In this document: positions 1 through 64,000 of the stretch, piece by piece | Layout: every line of letters begins with the position of its first letter | Position numbering within the stretch: position 1 is the stretch's first letter | NCBI GenBank assembly: GCA_031459875.1 | Contig: JAVKHQ010000015.1 | Coordinates: forward strand, 10,289 to 74,288 | Length of the DNA stretch: 64,000 nt | Source of the DNA: Candidatus Fervidifonticultor sextus | GTDB taxonomy: Bacteria; Sysuimicrobiota; Sysuimicrobiia; Sysuimicrobiales; Humicultoraceae | Direction of reading: 5' to 3' | Made by a program: the position numbers and the translations under genes | Notes under the pieces: generated by a model | What the model saw: the letters and a program-made list of their open reading frames with translations, nothing else | Databases searched by the model: none | What the model was told of the DNA's origin: nothing

Positions 1-578
1 TGCTCCCACTGACCTCGGGGATTGCCCTGATGCGGCAGGACCCCTGGGAGTGCCTGGTCTCGTACGTGATCTCCGCATTCAACAACATCCCGAAGATCCG
101 CCTGACGATCGGCAGGCTCGCTCGGGCCCTGGGGAGTTCCATCAGGCCGGCCGGCGACGCCTGGACCTTCCCGGGGCCGGACAGGCTGGCCGGTGCCCGT
201 CTGGACGTCCTGCGCGCGTGCGCGCTCGGCTACCGTGCCCGGTCCGTCCGGGCGCTGGCGCGCCTGGTCGCAGATGGAGAGGTCGATCTCGACGCGATCG
301 GTCGGCTGCCGCTGACCGAGGCCCGCGCGGCCCTGCTGGAGTTGCCCGGTGTCGGCGAGAAGGTGGCCGACTGCGTGCTGCTGTTTGCCTTTGGATGTAC
401 TGAGGCATTCCCGGTCGACGTCTGGGTGCAGCGGGCCGTGGAGCGGTGGTACTTTGGGGGCAGAGCGAAGACCCCGCGCGCCATCCGCGCGTGGGCGGTG
501 GGACGATTCGGGCACCTGGCAGGGTACGCCCAGCAGCATCTGTTCGCAGGCGCGCGACTGCACGGGGTCGCGTCCTGA
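1..578 (+). CDS. HhH-GPD DNA glycosylase (8-oxoguanine glycosylase/AlkA family), 5' end outside window
   Basis: Frame open from base 3; RQDPWECLVSYVISAFNNIPKI, LPGVGEKVADC HhH motif, AFPVDVWV and GYAQQHLF are typical of OGG1-like glycosylases. Confidence 0.85.
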   Translation, partial: LPLTSGIALMRQDPWECLVSYVISAFNNIPKIRLTIGRLARALGSSIRPAGDAWTFPGPDRLAGARLDVLRACALGYRARSVRALARLVADGEVDLDAIGRLPLTEARAALLELPGVGEKVADCVLLFAFGCTEAFPVDVWVQRAVERWYFGGRAKTPRAIRAWAVGRFGHLAGYAQQHLFAGARLHGVAS

Positions 579-599
579 CGAACCCAGGGGGTGGGGTCG

Positions 600-1208
600 G
601 TGACAAGACGCTCGATCGTGATGCTTGTGCCGGTGGTGCTGTCGCTGGTTGGCGGGGGGCTGTCCGGGACTGCCCGGGCGGCACCGGCGCCTCCACCCGT
701 GGAAGGTGTCATCACCGCGCTGGACGCGGCGTCCATTACGGTTTTTACGCGAACGGGCACATCGCTGAGAGTCCTGATCTCGTCCGACACGAGGATCGTC
801 CGTCGGCAGGCGGCCCGGTTCGACCAGATCCGTCCCCACGACTTCGTCGGCGTCACCGCGAAGCGGGAACCGGACGGGACGTTGACCGCGGTGAGCATCA
901 ACATCTTCCCGCCCGAGTTCCAGGGCCGGGTGCGCGAAGGCCAGTTCCTCATGGAGTCGGGCAACCTGATGACCAACGCGATGGTCTTCCAGAACGTGCG
1001 GCGGATCGAAGGGCGGACGCTCTACCTGCGGTTTCCCGAGGGCACCGCGGTCATCAACGTGCCCGGGGACGCCGAGATCTTCCGGCTCACCACGATGCGG
1101 TTCGGCGAGTTGCGAAGCGGCATGCGGGTGGTGGTGCGGGGGACCAGCACGCCTGACGGCAGCCTCGCAGCGGGTTCGCTGACGGTGGTGGACGTACCGT
1201 CGCGGTAG
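600..1208 (+). CDS. Exported DUF5666-like OB-fold repeat protein
   Basis: N-terminal signal peptide; two repeats of the V-x-V-x-G/A...DG(T/S)L-x-A pattern; start could be 591, 600 or 621. Confidence 0.6.
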   Translation: MTRRSIVMLVPVVLSLVGGGLSGTARAAPAPPPVEGVITALDAASITVFTRTGTSLRVLISSDTRIVRRQAARFDQIRPHDFVGVTAKREPDGTLTAVSINIFPPEFQGRVREGQFLMESGNLMTNAMVFQNVRRIEGRTLYLRFPEGTAVINVPGDAEIFRLTTMRFGELRSGMRVVVRGTSTPDGSLAAGSLTVVDVPSR

Positions 1209-1290
1209 GGGAGGGCACTCGGCCCCCCGCTGTTGAGGGATTTCTGGCGAGCGCTATCGGAAACGCCAGCTTGGGCAGCCGCACCCACCG

Positions 1291-2337
1291 CTACGGCAGA
1301 ACCTGGATAGCTGGCCCGTCCCGTGCGACGACCTCGCCGATTTGGGCGACCGTCTCGACTCCCCGCCGGCGCAGGGCGGCCTCCAGCGCATCGGCACGAT
1401 CCGAAGCCGCCGCCATCAGCAGGCCCCCCGACGTCTGCGCGTCGGCCAGCAGGATGCGGGTGACCTCGTCGATCGCGGGAGCCCACGCGACCTTGTCGGC
1501 TAGCCACTCCAGATTCCGTGCGGTCCCGCCGGCGACGGCCCCCTGAGCGGCCAGGTCCCGGGCACCGGGGAGCAGCGGGACGGCACCGGCCCACAGCCGC
1601 GCACCGACGCCGTTCGTCTCGACCATCTCGTGGAGGTGTCCCAGCAGTCCAAAACCGGTGATGTCGGTGGCCGCATGCACGCCGACCTCCAGCATCGCCT
1701 CTGAGGCCGCCCGGTTGAGGATGCTCATCACCCGCACCGCCTCCGCGGCGATCTCGGGGGGGGTCTTCTCCTGCTTGACCCCCGTGGTGATCACCCCGAC
1801 CCCCAGCGGCTTCGTCAGGACCAGGGCGTCGCCGGGGCGGGCACCTGCCTTCGTGACGAACTTTCCGGGGTGCACCAGCCCGGTGACCGCCAGTCCGTAC
1901 TTGGGCTCGGGGTCGTCGATGGTGTGCCCGCCGACGATCAGCACCCCTGCCTCCGCCGCTTTGTCGGCGCCGCCGCGGAGGATCTCCGTGAGGATCTCCA
2001 GCGGCAGCCTGCGGGGGAAGCCCGCAATGTTGAGCGCCAGCAGGGGCCGCCCGCCCTTGGCGTAGATGTCCGAGAAGGCGTTCGCCGCCGCGATGAGCCC
2101 GAACGGGTATGGGTCGTCCACAATCGGCGTGAAGACATCCACCGTCTGGACGAGGGCCACTTCCTCGCTCAGCCGGTAGACGGCCGCGTCGTCGGTCCCG
2201 ACCCCGAGCAGCAGGTTCGGGTCGCTGGGTACTGGGAGCAGGCGCAGGACCTGCGCCAGTTCGCCGGGCGACAGCTTGGACGCTCAGCCGGCGCAGGCGA
2301 CCATGGACGTCAGGCGGATGCGCTCACGGGCGGTCAC
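1291..2337 (-). CDS. selD: Selenide, water dikinase (selenophosphate synthetase), selenocysteine form
   Basis: RBS GGAGGAGGTGA then GTG at 2337; reads MTARERIRLTSMVACAG-UGA-ASKLSPGEL...DDAAVY...VQTVDVFTPIVDDP, TDITGFGLLGH, DAQTSGGLL; in-frame TGA at 2284-2286 (codon 18) is at the catalytic Cys/Sec position. Confidence 0.95.
2241..2257 (-). promoter_or_regulatory. Bacterial SECIS hairpin of selD
   Basis: GGCGCAG-GUC-CUGCGCC perfect stem with G-containing apical loop, starting 26 nt after the UGA; resembles the fdhF-type GCAGGUCUGC element. Confidence 0.8.
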
Positions 2338-2408
2338 GGGTCACCTCCTCCCAGCAGGGGCTACCGTCAAGTCTGACCTGGCAGGCCCACCCGGTGACAC
2401 TCTTTCGG

Positions 2409-2415
2409 TATTATA
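2409..2415. promoter_or_regulatory. Overlapping divergent -10 elements (selD / archease)
   Basis: TATTAT on + (8 nt before archease ATG, no RBS) overlaps TATAAT on - in an otherwise GC-rich context. Confidence 0.5.
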
Positions 2416-2422
2416 GCCTTAC

Positions 2423-2839
2423 ATGGGAGAGTACGAGGTCATCGACCATACGGCCGACGTCGGGATCACGGTGCGGGCCGCCTCCCTGAATGATCTCTTC
2501 GAGACCGCGGCGGAAGGGATGTTCAGCTTCATCGTGGATCCCACGTCGGTGGAGAACCGGGCGTGGCTGGAGCGCCGGGTGGAGGCCGACGACCTGCCGG
2601 GGCTGCTGGTGGCCTGGCTGAACGACCTCCTCAGCGTCCTCAGCGTCGAGTCGTTTGTCCCCAAGGTGTTCGTCGTGGACGAGGTGGGCGAGGGGCGCCT
2701 GCGGGCCACCGTCCACGGCGAGCCGACCGATCCGGCGCGGCACCGCTTCCGCCTCGATGTGAAGGCGGCGACCTACCATGGGCTGGAGGTCAGCGAGACT
2801 GACGGCCGGTGGGTGGCCCGGGTGATCTTCGATGTGTGA
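2423..2839 (+). CDS. Archease
   Basis: YEVIDHTADVG N-terminal motif, VKAATYH and C-terminal IFDV. Confidence 0.93.
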   Translation: MGEYEVIDHTADVGITVRAASLNDLFETAAEGMFSFIVDPTSVENRAWLERRVEADDLPGLLVAWLNDLLSVLSVESFVPKVFVVDEVGEGRLRATVHGEPTDPARHRFRLDVKAATYHGLEVSETDGRWVARVIFDV

Positions 2840-4403
2840 GCGGGGGCCCCTCGCCGTCCCGTTGCGGATCATTGCGGCCTTCGCGGTGGCCGGATGCCTC
2901 ATCGCCGATCCCGCGACCGCAGGTGCGCAGCCCGTCCGCGGCGGGGTGTTGCGGGTGGCGCACACCGGGGAGCCCCCGACGCTCGACCTGCACTGGACCA
3001 CCGGCGCACCCACGCAGGACGTGACGATCCACATCTACGAGGGGCTTTTTGCCCTGTCGGGCCGCTACGAACCGCGGCCCATGCTGGTGGACCGCTGGAC
3101 GCTCTCGCCCGACCGCCGTGTGTACAATTTCGTGCTTCGCCGCGGGATCCTGTTCCACCACGGTCGGGAGATGACCGCCGACGATGTGGTGGCCTCGCTG
3201 TGGCGGTGGGGGCAGACGGCCGCGCGCGGCCGCGAACTCTTCGGCCAGGTGGAGGGTCTGCTCGCCCTCGATTCCCATACCGTCCAACTGCGCCTGCGCG
3301 AGGCCAACGGCCTGGTGCCGCTGGCCCTGGCCATTCCCGGTCAGGGCGCGGTGATCTACCCGCGGGAAGTCATCGAGGAGGCCGGGGGCGGCCCGATCCG
3401 GCGCTTCATCGGTACCGGGCCGTACCGGTTTGTCGAGCATGTGCCGGATGTGCGGATCCGCCTCGAGCGCTTCGAGCGCTACCGGATGCGGGACGACCCG
3501 CCCGACGGACAGGCCGGGCGCCGCGAGCCGCTGCTCGATGCCATCGAGTTCCTCCCCGTGCCCGATGCGTCGGTCCGGATCGCCGGCGTGGTCAGGGGGG
3601 ACTACCACTTTGCCCATTCCGTCCCCTCGGACGAGTACCCCAGGCTGCGGGCGATCCGGGAAGTCAGTCCGCTGGTCATCACAACCCCGCAGTGGGCAGG
3701 GTTCGTCTTCAACCACCGGACGGGCCTGATGGCGACCAGGGCGCTGCGCCGGGCCGTCGTGGCCGCCCTCGACGAAGTCGCTGTGTTACGCGGGACCTAC
3801 GGTCCCTCCCAGTTCTGGCGGGCCACCCCGTCGTTCTTCCCGCCCGAGCACCCGATGTGGACCGAGGCCGGCGCGGCCATCTACCGCCAGCACGATGCGG
3901 CGCTCGCCCGGCGGCTGCTGGGCGAGGCCGGCTACCGCGGCCAGCCCGTCCGGTGGATGGTCAGCAGCGAGATGCCGCATCATCTGACGGCGGCGACGAT
4001 CGCCAGGTCCCAGCTGGAAGCGGTCGGGTTGGCCGTCGATCTCCAGGTGATGGACTGGGCGACGCTGGTCAGCCGGCGCAGCCGCCCCGAGGGGTGGGAT
4101 GTGTTCACCACGACCTTCGGGTTCGTCCCCGACCCGGTCTTCCTGCTCCCGCTCTCGCCGGCATGGCCCGGATGGTACCAGGACCGCGAGATGCAGGCGC
4201 TGGTCAGGCTGCTCTGGCGGCATACCGACCCGTCGGTGCGCCGAGGGATCTGGGCGCGGGCGCAGCAGCGGTTCTATGAGGAGGCGGTTGCCGTGCGGCT
4301 GGGCGACTGGTTTCCGCTGCTGCTCCACCGGGCCGAACTCCGGGGTGTCGTCGGTGGCCCCGGGACCTTCCACTGGAATGTCTGGATCGCGCGCACGCCG
4401 TAG
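2832..4403 (+). CDS. ABC transporter substrate-binding protein, family 5 (peptide/nickel type), orphan
   Basis: Signal peptide, EPPTLD, IYEGLF, FHHGREMTADDVVASL, IGTGPYRF. Confidence 0.88.
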   Translation: MCERGPLAVPLRIIAAFAVAGCLIADPATAGAQPVRGGVLRVAHTGEPPTLDLHWTTGAPTQDVTIHIYEGLFALSGRYEPRPMLVDRWTLSPDRRVYNFVLRRGILFHHGREMTADDVVASLWRWGQTAARGRELFGQVEGLLALDSHTVQLRLREANGLVPLALAIPGQGAVIYPREVIEEAGGGPIRRFIGTGPYRFVEHVPDVRIRLERFERYRMRDDPPDGQAGRREPLLDAIEFLPVPDASVRIAGVVRGDYHFAHSVPSDEYPRLRAIREVSPLVITTPQWAGFVFNHRTGLMATRALRRAVVAALDEVAVLRGTYGPSQFWRATPSFFPPEHPMWTEAGAAIYRQHDAALARRLLGEAGYRGQPVRWMVSSEMPHHLTAATIARSQLEAVGLAVDLQVMDWATLVSRRSRPEGWDVFTTTFGFVPDPVFLLPLSPAWPGWYQDREMQALVRLLWRHTDPSVRRGIWARAQQRFYEEAVAVRLGDWFPLLLHRAELRGVVGGPGTFHWNVWIARTP

Positions 4404-4496
4404 CCGTCCCCAGGGCGACCCGCCGTGGCTGGCGCCGCTGGTCTTCCTCAGGCTCAGGCTGGTCGGATGCCGGCCCGTGCGGACGGGGTGAGGGAC

Positions 4497-5237
4497 ATGG
4501 CACAGGTGAAGGTGCAGACGCGGGGCGGCCGGCCCGAGCGCGATCTCTTCGTCTTCTACGCGCACCACGAGTGCCGGGTGCTGACCGAATCGGTGATGGA
4601 ACACCTCCCGGGTCCCCCCGCCCGCGGCCGGGTGGTCCGCGTCCCGCGCGGTGAGTTGGTCTACGCGATGGGGGATCCCACCGGCGTCGTCTTCTTCCTC
4701 CGCCGCGGCCGTGTCGCCATCAGCGTCCTGTCTCCGGCCGGCCGCGAGCAGCGCTTGCAGGTCGTGGAGCCCGGCGAGATGTTCGGCGAACTCTGCTTCT
4801 GCAATGTCCGCGCCCGGCAGGACCAAGCCACGGCCCTGGCGGACTGCGAGGTCGTTGCGATGCGGATGGACGACCTGCTGGCCGCCCTCATGGCCACGCC
4901 CGAGGGCACAGCGGCGGTGCTGGGGACCCTGTGCGCGCGGCTTGCCGATGCCCAGGCGCTAATCCAGCGCCTGGCGTTCCACACGGTGCCGCAACGGATC
5001 GGTCTCCTGTTGTTGGGTCTGGCGAAGGCGCAGGCCCCGGGCCGGGACGGCGGCCGCCTCATCCCTCGCCCGCCGACCCACGAGGAGATCGCGCACTCGG
5101 TGAGCGCATCGCGGGAACTCGTCTCGACCACGCTCTCGGGCTTCAGGCGCCTGGGCCTGGTGCGCTACCGGCGTCGGAGTGCCATGGTGGTCTTCCCCGA
5201 CGCCCTGGCCAGGCACCTCGGGCTCGGGGGTTCGTAA
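4497..5237 (+). CDS. Crp/Fnr family transcriptional regulator
   Basis: cNMP-binding fold (PGEMFGELC) and C-terminal HTH THEEIAHSVSASRELVSTTL. Confidence 0.88.
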   Translation: MAQVKVQTRGGRPERDLFVFYAHHECRVLTESVMEHLPGPPARGRVVRVPRGELVYAMGDPTGVVFFLRRGRVAISVLSPAGREQRLQVVEPGEMFGELCFCNVRARQDQATALADCEVVAMRMDDLLAALMATPEGTAAVLGTLCARLADAQALIQRLAFHTVPQRIGLLLLGLAKAQAPGRDGGRLIPRPPTHEEIAHSVSASRELVSTTLSGFRRLGLVRYRRRSAMVVFPDALARHLGLGGS

Positions 5238-5306
5238 AGAACTTCACATTGTCCCTGCGGCCCGGTTCCTATCCTGGGATCAGAATTGACTCGGGGAGGG
5301 ATCGAC

Positions 5307-5519
5307 ATGAAGGCCAACGTGGGACCGGTTGATCGCGCAGTCCGTGTTGTGCTGGGATTCGTCTTCGCCTATGTGGCGTTCGTGGTCGCGGGCCTGTGGG
5401 CGTGGGTCGCCGGGGTCGCCGCTGCCATCATGCTCGCGACGGCGGCGGTCGGCTTCTGCCCGCTGTACGCGCTGTTCGGGATCACCACCTGCCCGGTGAA
5501 GGCGCAGACGCAGCGGTAG
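5307..5519 (+). CDS. DUF2892 (YgaP-like) small membrane protein
   Basis: MKANVGPVDRAVR...GFCPLYALFGITTC signature; RBS GGAGGG. Confidence 0.9.
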   Translation: MKANVGPVDRAVRVVLGFVFAYVAFVVAGLWAWVAGVAAAIMLATAAVGFCPLYALFGITTCPVKAQTQR

Positions 5520-6100
5520 ACGCCGACACCTTCTGAAACGCGACCCCCGACCGTGTCAGGCACGGGGGATCGGCCAGCATGTTCCTGGCGGCGGCTTCGT
5601 TGGCCAGGCGGAAGAGCTCGGCCGGCGGGAGCCGCCGCGTCCGGTCATTGTACTCGATGTAGCCGAAGAAGTACCGCGACCAGAAGAACGACGTGATGTC
5701 TACCTTCAGGGCGTGCGAGAGGGTGCCCATGACCTCCACGAACCCTTCGTCCAGCGGTTCCCAGAAGCCGAAGACGTCGCGGGCGAACAGGTCGGCCGCC
5801 GCGGCGATGTTCCCGGTCAGTTCCGAATTCCGGCACTTGTAGAGCCATGATTCGCCGATGACCACCCTCTTGCCGGATCCCCGGGCAATCTCGGCGATCC
5901 GGAACACCCGGTCGGCGACGTAATCCCGGTTGACCGGATAGATGTGGGCGTCCAGGTAGTCGAGGGACGTATGCTGCGCCAGGCTCCGGAAGTAGGCCAG
6001 GTCATCCCAGGAACCCGCGCCCGCGCCGATGCGCACCCCGCGCCGGTCCAGGCCGTTGGTGACGAACTGCGCGACCTCGGTGAAGGCCTGCTCCGGCGGT
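5520..6100 (-). pseudogene. Remnant of a glycoside-hydrolase-like TIM-barrel gene
   Basis: Protein-like C-terminal half (LDYLDAHIYP, GKRVVIGESW) with no plausible start or RBS; the frame runs into both neighbouring genes. Confidence 0.55.
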
Positions 6101-6173
6101 CCGTTGAGCGAAGCATGGTGGCCCGTGGTAGCTCTTGGCGATCTCCCCGGCGGGATGCTACGCTCGTACCCTA

Positions 6174-9100
6174 ATGATCCGGTGCCCCAACTGCGGGAGT
6201 GAGAACCCATCCGGCGCGCAGTTCTGCATGCGCTGCGGGACGGCTCTCCAGCGCCGCTGTCCCGCTTGCGGCGCCCAGAATCCGCCGGGCGCGCACTTCT
6301 GCCTCCAGTGCGGGAGGCCGCTACTGGCGGCGCCGACCGCCGAGCGGCGCGTCGTCAGCGTGCTGTTTGCCGATCTGGTGGCCTCGACGCCGCTCGCCGT
6401 CCGCCTGGATCCCGAGCCGGTCCGGGAGATCCTGACCGACTACTTCACGGCCATGCGCGAGGAGGTCGAACGGTACGGCGGCGTGGTGGAGAAGTTCATC
6501 GGCGACGCCGTGATGGCCGTGTTCGGCCTGCCGGGTGCGCACGAGGACGATCCCCAGCGGGCGATCCGTGCGGCGCTGGCCATGCGCCAGCGGATGGGGC
6601 AGCTGAATGCCCGGCTGCGCGCGGACCTGCGCGTCCGCATCGGGATCAGTACCGGGGAGGTCATCGCCGATCCGGCGGCCGTGGGGGCCGGAGAGTTCAT
6701 GGTGACGGGTGAGGCCGTCAATCTGGCCGCGCGGTTGCAGCAGCATGCGGCCCCCGACGCGGTGGTGATCGACGAGCGGACCTGCGAGGCCTCCTGGGGC
6801 ATGGTGCAGTGCCAGCCGCTGGAGACACCGCGCGACGGCGACTTCGCCGGACGTCCGCGTTGGATGGTCCTGGGGATCGCTGACCGTCGAGCGGCCAAGC
6901 GGCTGCGCGCGCCGCTGCTGGGCCGGGAGGGCGAGATGCAGTTCCTACACGCCCTCTACCGCCGTGCGGTGGAGAGCCGGCGGCCGCACCTGGTGACGGT
7001 GATCGGGCCGGCGGGCGTCGGCAAGAGCCGGCTCGCCGAGGAGTTTCTCGGGGCGCGGCGCGACGAGGCGGACGGCCCGCAGGTCCTGCGCGGGCGGTGC
7101 CTTGCCTACGGCGAGGGACTCACCTACTGGCCGCTGGCGGAGATGCTGAAACAGGAGTGCGGGATTAAGGACAATGATCCCGCCGACGTGGTCACGTCGA
7201 AACTCCGCGACGGCGTGCGCCGCGCGGGGGTGACAGGCGAGGACGAACGCGAAATGGTCGCGGCCGCGCTGGCCCCACTGCTGGGCGTGGAGATCGCCGT
7301 GCGCGCCGACCTGGGGACCGAGCGGCTGCAGGGGCTGCGGCGCTCGGTCGAAGGGCGCGCGACCGTCCTCGAGCCTCCGGGGGCGCTGGCCGGCGCGTTC
7401 GGCCCCGACGACGCGCTGCCGCGGGCCCTGCGCACCTTCCTGGCGGCCAAGGGGTCGCGCCGCCCGCTGGTCCTGGTGGTGGAGGACCTGCACTGGGCCG
7501 AGCAGAGCCTGCTGGGCCTGCTCGAGCACCTGGCGATCCGCATCACCGATGCGCCGATGCTGCTTTTGTGCCTGACCCGCCCCGAACTGCTGGAGCGCCA
7601 TCCGCATTGGGGCAGCCGGGTGCGGAACTACACGGCGGTGTCCCTGGCGCCCCTCTCCGGGGAGTTGAGCCGGCGGCTGATCGCCAACCTCCTGCGCAAC
7701 GAAACCGTACCCGGCGACGTGCGCGAGGCCATCCTGGCCCGGGCCGAGGGCAACCCGTTCTTCATCGAGGAGATCCTGCGCATGATGATCGACGGGGGTG
7801 GCCTGGTCCGTGACGAGCAGGGATGGCGCTGGGCCTCGCACCCGCACGAGGTGCGACTCCCGGACACCATCCACGGCATCCTGGCGTCCCGACTCGACCT
7901 GCTGTCGGCTCTGGAGAAGCGCGTCGTGCAGGACGCTTCGGTGATGGGGCGGGTGTTCTGGATGGGGCCGCTGATCGCCACCAGCAGCCTCCATGCGGCG
8001 GAAGTCACCACCGCCCTCGACAGGCTGCAGGAGCGGGAGGTCGTGGACGAACGGCCGACTTCGTCCGTCTTTGGCGAGCGCGAGTTCGCCTTCCGACACG
8101 CTCTGATCCGCGAGGTCGCCTACGCCTCGCTCCCCAAGAGCGAGCGGAGCCTCAAGCACATCCGCTTCGCGGAGTGGCTGGAGTCCGCCGCCGGGGACGA
8201 TGAGGAGTTACTGCCGGTCCTGGCCCATCACGGCGAGCAGGCCTGGCGATACAAGTTTGAGAACGGCGAGCAGGACGAGGCTCTCGCCCGCAAGGCGATC
8301 AACATGTTCCGCAGGGCCGGACGGCGGGCCAGCCGGTTGCGGACCCTGCCCGAAGCTTTGCGTCTCTTCGAGCGGGCGCTCTCCGTGCTGCACAACGCGG
8401 GACTGGCCGGCGACGTGTCGCTGCTGCTCGAGGTGCTGACCGAGCGGTCCGAGGTGGCCAAGTGGATGAATGTCCCCGACGTGGTCGTCGCGGACACCGA
8501 GACCGTCATGCGTCTCGCTTTGGCCGTCGGACGGCAGGACCTGATCGCACGCGCCTGGCTGAACCGCGCCTTTGCCGAGTACGCGCGCAACCGCCTGGAG
8601 CCCGCAGAGGACGCCATCGGTCGGGCGCTCGCGCTGTTCGGAAACCTGCAGGACCGGGGGGGCGAAGCCGAGGCGCTGGAGGTCATGGGCTTCATCATGG
8701 AGGACCTGCGCGGAGCGCTCACCAAGGCGCACACCGCCTACCGGAAGGCGTTCGACCTCTACAGGACCATGAACGATGGTCAGGGGATGGCGCGGACGCT
8801 GGCCCGACTCGGCCGGGTCCTGCTGGATCACGGGAATCTGGCCGGGAGTCGGGAAGCGCTGTCGGAGGCGATCCGGCTGTCCCGGGCGCACCACGAGCGT
8901 CTCAGCGAGGCGAACGCCGTGACCGGCCTGGCTGTCCTCGCCCACCTGACCGGCGACGACGCGGAGGCAGAGCGTCGCTTCCAGGAGGCGATTGCCCTCA
9001 GGCACGAACTCGGCGACCTGCTCGCCGAAGCCTACACGCGCCACCGGCTGGCGATGCACTACCTGCGCGTCGGCCGGCTCGACGACGCGGAGCGCGAGTT

Positions 9101-9536
9101 CAACAGGGCGCAGGCGCTGCGGCGTGAGCACGGCGCGACGGGGGAGTCGGCCCTCATTCTCCGGGGGCTGGCCGAGATCTCGCTGGCCAGGGGCGACCTC
9201 CTGGCCGCAGCCGAACTGGCGGAGCAGGCGCTGGGGCTGCTCACGGAGACCGACCCCATCTCCCAGGCCACGCACCGGGCGACGCTGGGACGGATCCGCG
9301 CCGCCCAGGGCCGCCGGGACGAGGCCGAGGCGTTGTTCCGGCGGAGCCTGGAGGTCCTTGAGCGTGCGGAATTTCGGATCGACCTGGCCCTGGCGCTGTT
9401 GCGGTACGGCGAGGCGCTGCAGTGGCTCGGCGAGGCAGACCGGGCGCGGGCGATCTTCGAACGGGCCCGGGGCCTCTTTGCCGAGATGGGGGCCGCCCGG
9501 TTCGTACGCGAGCTCGATGTGCGGCTGGCGCATTGA
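6174..9536 (+). CDS. Double zinc ribbon - class III adenylate/guanylate cyclase - AAA/STAND ATPase - TPR protein
   Basis: CPNC..CMRC..CPAC..CLQC; VLFADL, EKFIGDAVM, GEAVNLAARLQ; Walker A GPAGVGKS; LVVEDLHWA; GNPFFIEE; TPR C-terminus. Confidence 0.92.
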   Translation: MIRCPNCGSENPSGAQFCMRCGTALQRRCPACGAQNPPGAHFCLQCGRPLLAAPTAERRVVSVLFADLVASTPLAVRLDPEPVREILTDYFTAMREEVERYGGVVEKFIGDAVMAVFGLPGAHEDDPQRAIRAALAMRQRMGQLNARLRADLRVRIGISTGEVIADPAAVGAGEFMVTGEAVNLAARLQQHAAPDAVVIDERTCEASWGMVQCQPLETPRDGDFAGRPRWMVLGIADRRAAKRLRAPLLGREGEMQFLHALYRRAVESRRPHLVTVIGPAGVGKSRLAEEFLGARRDEADGPQVLRGRCLAYGEGLTYWPLAEMLKQECGIKDNDPADVVTSKLRDGVRRAGVTGEDEREMVAAALAPLLGVEIAVRADLGTERLQGLRRSVEGRATVLEPPGALAGAFGPDDALPRALRTFLAAKGSRRPLVLVVEDLHWAEQSLLGLLEHLAIRITDAPMLLLCLTRPELLERHPHWGSRVRNYTAVSLAPLSGELSRRLIANLLRNETVPGDVREAILARAEGNPFFIEEILRMMIDGGGLVRDEQGWRWASHPHEVRLPDTIHGILASRLDLLSALEKRVVQDASVMGRVFWMGPLIATSSLHAAEVTTALDRLQEREVVDERPTSSVFGEREFAFRHALIREVAYASLPKSERSLKHIRFAEWLESAAGDDEELLPVLAHHGEQAWRYKFENGEQDEALARKAINMFRRAGRRASRLRTLPEALRLFERALSVLHNAGLAGDVSLLLEVLTERSEVAKWMNVPDVVVADTETVMRLALAVGRQDLIARAWLNRAFAEYARNRLEPAEDAIGRALALFGNLQDRGGEAEALEVMGFIMEDLRGALTKAHTAYRKAFDLYRTMNDGQGMARTLARLGRVLLDHGNLAGSREALSEAIRLSRAHHERLSEANAVTGLAVLAHLTGDDAEAERRFQEAIALRHELGDLLAEAYTRHRLAMHYLRVGRLDDAEREFNRAQALRREHGATGESALILRGLAEISLARGDLLAAAELAEQALGLLTETDPISQATHRATLGRIRAAQGRRDEAEALFRRSLEVLERAEFRIDLALALLRYGEALQWLGEADRARAIFERARGLFAEMGAARFVRELDVRLAH

Positions 9537-9561
9537 AAGGCGGTCGGGCTGACAGGCGAGG

Positions 9562-9590
9562 TTGACAGGTCGCCGCAGCGGTGGTATAAA
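9562..9590 (+). promoter_or_regulatory. Sigma70-type promoter of amt-glnK
   Basis: TTGACA-17 bp-TATAAA with extended -10 TG. Confidence 0.8.
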
Positions 9591-9613
9591 AAGCGTCAAT
9601 TAGAATAGACGCG

Positions 9614-9694
9614 GGCCGGGAAGCCTCCGAGGATGGGGGCTTTTTCGTTGCAGGTCCGCCGGGGCCAGGACGCCTCCACAGAGGCGTCCTTTCG
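9614..9694 (+). promoter_or_regulatory. Tandem attenuators: GGC-N6-GCC hairpins overlapping intrinsic terminators (ANTAR-like)
   Basis: GGC-CGGGAA-GCC overlaps AAGCCTCC/GGGGGCTT-TTT; GGC-CAGGAC-GCC overlaps AGGACGCCTC/GAGGCGTCCT-TT. Confidence 0.6.
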
Positions 9695-9743
9695 CGTTTG
9701 CTGGAGTCCGGTCCGCAGTCTGGACGGCGGGAGGAGAGGGACG

Positions 9744-11027
9744 ATGCAGCATGCCGATGTGGCCTGGATGGTTACCGCCACCGCCCTGGTGCTGTTGATG
9801 ACACCGGCGCTGGGCTTCTTCTACGGCGGTCTGGTCCGGGCGAAGAACGCCTTGAACACCATAATGATGAGTTTCGCTTCCCTGGGGTTTGTCGGCATCG
9901 CGTGGGCCCTGGCCGGTTACTCCCTGGCATTCGGCCCTGGCTCGCCCTGGTTGGGGGGCCTCGCGCACGCGCTGCTGCGCGGCGTGGGTCTGGAGTCCCA
10001 GGGGACCATCCCGCACCTGCTGTTTGCGGCCTACCAGGCGACTTTCGCCATCATCACGGCTGCGCTGATCTCTGGCGCGATCGTCGAGCGGATGCAGTTC
10101 CGGGCCTATCTGGTCTTCCTCACCCTGTGGGGGGTGCTGGTCTACGCGCCGATCGCCCACTGGGTATGGGGCGGTGGGTGGCTCGGCAAACTCGGCGCGC
10201 TGGACTTCGCGGGCGGCACGGTGGTGCACATCAACGCCGGCGTGGCCGCCGTAATCGCGGCGCTCGTGCTCGGTCCGCGCAAGGACTACGCGCGCCAGGC
10301 CATCCTCCCGCACAGCGTCCCCTTCACGCTGCTGGGCGCCGGGCTGTTGTGGTTTGGGTGGTTCGGCTTCAACGCCGGTAGTGCGCTGGGTGCCACCCCC
10401 ATCGCCGCCCTGGCGTTCGTGAACACCATGCTCGCCCCCGCGGCCACGCTGATCGTCTGGACCATGCTGGACCTCGGCCGCACCGGGCGGGCCACGGCGG
10501 TCGGCGCCGCCACGGCCATCGTGGTGGGGCTGGTAGCCGTCACGCCGGCGGCGGGCTTCGTGAGCCCACTGGCCGCGATCCTCCTGGGCGCGCTCGCCGC
10601 CTTCCCCAGTTACTACGCGGTCCTGTGGAGGGCCCGGACCCGGCTGGACGACTCGCTGGACGTACTGGCCGCGCACGGCGTCGGGGGCACGGTCGGCGCG
10701 ATCCTCACCGGGGTCCTGGCGCAGAAGGCCTGGAACGGGGTGGCTGACGGACTGATCGCCGGCAACCCAGCGCAGGTCGCAATCCAGGCCCTCGCCGTAC
10801 TGGCCGCGGCCGCCTACAGCGCCGGGGGGACACTGGTGCTCCTCAAACTGGTCGGCGCGTTCCTGCCGCTGCGCGTGGCTGATCCCGCCGCGGAGGGACT
10901 TGGGTTGGACGTCAGCCAGCACGGCGAAGAAGCCTACTCCACCGGGGAGGGCGCTATCCTGGTGCTGACCGAGCCGGCGCCGCTTGGTCCCGAACCCACA
11001 CCTGAGCCCGCAGGAGGACCTGCATGA
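9744..11027 (+). CDS. amt: Ammonium transporter
   Basis: LVLLMTPALGFFYGG, YQATFAIITAALISGA, LDFAGGTVVHINAG, WFGWFGFNAGS, DDSLDV..AHGVGG. Confidence 0.97.
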   Translation: MQHADVAWMVTATALVLLMTPALGFFYGGLVRAKNALNTIMMSFASLGFVGIAWALAGYSLAFGPGSPWLGGLAHALLRGVGLESQGTIPHLLFAAYQATFAIITAALISGAIVERMQFRAYLVFLTLWGVLVYAPIAHWVWGGGWLGKLGALDFAGGTVVHINAGVAAVIAALVLGPRKDYARQAILPHSVPFTLLGAGLLWFGWFGFNAGSALGATPIAALAFVNTMLAPAATLIVWTMLDLGRTGRATAVGAATAIVVGLVAVTPAAGFVSPLAAILLGALAAFPSYYAVLWRARTRLDDSLDVLAAHGVGGTVGAILTGVLAQKAWNGVADGLIAGNPAQVAIQALAVLAAAAYSAGGTLVLLKLVGAFLPLRVADPAAEGLGLDVSQHGEEAYSTGEGAILVLTEPAPLGPEPTPEPAGGPA

Positions 11028-11374
11028 AACTCGTGGTGGCGATTGTCCGTCCAGAGAAACTCAATAACGTGCTCGAGGCGCTGTTCCGCACCGAGGTGCG
11101 CGGGCTGACGATCAGCCGGGTCCAGGGCCACGGCGGTGAGACCGAGCAGGTCCAGACCTATCGCGGCACCACGGTGAAGATGGAACTCTCAGAGAAGGTC
11201 CGCCTGGAAATCGGCGTGTCCGACCACTTCGTGGATCCCACGGTGCAGACCATCCTGGGGTCGGCCGGCACTGGCGAGGTCGGCGACGGGAAGATCTTCG
11301 TCCTGCCCGTGGAGAACGTCTACCGTATCCGCACAGGGGAGCGGGACGAGGCAGCCGTCACGCCGGTGGGCTAA
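11024..11374 (+). CDS. glnK: P-II family nitrogen regulator
   Basis: AIVRPEKL, YRG T-loop, TGEVGDGKIFVLPV..RIRTGE; overlaps the amt stop. Confidence 0.93.
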   Translation: MKLVVAIVRPEKLNNVLEALFRTEVRGLTISRVQGHGGETEQVQTYRGTTVKMELSEKVRLEIGVSDHFVDPTVQTILGSAGTGEVGDGKIFVLPVENVYRIRTGERDEAAVTPVG

Positions 11375-11420
11375 CGCGAAAGAGGGGACCCGGCGCGCTT
11401 CGGCGTAGTAGAGCCGGCGC

Positions 11421-12551
11421 GTGTACGACGTCATCGTCCTGGGTCTGGGCGGCATGGGCAGCGCCGCCGCCTACCATCTGGCCCGCCGCGGGAAGCGCGT
11501 GCTGGGGCTGGACCGTTTTCCGCCGGCGCACGACCGCGGGTCGTCCCACGGCCGTTCCCGCATCATCCGCGAGGCCTACTTCGAGCACCCGGCGTATGTG
11601 CCGCTGGTGCAGCATGCCTACCATCTCTGGGCGGACCTCGAGCGGGCCAGCGAAAGGCGGCTCCTCCTGACCACCGGCGGGATCATGATCGGGCCGCCAT
11701 CGGGCGCACTGGTCCGCGGGACGCTGGAGAGCGCCCGCCTCCACCGGCTTCAGCACGAGGTCCTGGACGCCCCCGAGGTCCGCCGGCGCTTCCCGGTGTT
11801 CGTCCCCTCCGACGACATGATCGGGGTCTACGAACCCCGGGCCGGCGTGCTCGACCCCGAGGCGTGTGTGCTGGCCCACCTGGAGCAGGCTGCCCGCGCC
11901 GGCGCCGACCTGCACCACGAGGAGCCGGTGCTGGCCTGGCAGGCAGCCGCAGATCGCGTCGAAGTCCGCACCCCCGGCGCCCGGTACGAAGCCGGCCGCC
12001 TGGTCGTCGCCGCCGGGCCCTGGGCGCCGACGGTGCTGGCCGACCTGGGCCTGCCGCTGGCCGTGGGGCGCCAGATCGTGGTCTGGTTCCGGCCGGCCTT
12101 CCTCCACGACGCCTTTGACCCCGCGCGGTGTCCCGTCTACATCTGGCAGGTGGACGGCGGCCTCTTCTACGGGTTTCCGCACCTGAACCGCGACGGCGTC
12201 AAGGTCGCCGAGCACTCGCCGGGCGATCCGACCACGGCCGACACCGTCACCCGCCGGGTCGCGCCCCAGGAAGTCCAGAGACTCCGGAGGACCTTCGTGG
12301 ACCGCTACATGCCGGGGGCCGGCGGCGCAGTCGTCGCCACCGGCGTGTGCCTGTACACGATGACCCCGGATACCCACTTCATCATCGATCTACACCCGCG
12401 GCACCCCCACGTGGTCGTTGCCTGCGGGTTTTCGGGCCACGGGTTCAAGTTCGCCCCGACCGTCGGCGAGATCGCGGCCGATCTGGCGGTGGACGGGAAG
12501 ACCCGACACGAGACGGCGCTGTTCGCCGTGGGCCGGTTCGTCCGGGCATAA
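11421..12551 (+). CDS. Monomeric sarcosine oxidase / N-methyltryptophan oxidase family
   Basis: GLGGMGSAA FAD motif, GSSHGRSRIIR, CLYTMTPD, GFSGHGFKFAP. Confidence 0.9.
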   Translation: MYDVIVLGLGGMGSAAAYHLARRGKRVLGLDRFPPAHDRGSSHGRSRIIREAYFEHPAYVPLVQHAYHLWADLERASERRLLLTTGGIMIGPPSGALVRGTLESARLHRLQHEVLDAPEVRRRFPVFVPSDDMIGVYEPRAGVLDPEACVLAHLEQAARAGADLHHEEPVLAWQAAADRVEVRTPGARYEAGRLVVAAGPWAPTVLADLGLPLAVGRQIVVWFRPAFLHDAFDPARCPVYIWQVDGGLFYGFPHLNRDGVKVAEHSPGDPTTADTVTRRVAPQEVQRLRRTFVDRYMPGAGGAVVATGVCLYTMTPDTHFIIDLHPRHPHVVVACGFSGHGFKFAPTVGEIAADLAVDGKTRHETALFAVGRFVRA

Positions 12552-12620
12552 CGTCTGCGGGCGCAGGCGGGTACGGCGGGCGCGAGCCGAGGCTTGCCGG
12601 GTTCGTGCCTCCGATGCTAC

Positions 12621-12738
12621 GATGACAAAAGTACGGGCGCGCCCGTGACAGCGCATGGAGAGTCCGGGCCGGTATGAGGCCCGGGAACGCGAGGGGCACC
12701 GCGGGCTCAAGACCCCGTCTCCGGCCAGGCGGGGTTTT
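12621..12738 (+). promoter_or_regulatory. T-box-like transcription attenuator (non-canonical) upstream of the aminotransferase-serS operon
   Basis: Stem III-like CCGGGCC/GGCCCGG; antiterminator GAG-[GGGCACC]-GCGGG...CCCGT-CTC overlapping terminator AAGACCCCGTCT/AGGCGGGGTTTT. Confidence 0.6.
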
Positions 12739-12780
12739 ATCTTTGAGCGCCGCGGGAACATCTTGTTCGGGAGGTGAACC

Positions 12781-13929
12781 GTGCGGCAATACCTGCTCAT
12801 CCCGGGTCCGACGCCGCTGCCCGACGAGGTCCTGGCGGCCTCGGCGCGGCAGATGCTGAACCATCGCGGCCCTGAATTCGGCCGGCTGCTGGCCGAGACG
12901 CTGGCGGCGCTCCGGCGTATCTTCCTGACCCGCCACGTCATCCTGCCGTTTGCCGCCTCGGGCACCGGCGGGCTGGAGGCGGCGGTGGTCAACCTCTGCT
13001 CGCCGGGCGATGAGGTCGTGGCGGTCTGCGGCGGTGTCTTTGGCGATCGGTTCGCGGCGATCGCCGAGGCCTACGGCCTTGCGGTGGTGCGGGTCACCGT
13101 GCCGTGGGGGCAGGCGGTCGATCCTGAGGCGGTGCGCGAGGCGCTGCGCAGGACCCCCCGGGCCCGGGCGGTGCTGGTCACGCAGAGCGAGACCTCGACC
13201 GGGGTGCGCCACGACGTGGCCGCCATCGCGTCGGTAGTGCGCGACTCTCCGGCGCTGATGGTGGTGGATGCCGTGAGTTCGCTGGGCGCTATCGAACTGC
13301 GCACCGACGAGTGGGGGCTGGACGTGGTGGTCACCGGCTCGCAGAAAGCGCTCATGGCGCCGCCGGGCCTGGCGCTCGTCAGCGTCTCGGACCGGGCGTG
13401 GGAGGCGGTCAGGGAAGCACGGTTGCCGCGGTTCTACTGGTCGTTTGAGCGGATGCGGACCGAGCTCGGCGACCCGGAGGCCTACACCCCCTTCACGCCG
13501 GCCATCAGCGTGGTCTATGCGCTGCATGCCGGCCTCCGTCTCGTCGAGGCGGAAGGGTTAGAGGCCCGGTGGGCCCGGCACCGGCGCGTCGCCCAGGCGG
13601 TGCGGGCCGGCGTGCGTGCGCTGGGCCTGCGGGTCGTGCCAAAGGAACAGGATGCCAGCGAGACGGTCACGGCGGTCTGGCTTCCCGACGGCACCGACGA
13701 CGGCGCGCTGTTGAAGCGGCTTCGGACCGAGCACGGTGTCGTCCTGGGCGGCGGGCAGGGGCCGATGCGCGGGAAGATCTTCCGATTCGGCCACCTGGGG
13801 TGGGTGCCGGACGCGGACGTCCTGGCCGGGCTGCGGGCGCTTGAGGCCGTGCTGGCCCAGATCGGCGGCCCGGTGGGCAGAGGGGCCGACGCGGCGGCCC
13901 TGGAGGTGCTCACCCGCGCGCCGGCGTGA
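12781..13929 (+). CDS. Class V PLP aminotransferase (alanine-glyoxylate/serine-pyruvate/phosphoserine type)
   Basis: LLIPGPTP, NHRGPEF, SGTGGLEAA, ETSTGV, VDAVSSLG, GSQKALMAPPG. Confidence 0.9.
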   Translation: MRQYLLIPGPTPLPDEVLAASARQMLNHRGPEFGRLLAETLAALRRIFLTRHVILPFAASGTGGLEAAVVNLCSPGDEVVAVCGGVFGDRFAAIAEAYGLAVVRVTVPWGQAVDPEAVREALRRTPRARAVLVTQSETSTGVRHDVAAIASVVRDSPALMVVDAVSSLGAIELRTDEWGLDVVVTGSQKALMAPPGLALVSVSDRAWEAVREARLPRFYWSFERMRTELGDPEAYTPFTPAISVVYALHAGLRLVEAEGLEARWARHRRVAQAVRAGVRALGLRVVPKEQDASETVTAVWLPDGTDDGALLKRLRTEHGVVLGGGQGPMRGKIFRFGHLGWVPDADVLAGLRALEAVLAQIGGPVGRGADAAALEVLTRAPA

Positions 13930-13967
13930 CCGCACGGGAGCCGGGTGGAGTCGCTGGAGGACGGTCC

Positions 13968-15242
13968 ATGCTGGACCTCAAGAAGATCCGGGAAGATCCG
14001 GAGAGGTTCAAGGCCGGTTTGCGCAAGCGAGGCCGCGACCCCCGCGCCATCGACGAGGTCCTCGAGGCCGACCGCCGGCGCCGCAGCCTGCTGGCCGATG
14101 TGGAGCGGTTGCGGGCCGAGCAGAACCGCGCTTCCGCCGAGATCCCGAGACTGAGCGGGCCGGATCGGGAGTCTCGGATCGGCGAGATGCGGGCCCTCGC
14201 CGCGCGGATCCGCGCTCTGGAGCCCGAGGTGTCGCGGGTCGAAGCCGAACTGGATGCGCTGCTGCGCACGCTGCCCAACCATCCCGACGAGACCGTGCCC
14301 GAAGGCGTGGATGCGTCCCAGAACGTGGTGGTCCGCACCTGGGGCGAACCGCCCGTCTTCGACTTCCCTCCGCTGGATCACGTCGACCTCGGGACGCGCC
14401 TGGGCATTCTCGACTTCGAGCGGGGCGCGAAGGCGTCGGGGTCGCGCTTCTACTATCTGAAAGGTGACGGCGTCCTGCTGGAGATGGCCCTGGCCCGCCT
14501 GGCGCTCGACCTGCTGGCCGCCGAGGGGTTTGTGCTGGTGGAGACCCCGATGCTGGTGCGCAGTGGCGTCATCACCGGCGCGTGGGGTGGCGTCGCGCTG
14601 GACACCCAGCAGACGTACAAGATCGAGGACGAGGACCTGGCGCTGATCGGGACCAGCGAGCAGAGCCTGGCCGCCTATCACATGGACGAGACCCTGGACG
14701 CCGCCCTGCTGCCCCTGCGCTACGCGGGCATCTCCTGGTGCTTCCGTCGCGAGGCCGGTTCGTACGGCCGGGACATCCGCGGGCTGTACCGCGTGCACCA
14801 GTTCTTCAAGATCGAGATGTTCTCGTTCGCGCACCCCGACCGGTCGGCCGAGGAACACGAGTACCTGGTGAGCCTGGAGGAGCGCTTCGTGCGGACGCTG
14901 GGGCTCCCCCACCGGGTCGTGTTGCTGTGCGGCGCCGACCTGGGGTCGGCCATGGCCAAGACCTACGATGTCGAGACCTGGATGCCGGGGCGCGGCGGCT
15001 ACGGTGAGACGCACTCGTGCAGCAACGCCGCCGACTTCCAGGCCCGCCGCCTGGGGATCCGGTTCCGCGAGGGAGCGCGGGGCGGGACCGACTACGTGCA
15101 CACGCTTAACGGCACCCTGGTGGCCACCAGCCGGGCCCTGATCGCCGTGCTGGAGAACGGCCAGCAACCCGACGGCAGCGTGCGGATTCCCGAGGCCCTC
15201 GTGCCCTACATGGGAGGCCGGACCGTGCTCGTGCCCACGTAA
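13968..15242 (+). CDS. serS: Serine--tRNA ligase
   Basis: MLDLKKIRE coiled-coil arm, LIGTSEQ, CFRREAGSYGRDIRGLYRVHQF, SCSN..DFQARR, HTLNGT. Confidence 0.97.
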   Translation: MLDLKKIREDPERFKAGLRKRGRDPRAIDEVLEADRRRRSLLADVERLRAEQNRASAEIPRLSGPDRESRIGEMRALAARIRALEPEVSRVEAELDALLRTLPNHPDETVPEGVDASQNVVVRTWGEPPVFDFPPLDHVDLGTRLGILDFERGAKASGSRFYYLKGDGVLLEMALARLALDLLAAEGFVLVETPMLVRSGVITGAWGGVALDTQQTYKIEDEDLALIGTSEQSLAAYHMDETLDAALLPLRYAGISWCFRREAGSYGRDIRGLYRVHQFFKIEMFSFAHPDRSAEEHEYLVSLEERFVRTLGLPHRVVLLCGADLGSAMAKTYDVETWMPGRGGYGETHSCSNAADFQARRLGIRFREGARGGTDYVHTLNGTLVATSRALIAVLENGQQPDGSVRIPEALVPYMGGRTVLVPT

Positions 15243-15249
15243 GGCGGGC

Positions 15250-16074
15250 ATGCAGGTCTCCCTCTACGTGGCGGCGTCCGGGTCGAGGTTCTGGGCGGCC
15301 TCGACCTCGATGAGCCTGGCCGAGGTCATGGCGCGTGCCGCGGACCTCGGCTACGACGCCATCGAGATCATGCCGCGGGCTGCAGGCGACCCCGACCCCG
15401 ACGTCCTGCGCGCCACAGCCGCGCGATACGGCCTGACCGTCACCGCCGTGGCCTCAGGGTTCGTCGCGATCGAGCAGGGCTTGACCTTCACACACCCTGA
15501 TGGGAAGGTCCGGCGCCGGGCCGTCGAGGCGGTGCGGGCCTGCATCGCCGACGCCCGGCGCGCCGGGGCGTCGTTTGTTTCCATCGGCCCTGTGAGGGGA
15601 AAATTGCAGGCCGGGATGGATCCCGCCGTCGCCCTGGAACACCTGATCGCGTGCCTCCGGGCCTGCGGGCTCACCGCCGGCAAGATGGGGATTACCCTGA
15701 CGGTCGAGCCGGGCAACCGCTACGAGACGGACTTCATTCACACCGTGGACGAGGCCATAGCCTTCCTGGAGACGCTCGGGCTTCCGTCCGTGCGCCTGCA
15801 GGCCGACACGTTCCACATGAACATCGAGGAGGGCTCGCTGGCCGGCGCGATCCGCCGGGCCGCGCCGTACTTGGCCCACGTGCACCTGGCAGACAGCAAC
15901 CGGCGCGCGCCGGGCTGGGGACACCTCGACTTCGAGGCGGTCATCGCCGCGTTGCGCGAGATCGCCTACCGCGGCGGCATCGGCCTGGAGATCCTGTTCG
16001 AGCCCGACTTCGAGTCCGCGGCCCGTCAGGGGATCCGCTTCGTGCGCGACCGGTTCGACGGCCGGGCATCGTAG
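15250..16074 (+). CDS. Sugar phosphate isomerase/epimerase family TIM-barrel protein
   Basis: EPGNRYE, DTFHMNIEE, HVHLADSNRRAPGWGHLDF. Confidence 0.88.
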   Translation: MQVSLYVAASGSRFWAASTSMSLAEVMARAADLGYDAIEIMPRAAGDPDPDVLRATAARYGLTVTAVASGFVAIEQGLTFTHPDGKVRRRAVEAVRACIADARRAGASFVSIGPVRGKLQAGMDPAVALEHLIACLRACGLTAGKMGITLTVEPGNRYETDFIHTVDEAIAFLETLGLPSVRLQADTFHMNIEEGSLAGAIRRAAPYLAHVHLADSNRRAPGWGHLDFEAVIAALREIAYRGGIGLEILFEPDFESAARQGIRFVRDRFDGRAS

Positions 16075-16092
16075 CCGCCTGGGAGGCGCGGT

Positions 16093-17019
16093 TCACCCCT
16101 CGGCAGCGGCGCCCTGCCCCCACGCGCTCATCCGCGGCCGGATGAAGTCGCGACCGAAGCAGATCTCCCCGTCGATGTCGTCGTAGGTCCCCGCCACGTC
16201 GATGTTGGCGAAGCCCTGGTACCCGACCTTGCGTAGCGCCCGCAGGGTGCTCTCCCAGGGGACCTGGCCTCTGCCCGGAGCCCAGTGGTAGTCGAAGACC
16301 CCATCGTTGTCGGCCAGGTGCACCAGGAAGATCCGCCCGGCCAGCTTCTCGATGGCGACGGGGAGGATCTCTTTCTGGACGAAGAAGTGAGCGGTGTCGA
16401 AGACGACGCCCAGGGCCGACGAGCCTGCGGCCTCCATGAGCCGCCGCGCCCCGTCGGCGGTGCTCACCATTTCGTAGGGCCGGACCTCCATGGCCAGACG
16501 CATCCGGGCCTGCGCGGCCACCTCCGCCATCGTGCCGATGGTGTTCACATACTGCGCCCACGCGTGCTCCCAGCGAAACGTGGGCGGGATCTCCACATTC
16601 ACAGGGGGCGAGAAATCGTCGTAGAGTCGGCGGATCTCGACGGTCCACGACGGGTGCGGGGCAGAGTGAAAGTAGACCAGGTCGGTCCCCAGGGCCCGTG
16701 CGACCTCCAGCGACCGCTTGAGGCCTTCGGTGGCCCGGCGGCGGGTGGCCGGATCCTCGCTGATGACCAGGTGACGGAGGAAGCCCGCCTCGAAGGCGCT
16801 GACCGCCACACCACAATCCCGCCACCGCGCGGCACAGCGGCGGAGCGCCTCCAGGTCAGAAAAGTCTCTCGCCAGATGCTCCTGGCTGAACGCGGCGACC
16901 TCAATGCCCGCGAAGCCGCACCGGGCAGCCCAGTCGGCGAGAGCGTCGTGCTGCGCGAGATCGGGCTCACCCTGGAAATGGGTTCGAGCGTAGGCCACCG
17001 TCACGCCGAGGTGCACCAT
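16093..17019 (-). CDS. Sugar phosphate isomerase/epimerase family protein
   Basis: LAMEVRP, VFDTAHF, VHLADNDG..HWAPGRGQVPW, GYQG. Confidence 0.82.
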   Translation of the reverse strand: MVHLGVTVAYARTHFQGEPDLAQHDALADWAARCGFAGIEVAAFSQEHLARDFSDLEALRRCAARWRDCGVAVSAFEAGFLRHLVISEDPATRRRATEGLKRSLEVARALGTDLVYFHSAPHPSWTVEIRRLYDDFSPPVNVEIPPTFRWEHAWAQYVNTIGTMAEVAAQARMRLAMEVRPYEMVSTADGARRLMEAAGSSALGVVFDTAHFFVQKEILPVAIEKLAGRIFLVHLADNDGVFDYHWAPGRGQVPWESTLRALRKVGYQGFANIDVAGTYDDIDGEICFGRDFIRPRMSAWGQGAAAEG

Positions 17020-17184
17020 CTGCCTCCCGAGGCTGATCTGCGGGCCGGAGGAGAAGTTCGCGGGTACCCGGGCGCTGCTCCTGGTGAAGGGGTGGGCGCG
17101 CCCGGCCAGAAAGAGTACAGGTGGGCCAGCATGTGTGGGTGGGGCGTACCATTCCAGAGCCGGTAGCAGCCGGCAGAGGGGATC

Positions 17185-17342
17185 GACGGTCGTTGATCCG
17201 TTACGGCATGGAGGCGGAAGGGGTGCCGCTGACGGTGGACCAGCCCGACCCCAGGCACGTCCTGCCCCACCGCGAGGGGGAGCGGGTGACCCTCATCCTC
17301 CCTCCTGACGCTCACTTCCTGCCCGCCGACGCCAGGCGATGA
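17185..17342 (+). pseudogene. Remnant: C-terminal TOBE-like end of an ABC-transporter ATPase
   Basis: SLIRYGMEAEGVPLTVDQPDPRHVLPHREGERVTLILP resembles PotA/MalK-type C-termini; no ATPase core upstream. Confidence 0.45.
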
Positions 17343-17384
17343 TCACCCGGGGACAGGTCAATCTACCGGTGTTGGGAGGCCAGC

Positions 17385-18758
17385 GTGGCTGATCAGAGCA
17401 CAAGCCGATTTGCCATCGAAGGGGACATGAACCTGACCCCCCGCCGGGCCGAGTGGGCCCGACGACACATCGACCCGCAGACCCGCCACTGGCTGGAGGA
17501 AGATGCCCGATATTTCCTCCACCAGGCGCTGTCGACGCCCTGCCTGAACGTCTTGGGGCGCTGCGAGGGGATCTACATCGAGGATCTCGGGGGCCGCCGG
17601 TACATGGACTTCCACGGCAACAGCGTGCACCAGGTGGGATTCGGGCATCCCCGGGTGATCGAGGCGATCAAACGACAGCTGGACCGGCTGTCCTTCTGCA
17701 CGCGACGTTACACCAACATCCCGGCTGTTTCGCTGGCCAGGAAACTGGCCGAGATCACCCCGGGGCATTTGGGCAAATCGCTGTTCTGTCCCAATGGGGC
17801 CGCAGCCATCGGCATGGCCCTCCGGCTCGCGCGGGCGGCGACCGGACGGTTCAAGACCATCTCCATGTGGGACTCCTTCCACGGCGCGTCACTGGACGCG
17901 AGCAGCGTCGGGGGCCAGCGGATGTTCCGCGAGCAGGCCGGTCCGCTGTTGCCCGGGTCGGAGCACGTACCCCCCTACGATGCCTATCGGTGCCTGTGGG
18001 ACTGCGGCGGTCGCTGCGACCTGCGGTGCGCCCGGTACGTCGAGTATGTCCTGGAGAAGGAAGGCGATGTGGCGGCGGTGGTCGCGGAGCCCGTCCGCGG
18101 GACGGTGTCCATCCCGCCGGCCGAGTACTGGCAGGCCGTCCGCGCCGCCTGTGACCGCCACGGCGCGCTATTGATCTTCGACGAGATCCCCCACGCCCTG
18201 GGGCGGACAGGTCGGATGTTCGCCTGCGAGCACTTCGGGGTGGTCCCGGACATGCTGGTCCTGGGCAAGGGGCTGGGCGGCGGGATCTTCCCCATGGCGG
18301 CGCTGGTGACGAGGCCCGACCTGGACGTGATGGCCGACCGGGCGCTGGGCCACTTCACCCACGAGAAGAACCCGGTGGGCTGCGCGGCGGCCCTGGCCAC
18401 GATCGAGGTCATTGAGGAGGAAGGCCTCGTCGAGCACGCCCGGACCCTGGGCCAGCACGCGCTTGACCGCCTCCGGGACATGGCACAGCGCTACCCGCTT
18501 ATCGGCGACGTGCGCGGGCTCGGTCTCTTTTTGGGCATCGAACTGGTCAGAGACCGGTCAACCAGGGAACCCGCCAACGACGAGGCCGATGCGATCATGT
18601 ACCACGCCCTGGACCGGGGCCTGAGTTTCAAGGTCACCCACGGCAACATCCTGACCCTCATCCCGCCGCTCCTGATCACGCAGGCGGAGATGGATCGCGC
18701 CCTGGACATCGTCGAGGAGGCGATCGGTGCGGCCAGCCGCCGGGCCGCCGGCGGGTAG
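17385..18758 (+). CDS. pbfA: Class III PLP enzyme, probable (R)-1-hydroxy-2-aminoethylphosphonate ammonia-lyase
   Basis: N-terminal EGDMNLTPRR..W, EDARYFLHQALSTPCL, MDFHGNSVHQVGFG, SMWDSFHGASLD, GHFTHEKNP match my recollection of PbfA. Confidence 0.75.
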   Translation: MADQSTSRFAIEGDMNLTPRRAEWARRHIDPQTRHWLEEDARYFLHQALSTPCLNVLGRCEGIYIEDLGGRRYMDFHGNSVHQVGFGHPRVIEAIKRQLDRLSFCTRRYTNIPAVSLARKLAEITPGHLGKSLFCPNGAAAIGMALRLARAATGRFKTISMWDSFHGASLDASSVGGQRMFREQAGPLLPGSEHVPPYDAYRCLWDCGGRCDLRCARYVEYVLEKEGDVAAVVAEPVRGTVSIPPAEYWQAVRAACDRHGALLIFDEIPHALGRTGRMFACEHFGVVPDMLVLGKGLGGGIFPMAALVTRPDLDVMADRALGHFTHEKNPVGCAAALATIEVIEEEGLVEHARTLGQHALDRLRDMAQRYPLIGDVRGLGLFLGIELVRDRSTREPANDEADAIMYHALDRGLSFKVTHGNILTLIPPLLITQAEMDRALDIVEEAIGAASRRAAGG

Positions 18759-18781
18759 TGGTCAGTCGGCGATCGCCAGGG

Positions 18782-20212
18782 CTACGTGGCCCCCCATTTC
18801 TTCAGGTAGTCGCCGAAGAGGTCCTCGTCGGTGGGCACGTACTCCTGGACCGGGACGGCCAGCCACGTGTAGTTCAGGAAGTGCCGCCAGTTGATGTTGT
18901 CGCTGGTCATATTCCCGGCCCACGTCCCGCATCCCAGGCTCTCCGTCCACGGTTGCCCGCACGTCCATCCCCCGCTGTTCATCACGTGGGGCATGTTGCA
19001 GATCACGCGGCCCACCTTCGCCCGCAGGGCCAGTTGCTCCATGCGGTCCGCCCGGGCGGTGTGGATCGAGGCGGAGTGCCCGATCCCCGAGAACTGGAGG
19101 ATCCGATCGAGACGGTCCAGCATCTCGTCGAAGTCCCTCCACCTCCACACGGTCAGGACCAGGCTCAACTTCTCGCCGGAAAACCGGTCCTCGGGGCCGA
19201 TCTGCTCCCCGAGCACCATCAAGAACCGCGTGCCGGCGGGGATCGTGATCCCGGCGGCGCCCGCGATGACCTCCACGGCCCTCCCGATCACGTCGCGGTT
19301 CAGCGTCCGCCCGTCGGGCCACAGCGTCGTGCGCAGCCGCTCGCGTTCTTCGGTGGTGCACAGGTACCCGCCCTCGGCCCTGAGGGCCTCCATCATGCGG
19401 TCGTAGACGTCCTCGTGGATGGCGACGGCGTTCTCGGAGGAACACGATGTGGAGTTGTTGGCGGTCTTGGACCGTACGATCTTCTTGGCCGCGGCGACCA
19501 GATCGGCGGTCTCGTCCACGATGGACACCACGTTGCCCGCGCCCACAGTGTGGGCCGGCTTGCCGGCCGCGTAGACCACCTTGACCAGGGCGGCGCCCCC
19601 CGTGGCCACCACGAAGTCCACGTGGCGCATCAACTCCTGGGTCTTCTCGTTGGAGGGGTTCCGGATGCACTGGAACAGGTCGGGCGGCGCCCCGATGCGC
19701 GCCAGGGCGCGCCGCCCGATCTCCACGGTCTCGAAGGACGTGCGTCGGGTCCGGGGATGGGGGGAGCAGATCATGGCGTTCCTGGTCTTCAGCAGGCTGA
19801 GGCCGATGGTGCAGACCGTCCCCTCCGGGTTGGTCATGGGGACGACGTTGGCCACCACGCCGATGGGTTTGGCGTAGATCTTCAGGCCCCGGTCCGGGTC
19901 CTCGCGCACCAGCCCGCAGGTCTTCGCCCCGCGGAAGTCCCAGAGGGTCCCCCGGACTTTGTTCCGGACCTTGTTGACCTTGTCCTCGTAGACCCCGATC
20001 TTGCCTTCTTCGACGGCCAGCGCCGCCACGGCCCGGGCGTTGGCTTCCTTCTGCCACTCCCACCCCACGGCGGCGACCATCTCGTCCACCTGTTCCTGGG
20101 ACCAGTGCTCGATGGTCTCGAAGGCCCGTCTGGCCCGCCGGTACATCTCCTGGATGTCGTCCTCGGGGGCCTCTGCGGCATGCGTCTCTGTAGCGTCCCT
20201 AGGCAGCGTCAT
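18782..20212 (-). CDS. CoA-acylating aldehyde dehydrogenase (SauS/EutE-like)
   Basis: AKPIGVVANVVPMTNP, VATGG, VGAGN, catalytic TSCSSEN, SGEKLS, GHSASIH, LGCGTWAGN. Confidence 0.85.
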   Translation of the reverse strand: MTLPRDATETHAAEAPEDDIQEMYRRARRAFETIEHWSQEQVDEMVAAVGWEWQKEANARAVAALAVEEGKIGVYEDKVNKVRNKVRGTLWDFRGAKTCGLVREDPDRGLKIYAKPIGVVANVVPMTNPEGTVCTIGLSLLKTRNAMICSPHPRTRRTSFETVEIGRRALARIGAPPDLFQCIRNPSNEKTQELMRHVDFVVATGGAALVKVVYAAGKPAHTVGAGNVVSIVDETADLVAAAKKIVRSKTANNSTSCSSENAVAIHEDVYDRMMEALRAEGGYLCTTEERERLRTTLWPDGRTLNRDVIGRAVEVIAGAAGITIPAGTRFLMVLGEQIGPEDRFSGEKLSLVLTVWRWRDFDEMLDRLDRILQFSGIGHSASIHTARADRMEQLALRAKVGRVICNMPHVMNSGGWTCGQPWTESLGCGTWAGNMTSDNINWRHFLNYTWLAVPVQEYVPTDEDLFGDYLKKWGAT

Positions 20213-21060
20213 GAGGTGCGATCCTCCGGTTTCGGAACGGGTCGGTCCGGGATTCCATCGTAGTACCTGGGGCCCTGGAGGGAAAGGTCGAGGAGGTTCA
20301 CCATCTTCGTGGACGTCGACGCCCGCCAGGCCTTCTCGCGGGTCATCTCTTCGATGGCGTGGGCGGCGCAGCTGAACCCCCGGCAGAGAACACCGATCGC
20401 CCAGGCCGCCAGCGGGCTGAACCCCATGTCCATGAAGACCGAATTGGCACCACCGATGACGTTGGTGTAGACCCGTTTGCCGTTGATCCGCTCATAGGCT
20501 TTCTCGACCTCGATCTGCAGGTCGTGGAACCATCCGGTCAGCCCCAGTTCCCGGGCCTTCTTCATGATGCGGATGGCCCGCGGGTCGCCGTGGACGTGCT
20601 GGGGCTGCCCCAGGCCCATGATCCGCCGGCCCGCGTGTTCCTTCACGAGGATCTCAGCCGTCTGCTCTACGGTCCAGCCGGCTTCCTGAGCCCGCCGCCG
20701 GTACTCGTGGACCATCATGCCGTGCAGGTGGCCGGGGCCGTGGGCCTCGCCGAACGTCATGATTCCGGCCGCGATGGCCGCGTTCAGCGGGGGGCGCCCG
20801 GCGGCGCAGCTGCGCGCCGTGAGCGTGGACGGCGACATGGCGTGTTCCATGAACTCCACCATGAAGAAGTTCATCATCTTCTCTTCGTTGATGGAGGGGA
20901 GGCGGCCCTGAAAGAGGAGGAAGACCGCGGCCGCGAAACTCCACCCCGCTTCGGCCAGTTCCGTCGTGTCGTATCCGTGCAGGACGATCCTGTCGGCGGT
21001 CTTGTACGAAATGGCACTCTGCCAGTGAAACGGCTCGCGCTCGGTGGTGACCTCATCCAT
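20209..21060 (-). CDS. Citrate-synthase-fold protein (citryl-CoA lyase-like), catalytically divergent
   Basis: WQSAIS..IVLHGY, EHAMSPS, AIAAGIMTFGEAHG, MGLGQPQH..DPR, YTNVIGG. Confidence 0.75.
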   Translation of the reverse strand: MDEVTTEREPFHWQSAISYKTADRIVLHGYDTTELAEAGWSFAAAVFLLFQGRLPSINEEKMMNFFMVEFMEHAMSPSTLTARSCAAGRPPLNAAIAAGIMTFGEAHGPGHLHGMMVHEYRRRAQEAGWTVEQTAEILVKEHAGRRIMGLGQPQHVHGDPRAIRIMKKARELGLTGWFHDLQIEVEKAYERINGKRVYTNVIGGANSVFMDMGFSPLAAWAIGVLCRGFSCAAHAIEEMTREKAWRASTSTKMVNLLDLSLQGPRYYDGIPDRPVPKPEDRTS

Positions 21061-21145
21061 CTCGTCTCGCTTCTCCTTTGCTGGATGTCGTCCGGTCCTC
21101 TTGGGATGCTCTGCGACCGCTCCGCTTCGGGCGGGCGGTGTCCGG

Positions 21146-21718
21146 TCAGCTCGGCGTGCGCTCCACCTCCTCTCCGGCCGCATGGGGGAAGGCGATGCCC
21201 AGTTCCTGCATCGTCCTCCGGCACCGTTCCAGACGTGCCCCTCCGGTCGGCAGCCCGTGGAGGTAGCCGTCCAGGGCGTCGGCGTCCTTGAGGAGTTCCG
21301 CCAGGGAATCGTCCGATGTGACGCCTTTCTCGCTGTGCCTGGCCACGGCCTCCAGAATCCGGGACAGCTCCTCGTCGGTGATCGGAGGCAGGCCCGCCGC
21401 CAGGTCCCTGTGGTACCTGGCCAGGAACTCCCGAATGTGGGTTTCGGCCACTGCGGCGTGATCCGCCCGCCTCCCGGTCATGACGGTCCCCAGGTCGTGG
21501 AGCGCGGCGGCGATGCCGGCGAGTTCGGGGTCGAGCCCGCGGCGCATCGCCAGCAGTTTGGCCAGTTGCGAGCTCGAATACATGTGCATGATGCTCCAGC
21601 GTACCGGCAGCTCACGGTCGCGGTCGCTGAGGTCCCTCATGACCGCCAGCAGTCCCGAGAGGATCCGGTTGAGCCTCCTGACGGCGAGCCGGGCGGGGGG
21701 TGATGACGGGTCCTGCAT
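21146..21718 (-). CDS. HD-domain metal-dependent phosphohydrolase
   Basis: H...AALHD...HA...ARHS...LKDAD; RBS AGGAG. Confidence 0.82.
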   Translation of the reverse strand: MQDPSSPPARLAVRRLNRILSGLLAVMRDLSDRDRELPVRWSIMHMYSSSQLAKLLAMRRGLDPELAGIAAALHDLGTVMTGRRADHAAVAETHIREFLARYHRDLAAGLPPITDEELSRILEAVARHSEKGVTSDDSLAELLKDADALDGYLHGLPTGGARLERCRRTMQELGIAFPHAAGEEVERTPS

Positions 21719-21770
21719 CGTTTGTCTCCTCGACGGTCGCCCGCATTATGCAGGTCAGCCGCTCATAATG

Positions 21771-21812
21771 TCAAATAAGATAATCTTGGAAATTCATTAG
21801 ATTTTCTGAAAT
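21771..21812. promoter_or_regulatory. Probable LysR binding sites in divergent promoter region
   Basis: AT-rich island with imperfect dyads ATAAG-N5-CTTGG and ATTAG-N5-CTGAA between divergent HD and LysR genes. Confidence 0.55.
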
Positions 21813-21836
21813 CGGCGGACGTGGGGGTGACTCCGG

Positions 21837-22793
21837 ATGGGCGTCGGACGTCGGAGGCCGGGCCGGGACCTTCCCTTGGGGTCGCTGCGGACGTTTCACC
21901 TGGTTGCGGCCCACCAGAGCTTTAGCGCGGCCGCGGCTCACCTGGGGATCACGCAGCCGGCCGTCACGCAGCAGATCCGGCGCCTGGAGGAGGCGCTGGG
22001 GGTCCAGCTCTTCTACCGGGACGGTCGGAGGGTGGCCCTGACCGAGGTGGGCCTGACCCTCGAATCCTACGCCGGGCGCATCTTTCACCTGGTGGATGCC
22101 GCCCGGGACGCGCTGGAGGGCGCATCAGGCCTCCAGACTGGCCACCTGCGTGTGGGCGCCAGCCGCACCGCGGGCGCCTACTACGTGGCCGCCCTGCTGG
22201 ACCGGTTCAAACGGCGTTACCCGGGGGTCCGGGTCAGCCTCTCGGTGGGGAACTCCCAGACGATTCTGGCCGGCATCCAGGACTTCACCTTTCACGTCGG
22301 CCTTGTCGCCGGCGCCCCCGACGACCCGCGGCTGGCCTCGCTGCCTGTGATCCGCGACCGCATGGTGGTCGTCGTCCCGCGGGGGCACCGGCTGGCCGGT
22401 CGGCGCCGCCTGGCGGTGGAAGATCTGGTGGGGTGTCCGCTGGTCATGCGCGAGCCGGGGTCGAACACCCGCTCCCTCGCTGAGCGCGCCTTCCAGGCCC
22501 GCGGCGTGGCGGCGGACCCGGCGATGGAACTGGAGAGCAACGACGCCATCAAGCGCGCCGTGGCCGACGGCATCGGGATCGCGCTGATGGCCCGGGCGGC
22601 GGTGGCCCAGGACCTGGCCAGCGGGCGCCTGGTGGCCCGTCCGCTCCAGCCACCGCTGTACCTGGACTTCTCCCTGGTCTACCACCGCGATCGGCTGCCC
22701 TCACCCTTGCTGGCGGCCTTCCTGGCGCTGCTGCCGAAGCGTGCCGCGCGAGCCGGGCAGGGGAAGGCGCCGTCGCACCTCGTGGTAGACTAG
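21837..22793 (+). CDS. LysR family transcriptional regulator
   Basis: SFSAAAAHLGITQPAVTQQIRRLEEALGVQLF HTH; LVMREPGSNTR. Confidence 0.95.
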   Translation: MGVGRRRPGRDLPLGSLRTFHLVAAHQSFSAAAAHLGITQPAVTQQIRRLEEALGVQLFYRDGRRVALTEVGLTLESYAGRIFHLVDAARDALEGASGLQTGHLRVGASRTAGAYYVAALLDRFKRRYPGVRVSLSVGNSQTILAGIQDFTFHVGLVAGAPDDPRLASLPVIRDRMVVVVPRGHRLAGRRRLAVEDLVGCPLVMREPGSNTRSLAERAFQARGVAADPAMELESNDAIKRAVADGIGIALMARAAVAQDLASGRLVARPLQPPLYLDFSLVYHRDRLPSPLLAAFLALLPKRAARAGQGKAPSHLVVD

Positions 22794-22822
22794 AGGTGGA
22801 TCGACCGAAGGGAGGAGTGCGT

Positions 22823-24133
22823 ATGGGTCGACCGCCATGGTGGGGCGTCTTGCTCGTCCTCCTGCTCTTGGTCGCCGGGCTTCCAGGAGCGTTCGCCCAA
22901 CCCAAGACCACGATCACGATCTGGTATCCGGCTGGCGATATCACCGCCAGCGCGTTTCATTTCCGCGATCCGACCCTGTTCCTGCCGTTCGAAGTCGCCC
23001 ACAACGTCAAGGTGGAACCCGTGGCGCTGGTCTACGACACGATGCAGCAGAAGATCTTCGCGGCGGCTGCGGCCAGAGATGTCGCGGACATTCTCTTCGT
23101 GGACCAGTCGTGGGTACCGGGATTCCTCAAAGAGGACATGCTGGAGCCGGTGGACCCCGCCAAGGCCAGGCGGTGGCTGGACTCGGTGTCCCCGGAGATG
23201 GTGGAGCTGTCCGATTACGGCGGCGGGAAGATGTTTGGCTACCCCCAGTACGGCATCGACGTCTACGGGATCACGTGGAACAAGGCCCACTTCCGCGAGG
23301 CCGGGTTGGATCCCGAGCGGCCGCCCCAGACGTGGGATGAGCTGCGCGACTACGCCAAGCGGCTGACCGTCCGTGACGCGGCCGGGAACATCACCCGGGT
23401 CGGGTACGCCATTCGACACGTCGGGCATCCCCACGGCGTGGTGCACAAGCACCTATGGGCGATCTGGGCGGCCGGCGCCGATCTGGTGGACAACCCGCTG
23501 GCTCTCAAGGGCGGCCAGCCCAAGTTCAACAACCCTGCCGGTCGCGCGGCCCTCAAGCTCGTCCATGACATGATCTACGTGGACCGCTCGACGAGCCTGG
23601 CCTTCCCCGACCCGCGCGCGGCCTTCCTGCGGGGCATCGCCTCGATGCAGATCAGCGAGACCGTCAGCATCCGCGCCCGCCAGCCCCGCGAGGCGCCCGG
23701 CATGCCGTGGGGGACGGGATGGGGCACGGCCCTGCCGCCGGTGCCCAAGGCCGGCATGAGGCCGGTGACCAACCTCAACGCATGGATGTACACCGTACCC
23801 AGGCAGGCCAGGAACAAGGAGCTGGCCTGGAGGCTGATCGAGTGGGTCAACAGCGAGATCAAGGACTATGAGCTGGCCAAGCGGTTCGAGGCGACCCCGC
23901 GCTTCAAGGCCAACTGGGCCAAGGAACCGTTCAAGTCCGACTCCTACGCCCAGACCCTCCTGAAGATGTACCCCTATGGCCGCAAGTACCCCATCAACCT
24001 GGGCCTCAACGGCATCATGGACGCGCTGGGCGCCGCGATTCAGAACGCCTGGCACAACCGCATGTCCATCGAGGAGGCGCTTGCCCTGGCCGACCGCCAG
24101 GCCCGGCAGGCCATTCTTGACGCTGCCAAGTAG
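22823..24133 (+). CDS. ABC transporter substrate-binding protein (family 1, CUT1-like)
   Basis: Signal peptide; WNKAHFREAGLDPERPPQTWDEL; followed by two permeases. Confidence 0.9.
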   Translation: MGRPPWWGVLLVLLLLVAGLPGAFAQPKTTITIWYPAGDITASAFHFRDPTLFLPFEVAHNVKVEPVALVYDTMQQKIFAAAAARDVADILFVDQSWVPGFLKEDMLEPVDPAKARRWLDSVSPEMVELSDYGGGKMFGYPQYGIDVYGITWNKAHFREAGLDPERPPQTWDELRDYAKRLTVRDAAGNITRVGYAIRHVGHPHGVVHKHLWAIWAAGADLVDNPLALKGGQPKFNNPAGRAALKLVHDMIYVDRSTSLAFPDPRAAFLRGIASMQISETVSIRARQPREAPGMPWGTGWGTALPPVPKAGMRPVTNLNAWMYTVPRQARNKELAWRLIEWVNSEIKDYELAKRFEATPRFKANWAKEPFKSDSYAQTLLKMYPYGRKYPINLGLNGIMDALGAAIQNAWHNRMSIEEALALADRQARQAILDAAK

Positions 24134-24194
24134 CCCTGCCGGGCGCCTTGCCCCCCGCCTGTCCCGCGGAGCGACCCCCGGGGCAGGCGGGGGC

Positions 24195-25088
24195 GTCAGC
24201 AGGGTCCTCCGCCGAGCCTACCGTCGGCACTACTTCCACGCCTACCTGTTTGTCGCCCCGGTGCTGATTGCGTTTGGGCTGTTCCGGGTCTGGCCCGCTG
24301 TGCAGACGCTCTACTTCAGTCTCTTCAAAGTCGAGCTGCTGCGGGGCCAGCTGACATTTGTCGGATTGCAGAACTTCGCCGATCTGGTGGGGGACGCGAT
24401 CTTCCGGCAGGCGTTTGTCAACACCGTCATCTACGCGGCGGTCATCGTCCCCGTGGCGGCCGGCCTCGGATTGGGGCTGGCGGTCCTGTGCCACGAACCG
24501 TTCCGCGGCCGGGAGGTCCTCAAGGCCATCTACTTTGCCCCGATGGTGACCAGCACCGTCGCGGCGGCCATGGTCTGGTGGTGGCTCTACAACCCGCAGT
24601 ACGGCCTCTTCAACGTGTTCCTTCGGCTGCTGCACCTGCCGACGTCTTCGTGGTTGCTGTCCAGCACCATGGCCCTGCCTTCGATCATCCTCTTCAGTGT
24701 CTGGAAGACGCTGGGCTACAACATGGTGATCTACCTGGCAGGGCTCCAGGGAGTACCCCAGGAGTTCTACGAGGTGGCGACCCTCGACGGCGCCGGGGCC
24801 TGGCAGCGGTTCTGGCGCATCACGCTCCCGCTGCTGGCGCCGGTCACGGCCTTCATCCTCATCTACAACGGGATCTTCGCCTTTCAGGTCTTCGACCAGG
24901 TGTTCGTGCTCACGGGGGGCGGCCCGGCCAACTCCACCAACGTGGTGGTCCTGGAACTGTACCGGCAGGCGTTCCAGCGATACCGGTTCGGTTATGCCTC
25001 GGCTCAGGCCATGGTGCTCTTCCTGTTGATCCTCGGCATCACGCTCCTGCAGTTCCGCGTGAGCCGCCGGTACGAGGTGACCTACTGA
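24195..25088 (+). CDS. ABC transporter permease (CUT1-type); start codon uncertain
   Basis: YLFVAP, FVGLQNF, YLAGLQGVPQEFYEVATLDGA EAA loop; no canonical start directly upstream of the first TM segment. Confidence 0.85.
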   Translation, partial: VSRVLRRAYRRHYFHAYLFVAPVLIAFGLFRVWPAVQTLYFSLFKVELLRGQLTFVGLQNFADLVGDAIFRQAFVNTVIYAAVIVPVAAGLGLGLAVLCHEPFRGREVLKAIYFAPMVTSTVAAAMVWWWLYNPQYGLFNVFLRLLHLPTSSWLLSSTMALPSIILFSVWKTLGYNMVIYLAGLQGVPQEFYEVATLDGAGAWQRFWRITLPLLAPVTAFILIYNGIFAFQVFDQVFVLTGGGPANSTNVVVLELYRQAFQRYRFGYASAQAMVLFLLILGITLLQFRVSRRYEVTY

Positions 25089-25909
25089 TGGCGCGTCTGG
25101 CAGGACGCGCGATGGTCGTCGTGGTCCTGGCAGGCGGGGCCGTCGTCATGATCCTGCCCTTCTACTGGATGCTCGTGACGGCCGTCAGCCCGGCGCCGGA
25201 GATCACCGCCTTCCCGCCCCGCTGGGTCCCCAGCCGGATCGTCTGGGACCACTTCCGGGAGGCCTGGACGACCGCCCCCTGGCCGGTCTACTACAAGAAC
25301 AGCGCGGTGGTGGCCGTCGTCTCGGTGGGCTGCTCGATGTTCTTCGGACTATTCGCCGGCTACGCGTTCGCGGTCTACTCGTTCCCGCTCCAGACCCCCC
25401 TTTTTCTCCTCATCCTCGGCACCCTGATGGTCCCCGTCCAGGTGACGAGCGTCGCCCTCTATGTGTTGCTGGCCCGCTGGGGGCTGGTGGACACCTACAC
25501 CGGGATCCTCGCGCCGAACCTGGCCAGCGCGTTTGCGGTCTTCCTGATCCGTCAGGCGATCCGGTCGATTCCCATCGACCTGGTGGATGCGGCGCGCATG
25601 GACGGCGCCGGCGAGGTCCGGATCGTGCTCGGCATCGTGGCGCCCCTGATCAAGCCGGTGCTGGCCGCCGTGGCGATGATCCTCTTCCTCAACAGCTGGA
25701 ACGACTTCCTCTGGCCGGTCATTGTGATCAACTCGGAGCACATGCGGACCCTGCCGGTGGGCATCGCGCTCTTCAAGGACCCGTACGGGTTCATCAACTA
25801 CGGCCCGTTAATGGCGGCCACGGTGATCGCCGTCGCGCCCATGCTGGCAGCCTACGCCCTCTCGCAGCGTTTCATGATCCGCGGGGTGGCCCTCACCGGC
25901 ATGAAGTAG
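25088..25909 (+). CDS. ABC transporter permease (CUT1-type)
   Basis: ILPFYWM, IPIDLVDAARMDGA, FLNSWNDFLWP, TLPVGI. Confidence 0.92.
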   Translation: MARLAGRAMVVVVLAGGAVVMILPFYWMLVTAVSPAPEITAFPPRWVPSRIVWDHFREAWTTAPWPVYYKNSAVVAVVSVGCSMFFGLFAGYAFAVYSFPLQTPLFLLILGTLMVPVQVTSVALYVLLARWGLVDTYTGILAPNLASAFAVFLIRQAIRSIPIDLVDAARMDGAGEVRIVLGIVAPLIKPVLAAVAMILFLNSWNDFLWPVIVINSEHMRTLPVGIALFKDPYGFINYGPLMAATVIAVAPMLAAYALSQRFMIRGVALTGMK

Positions 25910-25960
25910 CCGTCGGGTGCGGCCGTCTCACATCCCAACGAAGCGGGGCTGCGCGGGCGC

Positions 25961-26431
25961 CTACTTGGAGTGCTTGTCGGCGACCTTGGTGGCGCCGTAG
26001 GCGTCGGGCTTGATGACCGCGGCGTAGCCGCTGCCGGAGACCATCCCGACGACTTCGCGGATGATCCGCTTGGTCTCGCCGTTGGGGCCCACGTCCAGGT
26101 GGATCTCCACCGGCAGCTTGGAATAGCCGTTGCGGGCCAGCTCGGTGGTGATCATGTGGGCCGTCTCAAGCGAGAGCGACGTCTCGAACAGGATCCGCTG
26201 CCGCAGGCTCTCGATCTTGCGGTTCCGGAACTTCCGGTAGAAGTACCGGCCGCCGTGGCCGACCCGGTGGACGATGACCGCGGTCACGAAGCTGGTATCA
26301 TCCGACAGCAGGGAGTCGGTGCCGATGATCAAATGGTAGGTCTGGTCGGGCTCGCTCTTCATGTACCCGACCAGTTGGCGGAACATCTGCTCGAATGTCA
26401 GTCTGCCCTGCGTTGGGCTGACGAACTCCAT
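25961..26431 (-). CDS. Ribonuclease H-like YkuK family protein
   Basis: IIGTDS, FVTAVIVHRVGHGG, EIHLDVG, IKPDAYGATKVADK. Confidence 0.88.
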   Translation of the reverse strand: MEFVSPTQGRLTFEQMFRQLVGYMKSEPDQTYHLIIGTDSLLSDDTSFVTAVIVHRVGHGGRYFYRKFRNRKIESLRQRILFETSLSLETAHMITTELARNGYSKLPVEIHLDVGPNGETKRIIREVVGMVSGSGYAAVIKPDAYGATKVADKHSK

Positions 26432-26531
26432 GCTGGTCGCCTCGCCGTTTCAGTATACTGCGCGTCCGTCTCGACAAACAAGGTGCGAGCGGCGAGCGCG
26501 AACAGGACGGTGCAGGAGGTCCCCCGCCTTC

Positions 26532-27128
26532 CTACAGATCCCGCCGGCCCTCCAGCGCCCGGGCCAGCGTCACCTCGTCGGCATATTCCAGGTCTCCCCC
26601 GACCGGCAGGCCGTGGGCGATGCGCGTCACCCGGACGCCGAGCGGTTTGAGCACGCGCGCCAGGTAGATCGCCGTCGCCTCGCCCTCGACCCGGGGGTTG
26701 GTGGCGATGATCACCTCGCGGACCGTTCCGGACTGCACGCGGGTCAGCAGGTCGGGGATCTTGAGATCATCAGGGCCGACCCCATCCAGGGGAGAGATAG
26801 CCCCGTGGAGGACATGATAGCGCCCCCGGAACTCCCGCGTGCGCTCCAGGGCGATGACGTCGCGCGGATCCTCGACGACACACAGGACGCCGGCGTCCCT
26901 GGCCGGGTCCGCGCAGATGGCGCACGGATCCACATCGGTGATGGTGAAGCACGTGGAGCAGTACCGCATCCGGGCTTTGACGTCCAGGATGGCGTCCGCC
27001 AGCGCCCGGACCTCCTCGGGCGGCAACCGCAGAATGTAGAAGGCCAGCCGCTGCGCCGTCTTGGGCCCCACGGTGGGCATCTTGGAGAGTTCGTCGATCA
27101 GGCGGGCGAGCGGCTCCGGGTAGTCCAT
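26532..27128 (-). CDS. recR: Recombination mediator RecR
   Basis: [13 protein letters not shown]4 zinc finger, [24 protein letters not shown]. Confidence 0.97.
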
Positions 27129-27158
27129 ACGCGTCGGACAGGCGGCGGTCGGCGCCGC

Positions 27159-27482
27159 TCAGGGGCCCAGCAGGCCGGGCATCTGGAGTCCGCCGGCAAT
27201 CTGGCGCATGCGGCGCTCGGCCAGCGCGCGGGCGTTGCGCTGGGCCTCGTTGACGGCGGCCAGCACCAGATCGGCCAGGAGCGCCACATCGGCTGGGTCC
27301 ACCACGGACGGGTCGATGTGCAGCTCCAGTAGTTCGCCGTGGCCGTTGGCGACCGCACGGACAACGCCGCCCCCGGCGGAGGCCTCGAGCTTCTCGGCAG
27401 CCAGTTCCTCCTGGATGCGGGCCATCTCGGCCTGCATTTTCTGCGCCTGCTTCAGCATCTTGTTCACATCGCCCATCCGCAC
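27159..27482 (-). CDS. ybaB: YbaB/EbfC nucleoid-associated protein
   Basis: KQAQKMQ, ASAGGG, DLVLAAVNEA; lies between dnaX and recR. Confidence 0.93.
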   Translation of the reverse strand: MRMGDVNKMLKQAQKMQAEMARIQEELAAEKLEASAGGGVVRAVANGHGELLELHIDPSVVDPADVALLADLVLAAVNEAQRNARALAERRMRQIAGGLQMPGLLGP

Positions 27483-27522
27483 GGGCGTGCCTCCTCCAGC
27501 ACAGGGGCGCGAGACCGGCGCG

Positions 27523-29277
27523 TCAGCCGGCCGGCCGTTCGTTGACGATCCGGGCGCCGAAGAGTTCTCTGGCCCGCTCGATGAACGGACTGCCTTCTTC
27601 GATCCTGCCCCCGTCGGTCGCCGACCCCGGTGTGGCACCCTCCCCGGCGCTCGCCGGCGACGCCTCGCCGGACGTCGGTGGGGCTGTCTCGAACAGCTGG
27701 CACCGGAAGCGCAGCGGGCGCGCCAGGACCCGGGTGAGCGCCTGTTCGACGATTTCGCGGTTCTCGGGCCGGTTCAGGTTCTCCATGTGGAAGGTGTAGG
27801 CTGACCGCAGGCCGACCACCAGCGTGTCGCCAGCCACCTCCAGGGGGGTTCCGTCGATGAGCAGCGCGTGGCAGATCATCTTGGTGCGCTTGATGTCCTC
27901 CAGCACGCGCGCCCACTGCCGGCGGACCTCATCGATGGTCACCAGGCTCGAGGTGGGCTCCGCCGGTCCCTCCGGACGGCTCTCGGGGGCCCCGCGCAGG
28001 GCTGGTGTCCCCGGAGGATGCGCGGGGGCTGCGCGTGGGGGCGGGGTCCCCGGAGGACTCGCCGAGGTCGCCTGCGGGGCCGGACGCTCCGGTCTGCTTC
28101 CGGCCGCGGGGTGCGATGCCGGCGCCGGAGGCGCGGCGGCTTCGAGCCGGTCGAGTCGCGCCAGCACGCTCTCCAGAGTGGGATCCATCTCCGGCCGCGC
28201 CAGCCGGACCAGCGCCACCTCGAGGGCCAGCCGGGGCTGGGTGCTCCACCGGGCATCGCTGGAGGCGTCGCCGAGCATGCGCACCGCCCGGAGGAGATCG
28301 GCGACCGTCGCCTCTTCCACCTGGCCGGCCAGCCGCGTGTAATGGTCCCGAGGCGCGTCCAGGATCTCGGCGGCCAGCGGACCGCACGTCTTCACCAGCA
28401 GCAGGTCCCGGAAGTGCTCCACCAGCGCCCGCAGGACCTGCCGGATGTCCCTGCCGGCATCGGCGGCCTCCTGGGCCAGGCGCAGCGCCCCAGCCACATC
28501 GCGGCGCAGCACCGCGTCGGCGAAGGCTGCGGTCACGTCCTCGGCCACCAGGCCCAGCACCTCCGTGACCAGTGTCCGGTCGATCGCCCCGCTGGCGTAG
28601 GCGCTCAATTGGTCCAGCATCGACTCCGCGTCGCGCACCGAGCCGTCGGCGCTGCGGGCGATCTGGGCCAGGGCCGCGTCGTCGACGGCAATGCCTTCCT
28701 GTTGGGCGATGGTGCGCAGCCGCGCGGCGATCTCGCGGAAGGAGACGCGCCGGAAGTCGAAGCGCTGGCACCGCGACAGGACCGTGGCGGGGATCCGGTG
28801 GGGCTCCGTGGTCACCAGCACGAAGACGGCGTGCGCGGGGGGCTCTTCCAGCGTCTTCAGCAGCGCGTTGAAGGCGCTGACCGAGAGCATGTGGACCTCG
28901 TCGATGATGTAGACCTTGTACCGGCCCTCCGTCGGTGCCAGTACGATCTTCTCTTTCAGGTCGCGGACATCGTCGACGCTGGTATTGCTGGCCCCGTCGA
29001 TCTCGATGACGTCCATGCTGGTCCCGCGCGCGATCGCCTGGCACTGGGGACAGGTGTTGTCCGGCGTCGGCGTGGGCCCGCTGGCGCAGTTGAGGGCCTT
29101 GGCCAGGATCCGGGCCGTCGTGGTCTTGCCGGTTCCCCGGTGGCCGGCGAAGAGGTAGGCGTGGGTGATCCGGCCGGCCTTGATGGCGTTCTGCAGGGTG
29201 CGCGTAATGCGCTCCTGCCCGATGATCTCCTCGAACGACTGCGGACGCCAGCGGCGGTAGACGGACATGTGCGACAC
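27523..29277 (-). CDS. dnaX: DNA polymerase III subunit gamma/tau
   Basis: YRRWRPQSF, GHRGTGKTT, IEIDGASN, IIDEVHML, SRCQRFDF. Confidence 0.97.
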   Translation of the reverse strand: MSHMSVYRRWRPQSFEEIIGQERITRTLQNAIKAGRITHAYLFAGHRGTGKTTTARILAKALNCASGPTPTPDNTCPQCQAIARGTSMDVIEIDGASNTSVDDVRDLKEKIVLAPTEGRYKVYIIDEVHMLSVSAFNALLKTLEEPPAHAVFVLVTTEPHRIPATVLSRCQRFDFRRVSFREIAARLRTIAQQEGIAVDDAALAQIARSADGSVRDAESMLDQLSAYASGAIDRTLVTEVLGLVAEDVTAAFADAVLRRDVAGALRLAQEAADAGRDIRQVLRALVEHFRDLLLVKTCGPLAAEILDAPRDHYTRLAGQVEEATVADLLRAVRMLGDASSDARWSTQPRLALEVALVRLARPEMDPTLESVLARLDRLEAAAPPAPASHPAAGSRPERPAPQATSASPPGTPPPRAAPAHPPGTPALRGAPESRPEGPAEPTSSLVTIDEVRRQWARVLEDIKRTKMICHALLIDGTPLEVAGDTLVVGLRSAYTFHMENLNRPENREIVEQALTRVLARPLRFRCQLFETAPPTSGEASPASAGEGATPGSATDGGRIEEGSPFIERARELFGARIVNERPAG

Positions 29278-29402
29278 GACGGACACCTCGGCCCATGGTA
29301 CTTCGGCACCGCTGCACGCGCTCCTTGCGCCGGTCATCGCGCGTCGGTCAGTGCCAGGGGCAGAGGAAGCCACTCGGCCGCCGCCGAATCCCCGCATCCT
29401 TG

Positions 29403-30236
29403 ATGGTGTTCTCCGCAGTCTATCCCGTTCCCGAGTCCACAGTCGCGACGGCCGTGCTGCTGCTGATCGTGGGCACGGCCGGACTGTCCGTGTACCTGCT
29501 GGCCTATCGACCGACGGGCGGCCGCACGACGTGGGGGCTCAGCGAGATCGCCGCCGTCACGATCCTGTTCCTCGTGACGCTGCCGCTGGCGGCGCTGTTG
29601 GCCGGGATCGACATCCCCCTCAACCTGGCCGACCTGACCGTGGTCATGCTGGCGCAGAACGTCCTGCTGGTGGGGATGCCGGTCTACGTGGTGACGGTGC
29701 GGTACCGGCAGCCGCCAGAGGCGCTGGGTCTGCGGGCCGACGGATGGCCGCAGCACGCCCTCCTGGGTCTCGCGGCCGGTGCGGTCACGGCGCTGGTGGC
29801 CAGCAGCGGAGAGCAGGTGGTGGTCTACCTTTTCGGCCTTGTCGAAGGCGCGGAGCAGGCCGCCGCCCGCGCCGCCGCAGAGCACCTGACGGATCCGCTG
29901 CGCCCGCTCCTCTCGACCCTCACGGGGACCCCCTCGCTCGTCTGGCTGCTGGTTTTGCTCGCCGTGGTAGTCCCGATTGGGGAAGAGGTCTTCTTCCGGG
30001 GGTTCGTCTATGGAGGCCTCCGGGCGCGGTGGGGCATCACCGCAGCCGTGCTCGTCAGTGCCGGTTTCTTCGCCACCGTCCACCGGCAGCTCGTCCACGG
30101 GGTGTTGATCTTCCTGCTGGGCGTTGTCCTGGCGTTGCTCTACGAGCGCACGCGGAGCCTGGTGCCGGCGGTCGTGACCCACGCGCTGACCAATATCATG
30201 GCGGTGGTGTCGATCTGGCGGGGGTGGGGGATCTAG
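29403..30236 (+). CDS. CPBP (CAAX) intramembrane glutamic endopeptidase
   Basis: PIGEEVFFRG, FATVH, H..TN motifs; multiple TM helices. Confidence 0.9.
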   Translation: MVFSAVYPVPESTVATAVLLLIVGTAGLSVYLLAYRPTGGRTTWGLSEIAAVTILFLVTLPLAALLAGIDIPLNLADLTVVMLAQNVLLVGMPVYVVTVRYRQPPEALGLRADGWPQHALLGLAAGAVTALVASSGEQVVVYLFGLVEGAEQAAARAAAEHLTDPLRPLLSTLTGTPSLVWLLVLLAVVVPIGEEVFFRGFVYGGLRARWGITAAVLVSAGFFATVHRQLVHGVLIFLLGVVLALLYERTRSLVPAVVTHALTNIMAVVSIWRGWGI

Positions 30237-30282
30237 TCGCCCACCCCGTAACTATGGCAGGCGTGCTCGGGAGGCCCCCGGC

Positions 30283-31098
30283 CTACGCCTCGCTCTTTTT
30301 CCGGACTTCCACCTGTCCGGCGACGCCCATCACGTGGAAGCCGCTGTCGGCGAAGATCGTGTTTCCCGTGACCACCCGTGAGAGGTTGCTGGCCAGGAAG
30401 ACGGCCACGTCGGCGACCTCCTCCTGGGTGACGTTGCGCCGCAGCGGGGCGATCTCCTCGACCGCGTCCCGGAATCCCGACAGGCCGCGGACCGCGCTGG
30501 CCGCCAGGGTCCTTAGCGGCCCGGCCGAGATGGCGTTGACCCGGATGTTCTTCGGCCCCAGTTCGGCCGCCAGATAGCGCACCTCGCATTCCAGCGCGGC
30601 CTTGGCCACTGCCATCACGCTGTAGGAGGGGACCACCCGCTCCACGGCGTTGTAGGTCAGCGTCATGATGCTGCCGCCCCCGGCGGCCTCCAGCAGCGGT
30701 CGGGCGGCGGCGGCGCACCGGACGAGAGAGTAGGCGCTGATGTCCAGCGCCATGGCGTAGCCCCTGCGCGAGATCTCCGAGAACGGCCGGGAGAGGTCTT
30801 CACGGTCGGCGTAGGCCAGGCAGTGGACCAGGATGTCCAGGGCTCCCCAGCGCTGGCCCAGGCCCTCGAAGACAGCGGCGATCTCCTCGTCTGAGGTGAC
30901 GTCGCACTTGAAGATGGGAAACGCCTCCGCCCCGCCGATCTCCCGCAGCAGTTCGACGAGGTTGTCCTTCAACCGCTCGTTCTGGTAGGTGAAGGCCAGA
31001 GACGCGCCCTCGCGGTGGAACGCCCGGGCGATCCCCCAGGCAATGCTGCGGTTGTTGGCGACCCCCATGATGAGGGCGCGTTTCCCCTCAAGGAGCAC
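30283..31098 (-). CDS. fabI: Enoyl-ACP reductase
   Basis: GVANNRSIAWGIA, DISAYS, Y..M.VAKAALE, NAISAGPLRTLA. Confidence 0.95.
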   Translation of the reverse strand: MLLEGKRALIMGVANNRSIAWGIARAFHREGASLAFTYQNERLKDNLVELLREIGGAEAFPIFKCDVTSDEEIAAVFEGLGQRWGALDILVHCLAYADREDLSRPFSEISRRGYAMALDISAYSLVRCAAAARPLLEAAGGGSIMTLTYNAVERVVPSYSVMAVAKAALECEVRYLAAELGPKNIRVNAISAGPLRTLAASAVRGLSGFRDAVEEIAPLRRNVTQEEVADVAVFLASNLSRVVTGNTIFADSGFHVMGVAGQVEVRKKSEA

Positions 31099-31188
31099 GA
31101 TCCACCTCGCGGCGGGGCATAAGGCTCCCGGCCCCGACAGCCCGCTATCCGGGTTCGGGGCCGAAGCCCGGCCTCCTCCGTTGGCCCG

Positions 31189-32313
31189 TCAGTTCGTCCT
31201 CCGCACGGCGAGCCCGTGGGGGTCGCCGCCTCCTGAGGGGATCACCCCGAGCAGGCGCCGCGATGCGGTGCTCATGACCGCCAACCCGGGCGTGGACCCC
31301 CGCAGGGCGTGGGGGTCGCCGGTGACCGGTTCGCCGCGCAGCGTGAAGAAGGCCCGGCTGCCGTCGGGGGAGAAGACGACGAGGTCGGGTCGGTCGCCGG
31401 CGGGGACCTTCGCGATAAGCCGGTAGGTCCGCGCGTCGAGGATGGCGACCTCGTTGGACTGCCGCCCCACGATCCACACCTGGGTGCCGTCGGGGGTCTC
31501 CATCAGGCCGTGGCTGTCTTTGATCGGGAGCCGCTGATGGTGGAGCAGGGCATGGGTCGTGGCGTCGAAGACGTAGAACGTGTCGTTCTTGGCCTCGGGA
31601 TTCCTGGGGTGAAATCCCACGTTGGTGTACATCCGCCGGCCGTCGGCCGCCAGCAGGGTGCCGCAGGCCTCGTAGCCCACGTCGGGGACGAGCACCCGGG
31701 CGGTCCCGGTCGTCAGGTCCAGGGCGGCGATGTTTCCCAGGATATTCCGGGCGGCGTCTCCGCCGTTGGTGACGTAGACGGTGCGGCCGTCGCGGGTGAA
31801 CCAGGCGCAGATGGGTCGGATGCCGCCTGAGGGAATCCGCCGCGCGGCGCGGAAGGTCTGACCCTCCACCATGATCTCCGACACATCGTGGCTGCCGATG
31901 TTGGTCACCAGCACGCGCCGGCCGTCGGGGGAGGCCACCGCCATGTGCGCCGACGGTCCGGCCGGCACGCGGGCGACGACCCGGCGGGTGGCCGCCTCGA
32001 TGACGAGCACGTTGGCGGTGTCGCGGGCCGCCCCCACGTTGGCGACGAGCGCGTACCGCCCGTCCGGCGTGAACAAGATCATGTGCGGCCGGCTGGAGGC
32101 GGGGATCCCGTCATCATCAACCTGGAACTCGGCGAGCCTGGCCAGCGTCTGCCCGTCATAGACCAGGATCGTATCGGTGCCCTGGTTGGCCACCCACACC
32201 TCGTAGGCCGGCGCCTGCGAGGCCGCCCGGCCGGCGAGGCTGGCCACAAGCAGGCTGCCGCCCATGACGCTCCACAGCAAGAATCCCAATAACGGCCGAT
32301 GCATCGTTGTCAC
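31189..32313 (-). CDS. Exported YncE/YVTN-type beta-propeller protein
   Basis: Signal peptide; repeated PH...(T/S)PDG...V.N blades, several His-containing loops. Confidence 0.8.
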   Translation of the reverse strand: MTTMHRPLLGFLLWSVMGGSLLVASLAGRAASQAPAYEVWVANQGTDTILVYDGQTLARLAEFQVDDDGIPASSRPHMILFTPDGRYALVANVGAARDTANVLVIEAATRRVVARVPAGPSAHMAVASPDGRRVLVTNIGSHDVSEIMVEGQTFRAARRIPSGGIRPICAWFTRDGRTVYVTNGGDAARNILGNIAALDLTTGTARVLVPDVGYEACGTLLAADGRRMYTNVGFHPRNPEAKNDTFYVFDATTHALLHHQRLPIKDSHGLMETPDGTQVWIVGRQSNEVAILDARTYRLIAKVPAGDRPDLVVFSPDGSRAFFTLRGEPVTGDPHALRGSTPGLAVMSTASRRLLGVIPSGGGDPHGLAVRRTN

Positions 32314-33347
32314 CCCCTGACGCGGACAGATCGGCTTTCCTCGATCCTGTTGACCAGATAGTCCACAAATACCGGCACCGGGTCAAACCCGACGACCCGC
32401 GGCGCGTCGGTCACGAAGTTCGACAGGACGTTGATGTCGTAGAAGTAGAGCCCCCCGTCGCGGGCGCTGATCAGGTACTCGACCCCGCCCACGTCGACCC
32501 GGGCCGCCTGCGCGATGCGCAGCACCGAGGCGACGATCTCCGGCGGTGGCGTGTAGCCTTCCACGCGCAGCGTCGTGCGAGGGAGGTCTGCCGGGCAGTA
32601 GTCCAGCGGCGCCGGGACGGGCGCCGGAGGTACTGCCTGCACGGTCGGTGCGGCCGCTTTTTGCCCCGGTGCGTCCACCGCGCAGATGTCGGCCGGGCAC
32701 AGGTTGAATCCCGCGTCGGGGTTGGGGTAGACCTTGATGGCGTAGAGGAACCGGCCGTCGAGGACCTCGACGCGGACGATCGCGCCGCCGACCGGCGGAT
32801 GGTATTCCTGCACCAGCGCCGTGTGGTCGATGCCCAGATCGAGGCGGCCCCCGGCCACCGCGGCGTCGAGCTGGTCGGGGGTGTCGAACCGCCGGATCTT
32901 CGCGCCGCTGCCGCCGATGTTCGGCTTCACCAGCAGCGGAAAGGTCAGGAGTCGCGCCGCGTCCTGGATCCCGGCGGGGGTGTTCACCACGCGCGTGCGC
33001 GGGTAGAGGAGGCCCAGGCGGCCGAGCAGGCTGATCTGGCCCGCCTTGGACAGTTCGAGGCTGAAGGCCTCCGCGCCGTTTACCACTGGAATGCCCATCA
33101 TTTCCAGGTGGCGCAGGTACGCCAGCGCGGCAAAGATGGCATGGCCGCCTCCGCGCAGGTAGGCCGAGGGGCTCATGCGGTTGAGGACCAGTGCGTACGG
33201 CGCCCCTCGCTGCGCGGGATCGAACTGCAGCGCGGTGGCGAGAATCCGCGCGTAAGGGATCCCCCGTCGCTCGAGCTCCCCAAACAGGGGTCGGAACCAC
33301 TCCGGGTGTTCGTAGAGAATACCCAGGGTCGGTGTGGTGTGCTCCAT
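32310..33347 (-). CDS. ATP-grasp ligase (RimK/glutathione synthetase-like)
   Basis: YEHPEWF, NRMSPSAYLRG, VKPNIGGSGA, VQEY, FNLCPADIC, YDINVLSNF. Confidence 0.85.
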   Translation of the reverse strand: MEHTTPTLGILYEHPEWFRPLFGELERRGIPYARILATALQFDPAQRGAPYALVLNRMSPSAYLRGGGHAIFAALAYLRHLEMMGIPVVNGAEAFSLELSKAGQISLLGRLGLLYPRTRVVNTPAGIQDAARLLTFPLLVKPNIGGSGAKIRRFDTPDQLDAAVAGGRLDLGIDHTALVQEYHPPVGGAIVRVEVLDGRFLYAIKVYPNPDAGFNLCPADICAVDAPGQKAAAPTVQAVPPAPVPAPLDYCPADLPRTTLRVEGYTPPPEIVASVLRIAQAARVDVGGVEYLISARDGGLYFYDINVLSNFVTDAPRVVGFDPVPVFVDYLVNRIEESRSVRVRG

Positions 33348-33692
33348 TTGATCTGTCCCCCCAAAGCGCGGCGCAGGCGCCGCGGCCGGTCGCGAAACGG
33401 TTTCGGCTGTCAACAGCAGGTGTCCGGCCCGCGCCGGACGGGAAGGCGAAGGCCGCTAGGCCTCCGCCCGGGGACAGATGCAGGTTCGCGGGCGCAGAGC
33501 AGACGGTGACGGAACCGTTCGGGTGGACGACCTGTCGTCCATCTCGCCCGCATGATACCACGGCACGGCGGCGGGCTCAATGCTGCGGCAGGAAGCGCCC
33601 GGCCGCGCGGGAGGATACCCGTCGGGGAGCACGCCGGGCCCCGGCCTGCGCGACGAGGGAATTGCGCCCCCGGCCGGGGAACTGACGGGACT

Positions 33693-34760
33693 GTGGATCG
33701 CCTCTGGTCGCGTCTGGCCCTGGGGGCCGCCGGCGTGCTGGCGGCGCTGTGGATCCTGCAGCGGTTCAGCACGCTGGCCGTCATGGCCGTCATCGTGGGC
33801 ATCGTTACCTTCCCGATCTACCCCGTGGTGGACTGGCTCGAGCAGCGGGCGCGCCTCTCGCGCGGTGTCGCCGCCGGCCTCACGCTGGTGGTCCTGATGG
33901 CGATCCTGGGGCTGGGCGTCGTCGGCGTCTTCCCCTGGGCCATGGGGCAGGTGCGGATCCTCCTGGACCTCACGCCCCGCGGGATCAGGGCGGTGGCGGA
34001 GGTCCTGAGCGCGTGGCAGGCCCGGGTGGACGAGCCGACCTTTCCCGGGCTGCTGCGGGCCGCGTGGGAGCGGGCGGGCGAGGCCGCTGTCACCGCCGCC
34101 AACAGCGTGGTCACCCGCACCGTCAACTTGGCTGTCAGGAGTATCGGGCAGCTCTACCTGCTGTTGCTGCTGCCGTTCGTCATCTACTTCGTCCTGCTCG
34201 ACTACCGCTCGGTGCGGGAGACGATCCTGTCCCTCGTGCGCGAGCCACACCGGACCCGCATCGCGGACCTGCTGGGAACCCTCACGACCACCCTGCGCTG
34301 GGGGCTGTGGGCGCAGGTCGTCGTCAGTACCATCGTGGGCGTTATGACGGCCCTGGGCCTGGCCATCGTCGGCGTGCCCGGGGCGTGGGCGATCGGCATC
34401 TTCAGCGGGATCGCGGAGGCGATTCCGTATGTCGGCGGATTTGCCACCTACGGTGTGGCCCTGGTGGCCGCCGTGCCCAGGGGCGGGTCCGAGTGGGTCT
34501 GGGCGATGCTGGTGGTCACGGTCGTGAAGGTGGCCGTCAACGTGATGGTGCCGTGGATCCTGGGGCGCTTCACCCGTACACACCCGCTGGCCATCATCAT
34601 GGCGCTGCTGGTGCTGGCCCAGCTTTTCGGCGTCATCGGGATGTTCTTCGCGGTACCGGTGGTGGTGGTGGTGCGGGAGGTCTTCGCCTGGTGGCGCCAG
34701 ACCGCCGGTGTGCAGATGCTTCAGCCCGAGGGCGCGGTGGCGGGCAAGGCCCCCGTGTGA
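33693..34760 (+). CDS. AI-2E family transporter
   Basis: PVVDWLE, EAIPYVGG, HPLAIIMALL...FGVIGMFFAVP. Confidence 0.88.
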   Translation: MDRLWSRLALGAAGVLAALWILQRFSTLAVMAVIVGIVTFPIYPVVDWLEQRARLSRGVAAGLTLVVLMAILGLGVVGVFPWAMGQVRILLDLTPRGIRAVAEVLSAWQARVDEPTFPGLLRAAWERAGEAAVTAANSVVTRTVNLAVRSIGQLYLLLLLPFVIYFVLLDYRSVRETILSLVREPHRTRIADLLGTLTTTLRWGLWAQVVVSTIVGVMTALGLAIVGVPGAWAIGIFSGIAEAIPYVGGFATYGVALVAAVPRGGSEWVWAMLVVTVVKVAVNVMVPWILGRFTRTHPLAIIMALLVLAQLFGVIGMFFAVPVVVVVREVFAWWRQTAGVQMLQPEGAVAGKAPV

Positions 34761-34789
34761 GCGGGCGGGTGCTGGCGCTGGGGCCATGG

Positions 34790-34795
34790 TATACT
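34790..34795 (+). promoter_or_regulatory. -10 element of tRNA promoter
   Basis: TGG-TATACT about 28 nt upstream of the tRNA. Confidence 0.5.
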
Positions 34796-34822
34796 GTCTG
34801 CCGGTACGACCGCCTCGGTCGT

Positions 34823-34898
34823 GGGCCCTTAGCTCAGCAGGCAGAGCGGCGGGCTTTTAACCCGCGCGTCGGGGGTTCGAGTCCCTCAGGGCCCACCA
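34823..34898 (+). tRNA. tRNA-Lys (anticodon UUU)
   Basis: 76 nt cloverleaf GGGCCCT...AGGGCCC-A-CCA, anticodon loop CTTTTAA, TTCGAGT T-loop. Confidence 0.96.
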
Positions 34899-34993
34899 GA
34901 TCGCTTTTTGCCCGACCAGCATTTCACGGCACGCCTACCAGCACCGCGAGGAGTTCGAGCTGACGCTGCACGCCTACCGGAGCCTGCGGGGTC

Positions 34994-36244
34994 TCATCCT
35001 GAGCGTGGCGCACCTCTCGCTCCACCGGCGACCGGGCCGTTTGCCGCGCTCACCGGTTCCCCCGCCGGTGCGGGAACCGGTCGTGCCAGCGACAGCGTCA
35101 GCAGGCTCCCCGGCAGCGGGAGGAGGCTCACCACGATCAGGACGGGGATGATCCCGAACGCCTGCGCCAGCGCGCTCACCGGCCCCACCAGCAGGCCGCC
35201 AATGCCCAGGCTCACCCCCAGCATCAGGCCCGCAGCCAGGCTCGCATGGGCGGGGAGCAGACTCTGCGCCTCCACCGTCACCAGCGACGACGATCCCAGC
35301 AGGGCGGCTCCCCCGAGGGCGAGCAGGATGATCGTCGCCGGCCCCCTGGAGGTGATCGCGGCGAGAAAGAGCGGGGCGGCCAGGGCGAACGAGACGAACA
35401 GCACCCGACGCCGGCCGAGGCGGTCCGAGAGATACCCGGCCACCATTCCGCCGACCGCGCCCGAGAAGATCATCGCGCCGATCGCTGCGGCGCCCTCCGT
35501 CGCCGGTGCGCCGCGGGCGCGATAGAGAAACGGCAGCAAGGCCAGCATGCTGTGCATCAGGGTGGCGCGGGACACGATCAGGCCCATCAGCCTGGCCAGC
35601 CCGCCGAGGTTCTCGCGCAGGGCCTCCCGCAGGTTCGCGGACGCGCCCGGGCGGTGAGGTACCCGCCAGTGCCACGGGACGACGCGGACGAGCGCGACCG
35701 ACATGAGCAGGGCCGGGGTGGCGGTCACCGCGACCCACGGGAGTCCGGCGCGCACCGCCACGTAGGCGGCCAGCAGGGGGCTGAGGGCCTGGCCGGCCTG
35801 GCCGGCCATGATGTAGGTCGACATAAGGGTCCCCTTGCGGGCTCCGGACAACTGGTGGACCAACCCTGCAGACTGCGGGTGGAAGGCGGCGATCCCGACG
35901 CCGTGCAGGACCGTGACCAGCACCAGCCAGAGATACGATGGGGCCACCCCGAGCAGGGACGACCCCAGCGCCGCACCTGCCAGCCCCATCGCAGCCACCC
36001 CGCGCAGCCGGGTGTGGTCGGCCACATACCCGAACACGGGCTGGAGCAGGGACCCGGTGAGGGTGGCGATCGAGATGAGCAGGCCCGCCTGGCCGAGGCG
36101 CAGTCCGTGGGCATCGGCCAGCAGCGGCAGGAGTGCGGGGAGGAAGTTGTTGTACAGGTCGTTGGTGAAGTGCGCGGCCATCAGCCAGGCCAGCGTGCCT
36201 GACGCCGAAGCCACCGGCCGGTGCTCCTGCAACGGGTCCTTCAC
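34994..36244 (-). CDS. MFS transporter (Fsr-like)
   Basis: HFTNDLY..FLPALLP, QPVFGYVAD, AAFHP, GYLSDRLGRR. Confidence 0.9.
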   Translation of the reverse strand: MKDPLQEHRPVASASGTLAWLMAAHFTNDLYNNFLPALLPLLADAHGLRLGQAGLLISIATLTGSLLQPVFGYVADHTRLRGVAAMGLAGAALGSSLLGVAPSYLWLVLVTVLHGVGIAAFHPQSAGLVHQLSGARKGTLMSTYIMAGQAGQALSPLLAAYVAVRAGLPWVAVTATPALLMSVALVRVVPWHWRVPHRPGASANLREALRENLGGLARLMGLIVSRATLMHSMLALLPFLYRARGAPATEGAAAIGAMIFSGAVGGMVAGYLSDRLGRRRVLFVSFALAAPLFLAAITSRGPATIILLALGGAALLGSSSLVTVEAQSLLPAHASLAAGLMLGVSLGIGGLLVGPVSALAQAFGIIPVLIVVSLLPLPGSLLTLSLARPVPAPAGEPVSAANGPVAGGARGAPRSG

Positions 36245-36247
36245 GGG

Positions 36248-36817
36248 CTATTTCTTGAGCTTCGAGATCTTCGACCCTTCCAGCGACAGGTTGTACATCA
36301 GGCCCCTCTGCCCCACCACGAATCCCACGATGGGCTTGTTGAGCTTCGTCGTGTCGATGGAGCCCTCGGCACCCACGTCGATGAGCACCACCGAGCCGTC
36401 GACCCCGATCTTCCACCCCTCGCTGGCCTGAAACTTCCTGAGGGCGTCCTCCTGCAGGAAGACGAGGATGATGTCCTTCTTCTGGGCGCCCAGCTGGAAC
36501 CCGATGGAGGCCGATGCGATGCTGTAGTAGGCGACCGTCCTCCCGCCGATGCGCAACGCCCCTTCGCCGTACTCGCCTCCGATGCCGATGCCGGCCTGGA
36601 TGACCCCGGGGAACACGAGCACCCCTCTGGCCATCCGGAGGACATCTCCAGATCCCTTGACCTGCTTCACCAGGCGGTCCAGGGCGGCGTTCACGCTGGC
36701 GTCGATCTCCTGCGCGGTCCTGGCCTGGGAGGCGTCCGGCAGCGTCAGGCCGCCAGCCAGGAAGAGACAGAGCGCCCAGAGCATGCCTCTGTGCCCGTGC
36801 CGTGCGTGCATCGTCAT
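36248..36817 (-). CDS. Exported YSC84/SYLF-related lipid-binding protein
   Basis: ARGVLVFP..AGIGIGGEYGEG, SIGFQLGAQ, GLMYNLSLEGSKI. Confidence 0.88.
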   Translation of the reverse strand: MTMHARHGHRGMLWALCLFLAGGLTLPDASQARTAQEIDASVNAALDRLVKQVKGSGDVLRMARGVLVFPGVIQAGIGIGGEYGEGALRIGGRTVAYYSIASASIGFQLGAQKKDIILVFLQEDALRKFQASEGWKIGVDGSVVLIDVGAEGSIDTTKLNKPIVGFVVGQRGLMYNLSLEGSKISKLKK

Positions 36818-36985
36818 TCCCCCCCCTCAGGGACGATCTGCGCCGGAAACATCGGACAGACGCACGCTCCCATCATACTCTGTTTTCACCCTCCACCCCA
36901 CCCCATCCCTGTGTGTGTTTTCCTCCGCGCCATCAGACGCCTAGGAGGAGTCGGACCTGGGCATATCAAACTTGAAAAACACACT

Positions 36986-37070
36986 GCCCGCGATAAAGGC
37001 ACCCCGCCCGCGAGGGCGGTTCGCAAAGCCACGGGGCTGGGCGATCCAGCCAGCCGGGTTGCCGAACGGG
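36986..37070 (+). ncRNA. c-di-GMP-I (GEMM-I) riboswitch aptamer
   Basis: AAAGGC-P2 with GCGA (GNRA) tetraloop-CGCAAAGCCACGGG...CAGCCGGGTTGCCGAA; P1 CCCG/CGGG. Confidence 0.82.
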
Positions 37071-37079
37071 GAGGTCACG

Positions 37080-37106
37080 GACGCCTCCCGGTCGAGGCGT
37101 TTTTTC
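37080..37106 (+). terminator. Riboswitch expression-platform terminator
   Basis: GACGCCTC-CCGGTC-GAGGCGTT followed by a U-tract; competing pairing GGGAGG/CCTCCC is available. Confidence 0.8.
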
Positions 37107-37134
37107 TTTCGCGGGACTCCGGGGGCGCTCCGCG

Positions 37135-37626
37135 GTGGACCCGGGACGGCAGAGCATCCAGATACTGGTCGGCGTCTTCCTGACCGTCGTCCTGGCCGCG
37201 GGTCCCTCGTCCTCCGCTTCATTCGCCGTCGAACCCGGGAAACGAATCGGCCCTGTGACCATCGGGATGGCCGAGCACGAGGTCCTTGCCGCCGTCGGCG
37301 GAGGTATGCGACCGGCTCCGGGGCCGGCTCCCGACGTGCTCGAGATCCCGGCTCACGGGTTGACGGTGTGGTTCTCTACCGGGCGCGTGATCCGTATCCG
37401 TACGACCAACACGGCCCACAAGACGCCATCGGGCTACGGCCCCGGCGACGGAAACTGGGCCGGGGCGAGGCAGGCCTCGTGCAACGGTGGGGTGAGTGAG
37501 GCCAGTGCCGTCCACGTGACGGCGGCAGGGTTCGAGATCCGGTGCCCGTTCGCGGGGCTGGTCCTGGAGGTCTCAAGGGGTCGGATCGTTGGTCTGGTAG
37601 TGCTCCCCAGCGAAAGGCTGCGGTAG
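37135..37626 (+). CDS. Hypothetical exported protein
   Basis: Signal peptide then VEPGKRIGPVTIGM; first gene after the riboswitch. Confidence 0.65.
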   Translation: MDPGRQSIQILVGVFLTVVLAAGPSSSASFAVEPGKRIGPVTIGMAEHEVLAAVGGGMRPAPGPAPDVLEIPAHGLTVWFSTGRVIRIRTTNTAHKTPSGYGPGDGNWAGARQASCNGGVSEASAVHVTAAGFEIRCPFAGLVLEVSRGRIVGLVVLPSERLR

Positions 37627-37694
37627 CAGGGCGCGGCGCCGTCTACGACCGGTCTGCGGCGCCCTGGGATGCAGGTCTCGAGGAGGCGAGGACG

Positions 37695-38414
37695 ATGACG
37701 CGTGACGCACTGCTCTTCTTGCTGGTCATGACCCTCGGGCTGGCGATCCCGGTGATTGCCCAGCAACACCTGATGCCGCCGACCCAGATTCAGCCGGGGC
37801 AGGAGATCGCGGCCGTCCGCCTGGGGCAGTCGGCCGCCTCGGTCCTCAACCGCCTCGGGCCCCCCGCCGAGACGCGGGCGATGCCGGACGGGACCCTGTA
37901 CGCCTTTCCGCGCTACGGCATCAACGTGTACGTGACGGACGGCGTCGTTCGTGCGGTCTCCACCACGAACGGCCTCATGCGAACCGGAGAGGCGATCGCG
38001 GTCGGCGCCGCCGTCGGCGAGGTGCGCCGCGTCTTCGGGGCGCAGTTCGTGGATGCCGTGGTGGAAGGCCTGATGGGTATGGCCTACGATCAGCACGGCA
38101 TCGCCTTCGGCCTGGACGGCGCGGTCGTTTCGATCATCCTCGTCTATCCGCCGAAGGTCCGATCCGCCGCCCCGGCGGCGCCGGCGGCCTCCGACGCTCC
38201 TGCGGCCGTACTGGCGGCGGCCTCCCCGGTCCAGGTGGACCCGGGCCTCGTGGTCGTGCCCCGGGTGGACCAGCTCAAGCCCTTCTCCCCCGAGACGTAC
38301 TACATGTCGGTTCCCGGCTTCCTGCGCTACGTGGTTCGCCAGCAGACCGGCGCGTGGCTGACGCAGGCGGAGGCGGTGCGGATGCTCCAGGACCAGCGCC
38401 GGCTTCGGCTCTGA
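37695..38414 (+). CDS. Hypothetical exported protein, related to the upstream gene
   Basis: RBS AGGAGG; signal peptide; IQPGQEIAAVRLGQ; V..VSTTN. Confidence 0.72.
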   Translation: MTRDALLFLLVMTLGLAIPVIAQQHLMPPTQIQPGQEIAAVRLGQSAASVLNRLGPPAETRAMPDGTLYAFPRYGINVYVTDGVVRAVSTTNGLMRTGEAIAVGAAVGEVRRVFGAQFVDAVVEGLMGMAYDQHGIAFGLDGAVVSIILVYPPKVRSAAPAAPAASDAPAAVLAAASPVQVDPGLVVVPRVDQLKPFSPETYYMSVPGFLRYVVRQQTGAWLTQAEAVRMLQDQRRLRL

Positions 38415-38441
38415 GGCGGAAGGGTCGGCCGGGCAGGAGAA

Positions 38442-38470
38442 GGAGCCCGGGCGAATCGCGCCCGGGCTCC
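38442..38470. terminator. Intrinsic terminator between convergent genes (likely bidirectional)
   Basis: 12-bp stem GGAGCCCGGGCG/CGCCCGGGCTCC. Confidence 0.7.
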
Positions 38471-38495
38471 CGCTTGTTTCGTGGACAGCCTGGCG

Positions 38496-38702
38496 TTAGC
38501 CGATCGGACGGACTCCAGTCGCCTGCGGGCCCTTCTGCCCCTGCGTCTGCGTGTACTCGACCTTCTGCCCCTCGACGAGGGACTTGTAGCCTTCGCCCTC
38601 GATGCCGCTGAAGTGCACGAACAGGTCCTTCGACCCGTCCTCCGGGGTGATGAAGCCATACCCCTTCTCGCTGCTGAACCACTTGACGGTTCCTGTTGCC
38701 AT
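38496..38702 (-). CDS. Cold-shock protein (CspA family)
   Basis: [28 protein letters not shown]. Confidence 0.96.
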
Positions 38703-38863
38703 GCTTGTTGCCACCTTTACCTGCAGGCTACCACAGACATCGAACTCTTCTGCGATGCCCGCGCATTATCTCACGGATCGACCGAAAACACAAGGGCAAC
38801 GCGCGTCCTCCCGGACTACGGGCCCGGTTCAACGGGCATACACCGTGGCGGGGTCGGGTAGCC

Positions 38864-39604
38864 ATGGTTCCTCTCTGGCGGTCAGCCCGCCGAAAAGGCA
38901 TCGAGCGCCGTGCCCTCCCACGGATCCCGCTGGCGGTCCCGGTTCGGTATGCGACGGATCAGGGTCAAACGGGTGTCGGCGTCCTGATCGACGTCCACGA
39001 GCAGGGCGCCGGCCTGCTGGTCCCCACCATCTTGCCCGACGTGTTCCACGTCTGGGTCCAGTTTCTGTGGTTCGATGATCAGATGGGCGTCCAGGGACGG
39101 GTCGCCTACGTGCGGGAGACCCCGGACGGCTTCCGCGTCGGCCTGCAGTTACAGCATGTCGGTGGACGGAGCGTCCGGTTCATCACCGACTACCTGATTC
39201 CCTTCGGGCTGCGCAAGTTCCGGTACGACCGCCGGCATCCGTTGGCGTTCCTGGAAGCGCTCTCTGCGAAGCGGCGGGAGGCGACGGTGCGGCACCGCCG
39301 GCGCTACCTCCCGGTCCTCGTGGAGCAGGGAGGGATCAAGACCTGGGCCGTGACCGAGGATCGGAACGAGCAGGGCGCGGTGCTCCTCCTGCCGCAGGCG
39401 CCAGAGAGGGGTCTGCCCCTGACGGTCTCGACGTGGGGCAGCTTCTTCACCCGGTCGGGCCGGGCGGAGCGCCTGGAACCCGTCGATCTCCCCCCGGTCC
39501 GCCTCTACCGCGTCGTGGTGCGCTTCGACGAGGGGTCGGGAGAACACGCCACTCGCCCGCCGGCTGAGGCCCGGCCAGGGGCTACTTCGGATACCACTTT
39601 CTAA
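38864..39604 (+). CDS. Tandem PilZ-like domain protein
   Basis: ERRALPR (RxxxR) and DVHEQG (variant DxSxxG); second degenerate copy RHRRRYLPV...EDRNEQG. Confidence 0.7.
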   Translation: MVPLWRSARRKGIERRALPRIPLAVPVRYATDQGQTGVGVLIDVHEQGAGLLVPTILPDVFHVWVQFLWFDDQMGVQGRVAYVRETPDGFRVGLQLQHVGGRSVRFITDYLIPFGLRKFRYDRRHPLAFLEALSAKRREATVRHRRRYLPVLVEQGGIKTWAVTEDRNEQGAVLLLPQAPERGLPLTVSTWGSFFTRSGRAERLEPVDLPPVRLYRVVVRFDEGSGEHATRPPAEARPGATSDTTF

Positions 39605-40160
39605 GCCAGTCCCGCAGCATGGCAGCCTCGCGGCCCTCCACCGCAACGACCGTCTGCGCCAGCGCGCGGAGTTCCTGCCGGTTGGCCCTGGTGGCCGCCA
39701 CCTTCGCCAGCGCCACGCTGTGGTCGAGGTGTGCGGCGATGAGCGGCAGGTAGGCGCGCTCCAGGGACGCGCCGCTCAGCCCGCGCATCTTCTTGACGGG
39801 GTCCGTGACCACGTTGGCGTTGCGCTTCCCGGGCGAGGCGCCCGCCTCCTGGAGCCAAGCGAGCATCTGCCGGACCTGGGCGCTCTTGCGGTCGATCATC
39901 ACCTGGTTCCAGCGCAGGAGTTCCGGATGGTCGGCGTTCAGGGTGGCAGCCATGGCGATCTCGATGGCCTCTTCGTGGACGGGGATGAGCTCGCGCATGA
40001 AGGCCGCATCAAACGCAGGCCCGTTGAGGCGGGACAACGCGGCAACGGTCGGGTGCGGCGTGGGCGGGGGCACGGGTGACGGTCCGGCTCCCGCCGAATG
40101 GGCCAGCATCGCTGTAACCGCGGCGATGAGGACGGAAATCACGAATCGGATTCGTGCCAT
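39582..40160 (-). CDS. DUF305 (ferritin-like, CopM-related) exported protein
   Basis: FDAAFMRELIPVHEEAIEIA, and a second repeat ending E..ML.DWL..WY. Confidence 0.82.
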   Translation of the reverse strand: MARIRFVISVLIAAVTAMLAHSAGAGPSPVPPPTPHPTVAALSRLNGPAFDAAFMRELIPVHEEAIEIAMAATLNADHPELLRWNQVMIDRKSAQVRQMLAWLQEAGASPGKRNANVVTDPVKKMRGLSGASLERAYLPLIAAHLDHSVALAKVAATRANRQELRALAQTVVAVEGREAAMLRDWLRKWYPK

Positions 40161-40464
40161 AGACGCACCTCGCGGCGGTGGGTTGTCTCGTGTCGAGGAT
40201 GCCCCTTCGGGTGATTCTTGCCCAGGTCCGACTCTCTCGAGAACCCCCCCGGGCTTCCGACGGTGCCGCTTCCAGTGGGCCATGCTTGGGCGTGGGCGAG
40301 GACCACGCGCCTCGCGGCACTCGTGGCGCTCTGCGTCGCCGGCCTCATCCTCCTGGATTCCAGGTCGAGAGGCGCAAACGGTGCCTGTCAAACCCGAAGC
40401 ACTCCTTGAGCCCGGATGCGGAGTAGCGGAGCTCCCCCTGTCGGGACACCACCGTCGCCCGGGC

Positions 40465-42204
40465 TCACCCGGCCTTCTTGAGGCGCCGACGGTACATGTC
40501 CAGGATCTCCTTCACCGTCGTCGCTTCGGTCGGGCTCTTGTCCTCGCGGACGCGGGTGAAGCGCGGGAACCGGATCGCCAGGCCGCTGCCCCGGCGGACG
40601 GCGTCCCATCCGGCGGTGTGCACGGGGCTGAGGGTGATCTCGGCGCCGATGACCTCGTAGACCACGGCGGGTTCCAGCCAGACGTCGGGGGTCATCCGGC
40701 TGTCCACGCGCGGATGCCGGTCGGGGCGGACGTAGGGCCGCAGCGTCTTGGGCAGGGACTCCAGGAACTCGTCGGTGAAACCCGATCCCAGTTTGCATAC
40801 GGTCGGGAATCTCTCGGTCTTGGGATCATAGGCGGCCATCAGCAGCGCGCCGTAGGTCCCGCCGCGCCGGCCCCGGCCGTGGAAGGCCCCGACGGGGACC
40901 AGGTCCACCGCGTCGGTCATCTCGCTGCGGTACTCCCGCTTGAGTTTGATCCACAGCCAGCCCCTGGCGCCCGCCTGGTAGACGCCGCCGGTCGCCTTGC
41001 AGATGAGGCCCTCGCAGCCGTCCTGGACGGCCTGTTCGAACATCTCCTCCAGCTCCGGCACCGACGCCACCTCCCGGAAGACCGCCAGGCGGATCCGGTC
41101 GCCTTGCCGGATGACGCGCTCCAGCGCCCGGTGGCGCTGCTGGTAGGGTTGCTCGGTGAGGTCCTTCCCGTTCACGTAGAGCGCGTCGAAGGCGTACAGC
41201 GCCGTGGGAATCTGCGCCATGACTTCTTCAATCCCGTACTTGCGGCGGCGGTGCATCAGTTCCTGGAAGGGCAGCAGGTCGCCGCTGGCCGCGTCGATGG
41301 CCACGACCTCGCCCTCCAGAATGGCGTCCCGCGCACTGACCGCGCGCCGCACCAGATCCACGATATCGGGATACTGGGGCGTGATCTTCTCCAGCCGACG
41401 CGAGAACAGATCCACCTGCCCGCCGCGCTTGTGGATCTGGAGGCGCTCCCCGTCGTACTTGTACTCGGCGATGCACCGGCCGCCGAGTTTGTGGAGGATC
41501 TCGTGGGGATCGCCCAGGCGCTCCGCCAGCATGGGACGGATGGGTTTCCCGACGACGACGTGGACCCTCCGGATCGCGGCCAGCCCGCCGGATGCCACGG
41601 TGTCGGCCACGTAGCCCAGGTCCGAGGTCAGGTTGTAGGCCCGCTCCAGGTCGTGGCGGGCCGCCTTCCCGCCGGCAAAGACTGTGGCCAGGGCGTCCAG
41701 CACCGTCATGTCGCCCACGCCGAGGCGCAATTTCCCGGTGACGGTACGGACCAGGTACTTTGCCTCAAGGGGGGTGGCCTGCGTGAGCAATGCCGCGATA
41801 CTCTCCAACTTGACGGCCTGCGCGCCTTTGCCGGCGGCTCGGGCCGTCCGGTCGAGTGCCCGGTAGACCTCGTCCACGGTCAGCGTGGGGCGCCGCTCCT
41901 TTGCCCTGGCCAGCAGCGCCTGCGCTACCAGCCCGAGGTCGCCCTCCTTCGCCAGGTGGCGCTCAACGGTCTGCGCCGCCTCGCCGGTCGCCTGCGCCAG
42001 GGCGCGTACCGCCAGCTTCTCGGCCACGCCGATCTCGATCCCCTCGAAGTCGGGGTAGAGCTTCCCCTGGGTCAGGTAGGTGACACGGCCGATCAGGCCT
42101 CTGGGCGTCTGCCGGAACAGATCGGCCAGCAGATCGGTCATCCTGAGGCGGGAGGCGACGGCCTCGATCCTCGAATAGGCTTCGGCGAGCACCTCGTACT
42201 TCAT
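40465..42204 (-). CDS. ATP-dependent DNA ligase with N-terminal DNA-binding domain (archaeal/LigB type)
   Basis: PMLA, adenylation motif EYKYDGER, EGLICK, YQAGARGWLWIKLKREY, IRFPRF.RVREDK. Confidence 0.95.
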   Translation of the reverse strand: MKYEVLAEAYSRIEAVASRLRMTDLLADLFRQTPRGLIGRVTYLTQGKLYPDFEGIEIGVAEKLAVRALAQATGEAAQTVERHLAKEGDLGLVAQALLARAKERRPTLTVDEVYRALDRTARAAGKGAQAVKLESIAALLTQATPLEAKYLVRTVTGKLRLGVGDMTVLDALATVFAGGKAARHDLERAYNLTSDLGYVADTVASGGLAAIRRVHVVVGKPIRPMLAERLGDPHEILHKLGGRCIAEYKYDGERLQIHKRGGQVDLFSRRLEKITPQYPDIVDLVRRAVSARDAILEGEVVAIDAASGDLLPFQELMHRRRKYGIEEVMAQIPTALYAFDALYVNGKDLTEQPYQQRHRALERVIRQGDRIRLAVFREVASVPELEEMFEQAVQDGCEGLICKATGGVYQAGARGWLWIKLKREYRSEMTDAVDLVPVGAFHGRGRRGGTYGALLMAAYDPKTERFPTVCKLGSGFTDEFLESLPKTLRPYVRPDRHPRVDSRMTPDVWLEPAVVYEVIGAEITLSPVHTAGWDAVRRGSGLAIRFPRFTRVREDKSPTEATTVKEILDMYRRRLKKAG

Positions 42205-42357
42205 GGAACCTCAATGGACCAATTCAGACGAGGAGGATCAACTCCTGCCGCGCGCATCGCCGTACCGGCACCACGCAGGCGATGGGAAGGTGCGCGGCGT
42301 AGAGGGAGCATCAGGGGATTCTAAGAGCCCGGCGGCAGCAGCCGGACACACCGGCGC

Positions 42358-44499
42358 GTGGATCAGTCCCTTCTCCCGTTCTTTCGCCCGCGCGGCATCG
42401 TGCTGGTGGGCGCGTCGCGCGACCCCTCCAAACTGGGCTACGGCGTCGCGCAGAACCTCGTCCGCTGCGGCTTTCCCGGCGCGGTTCACTTCGTAAATCC
42501 GCGGGGCGGCCGGCTGTTCGACCGGCCCGTGTACGCTGACCTCTCCCTCGTGCCCGATCCGGTGGACCTGGCGGTGCTGGTCATCCCGGCGCCCGCCGTC
42601 CCCGACGCCCTGCGCGCCTGCAGCCGCCGCGGCGTGCGCGCCGCCGTTGTCCTCTCGGGAGGGTTCCGCGAGACCGGCCCGGCCGGCGCGGCACTCGAGG
42701 CCGAATGCGCGCGGATCGCCCGCGAGTCCGGCATCCGGCTGCTGGGGCCGAACTGCGTCGGCCTGATTGACACGCACCTGCCGCTGGATGCGACGTTCCT
42801 GCCGCCTCCAGGCCCGCCGGCGGGCGATGTGGCCTTCATCTCGCACTCGGGCGCGATCTGTGCCGCGGTCACCGACTGGGCCAGCGGGCAGGGGTTTGGC
42901 CTCTCGTACCTGATCAGTCTCGGCAACCAGGCGGACGTGACCGAGACCGACATGCTGGAGGCGGTCGCCGAGGACCCCCACACGCGCGTGATCACGCTCT
43001 ATCTGGAAGGAGTGGAGACTGGCCGTCGCTTCGTGGAGGTGGCGGGTCGCATCGCGCGGGATACCCCCATCGTCGTCCTCAAGGTCGGGCGGTCCGCCGC
43101 GGGGCGGCGGGCCGTGGTCTCGCATACCGGCGCGCTGGCCCGGCAGGAAGCGGCCTATGCCGCCGCGTTCCGCCGCGCCGGCGTGATCCAGGCAGAGACC
43201 GGCGAGGAGGTGGTGGACTGGGCGCGGGCCCTGGCGTGGTGTCCGCTGCCGGCAGGACGCGCGATGGCCGTGCTTACCAACGCCGGCGGGCCGGGGGTCA
43301 TGGCGGCCGATGCCCTCGAAGCCTGTGGGCTGACCCTGGCCGACCTCCAGGACGACACCCGCGCCACGTTACGCGCCATGCTTCCTCCCGCTGCGGCGGT
43401 GCACAATCCCGTGGACATCCTCGCCTCCGCCTCCCCTGCGCTGTACGCCGACTGTCTCCGGGTCGTGCTGAGCGACCCCGACGTGCACGGGGTCCTGGTC
43501 ATCCTCCCGCCGCCGCCGCGGGATCCGGCCGAGTCGGTGGCCGAGGCGATCATTCCGGTGATCCGGCGCACGGCCAAGCCGGTCGTCGTCGCCCTGATGG
43601 GTGAGCACGCGATCCGGGCCGCATCGGACCGCCTGCGCGCCGCGCGCATCCCGGACTACCCGTTTCCAGAGCGGGCGGCATCGGCGCTGGCGGTCCTGGT
43701 CCGACGGGTCGAGACGCTGGCCCGCCCGCAGCTGCCTCCTGCGGCGTTCGACGACATTCGGGCGGAGGCCGTCCGACGAGTCCTGGCGGATACGCCGAGA
43801 GGTACGGAGGGATTCCTCGCCTCCCACGACGCCGGGCGCGTCCTGCATCTCGCCGGAATTCCCGTCCCGCGGGGCGGCCTGGCCCGGACGCCGGAAGACG
43901 CCGCCGCCCTCGCCGGGGAGATTGGGTTCCCGGTGGTCCTCAAGGTGGCCTCCCCCGACATTCCCCACAAGTCCGACGTGGGCGGGGTGCTGCTGGACGT
44001 GCGGGACGACGCCGGGGTGGCAGAAGGCGCTGCGGCCCTGCTGGCACGGGTCCGGACCGCCCGGCCCCAGGCACGGATTCTCGGTGTGTCTGTGGAACAC
44101 ATGCTCCCCCCGGGCCAGGACGTGATCGTCGGGGCGGTCCAGGACCCGCAGTTTGGAGCACTGGTGATGTTCGGCTCCGGCGGAGTGGAGGTTGAGGGCC
44201 TCGGCGACGTGGCCTTCGCCCTGGCGCCGCTCTCGCGCCAGGACGCCGAAGATCTGCTGGAACGGACCTGGGCGGGACGCCGGCTGCGCGGCTACCGCAG
44301 CCTGCCGCCTGCCGACCGCGACGCCGTCATTGAGGTCGTGCTCCGCGTGGCGCACCTGGCCTCGGTGTGTCCGGAACTCGCCGAGGTCGAAATCAACCCG
44401 CTCCGGGTGCTGCCCGAGGGCCGAGGGGCGGTGGCCGCCGACGTGCGCCTCAGGGTCGGTAGAGGAGGTAGGGGGCCCGCAGTTCCAGGAAGCGCCTGA
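42358..44499 (+). CDS. Acetate--CoA ligase (ADP-forming) family, fused alpha/beta
   Basis: VGASRDPSKLG, LGPNCVG, SHTGALA (phospho-His), TNAGGPG, HKSDVGGV, EINPL. Confidence 0.92.
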   Translation: MDQSLLPFFRPRGIVLVGASRDPSKLGYGVAQNLVRCGFPGAVHFVNPRGGRLFDRPVYADLSLVPDPVDLAVLVIPAPAVPDALRACSRRGVRAAVVLSGGFRETGPAGAALEAECARIARESGIRLLGPNCVGLIDTHLPLDATFLPPPGPPAGDVAFISHSGAICAAVTDWASGQGFGLSYLISLGNQADVTETDMLEAVAEDPHTRVITLYLEGVETGRRFVEVAGRIARDTPIVVLKVGRSAAGRRAVVSHTGALARQEAAYAAAFRRAGVIQAETGEEVVDWARALAWCPLPAGRAMAVLTNAGGPGVMAADALEACGLTLADLQDDTRATLRAMLPPAAAVHNPVDILASASPALYADCLRVVLSDPDVHGVLVILPPPPRDPAESVAEAIIPVIRRTAKPVVVALMGEHAIRAASDRLRAARIPDYPFPERAASALAVLVRRVETLARPQLPPAAFDDIRAEAVRRVLADTPRGTEGFLASHDAGRVLHLAGIPVPRGGLARTPEDAAALAGEIGFPVVLKVASPDIPHKSDVGGVLLDVRDDAGVAEGAAALLARVRTARPQARILGVSVEHMLPPGQDVIVGAVQDPQFGALVMFGSGGVEVEGLGDVAFALAPLSRQDAEDLLERTWAGRRLRGYRSLPPADRDAVIEVVLRVAHLASVCPELAEVEINPLRVLPEGRGAVAADVRLRVGRGGRGPAVPGSA

Positions 44500-45688
44500 G
44501 GTCCGGTTGCCAGCGCGCGACGATGGCCGCGGCCGACTCGCCGCGGATGAGCGCCAGCCGGAGGTCCTTCGTCCCCCAGACCAGATCGAACAGGTACGGT
44601 CCCCGCCGCGGGCGCGTGAACGTCAGGCGGTCTCCGTACACCTGCCGGATCTCCGCCAAGATATAGACGATGGTCGTCGACGGGCGGAAGGCCGCCGGAT
44701 CGGTGACGTGCAGCCGGACGCCGTACCAGACCCTGCCGGTCCGAGGGTGAGGGACCGCTGACGGCGTGAAGCGGACTCCCGGCAGACGGTGTCCGTTGAG
44801 CCGCCCGGCCAGCGTCGGGCCATCGATCCACGGCGCCAGGACGACCCGGAATCGCGACTCGGTGGCCACGCCGTTCCAGAGGTTCGTGCCGTCCACCGGG
44901 CCGGTCGCAGCGTAGTAGAAGGGCGCATCGGGGCTGGTGATCCCCGGCGACGGGTTGACCCAGGGGAGCCCCGTGTCCTCCCAGGTCATTCCCCTGGTCC
45001 ACCCTTGCATGGGGATGACAGTCAGCTTGGCGCCGATGCCGAACCGGTCGTTGTAGAGCTGCGCGAGCTCGCCCAGCGTCATCCCGAAGACGTAGGGGAC
45101 GGGGTACATCCCGATGAACGAGCGGAACGGCGGCTCCAGCACCGGACCGTCGATGAGATGGCCTCCGAGAGGGTTGGGCCGGTCGAGTATCACGACGGGT
45201 TTGCCGGCTCGCCTGGCGGCGGCCATGACCAGCGCCATGGTTGACGCATAGGTGTAGGGCCGCACGCCGACATCCTGGAGGTCGACCACCAGCACATCGA
45301 GGCGCGCCAGCATCTGCCGCGTCGGTTCCAGCGTCCGGCCGTACAGGCTGTAGACCGGTGTCCGGCCGGGGATCGTCGGCACCAGCTGGCCGGCGTCGTA
45401 CGTGCCGTCGAGGCCGTGTTCGGGAGCGAAGAGGGCTGTCAGTTGGATGCCCGGCGCACGGGCCAGCACCTCGGCGGTCGGCCGGCCGTCGGCGGTGATG
45501 CCGGACCGGTGGGTGACCAGTCCGACGCGTTTGCCCTTCAGGGCCGCGGGATCGGCGAGCAGGGTGTCGATCCCCGGACTGACGGGCAGAGACCTGGCCG
45601 CAGCCGGTGGGACCCCAAGGGTCTGCGGGAGCAGGAGGACGAGCAGGAGGGGCCAGAGGGCGCGATGACGGTGCGAAGCGGCTCCCAT
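44450..45688 (-). CDS. namZ: Exo-beta-N-acetylmuramidase (DUF1343 family)
   Basis: FAPEHG, VYSLYG, DLQDVGVR.YTY, LDRPNPLGG, MTLGELA. Confidence 0.88.
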   Translation of the reverse strand: MGAASHRHRALWPLLLVLLLPQTLGVPPAAARSLPVSPGIDTLLADPAALKGKRVGLVTHRSGITADGRPTAEVLARAPGIQLTALFAPEHGLDGTYDAGQLVPTIPGRTPVYSLYGRTLEPTRQMLARLDVLVVDLQDVGVRPYTYASTMALVMAAARRAGKPVVILDRPNPLGGHLIDGPVLEPPFRSFIGMYPVPYVFGMTLGELAQLYNDRFGIGAKLTVIPMQGWTRGMTWEDTGLPWVNPSPGITSPDAPFYYAATGPVDGTNLWNGVATESRFRVVLAPWIDGPTLAGRLNGHRLPGVRFTPSAVPHPRTGRVWYGVRLHVTDPAAFRPSTTIVYILAEIRQVYGDRLTFTRPRRGPYLFDLVWGTKDLRLALIRGESAAAIVARWQPDLRRFLELRAPYLLYRP

Positions 45689-45739
45689 ATTGGAAGATTG
45701 GTTTCACTCGAGCCGGGAGGCCTCCTTGTGACTCGGGCG

Positions 45740-46063
45740 CTACTCTCCCGGCGGGCTGTAGGCGACCGACTTCTTCGCCGCCTGGTCGATCTCTTCAGGC
45801 GTCAGCAGCACCGTCGTCTTGTAGTGTGAGACCGAGCCGCTGGCAGAGATCGTCAGCGCAGCCGCGGCGGCGCTGGCATGATCCGGCAGGTCAAGGATGG
45901 CCACCACGTCGGTGTCCCCGAAGGTGTAGTAGAACGCTTCCAGTTTGCCGCCCAGACTCGACGCGGTCTCGTGCAGTACGGCCCGGCGCTTCGAGCCCCC
46001 GTCCTTCCGCAGTCCCTTGGTGCCTTCGAGGCTGTACGACGCCTGCACGAGATACTTCGCCAT
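45740..46063 (-). CDS. GYD domain-containing protein
   Basis: MAKYLVQASYSLEG, GGKLEAFYYTFGDTD, TTVLLTPEE. Confidence 0.85.
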   Translation of the reverse strand: MAKYLVQASYSLEGTKGLRKDGGSKRRAVLHETASSLGGKLEAFYYTFGDTDVVAILDLPDHASAAAAALTISASGSVSHYKTTVLLTPEEIDQAAKKSVAYSPPGE

Positions 46064-46256
46064 GGTCCACCTCCGCGCGGATTTCTCGACCTTCGTAGTG
46101 CGTGACGCAGTGCGCGAGCGCCGACGATGAGAAGGGATGGAACTGTTCCCCGCCGTACCTACCATCTCCTGCTTGGTCTGTCATCCGTAGAGGGCTTCGC
46201 CGCCTCGCCGCATAAGTGTTCACATGCAGTCTATCCTGCCAAGGTGAGGAGCACCC

Positions 46257-47597
46257 ATGGATCCCCGTGCGGCATCAGCCGTGGTCAAGGCCGACCAGGC
46301 CCATTTGATCCACCCCCTGCATCATCCCGCCGACCATGCCGAACCCCTGGTCATCGTCGAGGGTCGGGGCGCGGTCCTGCGAGACGCGGAGGGGCGAGAG
46401 TACATCGACGGTCTGGCCTCCCTGTGGAATGTGAATGCGGGTCACGGTCGGATTGAACTGGCCGAGGCGGCCGCGGACCAGATGCGCCGGCTGGCATTCA
46501 CCACCGCCTACGTGGGGTTCACCAACGAACCGGCCGTGCGCCTGGCCGAGCGGCTGCTGAGCCTGGCGTACCGTAACCTGTCGGGCGTTTACTTCACGAC
46601 TGGCGGCGCCGAGTCCAACGAGTCGGCGTTCAAGATTGCTCGTTACTACTGGAAGCGGCGGGGGATGCCCTCGAAGACCAAGGTCGTCGCGCGCCACCAC
46701 GCCTATCACGGCGTGACGATGGCGGCGATGAGTGCAACCGGGATGCCATCCTACCACAAGATGTTTCAGCCTGTCGTCCCGGGGTTCGTGCACATCATTC
46801 CGTCGTATCCCTACCGGTATCCCGGATCCGGTGCGAGCGCGCTGGAGGAAGCGATCAGGCGGGAGGGGCCCGATACGGTGGCCGCGTTCATTGCGGAGCC
46901 GGTGATGGGGGCCGGCGGCGTCATCGTGCCGACGCCGGACTACTTCCCGCAGGTCAGGGAGATCTGCGACCGCTATCAGGTCCTCTTCATCGCCGACGAG
47001 GTCATCACGGGCTTCGGCCGCACCGGCCGCTGGTTCGCCCTGGACCACTGGGGTGTGCAGCCCGACATCGTGACGTTTGCCAAGGGTGTGACCAGCGCGT
47101 ACCTGCCGCTGGGCGGCGCGATGGTGTCGCGCGATATCCACCAGGCGATCCTGGACGCACCTGCGGCCGAGCGTTTCATGCACGCGGCCACCTACTCTGG
47201 GCATCCCACCTGCTGCGCGGTGGCCCTCCGCAATTTGGAGATCCTCGAGGGAGAGGGTCTGATCGAGCGGGCGCAGGGGTTAGGGGCGCGGTTGCTGGCC
47301 GGCCTCCAGACACTGCGGGATCTGCCCGCCGTCGGGGACGTGCGCGGACTCGGGCTGATCTGCGGTGTCGAACTGGTGGCTGACAAGGCCACGAAGGCCC
47401 CGGCGGTGGACTTGGGCGGGAAAGTGCTGGCTGAGGCCAGGAAGCGGGGGCTGATCTCACGGATCCGCGTGGGGCAGGTGGGCGACTACCCGATTGGGGA
47501 CACGATCTGTCTGGCGCCACCCCTGGTCATCACCGAGGCGCAGGTGGATCGGATCGTCGAGATCATCCGCGAATCCATCCAGGCCGCCGCGGCGTGA
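46257..47597 (+). CDS. Class III (omega-amino acid/polyamine) aminotransferase
   Basis: DGLASLWNVNAGHG, AYHG, FIADEVITGFGRTG, FAKG, TYSGHP. Confidence 0.92.
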   Translation: MDPRAASAVVKADQAHLIHPLHHPADHAEPLVIVEGRGAVLRDAEGREYIDGLASLWNVNAGHGRIELAEAAADQMRRLAFTTAYVGFTNEPAVRLAERLLSLAYRNLSGVYFTTGGAESNESAFKIARYYWKRRGMPSKTKVVARHHAYHGVTMAAMSATGMPSYHKMFQPVVPGFVHIIPSYPYRYPGSGASALEEAIRREGPDTVAAFIAEPVMGAGGVIVPTPDYFPQVREICDRYQVLFIADEVITGFGRTGRWFALDHWGVQPDIVTFAKGVTSAYLPLGGAMVSRDIHQAILDAPAAERFMHAATYSGHPTCCAVALRNLEILEGEGLIERAQGLGARLLAGLQTLRDLPAVGDVRGLGLICGVELVADKATKAPAVDLGGKVLAEARKRGLISRIRVGQVGDYPIGDTICLAPPLVITEAQVDRIVEIIRESIQAAAA

Positions 47598-47620
47598 CAG
47601 GTATCGCCTGAGGGGGAGCC

Positions 47621-48115
47621 ATGGGGAGCGAAGGCGAACGGCCGCCTGAACCCGAGAACTGGGGAACATGGATCATCCAGCAGGTCATCCATCCCCTCTC
47701 GGTCTTCTTGCCGCCGGGGATCCTGCTGGTATTGATCGCCTACTTCGTGCTCGCCGCCTTTGGCGAGGGGTTCTACCCTGGCATTCGGAGCTTCGCGGCG
47801 GTGCTGTTCCCGCTGTCGGTGGTGACCTTCACCTTCATCTTCGCACGGGGATGGCTGGCGCGGCTGGTCGCCTTCTCGCCCACCACCAGCTTCCTGCTGT
47901 CCTTGCTGGTGGGGTTGCTGGTCATGGCGGTGATCCGATTCTCAACGCGGGGCTCAACGGTGCCGATCTCCGAGCTGGTGCTGTCGGCCAGCTTCTCGTT
48001 GCTGGTCTTCGGCCACGCCAGCCTGCAAGGCGGTCGGGTTTCGGCCTACTCTTACGGGATGCTCTCGGGCATGATGCTCTACATCATCTTTCTGGGGTTT
48101 CCGAGGTTGCGCTAA
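47621..48115 (+). CDS. Hypothetical membrane protein (about 5 TM)
   Basis: RBS GGGGGAG; hydrophobic ORF filling the intergenic gap. Confidence 0.65.
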   Translation: MGSEGERPPEPENWGTWIIQQVIHPLSVFLPPGILLVLIAYFVLAAFGEGFYPGIRSFAAVLFPLSVVTFTFIFARGWLARLVAFSPTTSFLLSLLVGLLVMAVIRFSTRGSTVPISELVLSASFSLLVFGHASLQGGRVSAYSYGMLSGMMLYIIFLGFPRLR

Positions 48116-48207
48116 TCGAGCTGACGGAGAAAGCGAGCGGGCGGGAGGACCGGAAGTTCGCCTACGAGGCCGAGCAGGTGTTCGTCGCCCGATGGAGCAC
48201 GGTTTGC

Positions 48208-49470
48208 TCATGGGCATCCTGTATCATGGGCCCGCGCCTGGCGGGCGGCCCGGCGCGCCTGGCGCAGCGGCTCGGGCGTGCGGGAGCCCGCGGTGACGGC
48301 CAGGACGACGGCGACCGCGCTCTGGGGATCGGTCCGCCAGGCCGCGTGGACGGCCAGGGGGCGCGCCCCGCGTTGAGTCCGGAGCCAGTAGCCCACGAGT
48401 TCGTCCCCGACCTTCAGCGGACTGGTGGCACCGGGCGCATCGGCCGGCCAGGGTCCGTCGGCCAGGAGCGGCCTGTGGGTCACGCCGACAGTCGGCAGTG
48501 ACAGCCGGGCTCCGAGGTGCAGCGCCAGCCCGGCGCGCCGGGGGTGATCCCGGCCGGTGGCGTTGACGATCAGGACTTCTGGCACCGCGCGCAGGCGGCG
48601 CACCGCAGCCTCCAGGAGCGGTCCCTCGCGGAGGGCCAGCAGCCCGGGCTCGTAGGCCGCGGCCGTCTGCCCTCGGACCACCGCCACATCCACGAGTCGG
48701 CCGCCGACCAGCAGCGCCGCGGCCGCCCACGCGGAATCGCCGGGTGCGCCTGCGCCTTCCTTCCCCCGCGGGAAGCACACGAAGCACCCTGCCACCGCTG
48801 GCAGGAGGCCGTCTGTAGGACGCCAGGGTTCGGGTGAGATGGCCGACAGTCTGGCTTGCTCCGCCATGAGGTCCTCTGGCGTCGTGGGCCAGGGCGCTGT
48901 GGAGGCCGTCCCGCTTGTCACCGCCGGGGTTTTCCTCCCTCCGGACCCCCTTCGGTCCAGCCAGGTCCGCGCGGCCTCAAAGACCCGGTCGCGGTTCGCC
49001 CTGGTGAGCTCGTAGAGCGTGGTGCCGGGACGTTGCTTGAAGGCGTCGGACCACGGATGAGGGGCCACGGTGATCGTGGCGATCAGCAGGGCCGGGCTGG
49101 CAGCGACCTCGTCCATCACCGCGCGGAAGGCCTCGCTGGCGAGTTCCATCTTGCCGATCTCGTCCACCAGGAGCACCCGGCGGCCCCTCAGGCCCTGGCG
49201 GATGGTCGGCAGGCCGAGCCGTTCGAGCGCCGCGAGATCGACGCCGTAGCGTCCTACGCGGTGGGATGCGGTCTTCGCCCAGTCCACGTGGGCAAAGACC
49301 GCCGCCCGCCCGTCCAGGGTGACCAGTCGGAACCCCACGCGCTCACCGGATTCCCGGATCTCCTCGGTGTAGAATCCGGCGGCCCTGCGCCCCAGGGCGT
49401 TCGCCAGTCTCCGGGCGAGCGTCGTCTTCCCGACCCCGGGCCGGCCGGCGATCAGCAGGATGTCTGCCAT
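48208..49470 (-). CDS. Fusion of NTPase (THEP1/NTPase_1 family) and endonuclease V-like domain
   Basis: N-terminal GRPGVGKTT, GFYTEEIR..RVGF, VGRYGVD, VDEIGKMEL; C-terminal YEPGLLALREGP, HPRRAGLA.HLG, RTPEPLRQA. Confidence 0.85.
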   Translation of the reverse strand: MADILLIAGRPGVGKTTLARRLANALGRRAAGFYTEEIRESGERVGFRLVTLDGRAAVFAHVDWAKTASHRVGRYGVDLAALERLGLPTIRQGLRGRRVLLVDEIGKMELASEAFRAVMDEVAASPALLIATITVAPHPWSDAFKQRPGTTLYELTRANRDRVFEAARTWLDRRGSGGRKTPAVTSGTASTAPWPTTPEDLMAEQARLSAISPEPWRPTDGLLPAVAGCFVCFPRGKEGAGAPGDSAWAAAALLVGGRLVDVAVVRGQTAAAYEPGLLALREGPLLEAAVRRLRAVPEVLIVNATGRDHPRRAGLALHLGARLSLPTVGVTHRPLLADGPWPADAPGATSPLKVGDELVGYWLRTQRGARPLAVHAAWRTDPQSAVAVVLAVTAGSRTPEPLRQARRAARQARAHDTGCP

Positions 49471-49518
49471 CGGGTCCTCAACACCACTCTACAGCGCCGC
49501 ATGGGGAGGTCGGTATCT

Positions 49519-49986
49519 GTGAGGCTGTATCTCGTGCAGCACGCCGAGGCCAAACGTGAGGATGAGGATCCGGCCAGGCCCCTGACGGAGAAAGGCTGGC
49601 AGGATGCCCGGAAGGTCGCCCAGCATGCGGTGGGGCGGGCCGGTGTGCGTCCCGGTCGGATCCTGCACAGCGGGAAGCTGCGTGCACAGCAGACGGCCGA
49701 GGTGTGGGCCGCCGCCACAGGCGGCATGGAGATCGCGGCGGCCGAGGGCCTGGATCCAACAGCCGCCCCGGCCGTCTGGGCGGAGCGTCTGGCCCGCGAA
49801 TCCGGCGATCTGATGCTGGTCGGTCATCTCCCTCACCTGGGCCGGCTGGCGTCGCTGTTGCTCTGCGGGGATGCAGACAGCCAGGTGGTGAGATTCGAGA
49901 CCGGCGGCATCGTCTGTCTTGAGCGCGGCCCCGACGGCCGATGGTCGCTGCGGTGGGCGATCACACCGGGCACGGTGGGATCGTGA
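49519..49986 (+). CDS. sixA: Phosphohistidine phosphatase SixA-like
   Basis: LYLVQHAEA, RPLTEKG, HSGKLRAQQTA, LVGHLPHL. Confidence 0.85.
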   Translation: MRLYLVQHAEAKREDEDPARPLTEKGWQDARKVAQHAVGRAGVRPGRILHSGKLRAQQTAEVWAAATGGMEIAAAEGLDPTAAPAVWAERLARESGDLMLVGHLPHLGRLASLLLCGDADSQVVRFETGGIVCLERGPDGRWSLRWAITPGTVGS

Positions 49987-50726
49987 CGACCTCGGCGGGG
50001 GATTCGAAGAGGAGATCCGGTCGGGCGGCGACTGTCAAGGTGGGGTGCTGCGGGTTCCCGCGCCGGCTGGAAGAATACGCCCGGCATCTCTGCCTGGTGG
50101 AGGTGCAGCAGACGTTCTACAGACCCCCACGGGTTCAGACCGCCGAGCGGTGGCGCGCGCGTGTCCCTGCGGAGTTCGAGTTCACCATGAAGGCCTGGCA
50201 GCTCATCACCCACCCGCCGACGAGTCCGACCTACCGGCGCCTGGGGCGGACGATCCCCTCATCGCAGCACGGCCGGTATGGGTTCTTCGCCCCCACCGAC
50301 GAGGTCCTGGAGGCTTGGGAGGCCACGCGTGCGGTCGCCCGAATCCTGCGCGCCACCATCGTCCTCTTCCAGTGCCCGGCCAGTTTCACCCCGACCGCCG
50401 CCCACATGGCGAACCTGAGGCGGTTCTTCGCCCGGATCACACGGGAGGGGATGCGCTTCGCATGGGAGCCCCGCGGCGACTGGCCGGCCGACGTCATTGC
50501 CTCGGTGTGCCGTGACCTGGACCTGATCCACTGCGTGGATCCGTTCGCCGGCCCCAGCCACTACGGTCGCCCGCACTACTACCGCCTGCACGGCAAGGGC
50601 GGGTATCGGTACCGGTACACCGCCGCAGACCTCCGGGCACTGCGGGCGATGTGCTCCGGGGCCACCTACGTGCTGTTCAACAACCTCTTTATGTGGGAGG
50701 ATGCGCTGCGGTTCCGGAGAACCTAG
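49983..50726 (+). CDS. DUF72 (YecE-like) protein
   Basis: VGCCGF, VEVQQTFY, FTMKAWQLITH, FQCPASF, YYRLHG, VLFNN. Confidence 0.88.
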   Translation: MTTSAGDSKRRSGRAATVKVGCCGFPRRLEEYARHLCLVEVQQTFYRPPRVQTAERWRARVPAEFEFTMKAWQLITHPPTSPTYRRLGRTIPSSQHGRYGFFAPTDEVLEAWEATRAVARILRATIVLFQCPASFTPTAAHMANLRRFFARITREGMRFAWEPRGDWPADVIASVCRDLDLIHCVDPFAGPSHYGRPHYYRLHGKGGYRYRYTAADLRALRAMCSGATYVLFNNLFMWEDALRFRRT

Positions 50727-50768
50727 CCGCTACCTGTTGGATCCATCTCGTAGAGGCGGAGGGTGCCT

Positions 50769-51671
50769 ATGAGTATCGTGGCGAACGGCCGGCTGGTGCT
50801 CGTCGTGCTGATGCTCGCGGTGGCGATGGCTCAAGGAGCCACCATGGCGGCCATGGCGCCCGCGATCGTTGTGAAGGACGTCGGGTTGGAGACTCCCGAG
50901 TCAGTCCTCTACGACCGCGCCAGCGACGTGTACCTGGTCTCGAACATCAACGGGAATCCAACCGGCACCGATGGAAACGGGTTCATCTCCAGGGTTTCCC
51001 CGGCCGGGAAGGTGCTTACCCTGAAGTGGATCGACGGCACGAAGCCCGGTGTCACTCTGAACGCTCCCAAGGGGCTGGCGATCGTCGGCGACACCCTGTA
51101 TGTAGCCGACATCACCACGGTGCGGATGTTCGACCGCACGACCGGCCAGCCCAAGGGCTCGGTGGACATTCCCGGTTCGACCTTCATCAACGACCTGGCG
51201 TCCGCCCCGGACGGCTCGGTGTACGTCAGCGACAGCGGTCTGAATCCGGACTTCAGCCCGTCGGGGACCGACGCTATCTACCGCATCGACAAGATGGGAA
51301 CGTTGACGACGGTTGCCAAGACCCGCGACCTCCACGGCCCCAACGGGGTCGCGGTCCTGCCGAATGGCAGGGTTGTCGTCGTGACGTTCAGCAAGCCGGG
51401 AGAAGTCTACACGTTGGGTCCCAATGGCCAGAAGCAGCACGTCCTGGCTACGCCGGCCGGTCAACTGGACGGGGTCGTGGTGCTGCCGGGTGGGGCGCTG
51501 CTGGTCTCGAGCTGGGAGGCGTCGGTGGTGTACCGAATCGATGCCTCCGGGAAGGCGACGGTGGTCGTGAGGGACGTGCCCTCGCCGGCCGACATCGGGT
51601 ACGATACGAAGCGCAACCGCGTGCTGATCCCGATCTTCACGAAGAACTACCTGGTGATCCAGAGGCTGTAG
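50769..51671 (+). CDS. Exported SMP-30/gluconolactonase-like beta-propeller protein
   Basis: TPESVLYD, VSNING, LNAPKG, FINDL, PNG, LDGV, SPADIG. Confidence 0.82.
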   Translation: MSIVANGRLVLVVLMLAVAMAQGATMAAMAPAIVVKDVGLETPESVLYDRASDVYLVSNINGNPTGTDGNGFISRVSPAGKVLTLKWIDGTKPGVTLNAPKGLAIVGDTLYVADITTVRMFDRTTGQPKGSVDIPGSTFINDLASAPDGSVYVSDSGLNPDFSPSGTDAIYRIDKMGTLTTVAKTRDLHGPNGVAVLPNGRVVVVTFSKPGEVYTLGPNGQKQHVLATPAGQLDGVVVLPGGALLVSSWEASVVYRIDASGKATVVVRDVPSPADIGYDTKRNRVLIPIFTKNYLVIQRL

Positions 51672-51685
51672 CGGCGTCTGCGCGC

Positions 51686-51934
51686 CTACTGCAGGCTGAT
51701 CGCGGCGAAGGTCTCGGTGTCGCTGACGCCGGTCAGCTTGCAGAGCGTGCCGGTGAGGAAGTCCATGGCGCGCTCGCCGGTCGGCGCGTCGAAGATCACG
51801 ATCGCGTCCCGACCGCCGAACAACCCGTACCGCGCCGCGATGGTGATCCCGTTCGGTGGTTGCACCTGCCGGATCGCCTGGAAGCCTTCTTCGTTCCGGG
51901 CCGGGTCCATGGTCAGCATGGTCACGAACAGCAT
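51686..51934 (-). CDS. Small GYD/DUF3303-like dimeric alpha+beta barrel protein
   Basis: YGLFGGRDAIVIFDAP...TETFAAI; RBS AAGGGGTG. Confidence 0.6.
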   Translation of the reverse strand: MLFVTMLTMDPARNEEGFQAIRQVQPPNGITIAARYGLFGGRDAIVIFDAPTGERAMDFLTGTLCKLTGVSDTETFAAISLQ

Positions 51935-51993
51935 CGCCGTCACCCCTTTCGTCCGGGTCGGGCGCACGCGCGCATGCCTTTCAAGCCCATCCT

Positions 51994-54227
51994 CTATCGG
52001 GCTGGAGGCCGCCCCAGCGCGTACGCCACGATCTCATCCGTCGACATCGCACGGCCTTCTTCGATGGCCGCCGCGAGGGCCTGGCGGTCCAGTTTCCCGC
52101 CGACCTGCCAGGGCCCTTCTGTAGCGTCGAGGATCGCAGCCAGATCCACGCCGCCGGACTTCTGTAACGCGGCGGCCCCGCCGGCCAGCCGTGCGGCGCG
52201 CTCGGGCTCGCCCTCCAGGAGCACGAGGCCGGAGAAATCCAGGAGCAGCAGCGCAATCCCCGAGACGTCGCGCGCCTCGGCGAACAGCCCCATGGCTTCG
52301 TCGAAGGCGGCGCGCGCGGCCGGATAGTCGCCCGTCTTGCTGGCCACCAGGCCCAGCGAGTGGAGGGCCCATCCCAGACTGAACCGGTCGTCCTGGCTGC
52401 GGAAGATGGGAATGCTGATCGCGAGGTGACGAGACGACGCCGGATAATCCGCGGCCGTGTAGGTCACGCTGGCCATGGCCCAGTGGACCTTGGCGATGCC
52501 CGCCCGCTCGTAGATCGCCAGGCTCTCCTCGAGGAGCGACCGGCCGCGCTCGACTTCGGTCTGCGGAACGATGAAGACGAAGGAGAGATCATACAGGGCC
52601 GCCGCGACGTTTGGGGGATTCCCGAGTTGACGCCGCAGCGCCAGGAGCTCCTCGTAGAACCGCCGGGCGGCTTCCATGTCCCCCTGCCAGTAGGCAATCC
52701 CGCCGGCGGCCTCCAGGGCCTTCGCATAGGCCTGCGGGACTGACGCGGCACCGGGCAGCGCCAGGAGCCTGCCCAGCCGCTCGCGGGCTTCGTGCAGGTG
52801 TCCCCGCATCTGCCAGAAGCGCCAGAGGCTGGCTCCCAGCCGGAGGCCGGCCTCCGAGTCGGCCTGGTCAATCGCCCAGGCGATGGCGGCGCGCAGGGTA
52901 TGCTGCCGCGCCGGCAGGTCCCGCGGGCCGCCGCTCAGGAAACTGAGGCGGCGCTGGAGCCGCGCCAGCATCGCCTGAGGGGGGAAAAGTTTGACCCGCG
53001 CCGCGGCGAGTTCGATGGCTAGCGGCAGTCCCTCCAGCCGCCAGGCGATCTCCGCCACCGCCGGTGCATTCTCGTTGGTGATGGTGAAGTCGGGCTTCAC
53101 GGCCAGGGCCCGCTGGATGAACAGCGTGACGGCTTCGTACTGCGAGAGGGACTCCAGGTCCGGGGGGGGCCTGGGATCGGGACGCCGCAGCGGCGGGACC
53201 GGGAGCTCCTGTTCCCCGTACAGGTGCAGGGGGATTCGCGTAGTGACGATGACCTTCAGCCGGGTGCTGGTCTTGAGCAGGCCGCCGACGACGGGCGTCG
53301 CGGCGATGACCTGCTCGAAGTTGTCGAGGACCAGGAGGAGCCTCTTGCCGTTCAGGTATTCCTGCAGGCGGTCGAGGATGGGCCGACTGCCCGACTCGCG
53401 CACCTCGAGGCTCTGGGCGATAATGGACGCGACGAGGCCGGGGTCTGAGATCGGCGCGAGCGGGACGAAGTAGACGCCGTCTGGGAACTGGTCAACCACC
53501 TCGGCGGCCAGTTGCATGGCCAGCCGGGTCTTTCCGGTGCCCCCGGGGCCTGTGAGCGTCAGCAGCCGCGTCCGGTCCAGCAGCCGTCGGGCCTGGGCGA
53601 GTTCGTGCTCTCGGCCGACGAAACTGGTGAGCTGGATCGGCAGGTTGTTGGGGATCGCTTCCAACGTCCGCAGCGGCGGAAAGGCATCGGGCAGCTCCGG
53701 TGCCAGGAGCTGGAACAGGTGCTCGGGTTTGGAGAGATCCTTGAGGCGGTGCACCCCCAGGTCGCGGAGGCCGAGGCCCGCCGGGAGGGCGTGCTCGATG
53801 ATTTCTTTCGTCGCCTGGGAGACCAGGATCTGTCCGCCGTGGCCGGCGGCGCAGATGCGGGCCGCGCGGTGGACGTCCAGCCCGACGTAGTCGTGACCGA
53901 CAGGGACGGCGTCCCCCGTGTGGAGACCCATGCGGGCGCGGAAGGGCAGCCCCCCGTCCAGGGGAAGCCTTCGAGGGCCCGCTGTGCCTCCGCGGCGGCC
54001 ACGGCGGCGCGGACTGCTCCCGTGAACGCCACAAAGAAACTGTCGCCCTCGGTGTTGACCTCGCAGCCGTCCTGAGCCCTGATGGCCTCCCGGATCAGCC
54101 GGCGGTGCTCTTCCAGCAGGTCGGGGTACCGTGTGCCGAGGGTCTGCAGCAGGCGCGTGGAGCCCTCGATGTCGGTAAAGAGGAAGGTGACGGTCCCGCT
54201 GGGAAACTCTGGGCCCACCATCGTCAT
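51994..54227 (-). pseudogene. Cyclase-like - NB-ARC/STAND ATPase - TPR protein, frameshifted and internally deleted
   Basis: N-terminal PSGTVTFLFTDIEGST/TEGDSFF in one frame, RMGLHTG..GPGGTGKT..LVLDNFEQ..LPLAIELAAAR in another; shift at the C6 run 53950-53955; apparent deletion at TLRAAIAW|AIDQ. Confidence 0.8.
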
Positions 54228-54294
54228 TCCACCACCGCGCGGTAATCCCCCTTCGGATGGTGTGACGGCAACAGTGTAGCAGGGTCGAGAGGGG

Positions 54295-55362
54295 ATGGCA
54301 CGACCAGAGGGCAACAGGCGTCCGGGCTTCCCGCCCCGAACACAGTGGCTGGCCGTTGGCCTGCCGGGTGCGACAGTGGAGCGCAGTCTCAACCAGCCTG
54401 CCCGTGGCGACCCATCCACCCCTCCGCGATCTGAGATTGCCTTCCTTCTCCTCGACGGCCTGCGCAGCCCGGGGGCTCCCGGTGGCGGCGTGACCGTGCT
54501 CTGCGCCCTGGGACTCGACCGGGACGGCCGGGCACATCCCCTGGCCTGGCGCGCTGTGCCGGAGGAACACGACCGGGAGTGGCTGGCCGTGCTCCGCGAC
54601 CTGAGGGCAGGAGGAGTCGGCAGGCATTTGCTCCTCGTGGGCTGCGACGGCCACCCCGCACTGCTCCGGGCGATTCCGGAGGTGTATCCCGGGATCCCGA
54701 TCCAGATCAGCGTGGCGCACCGGCTGCTGGCGCTCTCGCGGATGGTGGACCGTCAGTGGCGGGCCGCATGTCTGGCGGAAGCCCGGGCGATCTTTTCCGC
54801 GCCGGACCTGGCGGCGGCCGTCGCCAGATTCCGGCAGTGGCGGGCGCGCTGGGTCGTGCAGGCCCACCGGGCCGTGGCCAGCCTGGAGTCCGACCTGGCG
54901 GCGTGTCTGACATTCTACCGGTTCTCCCCGCTGCTGTGGCCGAAGATCCGCACGGTGAATCTCGTCGAGCGCGCGTTCCGGGAGGTCCGGCGCACGGCGC
55001 GCCTTTCGGAGACAGACCGGGCAGTGGTCCAGCCGCAGACGGCTTCTCAGGAGCCGGGGCCACCGGAACCGGCCCTGCTGGAATCGGTCCCGCCGCAGCC
55101 GGCTCCGTCGCAGCCTGTCCAGGCGGAGCCAGCGGGCGCCGAGCCGGTCCTGCCCCGGATCGAGCCCGGCGGTCCTGCGCCCTTTGAGGTCGCCGTGCTC
55201 CCACCACCTCCTGCGCCGGCATTTGCCTTCGATGCCGGACTTGCCCGGCGCTCCGCCCGGGGCCCGCGGCGGGGAGGTGGGCGGGCGTGGCTGCCGGCGG
55301 CTGCCGCCCTGGCTGTGCTTGCAGGGTTGGCCGCGGGCTTGGCGCTGGCGTGGGTTCGATGA
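54295..55362 (+). CDS. IS256/Mutator-type DDE domain protein with Pro-rich linker and C-terminal TM helix
   Basis: LLLDG, ALGLDRDGR, W..VL.DL..GG, GCDGHPAL..AI..VYP, QISVAH, LTFYRF..W.KIRTVNLVER.FREVRR. Confidence 0.75.
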   Translation: MARPEGNRRPGFPPRTQWLAVGLPGATVERSLNQPARGDPSTPPRSEIAFLLLDGLRSPGAPGGGVTVLCALGLDRDGRAHPLAWRAVPEEHDREWLAVLRDLRAGGVGRHLLLVGCDGHPALLRAIPEVYPGIPIQISVAHRLLALSRMVDRQWRAACLAEARAIFSAPDLAAAVARFRQWRARWVVQAHRAVASLESDLAACLTFYRFSPLLWPKIRTVNLVERAFREVRRTARLSETDRAVVQPQTASQEPGPPEPALLESVPPQPAPSQPVQAEPAGAEPVLPRIEPGGPAPFEVAVLPPPPAPAFAFDAGLARRSARGPRRGGGRAWLPAAAALAVLAGLAAGLALAWVR

Positions 55363-55427
55363 CCCCCGTCCCGGCGCGGTCGGGCAGGCCGGCCGCGTCC
55401 GTTCGATAGTCAGCGAGGAGGCACAGG

Positions 55428-56816
55428 ATGGCAACCGACCGTGTGCACCGCTACATCGACGATCACCGAGGGGAATCCCTCGAGATCCTCAAGACCCTGG
55501 TGCGGCAGCCGAGCATCAGTGCGCAGGATAAGGGCGTCAAGGAGTGCGCCGCGCTGCTGGCGGGGATCATGCGCGACCTCGGGGTCGGCGCCGAGGTCCT
55601 CGCCACGCCCACGCAGCCGGTCGTCTATGGCGAGCTCCGCACAGATCCCCGAGCGTTTACCCTGCTGGTCTACGGCCACTACGACGTGCAGCCGCCCGAG
55701 CCGTTGGACCTGTGGAGCAGCCCGCCGTTTGAGCCCACGGTGCGCGACGGCCGGCTCTACGGCCGCGGGACCGGGGACAACAAGGGGCAACTGCTCACCC
55801 ACCTGCTGGCCGCCCACGCCTGGACGCAGGTAGCCGGCGGCCCGCCGATCAACCTGAAGTTCGTCTTCGAGGGTGAGGAGGAGTCGGGCTCCCAGCACCT
55901 GGCGTCCTTCGTCCGGGAGCACCGGGCGAGGCTGGGCGCGGACCTCGTCTACATCTCCGACGGCGGCCTGCACCCGTCCGGCGCGCCGGTCATCTCGCTG
56001 GGCAACCGGGGCGTCCTTCAGATCGCCCTGGTCGCCCAGGGCGCCCGGTGGGACAACCACTCGGGGAACATGGGCGGCGTGGTCCCCAACCCCGTCTGGA
56101 TGCTGGTCCACCTGCTCTCGACGATGGTGGACCCGTCAGGCCGCGTGCTGGTCGAGGGGTTCTACGACCGCGTGCGGCCCGTCGGTCCCACCGAGGAGCG
56201 GCTGCTGGCGGCGCTGGACTTCGAGCCGGAGGCGTTCGCCGCGACGATGGGCCTGGAGCGGCTCGCCGTCGACGGCCCGACGTACTGGCGGCGGATCATG
56301 CTGGAGCCCTACATCAACATCCAGGGAGTGGCCGGCGGATACGTGGGCCCCGGGTCCAAGACGATCATCCCCTCGACCGCCGAGTGCCGAATCGACATCC
56401 GTCTGGTCGTGGACCAGAGGACGGAGGAGATCTTCCAGAAGGTCAGGGCCCACGTCGAGAAGGTCGATCCCCGGGTGCAGGTGGTGGACCGCGGCCTCGG
56501 CCGGATGGAACCCAGCCGCACGCCGCCCGACCACCCGGCGGTCGCGGTGGTCGCCCGGGCTGTCGCAGCCATCCGCGGGGTCGAGCCGGTCATCATCCCA
56601 AGCAGCGGCGGCAGCCTGCCCAACGCCGTCTGGCCGGATGTCCTCGGCGTCCCGCACCTCTGTGTCCCGTACGCCAACGCCGACGAGAACAACCATGCCC
56701 CCAACGAGAACCTCAGCCTGGAGCGGTTCTACGATGGGATCCACGTGAGCGCCCAGGTGTTCCAGGTGCTGGCTGCAGCCGATGCCTCAGGCGAGGTACC
56801 GCGACGGGCGGACTGA
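55428..56816 (+). CDS. M20 family metallopeptidase/deacylase
   Basis: YGHYDVQP, GRGTGDNKGQ, EGEEESGS, HSG..GG, NHAPNE. Confidence 0.92.
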   Translation: MATDRVHRYIDDHRGESLEILKTLVRQPSISAQDKGVKECAALLAGIMRDLGVGAEVLATPTQPVVYGELRTDPRAFTLLVYGHYDVQPPEPLDLWSSPPFEPTVRDGRLYGRGTGDNKGQLLTHLLAAHAWTQVAGGPPINLKFVFEGEEESGSQHLASFVREHRARLGADLVYISDGGLHPSGAPVISLGNRGVLQIALVAQGARWDNHSGNMGGVVPNPVWMLVHLLSTMVDPSGRVLVEGFYDRVRPVGPTEERLLAALDFEPEAFAATMGLERLAVDGPTYWRRIMLEPYINIQGVAGGYVGPGSKTIIPSTAECRIDIRLVVDQRTEEIFQKVRAHVEKVDPRVQVVDRGLGRMEPSRTPPDHPAVAVVARAVAAIRGVEPVIIPSSGGSLPNAVWPDVLGVPHLCVPYANADENNHAPNENLSLERFYDGIHVSAQVFQVLAAADASGEVPRRAD

Positions 56817-56848
56817 AGTCTTTCGGTCTCGGGCACAATCCAGCAGGG

Positions 56849-57511
56849 ATGTGGCTTCTGCGTCGCCGCCGGGGTGAACGCCGCAGCCTGCCCAGGCTCC
56901 AGGTCGCCGTACCGGTCCGCTACGCGACCGAGGAGGGGCAGGTCGGCATCGGCGTGCTCGTGGACGCGCACCACCACGGCGCCGGGCTGCTGGTGCCGCG
57001 GGTCCGGTTCGACGCCGAACGTGTCTGGCTGCAGCTGCTCTGGTTCGGCGACCGCGTGGGGATGGCGGGCCGGGTCGCCTACGTCCGCGAGAGCGCCTAC
57101 GGGCTGAGGCTGGGGCTGGCCCTGGATCCGCTGCACCCGGACACCGCGGGACTGCTGTCCGAGTTCGTCCTCCCATCTGCCCGCCCCGCCTCCCCCTCCC
57201 GGGGGAACGGCCCCGTCCGGCTTCCAGGGCTGCTGGTACGCTGGAAGCCGACAGCCCCGCCGGACCGCTACCTCCTGCCGGTCCTGGTCCAGCAGGGCCC
57301 CGTGGAGACCTGGGCCATCACCCAGGCCGAGACGGCCGGCGGCGCGGTCCTGGTGCTCCAGGGCCTGCCCGTGGCCGCACCCGTCAGGCTCTCGGTGTGG
57401 GGGAGCCCCGAGGTCCGCTGGGGAGAGGTCATCCGGGCCGAGATCCTGAAGCAGTCGCCCTTCGTGATTTCGCGCATCGAGGTCCGCTACGCCGTAGGCC
57501 CCGCCGCCTGA
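56849..57511 (+). CDS. Tandem PilZ-like domain protein, paralog of 38864..39604
   Basis: ERRSLPR..VPVRYAT..GQ.G.GVL.D.H..GAGLLVP, WLQLLWF, GRVAYVRE, LPVLVQQG. Confidence 0.7.
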   Translation: MWLLRRRRGERRSLPRLQVAVPVRYATEEGQVGIGVLVDAHHHGAGLLVPRVRFDAERVWLQLLWFGDRVGMAGRVAYVRESAYGLRLGLALDPLHPDTAGLLSEFVLPSARPASPSRGNGPVRLPGLLVRWKPTAPPDRYLLPVLVQQGPVETWAITQAETAGGAVLVLQGLPVAAPVRLSVWGSPEVRWGEVIRAEILKQSPFVISRIEVRYAVGPAA

Positions 57512-57648
57512 GGCCGCGTTCGCACCCGCCGTCCTGGCCGCAGCGGCCTGGAGTCTCCATCGGGTCGAGGATGTATACCTGTCGTCCCCGGCCCGGGGCT
57601 ACGCTCATGGAGGACGGCCCGATAGGGGTCCAGGTGAGGAGGATCGGC

Positions 57649-60600
57649 ATGAGTCAGGTCACCCCGCGCGCCACGGTGACGCTCGACGGCAACGAGGCGG
57701 TCGCCTCAGTCGCCTACCGCGCCAGCGAGGTCATCGCCATCTACCCGATCACCCCCTCGTCGCCCATGGGGGAGTTCGCCGACGAATGGGCGGCCGAGCG
57801 GCGGCCGAACCTGTGGGGCACGGTCCCCCAGGTGGTGGAGATGCAGTCGGAGGCCGGGGCCGCCGGCGCCGTGCACGGGGCCCTGCAGGCCGGTGCGCTG
57901 ACCACCACGTTCACCGCCTCCCAGGGACTGCTGTTGATGATCCCCAACATGTACAAGATCGCGGGAGAGCTGACGGCCTTCGCGATGCACGTCTCGGCCC
58001 GGACTGTGGCCACCCACGCGCTCTCGATCTTTGGCGATCATTCCGACGTCATGGCCTGCCGCCAGATCGGCTTCGCGATGCTGGCATCGGGCTCGGTGCA
58101 GGAGGCCCACGATCTGGCCTGCATCGCCCACGCCGCGACCCTGCGCAGCCGCGTGCCGTTCCTGCATTTCTTCGACGGCTTCCGCACGTCCCACGAGGTC
58201 GCCAAGATCGAGATGCTCTCCGACGACGACCTGCGGGCCATGCTCCCCGACGAGGCCGTCCGCGCCCACCGGGAGCGGGCCCTGACCCCGGACCGCCCGG
58301 TGCTCCGGGGGACCGCCCAGAACCCCGACACGTTCTTCCAGGCGCGCGAGGCGTGCAACCCGTTCTACCTGGCCTGCCCCGGGGTGGTTCAGGAAACCAT
58401 GCACCGGTTCGCCCGCCTGACCGGCCGGCAGTACCACCTGTTCGACTATGTCGGCCACCCGGAGGCCGAGCGGGTCATTGTGCTCATGGGGTCTGGCGCC
58501 GAGACCGTGCACGAGACCGTGGAGTGGATGCTGGCCTCCGGTGAGAAGGTGGGTGTGGTCAAGGTCCGCCTCTACCGCCCGTTTGCTGCGGGGGACTTCG
58601 TCGCGGCCCTGCCGCCGACGGTGCGGGCCATCGCGGTCCTGGATCGGACTAAGGAGCCCGGAGCACTGGGTGAGCCGCTGTACCTGGACGTGGTCGCGGC
58701 GCTGCGCGAAGAGGGCGCGGGCCGCTTCGCCACCGAGCCCGTCGTGATCGGCGGCCGCTACGGCCTGGCCTCCAAGGAGTTCACCCCGGCGATGGTGGTC
58801 GCGGTCTTCGCGGAACTGGCCAGGACCTCGCCCAGGCGGCACTTCACCGTGGGGATCACCGACGACGTGACCGGCCTCTCGCTGCCCGTCGACGCGGAAT
58901 TGGACATCGAGCCCGACGACGTGGTTCGGGCGGTGTTCTTCGGGCTCGGCGCCGACGGCACCGTGGGGGCCAACAAGAACTCCATCAAGATCATCGGGGA
59001 AGAGACACCTTACTTCGCCCAGGGTTACTTCGTCTACGACTCCAAGAAATCGGGGGCGATGACCATCTCACACCTGCGGTTCGGCCCCCGACCGATCCGC
59101 TCATCGTACCTGATCCGGCGCGCCAACTTTGTCGCGTGCCACCAGTTCCCCTTTATGGAGCGCTACAACGTGCTGGACTACGCGGCGCCCGGCGCGGTCT
59201 TCCTGCTGAACGCGCCTTATGGTCCCGACCAGGTCTGGGACCACCTCACCCGCGACGTCCAGGCCCAGATCATCGAGAAGCGGCTGAGGTTCTACGTCAT
59301 CAACGCCGTCGAGATCGCGCATCGGACCGGCATGGGCGGCCGCATCAACGCCATCATGCAGACCTGCTTCTTCGCCATTTCAGGGGTGCTGCCGCGGGAT
59401 GAAGCCATCGCCAAGATCAAGGAGGCCATTCTGAAGACCTACGGGCGCAAGGGCGACGAGGTCGTCCGGCGGAACTGGCAGGCCGTCGACGAGACTTTGG
59501 CCAACCTGTACGAGGTCAGGATCCCCGAGCGCGTGACCGCAGAGGTCCCGCGCCGGCCGCTGGTGCCCGAGTCGGCGCCCGACTTCGTCAGGCGGGTCAC
59601 CGCCGTCCTGATGGCCGGGGGTGGTGACCTGCTGCCCGTCAGCGCCTTTTCCCCAGACGGGACCTGGCCGGTGGGCACGACCAGGTGGGAGAAGCGCAAC
59701 ATCGCCCATGAGATCCCGGTGTGGGATCCGGCCATCTGCATCCAGTGCAACAAGTGTGTCTTCGTCTGCCCGCATGCGGTCATCCGGGCCAAGATCTACG
59801 AGCCCCAGCATCTGGACGGCGCGCCGCCCACCTTCAAGTCCGTGCCCTACCGCAGCCAGGAGATCAAGGGGCACCTCTATTCGCTCCAGGTCTCCCCTGA
59901 GGACTGCACCGGGTGCAGCCTGTGCGTCATGGTCTGTCCGGTCAAGGACAAGGCCAACCCCAAGCACAAGGCCATCGACATGGCGCCGCAGCGGCCGCTG
60001 CGGGAGGCCGAGCGGCAGAACTGGGAGTTCTTCCTGACCCTGCCCGAATTCGACCGGACGCGGTTGAAGCACGACGTCAAGGACACGCAGTTCATGACCC
60101 CGCTGTTCGAATTCTCCGGGGCCTGCGCGGGCTGCGGCGAGACGCCGTACATTAAGCTGCTGACCCAGCTCCTCGGCGACCGGCTGCTGATCGCCAACGC
60201 CACCGGGTGCTCATCCATCTACGGCGGCAACCTGCCGACCACCCCCTACACGACCAACCGTGAGGGGAGGGGTCCGGCCTGGTCCAACTCCCTGTTCGAG
60301 GACAACGCCGAGTTCGGGCTGGGCATGCGGCTGGCGGTGGACATGCTGGCCGGGCAGGCCCGCGACCTGGTCCAGCGTCTGGCGCCCCAGATCGGGGAAG
60401 AGCTGGCGGCGGCTGTGCTGGACGGTGACCAGCTCACCGAGGCCGGCATCGCCCGGCAGCGCGAGCGGGTCGCCGCCCTGCGGGCGCGCCTGGCGGCGCT
60501 GGAGGGACCCGACGCGCGCCGCCTGGAACTGCTCGCCGACTACCTGGTGCGCAAGAGCGTCTGGGTCATCGGCGGCGACGGCTGGGCCTACGACATCGGC

Positions 60601-61287
60601 TACGGCGGGCTCGACCACGTCCTGGCCATGGGTCGGGACGTCAAGATCCTGGTGCTGGACACGGAGGTCTACTCCAACACGGGCGGGCAGCAGTCCAAGG
60701 CCACCCCTCGCGGCGCCGCGGCCAAGTTTGCCTCGGCCGGTAAGGCCGTCCAGAAGAAGGACCTGGCGGCCCTCGCTATGACCTACGGCAACGTCTACGT
60801 GGCGCGGGTGGCCTTCGGCGCCAAGGATGCCCAGACCGTGCGGGCCTTCCAGGAGGCCGATGCGTACCCGGGCACGGCGCTGATCATTGCCTACTGCCCC
60901 TGCATCATGCACGGCTACGACCTGGCCTACGGCGCCGAGCAGCAGAAGCTCGCCGTCGAGAGCGGCTACTGGCCCCTGCTCCGCTACGATCCCCGGCGCC
61001 TGGCCGAGGGCAAGCCGGCGCTGCAACTGGACTCGGGCCCGCCGAAGGTGGACCTGGCCAAGTTCATCTACAACGAGGTCCGCTTCCGGATGGTGGAGGG
61101 GATGGACCGCCAGCGGGCGCGAGAGTTGTTGGAGATGGCGCGGCAAGACGTCCTGGCGCGCTACCGGGCCTACGAGCAACTCGCGCAGACGCCGGTGGCT
61201 GCCCCGACGCCGGCATCGGGCGCCGTCGCGACGCCGGCACCGGCTGCCGCCTCGGCGTCGGCGCCGGCAGACGCGGCCGGCACCTGA
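57649..61287 (+). CDS. nifJ: Pyruvate:ferredoxin (flavodoxin) oxidoreductase
   Basis: IYPITPSS, EMQSEAGAAG, GLGADGTVGANK, CIQCNKC..CPH, CTGC..C..CP, GACAGCGETPY, GGDGWAYDIG. Confidence 0.96.
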   Translation: MSQVTPRATVTLDGNEAVASVAYRASEVIAIYPITPSSPMGEFADEWAAERRPNLWGTVPQVVEMQSEAGAAGAVHGALQAGALTTTFTASQGLLLMIPNMYKIAGELTAFAMHVSARTVATHALSIFGDHSDVMACRQIGFAMLASGSVQEAHDLACIAHAATLRSRVPFLHFFDGFRTSHEVAKIEMLSDDDLRAMLPDEAVRAHRERALTPDRPVLRGTAQNPDTFFQAREACNPFYLACPGVVQETMHRFARLTGRQYHLFDYVGHPEAERVIVLMGSGAETVHETVEWMLASGEKVGVVKVRLYRPFAAGDFVAALPPTVRAIAVLDRTKEPGALGEPLYLDVVAALREEGAGRFATEPVVIGGRYGLASKEFTPAMVVAVFAELARTSPRRHFTVGITDDVTGLSLPVDAELDIEPDDVVRAVFFGLGADGTVGANKNSIKIIGEETPYFAQGYFVYDSKKSGAMTISHLRFGPRPIRSSYLIRRANFVACHQFPFMERYNVLDYAAPGAVFLLNAPYGPDQVWDHLTRDVQAQIIEKRLRFYVINAVEIAHRTGMGGRINAIMQTCFFAISGVLPRDEAIAKIKEAILKTYGRKGDEVVRRNWQAVDETLANLYEVRIPERVTAEVPRRPLVPESAPDFVRRVTAVLMAGGGDLLPVSAFSPDGTWPVGTTRWEKRNIAHEIPVWDPAICIQCNKCVFVCPHAVIRAKIYEPQHLDGAPPTFKSVPYRSQEIKGHLYSLQVSPEDCTGCSLCVMVCPVKDKANPKHKAIDMAPQRPLREAERQNWEFFLTLPEFDRTRLKHDVKDTQFMTPLFEFSGACAGCGETPYIKLLTQLLGDRLLIANATGCSSIYGGNLPTTPYTTNREGRGPAWSNSLFEDNAEFGLGMRLAVDMLAGQARDLVQRLAPQIGEELAAAVLDGDQLTEAGIARQRERVAALRARLAALEGPDARRLELLADYLVRKSVWVIGGDGWAYDIGYGGLDHVLAMGRDVKILVLDTEVYSNTGGQQSKATPRGAAAKFASAGKAVQKKDLAALAMTYGNVYVARVAFGAKDAQTVRAFQEADAYPGTALIIAYCPCIMHGYDLAYGAEQQKLAVESGYWPLLRYDPRRLAEGKPALQLDSGPPKVDLAKFIYNEVRFRMVEGMDRQRARELLEMARQDVLARYRAYEQLAQTPVAAPTPASGAVATPAPAAASASAPADAAGT

Positions 61288-61296
61288 GGCGGCCCG

Positions 61297-62289
61297 ATGG
61301 ACCTCTCCACGACCTACCTGGGGCTGTCGCTGCCGCATCCGCTCATGCCGGGCGCCTCCCCGTTGGTGGACGACCTGGAGACGGTCAAGCGGCTGGAAGA
61401 CGCCGGGGCTGCGGCCATCATCATGCACTCCCTCTTCGAGGAGCAGATCGTGCAGGAGCAACTCGCCACGGTCCACCACATGGAGGTGCATGCCGAGTCC
61501 TTCCCCGAGGCGCTTTCCTACTTTCCGCGTCCAAGCGAGTTCGCGCTGGGCCCCGAGCAGTACCTGAGACACCTGGAGCGCATCAAGCGGGCTGTGGGGG
61601 TGCCGGTGATTGCCTCTCTCAACGGGGTGACGACCGGTGGCTGGATGGCCTACGCCCGCCGGATGCAGGAGGCGGGCGCGGATGCCATTGAGTTGAACGT
61701 CTACTACCTGGCGACCGACCCCCGGGAATCCGCCGCCGCCGTCGAGGGGCGCACCCTCGATATCCTCCGGGCGGTCAGGCAGACGGTGTCGATTCCCATC
61801 GCGGTCAAACTCTCGCCCTTCTTCTCGTCCCTGGCGCACTTCGCGGCCGAACTCGACGCGGCCGGCGCCGACGGCCTGGTGCTCTTTAACCGGTTCTATC
61901 AGCCGGAGATCGACATCGAGACCCTGGACGTCGTGCCCCGGCTGGAGCTGTCCAGCAGTGGAGAGCTGCTCCTGAGGCTGCGCTGGCTGGCCGTGCTCTC
62001 CGGTCGGGTTTCGGCCTCGCTGGCAGTCTCCGGCGGGGTGCACTCGGCCACCGACGCCATCAAGGCCATTATGGCTGGCGCGGACGCGGTGCAGATGGTC
62101 TCGGCGCTGCTGCGCCACGGTCCGGACTACCTGAGTCTGGTGCTGCAGGGCCTGGAGGCCTGGATGACCGAGCACGGCTACACCTCCCTGGCGCAGATGC
62201 GCGGCAGCATGAGCCTGTCGCGCTGCCCGGACCCCGCCGCGTTCGAGCGCTCCAACTACATTCGCGTCCTGCAGGGGTGGAGGGCCTGA
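61297..62289 (+). CDS. Dihydroorotate dehydrogenase-like flavoprotein (PFOR-associated)
   Basis: DLSTTYLGLSL, SLFEEQI, IASLNG, VKLSPFF, LFNRFYQP, SGGVH. Confidence 0.88.
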   Translation: MDLSTTYLGLSLPHPLMPGASPLVDDLETVKRLEDAGAAAIIMHSLFEEQIVQEQLATVHHMEVHAESFPEALSYFPRPSEFALGPEQYLRHLERIKRAVGVPVIASLNGVTTGGWMAYARRMQEAGADAIELNVYYLATDPRESAAAVEGRTLDILRAVRQTVSIPIAVKLSPFFSSLAHFAAELDAAGADGLVLFNRFYQPEIDIETLDVVPRLELSSSGELLLRLRWLAVLSGRVSASLAVSGGVHSATDAIKAIMAGADAVQMVSALLRHGPDYLSLVLQGLEAWMTEHGYTSLAQMRGSMSLSRCPDPAAFERSNYIRVLQGWRA

Positions 62290-62385
62290 GCGAAGGCCCC
62301 TAGAATGTCAGGTGTTGACCACGAGGGTCCGGTCCCCTCACAGGCGCGCCGGCGGATGTGTGGGGGACGGGCCGGAGGAGGCTCC

Positions 62386-62883
62386 ATGCTGATCAGCCAG
62401 GAGATGAACACGGCCATCAATGAGCAGGTCGGCCGCGAGTTCGGTGCGTTCCTGCAGTACGTGGCCATCGCGGCGCACTTCGACACCGAAAACCTGCCCC
62501 GGCTGGCCAAACACTTCTACCGTCAGGCCGAGGAAGAGCGCGACCACGCCATGCGGTTCATCACATACCTGGTGGACGCGGGCGCGAAGGTCGCGATTCC
62601 GGCGGTCGCCGGTCCCAAGAACGAGTTCGCCACGGCCGAGGAGGCGGTGGGCCTCTCGCTGCGGTGGGAGCAGGACGTCACCAGGCAGATCCACGGCATC
62701 CTGGAGCTGGCCGTCAAGGAGCACGACTACACCACGCAGCAGTTCCTCCAGTGGTTCGTCGAGGAACAACTGGAGGAGGTCTCCAGCATGGAGAAGTTGC
62801 TGAGCGTCGTGCGCCGCGCCGGCGAGGGCGGGCTGCTGCTGGTGGAAGACTACCTGGCCCGGGAGGGGACCGACAAGGGGTAG
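62386..62883 (+). CDS. Non-heme ferritin
   Basis: NEQVGRE..Y, QAEEERDHAM, FLQWFVEEQLEE. Confidence 0.93.
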   Translation: MLISQEMNTAINEQVGREFGAFLQYVAIAAHFDTENLPRLAKHFYRQAEEERDHAMRFITYLVDAGAKVAIPAVAGPKNEFATAEEAVGLSLRWEQDVTRQIHGILELAVKEHDYTTQQFLQWFVEEQLEEVSSMEKLLSVVRRAGEGGLLLVEDYLAREGTDKG

Positions 62884-62914
62884 ACGCGGCACCCCTCCGG
62901 CTCCCCTGCGAGCC

Positions 62915-64000
62915 GTGAATCGGTCCATCACGCCCGCGGTGGCCGGCGAGGAGACCGGAGGCCCCTCGCCGGCGCGCATCTTTTCCCCCGCCTTCCTGCG
63001 GCTGTGCGCGGTGGCCCTGGGGGGCACGGCGAGCGTCCAGCTGCTGAGCGCCGGCCTTCCGCTCTACGTGCTCGATCTGGGTGCCGACGAAGTGGTGCTG
63101 GGAGCCATGGTGGGGCTGATCGCCCTCACCTCACTGGCCGCCCGGCCGTGGGTCGGGTGGTGGGTGGATCGCGGCGGGGGCGCGTGGGCGCTGCTGGGTG
63201 GGGTCGGCCTCTACGCGACGGCCGCGCTGGGCTACTGGCTGGCCGCGTCGGTCCCCGGCGTCCTGGCCTTCCGGGCCCTGACAGGTCTGGCCATCGCGCT
63301 CTTCATCACGTCCGGCCAGTCCCTGGCCGTCGCCCTGGCGCCGCCGAGGCAGCGGGGTGAGGCCTTCGGCTTCTACAGTGTGTCCCTGACGCTCGCCCAG
63401 GTGATCGGGCCGCCGGCCGGAGTCGCGCTGGCGAGGCGATCAGGCTACGCGTGGCTGTTCGCCGCCAGCGCCGCTGTGGCACTGCTCGCGGCGGCGCTGG
63501 CCTGGCCGATGCGCGCGCTGCGGCGGCAGCCGGAGGGGCCCGGCCGCCGCTACACCCTCCACCGTGCGTTGATGGGGCCGGGCCTGCTCATGCTGTTGAT
63601 GATGGTCCCCTTCGGGGCAAACGTCGGGTTGCTGCCGGCCCACGCCGCTCGCCGCGGGCTGGAGAACCCTGGACTGGTGTTCACGGCCCACGCACTGGGG
63701 ATCCTGCTCGCTCAGGTGATCTCAGGCCGGATCTCGGACCGGGTCGGCAGGATCCCGGTGATCCTGCCCGGGCTGGTCCTGGGCATGCTGGGCATGTGGA
63801 CGACGGCACTGGCAGGCGGGTGGATGCTGGTGGCCGCGGCCGGGCTCTCGGGCATCGCGCTGGGCGTCGGCTCGCCCGCGCTCTACGCGCTGGCGGCAGA
63901 CCTCGTTCCTGCGCAGGAGCAGGGCAGCGCGATGGCGACGATGGGGATCTTTTTGGAGATCGGGATCGCCTTCGGCGCCATTGGCGGCGGGTTCGCGGGG
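62915..64000 (+). CDS. MFS transporter, 3' end outside window
   Basis: Open frame from GTG 62915 (absent from ORF track because there is no stop): LPLYV, RPWVGWWVDRGG, GRISDRVGR. Confidence 0.85.
   Translation, partial: MNRSITPAVAGEETGGPSPARIFSPAFLRLCAVALGGTASVQLLSAGLPLYVLDLGADEVVLGAMVGLIALTSLAARPWVGWWVDRGGGAWALLGGVGLYATAALGYWLAASVPGVLAFRALTGLAIALFITSGQSLAVALAPPRQRGEAFGFYSVSLTLAQVIGPPAGVALARRSGYAWLFAASAAVALLAAALAWPMRALRRQPEGPGRRYTLHRALMGPGLLMLLMMVPFGANVGLLPAHAARRGLENPGLVFTAHALGILLAQVISGRISDRVGRIPVILPGLVLGMLGMWTTALAGGWMLVAAAGLSGIALGVGSPALYALAADLVPAQEQGSAMATMGIFLEIGIAFGAIGGGFAG

Follow-up and report, generated by a model that had tools for sequence, protein, structure and literature searches.

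A gene island in Candidatus Fervidifonticultor sextus that may encode a CoA-dependent hydrolytic route for C2 phosphonates

The window analyzed here, a stretch of 64,000 nucleotides from the hot-spring bacterium Candidatus Fervidifonticultor sextus, carries an island of about 6 kb with genes for PbfA, an aldehyde dehydrogenase (ALDH), a citrate-synthase-fold protein (CSL), an HD-domain protein (HD) and a LysR-type regulator (Table 1). HD, CSL and ALDH form one operon, divergent from lysR. All genes named in the initial annotation were recovered by open reading frame and profile checks, at or near their original coordinates.

Table 1. Features of the island and of the adjoining importer genes, in window positions
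Feature	Position	Strand	Evidence
Island (pbfA, ALDH, CSL, HD, lysR)	16941..22909		Genome alignment to same-genus genomes
PhnT2-like ABC ATPase remnant, last 50 codons	17190..17339	+	tblastn against the L002 ATPase, residues 314-363 (90% identity)
pbfA	17385..18758	+	NF049939, 712.5 bits (cut-off 525)
CoA-acylating ALDH	18782..20212	-	SauS as best model; structure match 8cei
CSL	20209..21060 (ORF 20209-21183)	-	Citryl-CoA-lyase fold, family motifs
HD-domain phosphohydrolase, first operon gene	21146..21718	-	Pfam HD only
Sigma-70-like promoter TTGACA-18-CATAAT, toward HD	21745..21774	-	Sequence scan
Palindrome ATTATG-N13-CATAAT, candidate LysR operator	21745-21769		
LysR-type regulator, divergent from HD-CSL-ALDH	21837..22793	+	TIGR03339 as best model, 244.3 bits (cut-off 341)
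Importer genes: substrate-binding protein (SBP), then two permeases	22796-24133 (SBP); permeases to 25909		

The island is flanked by an AP_endonuc_2/IolO-like sugar gene on one side and a CUT1 sugar-type ABC importer on the other. Two genomes of the same genus align across these flanks without it, and the island is therefore an insertion into a sugar locus. One of them (G056, locus L209) matches window positions 25913-22910 and then, after 378 bp, positions 16940-13968; in the other (G057, locus L210), position 15225 is joined to 25961. The importer, initially counted as part of the module, has to be removed from it, as a genome of the same genus has the sugar-type locus with no module in it. 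Its SBP was recognized only by the UgpB and MalE models, weakly, its PDB matches are CUT1 sugar SBPs, no match was obtained with phosphonate SBP models (PhnS2T2U2, PhnD and AepX types), and homologs occurred in 0 of 80 CSL loci. The importer belongs to the sugar locus that received the island and is merely adjacent to the module. HD, CSL and ALDH appear to have come from a donor of deltaproteobacterial type and to stand in place of the phylum's own module, which consists of a CoA-transferase (CoAT), a CSL of another type (CSL') and a non-acylating ALDH. The lineage-specific novelty is the combination of one CSL with an HD protein, without CSL-B and without HAD.

The PbfA test proposed at the outset gave a score above the curated equivalog cut-off, and the product, judging by the curated models, is probably phosphonoacetaldehyde. 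The gene shares 69-72% identity with the pbfA copies beside the phylum's phnW clusters, and in locus L002 pbfA is the final gene of a phnS2'-U2'-T2' operon. The window has nothing that corresponds to positions 5087-8806 of L002, where the genes score best with the PhnT2, PhnU2 and PhnS2 models, none of them above its cut-off. The ATPase remnant upstream of pbfA is thus the scar of a 3.7-kb deletion, in which the phnS2'-U2'-T2' importer was lost. Linkage of pbfA to the module recurs in three different architectures, and its recurrence across CSL loci, in L002 and in the phylum's phnW clusters excludes the chance adjacency considered earlier. While the window indeed holds no phnX, phnW, phnY or phnA, as initially observed, a phnW is present on contig C2 of the same genome together with phnS2T2U2, and PhnS2T2U2 and PhnW all exceeded their cut-offs in the profile search.

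SauS (NF047625) was the best model for the ALDH with 503.3 bits, under the cut-off of 600, and the ALDH of a locus representative reached 495.9 bits. The AdhE and EutE-type models gave 370 and 313 bits. The nearest solved structure was 8cei, a CoA-dependent succinate-semialdehyde dehydrogenase (SucD; E 1.5e-88, residues 17-467), to which the active-site Cys and the CSSE motif aligned. The protein therefore favors models with anionic substrates (SauS, with SucD as the nearest structure) over those of acetaldehyde dehydrogenases, and by these comparisons it is a predicted SauS/SucD-like member of the CoA-acylating class (AdhE-N/EutE/SucD). Against the PhnY model TIGR03250 (cut-off 636), it scored 38 bits and the ALDH of G057 258 bits.

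CSL probably starts at the ATG at 21060, preceded by an AAGGAG ribosome-binding site, and its stop codon overlaps the ALDH start as ATGA. The AF2 model (pLDDT 87.3) had 6hxp as its top Foldseek match (E 4.5e-15, TM 0.73/0.80, 30% identity). The best curated NCBIfam match, NF004869, reached 154 bits (cut-off 212), and among the curated models no citryl-CoA lyase cut-off was exceeded. We aligned 113 family members (and separately 28) and compared them with the catalytic triad of citrate synthase, which we take to be His274, His320 and Asp375 in pig numbering. At the His274 position all 113 sequences have H107, at the His320 position they have Q152, within an invariant QPQH motif, and the Asp375 position is taken by I, V or M after the invariant N200 (I202 in the window CSL). 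The invariant residues are H73, H107, H155, R161, N200, R227 and H234. The first description of CSL as an Asp-less citrate-synthase fold can thus be extended, as the second catalytic His is gone too. The CoAT-linked CSL' type is also without the Asp. The window has the single-copy form of CSL, and from the fold we assume that the protein binds CoA.

Invariant residues of HD (H45, H74, D75, H87, H128, D145) form an H/HD/H/H/D pattern compatible with a two-metal site, and its nearest folds are 2pq7, BH1327, YpgQ and YqeK (Z 11-13). Among the 13 HD orthologs followed by 4 kb or more of sequence, CSL comes next in nine, and four of the 13 loci have HD-Nudix pairs without CSL. Most orthologs are accompanied by a Nudix protein, including one HD-Nudix fusion. 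HD was initially listed as a module component; it is not a constant member, and is an accessory gene for a putative phosphohydrolase. For the regulator, the suggested likeness to aminoethylphosphonate-associated LysRs is not supported by the score of the best model, which lies below the cut-off, although a 70.6%-identical relative in G057 heads a CoAT-CSL'-ALDH-phnS2T2U2-phnW operon. The promoter toward HD is the sole promoter-like site in positions 16900-23000 (shuffled sequences give 0.4), and it is overlapped by the palindrome, a candidate LysR operator.

A tblastn census yielded 80 CSL loci; neighbor counts given out of 81 include the window's own region. An ALDH 61-77% identical to that of the window adjoins CSL in 66 of the 80 loci, and a CSL pair was likewise found in 66. 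The pairing of CSL with ALDH is conserved, and the two form a tight module. At least one recognized phosphonate gene lies near 49 of the 80 loci, while the fetched flanks of the other 31 contain none. Neighbors include PhnW (26/81; representative 482 bits, cut-off 401), an HpnZ-type ADH (13/81; 351, cut-off 328), PhnA (12/81; 455, cut-off 408), a PhnX-like HAD (11/81), and PhnD-like (7/81) and PhnS2-like SBPs (6/81). PbfA-like genes with 55% identity or more occur in 14 of the 80, and the three that were checked all exceeded the cut-off. The neighborhood analysis proposed initially therefore places the CSL and ALDH homologs among phnW, pbfA, phnA, HpnZ-type ADH and phosphonate SBP genes. A phosphatase-type gene is very frequent with the module, as HAD (37/81 loci) or as HD/Nudix in the window clade.

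A sister module is found in G057 and seven other loci of the phylum, where lysR is divergent from CoATa-CoATb-CSL'-ALDH-phnS2T2U2-phnW with a non-acylating ALDH, and pbfA lies beside it. In G057, which has no window-type CSL, the operon occupies the same lysR-divergent position as the operon in the window. In genome G000, phnS2T2U2-phnW is syntenic and exactly the ALDH-CSL'-CoAT-lysR block is missing. The phylum's CoAT-CSL'-ALDH operons contain no phosphatase gene. Some loci have CoAT and CSL without ALDH (L012-L015 and L019; L197, L203 and L206), which fits a unit that leads from the acid to the thioester and on to CSL.

The known C-P hydrolases are missing from the own genome at the curated cut-offs. 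In the own genome, the best scores were 28 bits for PhnX (TIGR01422, cut-off 220), 394 for PhnY (TIGR03250, cut-off 636) and 28 for PhnA (TIGR02335, cut-off 408), and neither PhnJ nor Xsc exceeded its cut-off. These absences are provisional, as this genome is 96% complete and all genomes are MAGs. No PhnX above cut-off was found in the 50 module genomes or in the 94 genomes of the phylum, although about half of the module genomes have a PhnX-like HAD (about 105-155 bits) that could act as a phosphonatase. For PhnA, 15 of the 50 module genomes gave a score above cut-off and the other 35 did not. Within the phylum, 12 of 13 PhnW-positive genomes have a CSL-family gene, and 13 of 25 CSL-positive genomes have no PhnW above cut-off.

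We consider it reasonably probable that C2 phosphonates are broken down by a hydrolytic route not described before, that the island supplies its last steps, and that CSL cleaves the C-P bond. According to the curated models, PbfA would supply phosphonoacetaldehyde from (R)-1-hydroxy-2-aminoethylphosphonate, and PhnW, with the PhnS2T2U2 importer alongside on contig C2, from 2-aminoethylphosphonate. The acylating ALDH would convert the aldehyde, CoA and NAD(P)+ to phosphonoacetyl-CoA, and the single CSL, probably a homo-oligomer, would cleave this to acetyl-CoA and phosphate, with the thioester carbonyl beta to phosphorus as the electron sink. His107 (His274 of citrate synthase) would stabilize the acetyl-CoA enolate, His73, Arg161 and Arg227, which correspond to the oxaloacetate-carboxylate ligands of citrate synthase, would hold the phosphonate, and His155 of the QPQH motif might serve as an acid or phosphoryl acceptor. 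The Claisen base Asp375, absent in CSL, would be dispensable for C-P cleavage; no acid or base for protonation of the enolate is evident in CSL. LysR would control the HD-CSL-ALDH operon from the divergent promoter with its palindrome.

This assignment was reached by elimination, since among the shared proteins CSL alone has no step assigned to it, and among the steps C-P cleavage alone has no protein. Furthermore, the acylating ALDH and the combination of ALDH with CoA-transferase should both lead to phosphonoacetyl-CoA, a convergence that speaks for CSL as the enzyme of C-P cleavage. The initial proposal that ALDH makes phosphonoacetyl-CoA and CSL releases phosphate and acetyl-CoA has thus passed the computational tests suggested with it, whereas its chemistry is something we infer. 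A literature search found no publication on this chemistry. Phosphonoacetyl-CoA is, to our knowledge, not a known metabolite, and the sole mention found occurs in a biosynthetic prediction that was not confirmed. Several observations count against the proposed route: a phosphatase-type gene is superfluous in the simple scheme, yet very common beside the module, and PhnA in 12 loci indicates that phosphonoacetate is at least sometimes relevant. The 31 loci without a recognized phosphonate gene, the 13 CSL-positive genomes of the phylum without PhnW, the PhnX-like HADs of the module genomes and the missing acid or base for the enolate weigh on the same side.

The common phosphatase-type neighbors (HD precedes CSL in 9/13 cases of the window clade) could mean that cleavage takes two steps. 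CSL would then perform thioester/enolate chemistry only, for example a C-to-O phosphoryl shift to an enol phosphate or a phosphoryl transfer to His155, and HD or HAD, which occur in alternative clades like analogs, would free the phosphate. We regard this as quite unlikely, given the phosphatase-free CoAT-CSL'-ALDH operons of the phylum, the HD-Nudix pairs without CSL and the pyrophosphohydrolase-like fold of HD. The PhnA genes, in turn, would suit a CSL that is a phosphonoacetyl-CoA thioesterase or CoA recycler, with PhnA or an unrecognized hydrolase cleaving phosphonoacetate. Citrate synthase also hydrolyzes citryl-CoA, which speaks for this reading. However, PhnA stays below cut-off in the own genome and in 35 of the 50 module genomes, and hydrolysis in the sister module would close a futile cycle, since the CoA-transferase there forms the thioester out of the free acid; we hold this reading to be very unlikely.

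A conversion of acetaldehyde to acetyl-CoA would formally fit each of the three architectures. CSL or another, unrecognized protein might therefore cleave phosphonoacetaldehyde itself, leaving the ALDH (in the sister module ALDH and CoAT, via acetate) only to dispose of the acetaldehyde, and the ALDH class does include acetaldehyde dehydrogenases, as the AdhE and EutE-type scores show. This is unlikely in our view: the citrate synthase/citryl-CoA lyase fold is known with CoA thioesters only, the closest ALDH relatives, SauS by model and SucD by structure, both use anionic substrates, CoAT-CSL units occur without any ALDH, and a CoA-transferase that activates acetate needs another thioester donor, with no gain. 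A sulfonate (sulfoacetaldehyde/sulfoacetyl-CoA) or some other anionic C2 or C3 aldehyde as the substrate of the module, with pbfA nearby for other reasons, is extremely improbable. SauS as best ALDH model and the 31 of 80 loci without a phosphonate marker gene would agree with such a substrate, but the ALDH does not reach the SauS cut-off, the own genome lacks Xsc, and pbfA is linked to three different architectures. The neighbors that can be named are PhnW, PbfA, PhnA and PhnD/PhnS2-type SBPs, and no sulfonate gene was recognized among the neighbor-gene clusters that were annotated; the sulfonate option raised initially thus finds no support.

Returning to C-P cleavage by CSL, we lean, with slightly less assurance, toward a wider claim, namely that the Asp-less proteins with a citryl-CoA-lyase fold make up a new class of C-P hydrolases acting on phosphonoacetyl-CoA and form a third, CoA-dependent hydrolytic branch, widespread and in interchangeable forms. 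If true, this branch would be O2-independent, yield acetyl-CoA directly and be widespread in anaerobic and thermophilic bacteria. Its interchangeable forms would be acylating ALDH with CSL(A/B), or ALDH with CoA-transferase and CSL', and the single-subunit version of the thermophile in our window would be the minimal one.

CSL shares its fold with citrate synthase, the citryl-CoA lyase (CCL) of Hydrogenobacter thermophilus (6hxp) and the CCL module of ATP-citrate lyase. It keeps the residues at the His238, His274, Arg329 and Arg401 positions, but has Gln for His320, Ile or Val for Asp375, and a family-specific QPQH motif in addition. Its context is phosphonate catabolism rather than the TCA or reverse TCA cycle. 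The passages of Zangelmi et al. (2021, PMC8154272) on the PhnW/PbfA-PhnX "phosphonatase" pathway give phosphonoacetaldehyde as its intermediate. In comparison with that description (PMC8154272), our proposed route would use the same feeder enzymes and intermediate, as well as the same principle, a non-radical, non-oxidative C-P cleavage with a carbonyl beta to phosphorus, but it would do so without PhnX, with prior conversion of the aldehyde to a CoA thioester, and with acetyl-CoA instead of acetaldehyde as the product.

The ALDH is of the same class as SauS and SucD (8cei), which act on short anionic aldehydes, and has the same catalytic Cys; it differs from SauS in its score (503 bits, cut-off 600) and in having phosphonate genes rather than SauT, SauU or Xsc as neighbors. 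In the PhnW-PhnY-PhnA pathway, phosphonoacetaldehyde is oxidized to phosphonoacetate, which is cleaved to acetate and phosphate. The proposed route would also oxidize the aldehyde ahead of C-P cleavage, and PhnY is non-acylating, as is the ALDH of the sister module. However, the ALDHs here are not PhnY, cleavage would take place on the thioester by a citrate-synthase-fold protein, and PhnA is missing in 35 of the 50 module genomes as well as in the own genome. PhnZ and TmpB are oxygenases with an HD domain of similar size, and PhnZ also acts on the substrate of PbfA, (R)-HAEP. The Foldseek match of HD to PhnZ is weak and generic (TM 0.33-0.36, E about 0.03), and PhnZ is not among the best 50 structural matches, the top ones being other HD hydrolases; HD is instead nearest to nucleotide pyrophosphohydrolases, and its orthologs form pairs or a fusion with Nudix. 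Malonate decarboxylase and citrate lyase run acyl-transfer cycles, and the sister CoA-transferase and CSL' could similarly run a closed cycle, in which phosphonoacetate and acetyl-CoA would give phosphonoacetyl-CoA and acetate, and the thioester would then yield acetyl-CoA and phosphate. The families are unrelated, and the sister cycle would use free CoA as its carrier instead of an ACP prosthetic group and would release phosphate instead of CO2 or oxaloacetate.

Five genes of the window are considered here: pbfA, an acylating aldehyde dehydrogenase (ALDH), a citrate-synthase-like protein of the citryl-CoA-lyase fold (CSL), an HD-domain gene and lysR. The G+C content of the region is ~66-69% and shadow ORFs are many; the real genes were recognised by Pfam and NCBIfam.

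Features of the window and of related contigs (window positions unless another locus is named; SBP, solute-binding protein)
Feature	Position	Strand	Evidence or remark
pbfA	17385-18758	+	NF049939, 712.5 bits (cut-off 525)
Acylating ALDH	18782-20212	-	SauS NF047625, 503 bits (cut-off 600); AdhE, 370; EutE type, 313
CSL	ORF reaches 21183	-	best matches citryl-CoA lyase subfamilies, every one under cut-off
HD-domain gene	21146-21718	-	Pfam/NCBIfam search
lysR	21837-22793	+	divergent; TIGR03339 top model, 244 bits (cut-off 341)
SBP and two permeases	22796-25909		CUT1/Ugp-Mal type
Sigma-70-like site	21774 to 21745	-	TTGACA-18-CATAAT
Palindrome	21745-21769		ATTATG-N13-CATAAT
TIM-barrel genes	15250-17019		IolO-like / xylose-isomerase-like
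ATPase gene remnant	17190-17339		final 50 codons; deleted segment is L002 5087-8806
Class-III aminotransferase	46338-47573		35% identical to PbfA
Second phnS2T2U2	own genome, C48 2218-5730		92.5% nucleotide identity to C2 copy
Malate-synthase-A-like gene	own genome, L082 10989-13346	-	290 bits (cut-off 594)
MtmB-like gene set	own genome, C2 (L083 2617-9016)		non-Pyl methyltransferase
PhnX-like gene	G056:C46:4254-4826		178 bits (cut-off 220)

The initial assignment of PbfA is borne out by its model, and the gene converges with that of the ALDH. CSL and ALDH overlap at an ATGA (stop and start), and the candidate start of CSL is the ATG at 21060, with an AAGGAG ribosome-binding site ahead of it. 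The regulator had been likened to aminoethylphosphonate-type LysRs; the corresponding model is indeed its top match, but the score stays under the cut-off. The spacer between lysR and HD holds the sole sigma-70-like site in 6.1 kb (0.4 in shuffled sequence), overlapped by a perfect palindrome. As a conserved LysR operator the palindrome is a doubtful candidate: four HD-Nudix loci from metagenomes (L126, L128, L129, L152) share the pattern, with no LysR seen close by; these loci lack CSL, and the palindrome lies ~0.1 kb downstream of the Nudix gene. A further class-III aminotransferase is encoded elsewhere in the window. The stretch is present in four hot-spring metagenome DNA runs, all from one study, and no RNA datasets containing it were listed.

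By phmmer, the citryl-CoA lyase of Hydrogenobacter (6hxp, E 2.4e-26) ranks above citrate synthases as a match of CSL. The AlphaFold model of CSL (pLDDT 87.3) likewise points to 6hxp (E 4.5e-15, TM 0.73/0.80), then to the CCL modules of ATP-citrate lyase, and the ESM Atlas gave generic citrate-synthase or citryl-CoA-lyase cluster names only. Invariant in alignments of 28 and 113 relatives are H73, H107, Q152-P-Q-H155, D159-P-R161, N200, R227 and H234. Read against alignments of citryl-CoA lyase (CCL) and citrate synthase, with pig citrate synthase numbering (His238, His274, His320, Arg329, Asp375, Arg401), CSL keeps the residues at the His238, His274, Arg329 and Arg401 positions, and has Gln at the His320 position. 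The Asp375 position is Ile, Val or Met across the 113 relatives, so the protein is Asp-less, as initially described. CSL would thus have kept the residues that stabilise the enolate and bind the anion, and lost both the Claisen base and the His that polarises the carbonyl. As judged from these alignments, the pattern fits cleavage into acetyl-CoA enolate and phosphate, not Claisen chemistry.

The genome to which the window belongs (3.05 Mb, 67 contigs, 96% complete) has no PhnX or PhnA (best 28 bits for each), no PhnY (best 394 bits vs 636), and neither PhnJ (C-P lyase) nor Xsc over cut-offs. PhnS2, PhnT2, PhnU2 and PhnW, all over cut-offs, lie on another contig, C2, and the second importer copy on C48 could reflect either duplication or a mixture of strains in the assembled genome. 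Two phosphonoacetaldehyde-making enzymes are therefore present without a known consuming enzyme. The reported lack of phnX, phnY and phnA in the window extends to the whole genome, leaving none of them over cut-offs to account for pbfA, but PhnW, also reported missing, is encoded on C2. A malate-synthase-A-like gene converges on phnW in this genome. Contig C2 also carries an MtmB-like methyltransferase gene, accompanied by a corrinoid protein, a methyl-THF:corrinoid methyltransferase and a RamA/AcsV-like activase; the set may serve oxygen-free demethylation of N-methylated aminophosphonates. MtmB-like genes adjoin pbfA or phnW plus CSL at four further loci (L024, L029, L056, L070).

A protein search returned 406 CSL relatives at E <= 1e-10. 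When each species was represented by one genome, 256 loci were confirmed; the 80 retained for analysis all come from MAGs. Neighbours were counted by tblastn and clustering of all ORFs, with clusters annotated from representatives. A tandem CSL pair occurs in 66/80 loci, with the A copy ~50% and the B copy ~35% identical to the window CSL. Since H73, R161 and the QPQH motif are missing from CSL-B, the A-like or single CSL is the likely catalytic form. ALDHs 61-77% identical to that of the window are found in 66/80 loci, and PbfA-like genes (at least 55% identity) in 14/80; all three of the latter examined (L055, L058, L077) pass the PbfA cut-off. At least one recognised phosphonate gene lies within the fetched flanks of 49 of the 80 loci, in agreement with the phosphonate link of the initial annotation, and 36 have PhnW, PbfA or PhnA. 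The fetched flanks of the other 31, several of them short contigs or RpiR/MFS contexts, contain no recognised phosphonate genes.

Gene families near CSL (81 = 80 loci and the window's own region)
Family	Loci	Representative
Small HAD hydrolase, not PhnX (TIGR02253-like)	37/81	
PhnW	26/81	482 bits (cut-off 401)
Class-III aminotransferases	21/81	
LysR	15/81	
HpnZ-type phosphonate-associated ADH	13/81	351 bits (cut-off 328)
PhnA	12/81	455 bits (cut-off 408)
PhnX-like HAD (TIGR03351)	11/81	168 bits (cut-off 219)
Nudix	9/81	
PhnD-like SBP	7/81	
CoA-transferase subunits	7/81 and 6/81	
PhnS2-like SBP	6/81	
MtmB-like	4/81	

A natural exchange of modules was found among 94 genomes of one order in the window's phylum. 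Of these, 25 carry a member of the CSL family, but the window type (450 bits) is confined to the window's genome (G000) and G054. The remaining CSLs score 210-231 bits and follow CoA-transferase subunits A and B in 10/10 loci examined, including L184 and L187 from unpublished genomes. The motifs of this CoA-transferase-linked type (CSL') are AEHAFSPS, IGSVHGT, GFHHAQHIxDPR and LNGPG, taken from L185, L187 and L190 (two loci without the unpublished L187), and CSL' also lacks the Asp. The recurrent cluster consists of pbfA, lysR and then, divergently, CoATa-CoATb-CSL'-ALDH-phnS2-phnT2-phnU2-phnW, and is whole, or truncated solely by contig ends, in L192 (G057:C1), L193, L195, L196, L198, L199 (unpublished genome), L200 and L201; none of these contains a PhnX or PhnA gene. 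Unpublished genomes (G066, G074) supply L184, L187 and L199, and the cluster pattern is unchanged without these loci. In L192, PhnU2 (783 bits) and PhnW (497 bits) exceed their cut-offs, and the ALDH is a classical non-acylating one (PF00171 523 bits, BADH-like 481, PhnY model 258 vs cut-off 636).

G057, which has this cluster, belongs to the same genus as the window's genome. The two are syntenic, with ~80% nucleotide identity over phnS2T2U2-phnW and both flanks, and G000 is missing exactly the ALDH-CSL'-CoATb-CoATa-lysR block. When the G057 LysR is compared with G000, it matches the window LysR best (70.6% identity); within one genus, the same regulator thus faces either CoAT-CSL'-ALDH or HD-CSL-ALDH(acylating). 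The window pbfA is 69-72% identical to those of the phylum clusters. PhnX over the cut-off was found in 0/94 genomes. PhnW is over its cut-off in 13, and 12 of these also encode a CSL-family protein; the one that does not, G069 (79% complete), shows the best PhnX-like match (173 bits). Another 13 CSL-positive genomes lack PhnW, and those of family f4 have PRK06062-type class-III aminotransferases instead.

Three architectures are thus seen: acylating ALDH with CSL-A/B (and HAD), acylating ALDH with single CSL (and HD), and non-acylating ALDH with CoA-transferase and CSL'. Their sole common element is the Asp-less CSL fold. All three would be fed by PhnW, PbfA or an HpnZ-type ADH, i.e. with phosphonoacetaldehyde, and both ways of handling the aldehyde would meet at phosphonoacetyl-CoA. 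C-P cleavage is the sole step without an enzyme and CSL the sole common enzyme without a step, which points to CSL as the cleaving enzyme, splitting the beta-thioester phosphonate into acetyl-CoA enolate and phosphate. On this comparative evidence, we consider CoA-dependent cleavage of phosphonoacetyl-CoA the probable function.

Direct cleavage of phosphonoacetaldehyde, with salvage of the acetaldehyde, is another reading, and the window ALDH does match AdhE and EutE-type models; as the citrate synthase and citryl-CoA lyase fold is known only with CoA thioesters, we find it unlikely. Small HAD hydrolases are frequent beside CSL, and a two-step mechanism requiring the phosphohydrolase is conceivable, if quite improbable. 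In the window's genome, tblastn (E <= 1e-5) found no module HAD, no B-type CSL and no PhnX-like HAD.

PhnA is over its cut-off in 15 of 50 module-carrying genomes; none of the 50 has PhnX (TIGR01422) over the cut-off, and about half have PhnX-like matches of ~105-155 bits. That CSL is a thioesterase supplying PhnA would suit those 15, and is very doubtful for a module also found where PhnA is missing. A sulfonate substrate, raised in the initial annotation, would agree with the SauS match of the ALDH; with phosphonate genes near CSL and no Xsc in the window's genome, it seems scarcely credible. Cleavage of phosphonoacetyl-CoA by CSL remains the reading we prefer.

The ABC importer next to lysR had been assigned to the pathway, a role that did not hold up. 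Its SBP is of the CUT1 sugar type, SBP homologues occur in 0/80 CSL loci, and in G056, a genome of the same genus without CSL, the importer abuts sugar-type TIM-barrel genes with no island between. G056 aligns to window 25913-22910 and, 378 bp on, to 16940-13968, and G057 fuses 15225 straight to 25961. Hence pbfA-ALDH-CSL-HD-lysR form an island of ~6 kb with a sugar-type TIM-barrel gene on one side and, on the other, the CUT1 importer, which is part of the host locus, outside the island. Importer and TIM-barrel genes make up a variable sugar locus, without the island in G056; G057 lacks both. The best PhnX-like match in the genus lies in G056, a few kb from the CUT1 importer and near an ABC ATPase and a class-III aminotransferase gene; this genome has no PhnW either.

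In L002, from a Candidatus Fervidifonticultor octavus MAG, CSL is 100% identical to that of the window. Against this locus (95.9% nucleotide identity), the window shows a deletion of 3.7 kb that held a phnS2'-U2'-T2'-like importer just upstream of pbfA, and a remnant of the ATPase gene marks the deletion; in L002 the importer operon ends in pbfA. Identity to Syntrophaceae versions is 82% for CSL, 77% for ALDH and 57% for HD, and the window CSL is only 37-42% identical to the phylum's CSL'. From this we infer that CSL, ALDH and HD were acquired by transfer.

The window clade (L002-L009), with CSLs 81-83% identical in Syntrophaceae and other deltaproteobacterial MAGs, has one CSL, neither CSL-B nor HAD, and HD upstream, often followed by MFS and Nudix genes. 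In a quick tree (LG+G4, a single distant outgroup, long-branch warning), several CSLs that occur as single copies branch apart from both the A clade (support 100, stem 0.78) and the B clade (support 100, stem 1.23), and the window clade falls into one group with A, B and P0009 (support 97). Tentatively, the single form may predate the A/B duplication.

The HD family comprises 217 relatives, including one from Kosmotoga olearia and one HD-Nudix fusion (P0217), with H45, H74-D75, H87, H128 and D145/147/150 invariant. The HD model (pLDDT 89.8) is predicted to be nearest to 2pq7 (Z 12.8), BH1327 (11.6), YpgQ (11.2) and YqeK (11.1), which are uncharacterised or nucleotide-pyrophosphate HD hydrolases. 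The idea of a PhnZ-like oxygenase found no support, the resemblance to PhnZ and TmpB being weak and generic (TM 0.33-0.36). In 80 metagenome loci, 13 HD orthologues (at least 52% identity, at least 4 kb of downstream sequence) are followed by window-type CSL in 9 cases and by Nudix in 10, compared with 0/8 more distant homologues followed by either, which indicates that HD is linked to the module, not obligatorily. The Nudix gene is NudE-like (L096-L162). Its usual adjacency to HD, and the fusion, suggest a joint substrate of nucleotide-diphosphate type, which might be CoA itself or a conjugate of nucleotide and phosphonate.

Phosphonates are a large bioavailable pool of phosphorus, and to our knowledge the ways of breaking their C-P bond are few: PhnX, PhnA, PalA, C-P lyase and the PhnZ/TmpB oxygenases. 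A literature search outside subscription journals and supplementary files found no published description of the CoA-dependent route and no paper linking the C-P bond, citrate synthase and phosphonate catabolism. Phosphonoacetyl-CoA is named in one work, as a biosynthetic prediction that was not realised. Nothing relevant was found on phosphonoacetaldehyde with citryl-CoA lyase or acylating ALDH, on phosphonoacetate with CoA-transferase, or on anaerobic aminoethylphosphonate use via acetyl-CoA and aldehyde dehydrogenase. Term searches in three Peracchi-group papers (PMC8154272, PMC10590968, PMC12366243) found neither citrate synthase nor CoA in this sense.

If the route is real, many genomes seemingly unable to finish 2-aminoethylphosphonate degradation (PhnW or PbfA, without PhnX/PhnA) would have a working one, among them sediment sulfate reducers, Planctomycetota, Verrucomicrobiota, Chloroflexota and the window's hot-spring phylum. 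The C2 unit would be kept as acetyl-CoA without a need for oxygen, the citrate synthase fold would gain a new reaction and metabolism a new intermediate, phosphonoacetyl-CoA, and gene-based surveys of phosphonate cycling would have to include module markers. The window contributes the minimal single-CSL/HD form, the within-genus swap between two thioester-making ways, and proof that the neighbouring importer is unrelated to the module. With one CSL gene rather than two, a thermophilic source and the swap as a built-in comparison, it is the simplest test system. The CoA-transferase form could even run as a closed cycle with acetyl-CoA as CoA donor, by analogy with malonate decarboxylase, a precedent for a closed acyl-transfer cycle.

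Follow-up and report, generated by a model that had tools for sequence, protein, structure and literature searches.

That hosts recruit DDE transposases for functions of their own is well documented for eukaryotes but only rarely for bacteria. FHY3/FAR1 and MUSTANG, for instance, are eukaryotic Mutator-like transposases domesticated as immobile, vertically inherited host genes, which kept the DNA-binding N-terminus, serve as transcription factors and are for the most part no longer catalytic. A term search of the available text of a review covering prokaryotic cases of such recruitment (PMC8987985) returned neither IS256 nor DDE. The gene studied here lies in a 64,000-nucleotide stretch of DNA (the window), and its product resembles the IS256 transposases, represented by ISCth4 TnpA (PDB 6xg8, 6xgw, and 6xgx), in having an RNase H-like domain bearing a four-helix insertion domain. 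ISCth4 was the best match in both sequence and fold, sharing the D-D-E spacing, the Arg at E+7, and the xxH of the C/DxxH motif. Unlike FHY3/FAR1 and MUSTANG, the window protein is bacterial, has lost the DNA-binding part, has kept the triad, and has gained a predicted membrane anchor.

The maximal open reading frame, the same one on which an earlier sequence-only reading was based, runs from 54295 to 55362 on the plus strand (ATG start, 355 amino acids), and we number residues from its first codon. The RNase H-like DDE core with its helical insertion domain (54433 to 55005; residues 47 to 237) was recognized by Pfam, NCBIfam, AF2, and Foldseek. Along the plus strand, it contains the catalytic triad D54 (54454 to 54456), D118 (54646 to 54648), and E225 (54967 to 54969), the SxxH motif with S139 (54709 to 54711) and H142 (54718 to 54720), and the E+7 Arg, R232 (54988 to 54990). 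Pfam Transposase_mut (PF00872) matched residues 66 to 237 at profile positions 181 to 351 of 379 (E value of 2.2e-26; 93.1 bits, with a cut-off of 21), and the NCBIfam IS256 model (NF033543) matched residues 49 to 236 at positions 122 to 315 of 338 (E value of 2e-33), with a score of 115.8 bits that falls under the 150-bit equivalog cut-off. Apart from a weak MULE match beside PF00872, the Pfam search found nothing else in the window protein, neither RodZ_C nor an HTH. The AF2 model had block-mean pLDDT values of 90 to 97 over residues 71 to 210, and the top five Foldseek matches were all ISCth4 transposase chains (E values from 6.7e-12 to 4.9e-10).

Alignments told the same story as the profiles, and the IS256/Mutator core with three acidic residues described in the sequence-only reading is confirmed. 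D54, D118, and E225 aligned with the D-D-E of 24 of the 25 canonical IS256-type proteins, while D118, S139/H142, and E225 fell exactly on the D, C..H, and E in the ISCth4 TnpA sequence (PDB 6xg8). The spacing in the window protein is D-64-D-107-E, with S and H at +21 and +24; the catalytic positions given for ISCth4 in the available text of its description are D175, D241, E348, and C262/H265 (PMC7780238). The change of CxxH to SxxH noted from the sequence was found in the window protein and in at least 90% of its family, in contrast to the Cys of 24 of the 25 canonical proteins. According to the same text, CxxH matters for catalysis among transposases that have a helical insertion domain (PMC7780238).

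What precedes the core is very different from a functional element. Since the PF00872 and NF033543 matches cover only later profile positions, the window protein must lack the first, N-terminal third of a true IS256 transposase. Accordingly, 25 to 32 residues lie ahead of the first D in main-family rows versus 149 to 194 in the 25 canonical IS256 proteins, and the window protein is roughly 150 to 190 residues short of real IS256 transposases, just as the absence of the DNA-binding region had been read from the sequence. Compared with ISCth4, as far as its domains are laid out in the available text, the window protein has no DD, NDB, or HTH domain (about 165 N-terminal residues). At the other end, it lacks the 39- to 75-residue C-terminus normal for canonical IS256 proteins and has an acidic linker and a transmembrane (TM) tail instead. 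Further differences from canonical IS256 are the SxxH motif, the lack of terminal inverted repeats, the single copy, the conserved synteny, and the equivalog score below the cut-off.

The coding sequence probably starts downstream of the ATG. Given that family N-termini have 25 to 32 residues before the first D and that the family profile aligns from position 54382 (profile position 3), the likely start is the GTG at 54376 (V28), which gives a most likely coding sequence of 328 amino acids at 54376 to 55362 on the plus strand. It leaves 26 residues before the first D, versus 53 from the ATG, and is equivalent to the start codon of an NCBI orthologue that is 85% identical (P0002). The database gene call for the window copy (P0001; 290 amino acids) starts at V66 and thus wrongly excludes D54. 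Upstream, the 150 positions from 54226 to 54375 form a divergent intergenic leader region common to the gene and to its minus-strand neighbor (51994 to 54225), which encodes a STAND NTPase (NB-ARC/AAA) with TPR and a weak cyclase-like N-terminus. Downstream, an M20 peptidase gene (55428 to 56816, plus strand) begins 65 bp past the stop codon. We also considered an antisense frame (51994 to 55434; 1,146 amino acids) that continues from the STAND/TPR gene across the target gene, and rejected it as real coding sequence over the target because its Pfam domains end with the STAND/TPR gene; we regard it as a high-GC artefact.

The C-terminal part of the protein begins with a disordered Pro/Glu/Ala-rich linker (55006 to 55230, plus strand; residues 238 to 312), followed by a juxtamembrane segment (55231 to 55287; residues 313 to 331), consisting of a short helix (314 to 321) and an Arg-rich patch, and by a C-terminal TM helix with a GxxxG motif (55288 to 55356; residues 332 to 354; G344 and G348), after which come one more residue and the stop codon. 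AF2 predicted disorder at about 245 to 313 (linker pLDDT mostly <50), the short helix at 314 to 321, and a confident helix at 332 to 354 (pLDDT of 80 to 96); the Arg patch (318 to 330) was taken straight from the sequence. The hydropathy of the TM region over 19 residues was 2.2, with 1 to 3 residues after the helix. Thus, the stalk, Arg patch, and hydrophobic helix of the sequence-only reading all held up; only the extent of the stalk had to be corrected, to about 238 to 312. A tail-anchored topology is predicted from three features together: the only TM helix lies at the very C-terminus, a signal peptide is missing from the N-terminus, and the cytoplasmic side has basic residues. The juxtamembrane segment of the window protein is a degenerate version of the family motif DLSxDxxFxxWLxxxRR, whose D313 is kept in at least 90% of the family.

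The architecture of DDE core, linker, and TM helix was found in 71 database clusters plus the window protein, so that orthologues with the same layout, which the sequence-only reading had proposed to look for, do exist. The 72 sequences analyzed below are the window protein and 71 of 81 clusters, 10 fragmentary clusters having been left out. D54, D118, E225, H142, and R232 were invariant in 72/72, at pairwise identities down to about 40%. The C-terminal TM helix was also present in 72/72 (median hydropathy of 2.21; 0 to 5 residues past the TM window), as was its GxxxG, with G344 and G348 invariant. The linker ranged from 61 to 189 amino acids and was net negative in 71 of the 72. On a quick tree, the truncated proteins (37 rows) stood apart from the 25 canonical ones with an SH-aLRT of 100, which points to a single origin of the truncated family. 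Among 34 genomes of one bacterial family, 15 carried the gene, against none of 60 genomes from six sister families. Within its own genus, three of six genomes (completeness of 88 to 98%) had no detectable copy, and the gene is therefore dispensable. In the literature searched, outside which most subscription journals lay, we found no description of such a membrane-anchored IS256-core family. The ESM Atlas returned only short transposase clusters with scores of 0.81 to 0.82, below the meaningful level. A search for the tail module elsewhere (query, residues 325 to 379 of P0069; shared 5-residue words required) gave only three family members among 21 candidates, and PADLOC defence models assigned no family to the window protein, P0069, P0085, or P0089.

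The selection acting on the gene differed sharply along its length. Against the closest orthologue (G002), the omega value of the core was 0.19 to 0.24 by NG86 and 0.16 by YN00, and it ranged from 0.12 to 0.36 across 41 pairs. Neighboring genes compared with the same genome gave 0.17 (M20), 0.14 (PFOR), and 0.10 (DHODH), with an overall range of 0.10 to 0.18, and these codon comparisons indicate purifying selection on the core comparable to that on housekeeping neighbors. Neutral evolution, which would have spoken against exaptation, was therefore seen in only one part of the gene: the core was not neutral (0.16 to 0.24), whereas the linker was (about 1.05, with the proteins 5 residues apart and no frameshift). 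The linker sequence thus drifts neutrally, but reading frame and acidity are retained, as is the TM helix with GxxxG. For the closest pair, the tail had an omega value of 0.6 to 0.8 (n = 25 to 45), consistent with weak constraint.

An informative comparison came from a sister clade of paralogues, in which all 13 proteins lacked at least one of D-D-E, indicating that the triad decays fast when not needed. Four of these triad-less paralogues kept the TM tail (P0083, P0089, P0097, and L048), and five had a TM helix fused to RodZ_C (PF13464; P0085, P0087, P0092, L046, and L049), with E values from 1e-16 to 1e-18 for RodZ_C. RodZ itself is a bitopic, cytoskeleton-associated membrane protein with a cytoplasmic HTH, a TM helix, and RodZ_C. 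The fused paralogues are RodZ-like in layout: the DDE-like domain is N-terminal and RodZ_C C-terminal of an internal TM helix, that is, a cytoplasmic N-terminal domain, the TM helix, a Pro-rich spacer, and RodZ_C. This order speaks for a DDE domain that faces the cytoplasm. The window protein has the same order of N-terminal domain and TM helix as RodZ, but no HTH, no RodZ_C, and nothing past the TM helix. That such paralogues might replace RodZ was rejected because the source genome (G000) has a canonical HTH-TM-RodZ_C RodZ (G000:C1).

Since the triad-less paralogues retain the TM tail or the RodZ_C fusion, catalysis may have been dispensable for the function that was first exapted. The window protein itself could then be a non-catalytic membrane scaffold or regulator, its RNase H-like fold acting as a protein- or nucleic-acid-binding module on the inner side of the membrane and its acidic residues serving metal-dependent binding or stability. 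The family-wide change of CxxH to SxxH and the loss of every DNA-recognition domain fit such a role, as does a sister clade that keeps the fold and membrane segment when D, D, or E is gone. Against it stands the invariance of D-D-E, H142, and R232 in all 72 sequences despite their divergence; selection for catalysis predicts precisely this contrast with the 13 non-catalytic relatives. We therefore consider the scaffold role possible, although rather unlikely.

Next, we asked how the gene sits in the chromosome. There was one copy in the source genome, and each of the 15 carrier genomes gave a single main-family match. None of the 23 imperfect inverted-repeat pairs in the interval from 53600 to 56000 brackets the gene, in line with the lack of terminal repeats noted from the sequence. 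In five genomes of four genera, the gene lies in the order rplS-lepB-rnhB-yraN-[gene]-MOSC or HAD-comM-dprA. In a second context, DUF72...[gene]...ferritin-MFS is common to G000 and G009, the M20 side to G000, G002, and G005 (genus g1), and the MerR/TPR-Ku-LigD side to G005 and G009. The synteny kept across genera in both contexts argues for vertical inheritance. No conserved operon partner of the gene was found.

These data bear on whether the gene still belongs to a mobile element, or is a recently immobilized IS relic that serves no host function and owes its open frame to high G+C. The sources do annotate it as a transposase, long chance frames occur in such DNA, as the antisense frame over this very gene illustrates, and the linker omega value of about 1 would suit a relic. 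However, a single copy with no terminal repeats, synteny across genera, a core omega value of about 0.2, TM/GxxxG in 72/72, and a riboswitch and terminator conserved upstream (see below) already contradict this explanation, which we regard as extremely improbable. Instead, because the gene is single copy, is not bracketed by repeats, has conserved synteny, and has a core under purifying selection, we interpret it as an exapted host gene. In that respect, every check proposed in the sequence-only reading that was run agreed with exaptation over decay.

The copy-number check also bears on another possibility. Truncated inhibitor forms are known for other transposases (Tn5 inhibitor protein), and the window protein, being a truncated transposase, might poison or sequester a full-length IS256-type transposase at the membrane, whether on behalf of the host or of an element. 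Potential targets exist, since IS256-type elements, or fragments of them, occur in genomes of the clade (PF00872 at four other places in the source genome and several canonical-type matches in relatives). Nevertheless, no near-identical full-length IS256 was found in the source genome, and its canonical copies are too distant for detection with the protein query at an E value of ≤0.001. In addition, the N-terminal DD and HTH domains, the main dimer interfaces of ISCth4 according to the available text (PMC7780238), are absent here, an invariant triad is not required for inhibition, and cyclic-dinucleotide riboswitch control would be unexpected, all of which makes inhibition very unlikely.

A search for shared 12-mers in upstream regions gave the first lead to such a riboswitch. 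RF03167 or RF01051 scored above the gathering threshold directly upstream, on the strand of the gene, at 5 of the 10 loci from genomes and 12 of the 18 from metagenomes; that is, a riboswitch of the c-di-GMP-I clan precedes the gene in 17 of the 28 other loci and is absent from 11. The riboswitch-bearing loci included 12 distinct aptamer sequences, most of which scored best with the "GGC" variant model, for whose ligand the literature searched held no confirmation. A T-run followed 13 to 22 nt past the aptamer in 15/17 loci, and the D1 motif lay at a constant distance (108 to 118 nt). In the minimum-free-energy fold of one leader, the terminator was built with the aptamer 3' strand; because an intrinsic terminator takes its 5' arm from this strand, ligand binding should turn the gene on. 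Regulation of this kind, typical of host genes, is an indirect sign that the gene has a host function. A relaxed Rfam search detected no degenerate riboswitch in eight riboswitch-less loci; three others (L037, L042, and L043) were checked at the gathering threshold. The likeness to c-di-GMP-I (GEMM-I) riboswitch genes does not extend to the window copy: its leader region is without a riboswitch, cmscan gave no c-di-GMP-clan match from 53800 to 54700 at E values up to 10, and the shared 12-mers of the window and G002 leaders showed nothing beyond their mutual similarity. By this comparison, the window copy appears to have lost the leader riboswitch. In the literature searched, nothing connected this riboswitch class with a gene derived from a transposase.

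Taken together, we favor, with a probability of roughly 0.6, an exapted, tail-anchored, cytoplasm-facing DDE enzyme, probably still catalytic, encoded by a single-copy, vertically inherited host gene. Loss of the N-terminal dimerization, subterminal-DNA-binding, and HTH domains would have ended recognition of the transposon's own ends. Replacement of the normal C-terminus by the acidic, Pro-rich disordered linker, the basic juxtamembrane segment, and the TM helix with its invariant GxxxG would anchor the protein in the cytoplasmic membrane, holding the DDE domain on a flexible cytoplasmic tether, and the GxxxG may stand in for the dimerization of the lost N-terminal domain. The invariant D-D-E/H/R probably preserves metal binding and the cutting or joining of nucleic acids, the substrate most likely being DNA near the membrane, with no transposon-end specificity. 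In many orthologues (the 17 of 28 loci above), transcription would be gated by the riboswitch, with ligand switching it on. Several points count against this enzyme: the change of CxxH to SxxH, seen across at least 90% of the family, the loss of all DNA-binding N-terminal domains, which leaves substrate choice unexplained, the paralogues that dispense with the triad, the weakly constrained tail of the closest pair, the lack of a detectable copy in three of six genomes of its own genus, and the absence of the riboswitch from the window copy and 11/28 other loci, together with that of a conserved operon partner. Of what was suggested beforehand, nuclease activity is predicted from the invariant triad, and roles in DNA uptake, defence, or segregation are guesses.

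A more specific and doubtful version is that this membrane-tethered enzyme is induced by a cyclic dinucleotide and cuts or joins DNA at the inner membrane face, possibly DNA imported by a type IV pilus or competence system. We raise it because, in the source genome, the genes for a T2SSE/MshEN ATPase and a GspH-like pseudopilin (as well as a sigma factor and two HD-GYP-type proteins) also have this riboswitch class ahead of them, and because the gene lies between yraN and comM-dprA in five genomes. If true, this would be the first host function in a prokaryote to be built on an IS256/Mutator transposase core, and in the sister clade the same core would have become a cytoplasmic module, no longer catalytic, within RodZ-like envelope proteins. 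If active, the exapted enzyme would be a new kind of membrane-localized nucleic-acid enzyme tied to cyclic-dinucleotide signaling, and a compact catalytic core that does without end-recognition domains. The family documents a full path, from one truncation through the gain of a membrane anchor and a riboswitch to a split between triad-keeping and triad-losing (RodZ_C-fused) lineages.

Public records label this family plainly as "transposase," an annotation that makes IS counts too high and masks a host gene. As for expression, the start site is not readable from contigs; a 270-nt contig from one metatranscriptome library of a single study, in which DNA carry-over is possible, spans positions 54634 to 54903 with three mismatches and gives a faint hint that the gene is transcribed.

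The open reading frame at 54295..55362 (+) was confirmed, and its 355-residue product was matched by transposase profiles over only part of their length. The Pfam Transposase_mut profile aligned to residues 66 to 237 at its positions 181 to 351 of 379 (E 2.2e-26), and the NCBIfam IS256 equivalog profile aligned to residues 49 to 236 at positions 122 to 315 of 338, with 115.8 bits, below its 150-bit cut-off. By this coverage, the protein is an IS256-type transposase reduced to its catalytic part, with the N-terminal third missing. In an alignment with 25 canonical IS256-type proteins of ~400 aa, D54, D118, and E225 (numbered from the ATG of the frame) line up with the D-D-E triad, S139/H142 with CxxH, and R232 with the Arg at E+7. 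A phmmer alignment paired D118, S139/H142, and E225 with the D, C..H, and E of the ISCth4 transposase TnpA (6xg8). According to the ISCth4 report (PMC7780238), the active-site residues of this enzyme are D175, D241, E348, and C262/H265, and its residues 1 to 165 cover three domains (dimerisation, N-terminal DNA-binding, and HTH), all of which the target lacks. Profile coverage and both alignments thus agree with the sequence-only reading, which had described a DDE core with SxxH and no N-terminal DNA-binding part. In an AlphaFold2 model based on 46 aligned family sequences (mean pLDDT, 73.3), the RNase H-like core and its helical insertion were predicted with confidence (block-mean pLDDT of at least 90 over residues 71 to 210), and ISCth4 chains made up the best five PDB fold matches of the model (E 6.7e-12 to 4.9e-10). 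The proposed Pro/Glu/Ala stalk and hydrophobic C-terminal helix were modeled as disorder at residues ~245 to 313, a short helix at 314 to 321, and a confident terminal helix at 332 to 354.

The inverted-repeat search around the gene found no pair bracketing it, as had been noted for terminal inverted repeats. An M20 peptidase gene lies 65 bp downstream, and the gap to a divergent STAND/TPR gene upstream is ~70 to 150 bp, depending on the start codon. A 1146-aa antisense frame (51994-55434, -) crosses the whole target gene; its real part is the STAND NTPase and TPR gene (-) downstream of ~54225, and the rest was rejected as a high-GC open-frame artefact. Part of the core (window 54634-54903) was matched, with 3 mismatches, by a 270-nt metatranscriptome contig whose library belongs to the study that also includes the likely source sample.

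Among 5.8 billion clustered proteins, 81 clusters matched the target at 40 to 100% identity. Nearly all of them opened with ~25 to 30 residues and the motif AFLLLDGLRRP, after which came the DDE core, a variable stretch rich in acidic residues and Pro, the juxtamembrane motif DLSxDxxFxxWLxxxRR, and, as the last element, a TM helix. Ten fragments, under 300 aa in length or beginning past the first D, were left out, and the full-length set comprised 72 sequences (the window and 71 clusters). D54, D118, E225, H142, and R232 were invariant in 72/72, as was the presence of a TM helix with GxxxG, followed by only 0 to 5 residues, while the linker ranged from 61 to 189 aa and was net negative in 71/72. 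Orthologues with the same DDE, linker, and TM layout, as the sequence-only reading had anticipated, therefore exist, and the target belongs to a gene family and is not a wreck. When 1.84 billion representatives were searched exhaustively with a profile, the scores fell into three tiers: ~16 representatives reached 340 to 467 bits, most of them matching over the entire profile with its tail; an intermediate group scored 180 to 290 bits; and IS256 transposases of the ordinary ~400-aa kind scored no more than 197 bits, aligned at their residues ~160 to 370. In a quick maximum likelihood tree (core only, 62 rows), the N-truncated proteins split from the 25 canonical transposases with an SH-aLRT of 100, and the intermediate group, also N-truncated, formed a single clade (SH-aLRT, 88).

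In this sister clade, 13 of the 13 members examined lacked at least one of D, D, and E. An unneeded triad thus decays, which makes the invariance in the main family meaningful. The TM tail was kept in P0083, P0097, P0089, and L048 (with the juxtamembrane motif in the last two), and P0084, P0086, L047, and P0095 had no obvious TM helix. In the remaining five members, an internal TM helix was followed by a Pro-rich spacer and then by the C-terminal domain of RodZ, matched by RodZ_C (PF13464) at E 1e-16 to 1e-18 in P0085, P0087, and P0092 and read from the sequences at loci L046 (G015:C268, 2401-3717) and L049 (G012:C1, 7359-8732). Compared with RodZ, these paralogues have a transposase-derived, triad-less truncated IS256 domain in place of the cytoplasmic HTH. 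Since the source genome, G000, has a canonical HTH-TM-RodZ_C RodZ at another locus, the fusions are additions, not replacements. The C-terminal domain of RodZ is extracytoplasmic, a topology that, with the layout of the fusions, would place their DDE-derived domain on the N-terminal, cytoplasmic side of the TM helix.

The target gene is single-copy in G000 (3.05 Mb, 96% complete), where the other PF00872 places are distant fragments or a frameshifted copy that the target protein misses at E <= 0.001. The IS256-type remnants unmatched in this search lie at C67:44204-45084 (-), C65:98421-98681, and C62:6-236; the one on C67 is split over two frames. Among 94 genomes from seven families of the phylum, the main family (matches of at least 349 bits) occurred once per genome in 15/34 genomes of family f1 (13/32 without the unpublished G013 and G022) and in none of the 60 genomes from the other six families. 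It was present in 7 of the 12 f1 genera (g1, 3/6; g2, 1/1; g3, 4/4; g5, 1/1; g9, 3/3; g11, 2/2; g12, 1/1), with g9 at 2/2 and g11 at 1/1 when the two unpublished genomes are left out. It was not found in the other searched genomes of the window's genus, G001, G003, and G004 (completeness of 94, 88, and 98%).

Annotation of 107 neighboring proteins and 8 more revealed two contexts. Context A (G016, G017, G007, G021, and G006) has the order rplS, lepB, rnhB, yraN, the gene on the opposite strand, MOSC or HAD, (RidA), comM, dprA, and topA. In context B, the gene lies between M20 and MerR/TPR in G005, with Ku next in the same orientation and LigD divergent; G009 has MFS, NmrA, ferritin, and 4HBT, then the gene, MerR/TPR, and Ku in one orientation, LigD, and DUF72; and in G000 and G002, DUF72 and STAND precede the gene, followed by M20, PilZ-like, PFOR, DHODH, ferritin, and MFS. 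None of these neighbors is a constant operon partner. MerR-HTH/TPR, Ku, and LigD (nonhomologous end joining) lie upstream in two genera, at 8558-11269 of L041 (G005) and 9121-13603 of L044 (G009). In the tree, five context-A rows, including a short-contig locus of G023, clustered (support, 88), with context-A G006 outside, and context-B rows formed a separate group (support, 85).

Against the G002 orthologue (87% identical), omega for the core was 0.19 to 0.24 (NG86) or 0.16 (YN00) at a dS of 0.12 to 0.18, compared with 1.04 to 1.06 for the linker and 0.6 to 0.8 for the last 25 to 45 residues (small n). Neighboring genes gave 0.17 (M20 peptidase), 0.14 (PFOR), 0.10 (DHODH), 0.18 (SGL), and 0.56 (PilZ-like). 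The target and the G002 protein are five residues apart in length, without a frameshift. A further 41 pairs gave core omega values of 0.12 to 0.36, at dS values (~0.7 to 1.5) near saturation. The core is therefore under purifying selection; the linker sequence drifts freely, while its frame, its charge, and the downstream tail do not.

Single copy, conserved synteny, core omega, and the layout of the full-length set all support the exaptation first suggested from sequence, and we consider the gene to be an exapted transposase core with a probability of about 0.9. The protein descends from an IS256 transposase catalytic core and is predicted to work likewise. It departs from a functional IS256 transposase in its N-terminal domains, equivalog score, terminal repeats, and copy number. 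Besides fold, truncation, and the invariant active-site set, the family has an acidic tether, a basic juxtamembrane patch, and the terminal GxxxG helix, and the protein is probably membrane-anchored; retained catalysis, judged from residue conservation, is somewhat favored. The protein would be tail-anchored with the N terminus inside, TM-mediated dimerisation may replace the lost DD domain, and metal-dependent phosphoryl transfer on nucleic acid near the membrane would be retained. Eukaryotic domesticated Mutator-like genes are a parallel in origin only, since the half of the transposase that they retain is the one lost here. Public records label family proteins "transposase" or "hypothetical protein," and no description of such a family appeared in the full-text literature searched, which includes few subscription journals, nor in a term search of a prokaryotic-exaptation review.

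Many orthologues have a riboswitch and terminator. A long conserved block common to five upstream regions was identified by Rfam as an aptamer of the c-di-GMP-I clan (RF03167 "GGC" variant, 59 to 64.8 bits against a gathering threshold of 59; RF01051, 60.8 bits against 35). It lies directly upstream, on the gene's strand, in 5/10 genome loci (G016, G015, G017, G005, and G009), spanning a third context besides A and B, and in 12/18 main-family metagenome loci (on contigs fetched with the family alignment). The 17 matches represent 12 distinct sequences, so some loci are near-duplicates. The first-D motif follows at 108 to 118 nt in all 17 leaders, and 15/17 have a run of at least four Ts 13 to 22 nt past the aptamer, preceded by a segment that, read from the leaders, is complementary to the aptamer 3' strand. 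G005 and its twin L065 lack the T-run, and control there may be translational instead. Folded without ligand at minimum free energy, one leader forms a terminator of this kind with the aptamer 3' strand, so the riboswitch is probably an ON switch, and a cyclic dinucleotide would induce the gene in lineages that kept the leader. The literature searched gave no confirmation of the ligand of the "GGC" variant. Rfam searches found no riboswitch in the window's own target leader even at E <= 10, nor in 8 other riboswitch-less loci at E <= 1. The adjacency to comM-dprA and Ku-LigD and the co-regulation with pilus genes are leads only as to role; the regulatory link and the paralogue series make the family testable.

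Among the products of the genes downstream of the 11 c-di-GMP-I riboswitch matches in G000 (L131-L141) are a sigma-70-type factor, a PAS/HisKA kinase, and two HD-GYP-type (HD_5) proteins, as well as a periplasmic binding protein, a TPR-MshEN-T2SSE ATPase, and a GspH-like pseudopilin. In the window, an RF01051 match at 36988-37066 (+, 59.9 bits) precedes a 163-aa frame with an N-terminal hydrophobic segment (37135-37626) and a 290-aa frame (37542-38414), both without a Pfam match, followed by a PilZ-domain frame (38696-39604, E 5.5e-8). Between the M20 peptidase and PFOR genes, a 220-aa PilZ-like gene (56849-57508, +) scored 21.4 bits against a cut-off of 22.5, and its G005 orthologue scored 49 bits; in genus g1, these matches place a possible c-di-GMP receptor two genes past the target. 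An unusual fusion of NTPase_1 (E 2e-42) and Endonuclease V (E 4e-34) forms a single 420-aa frame at 48211-49470 (-).
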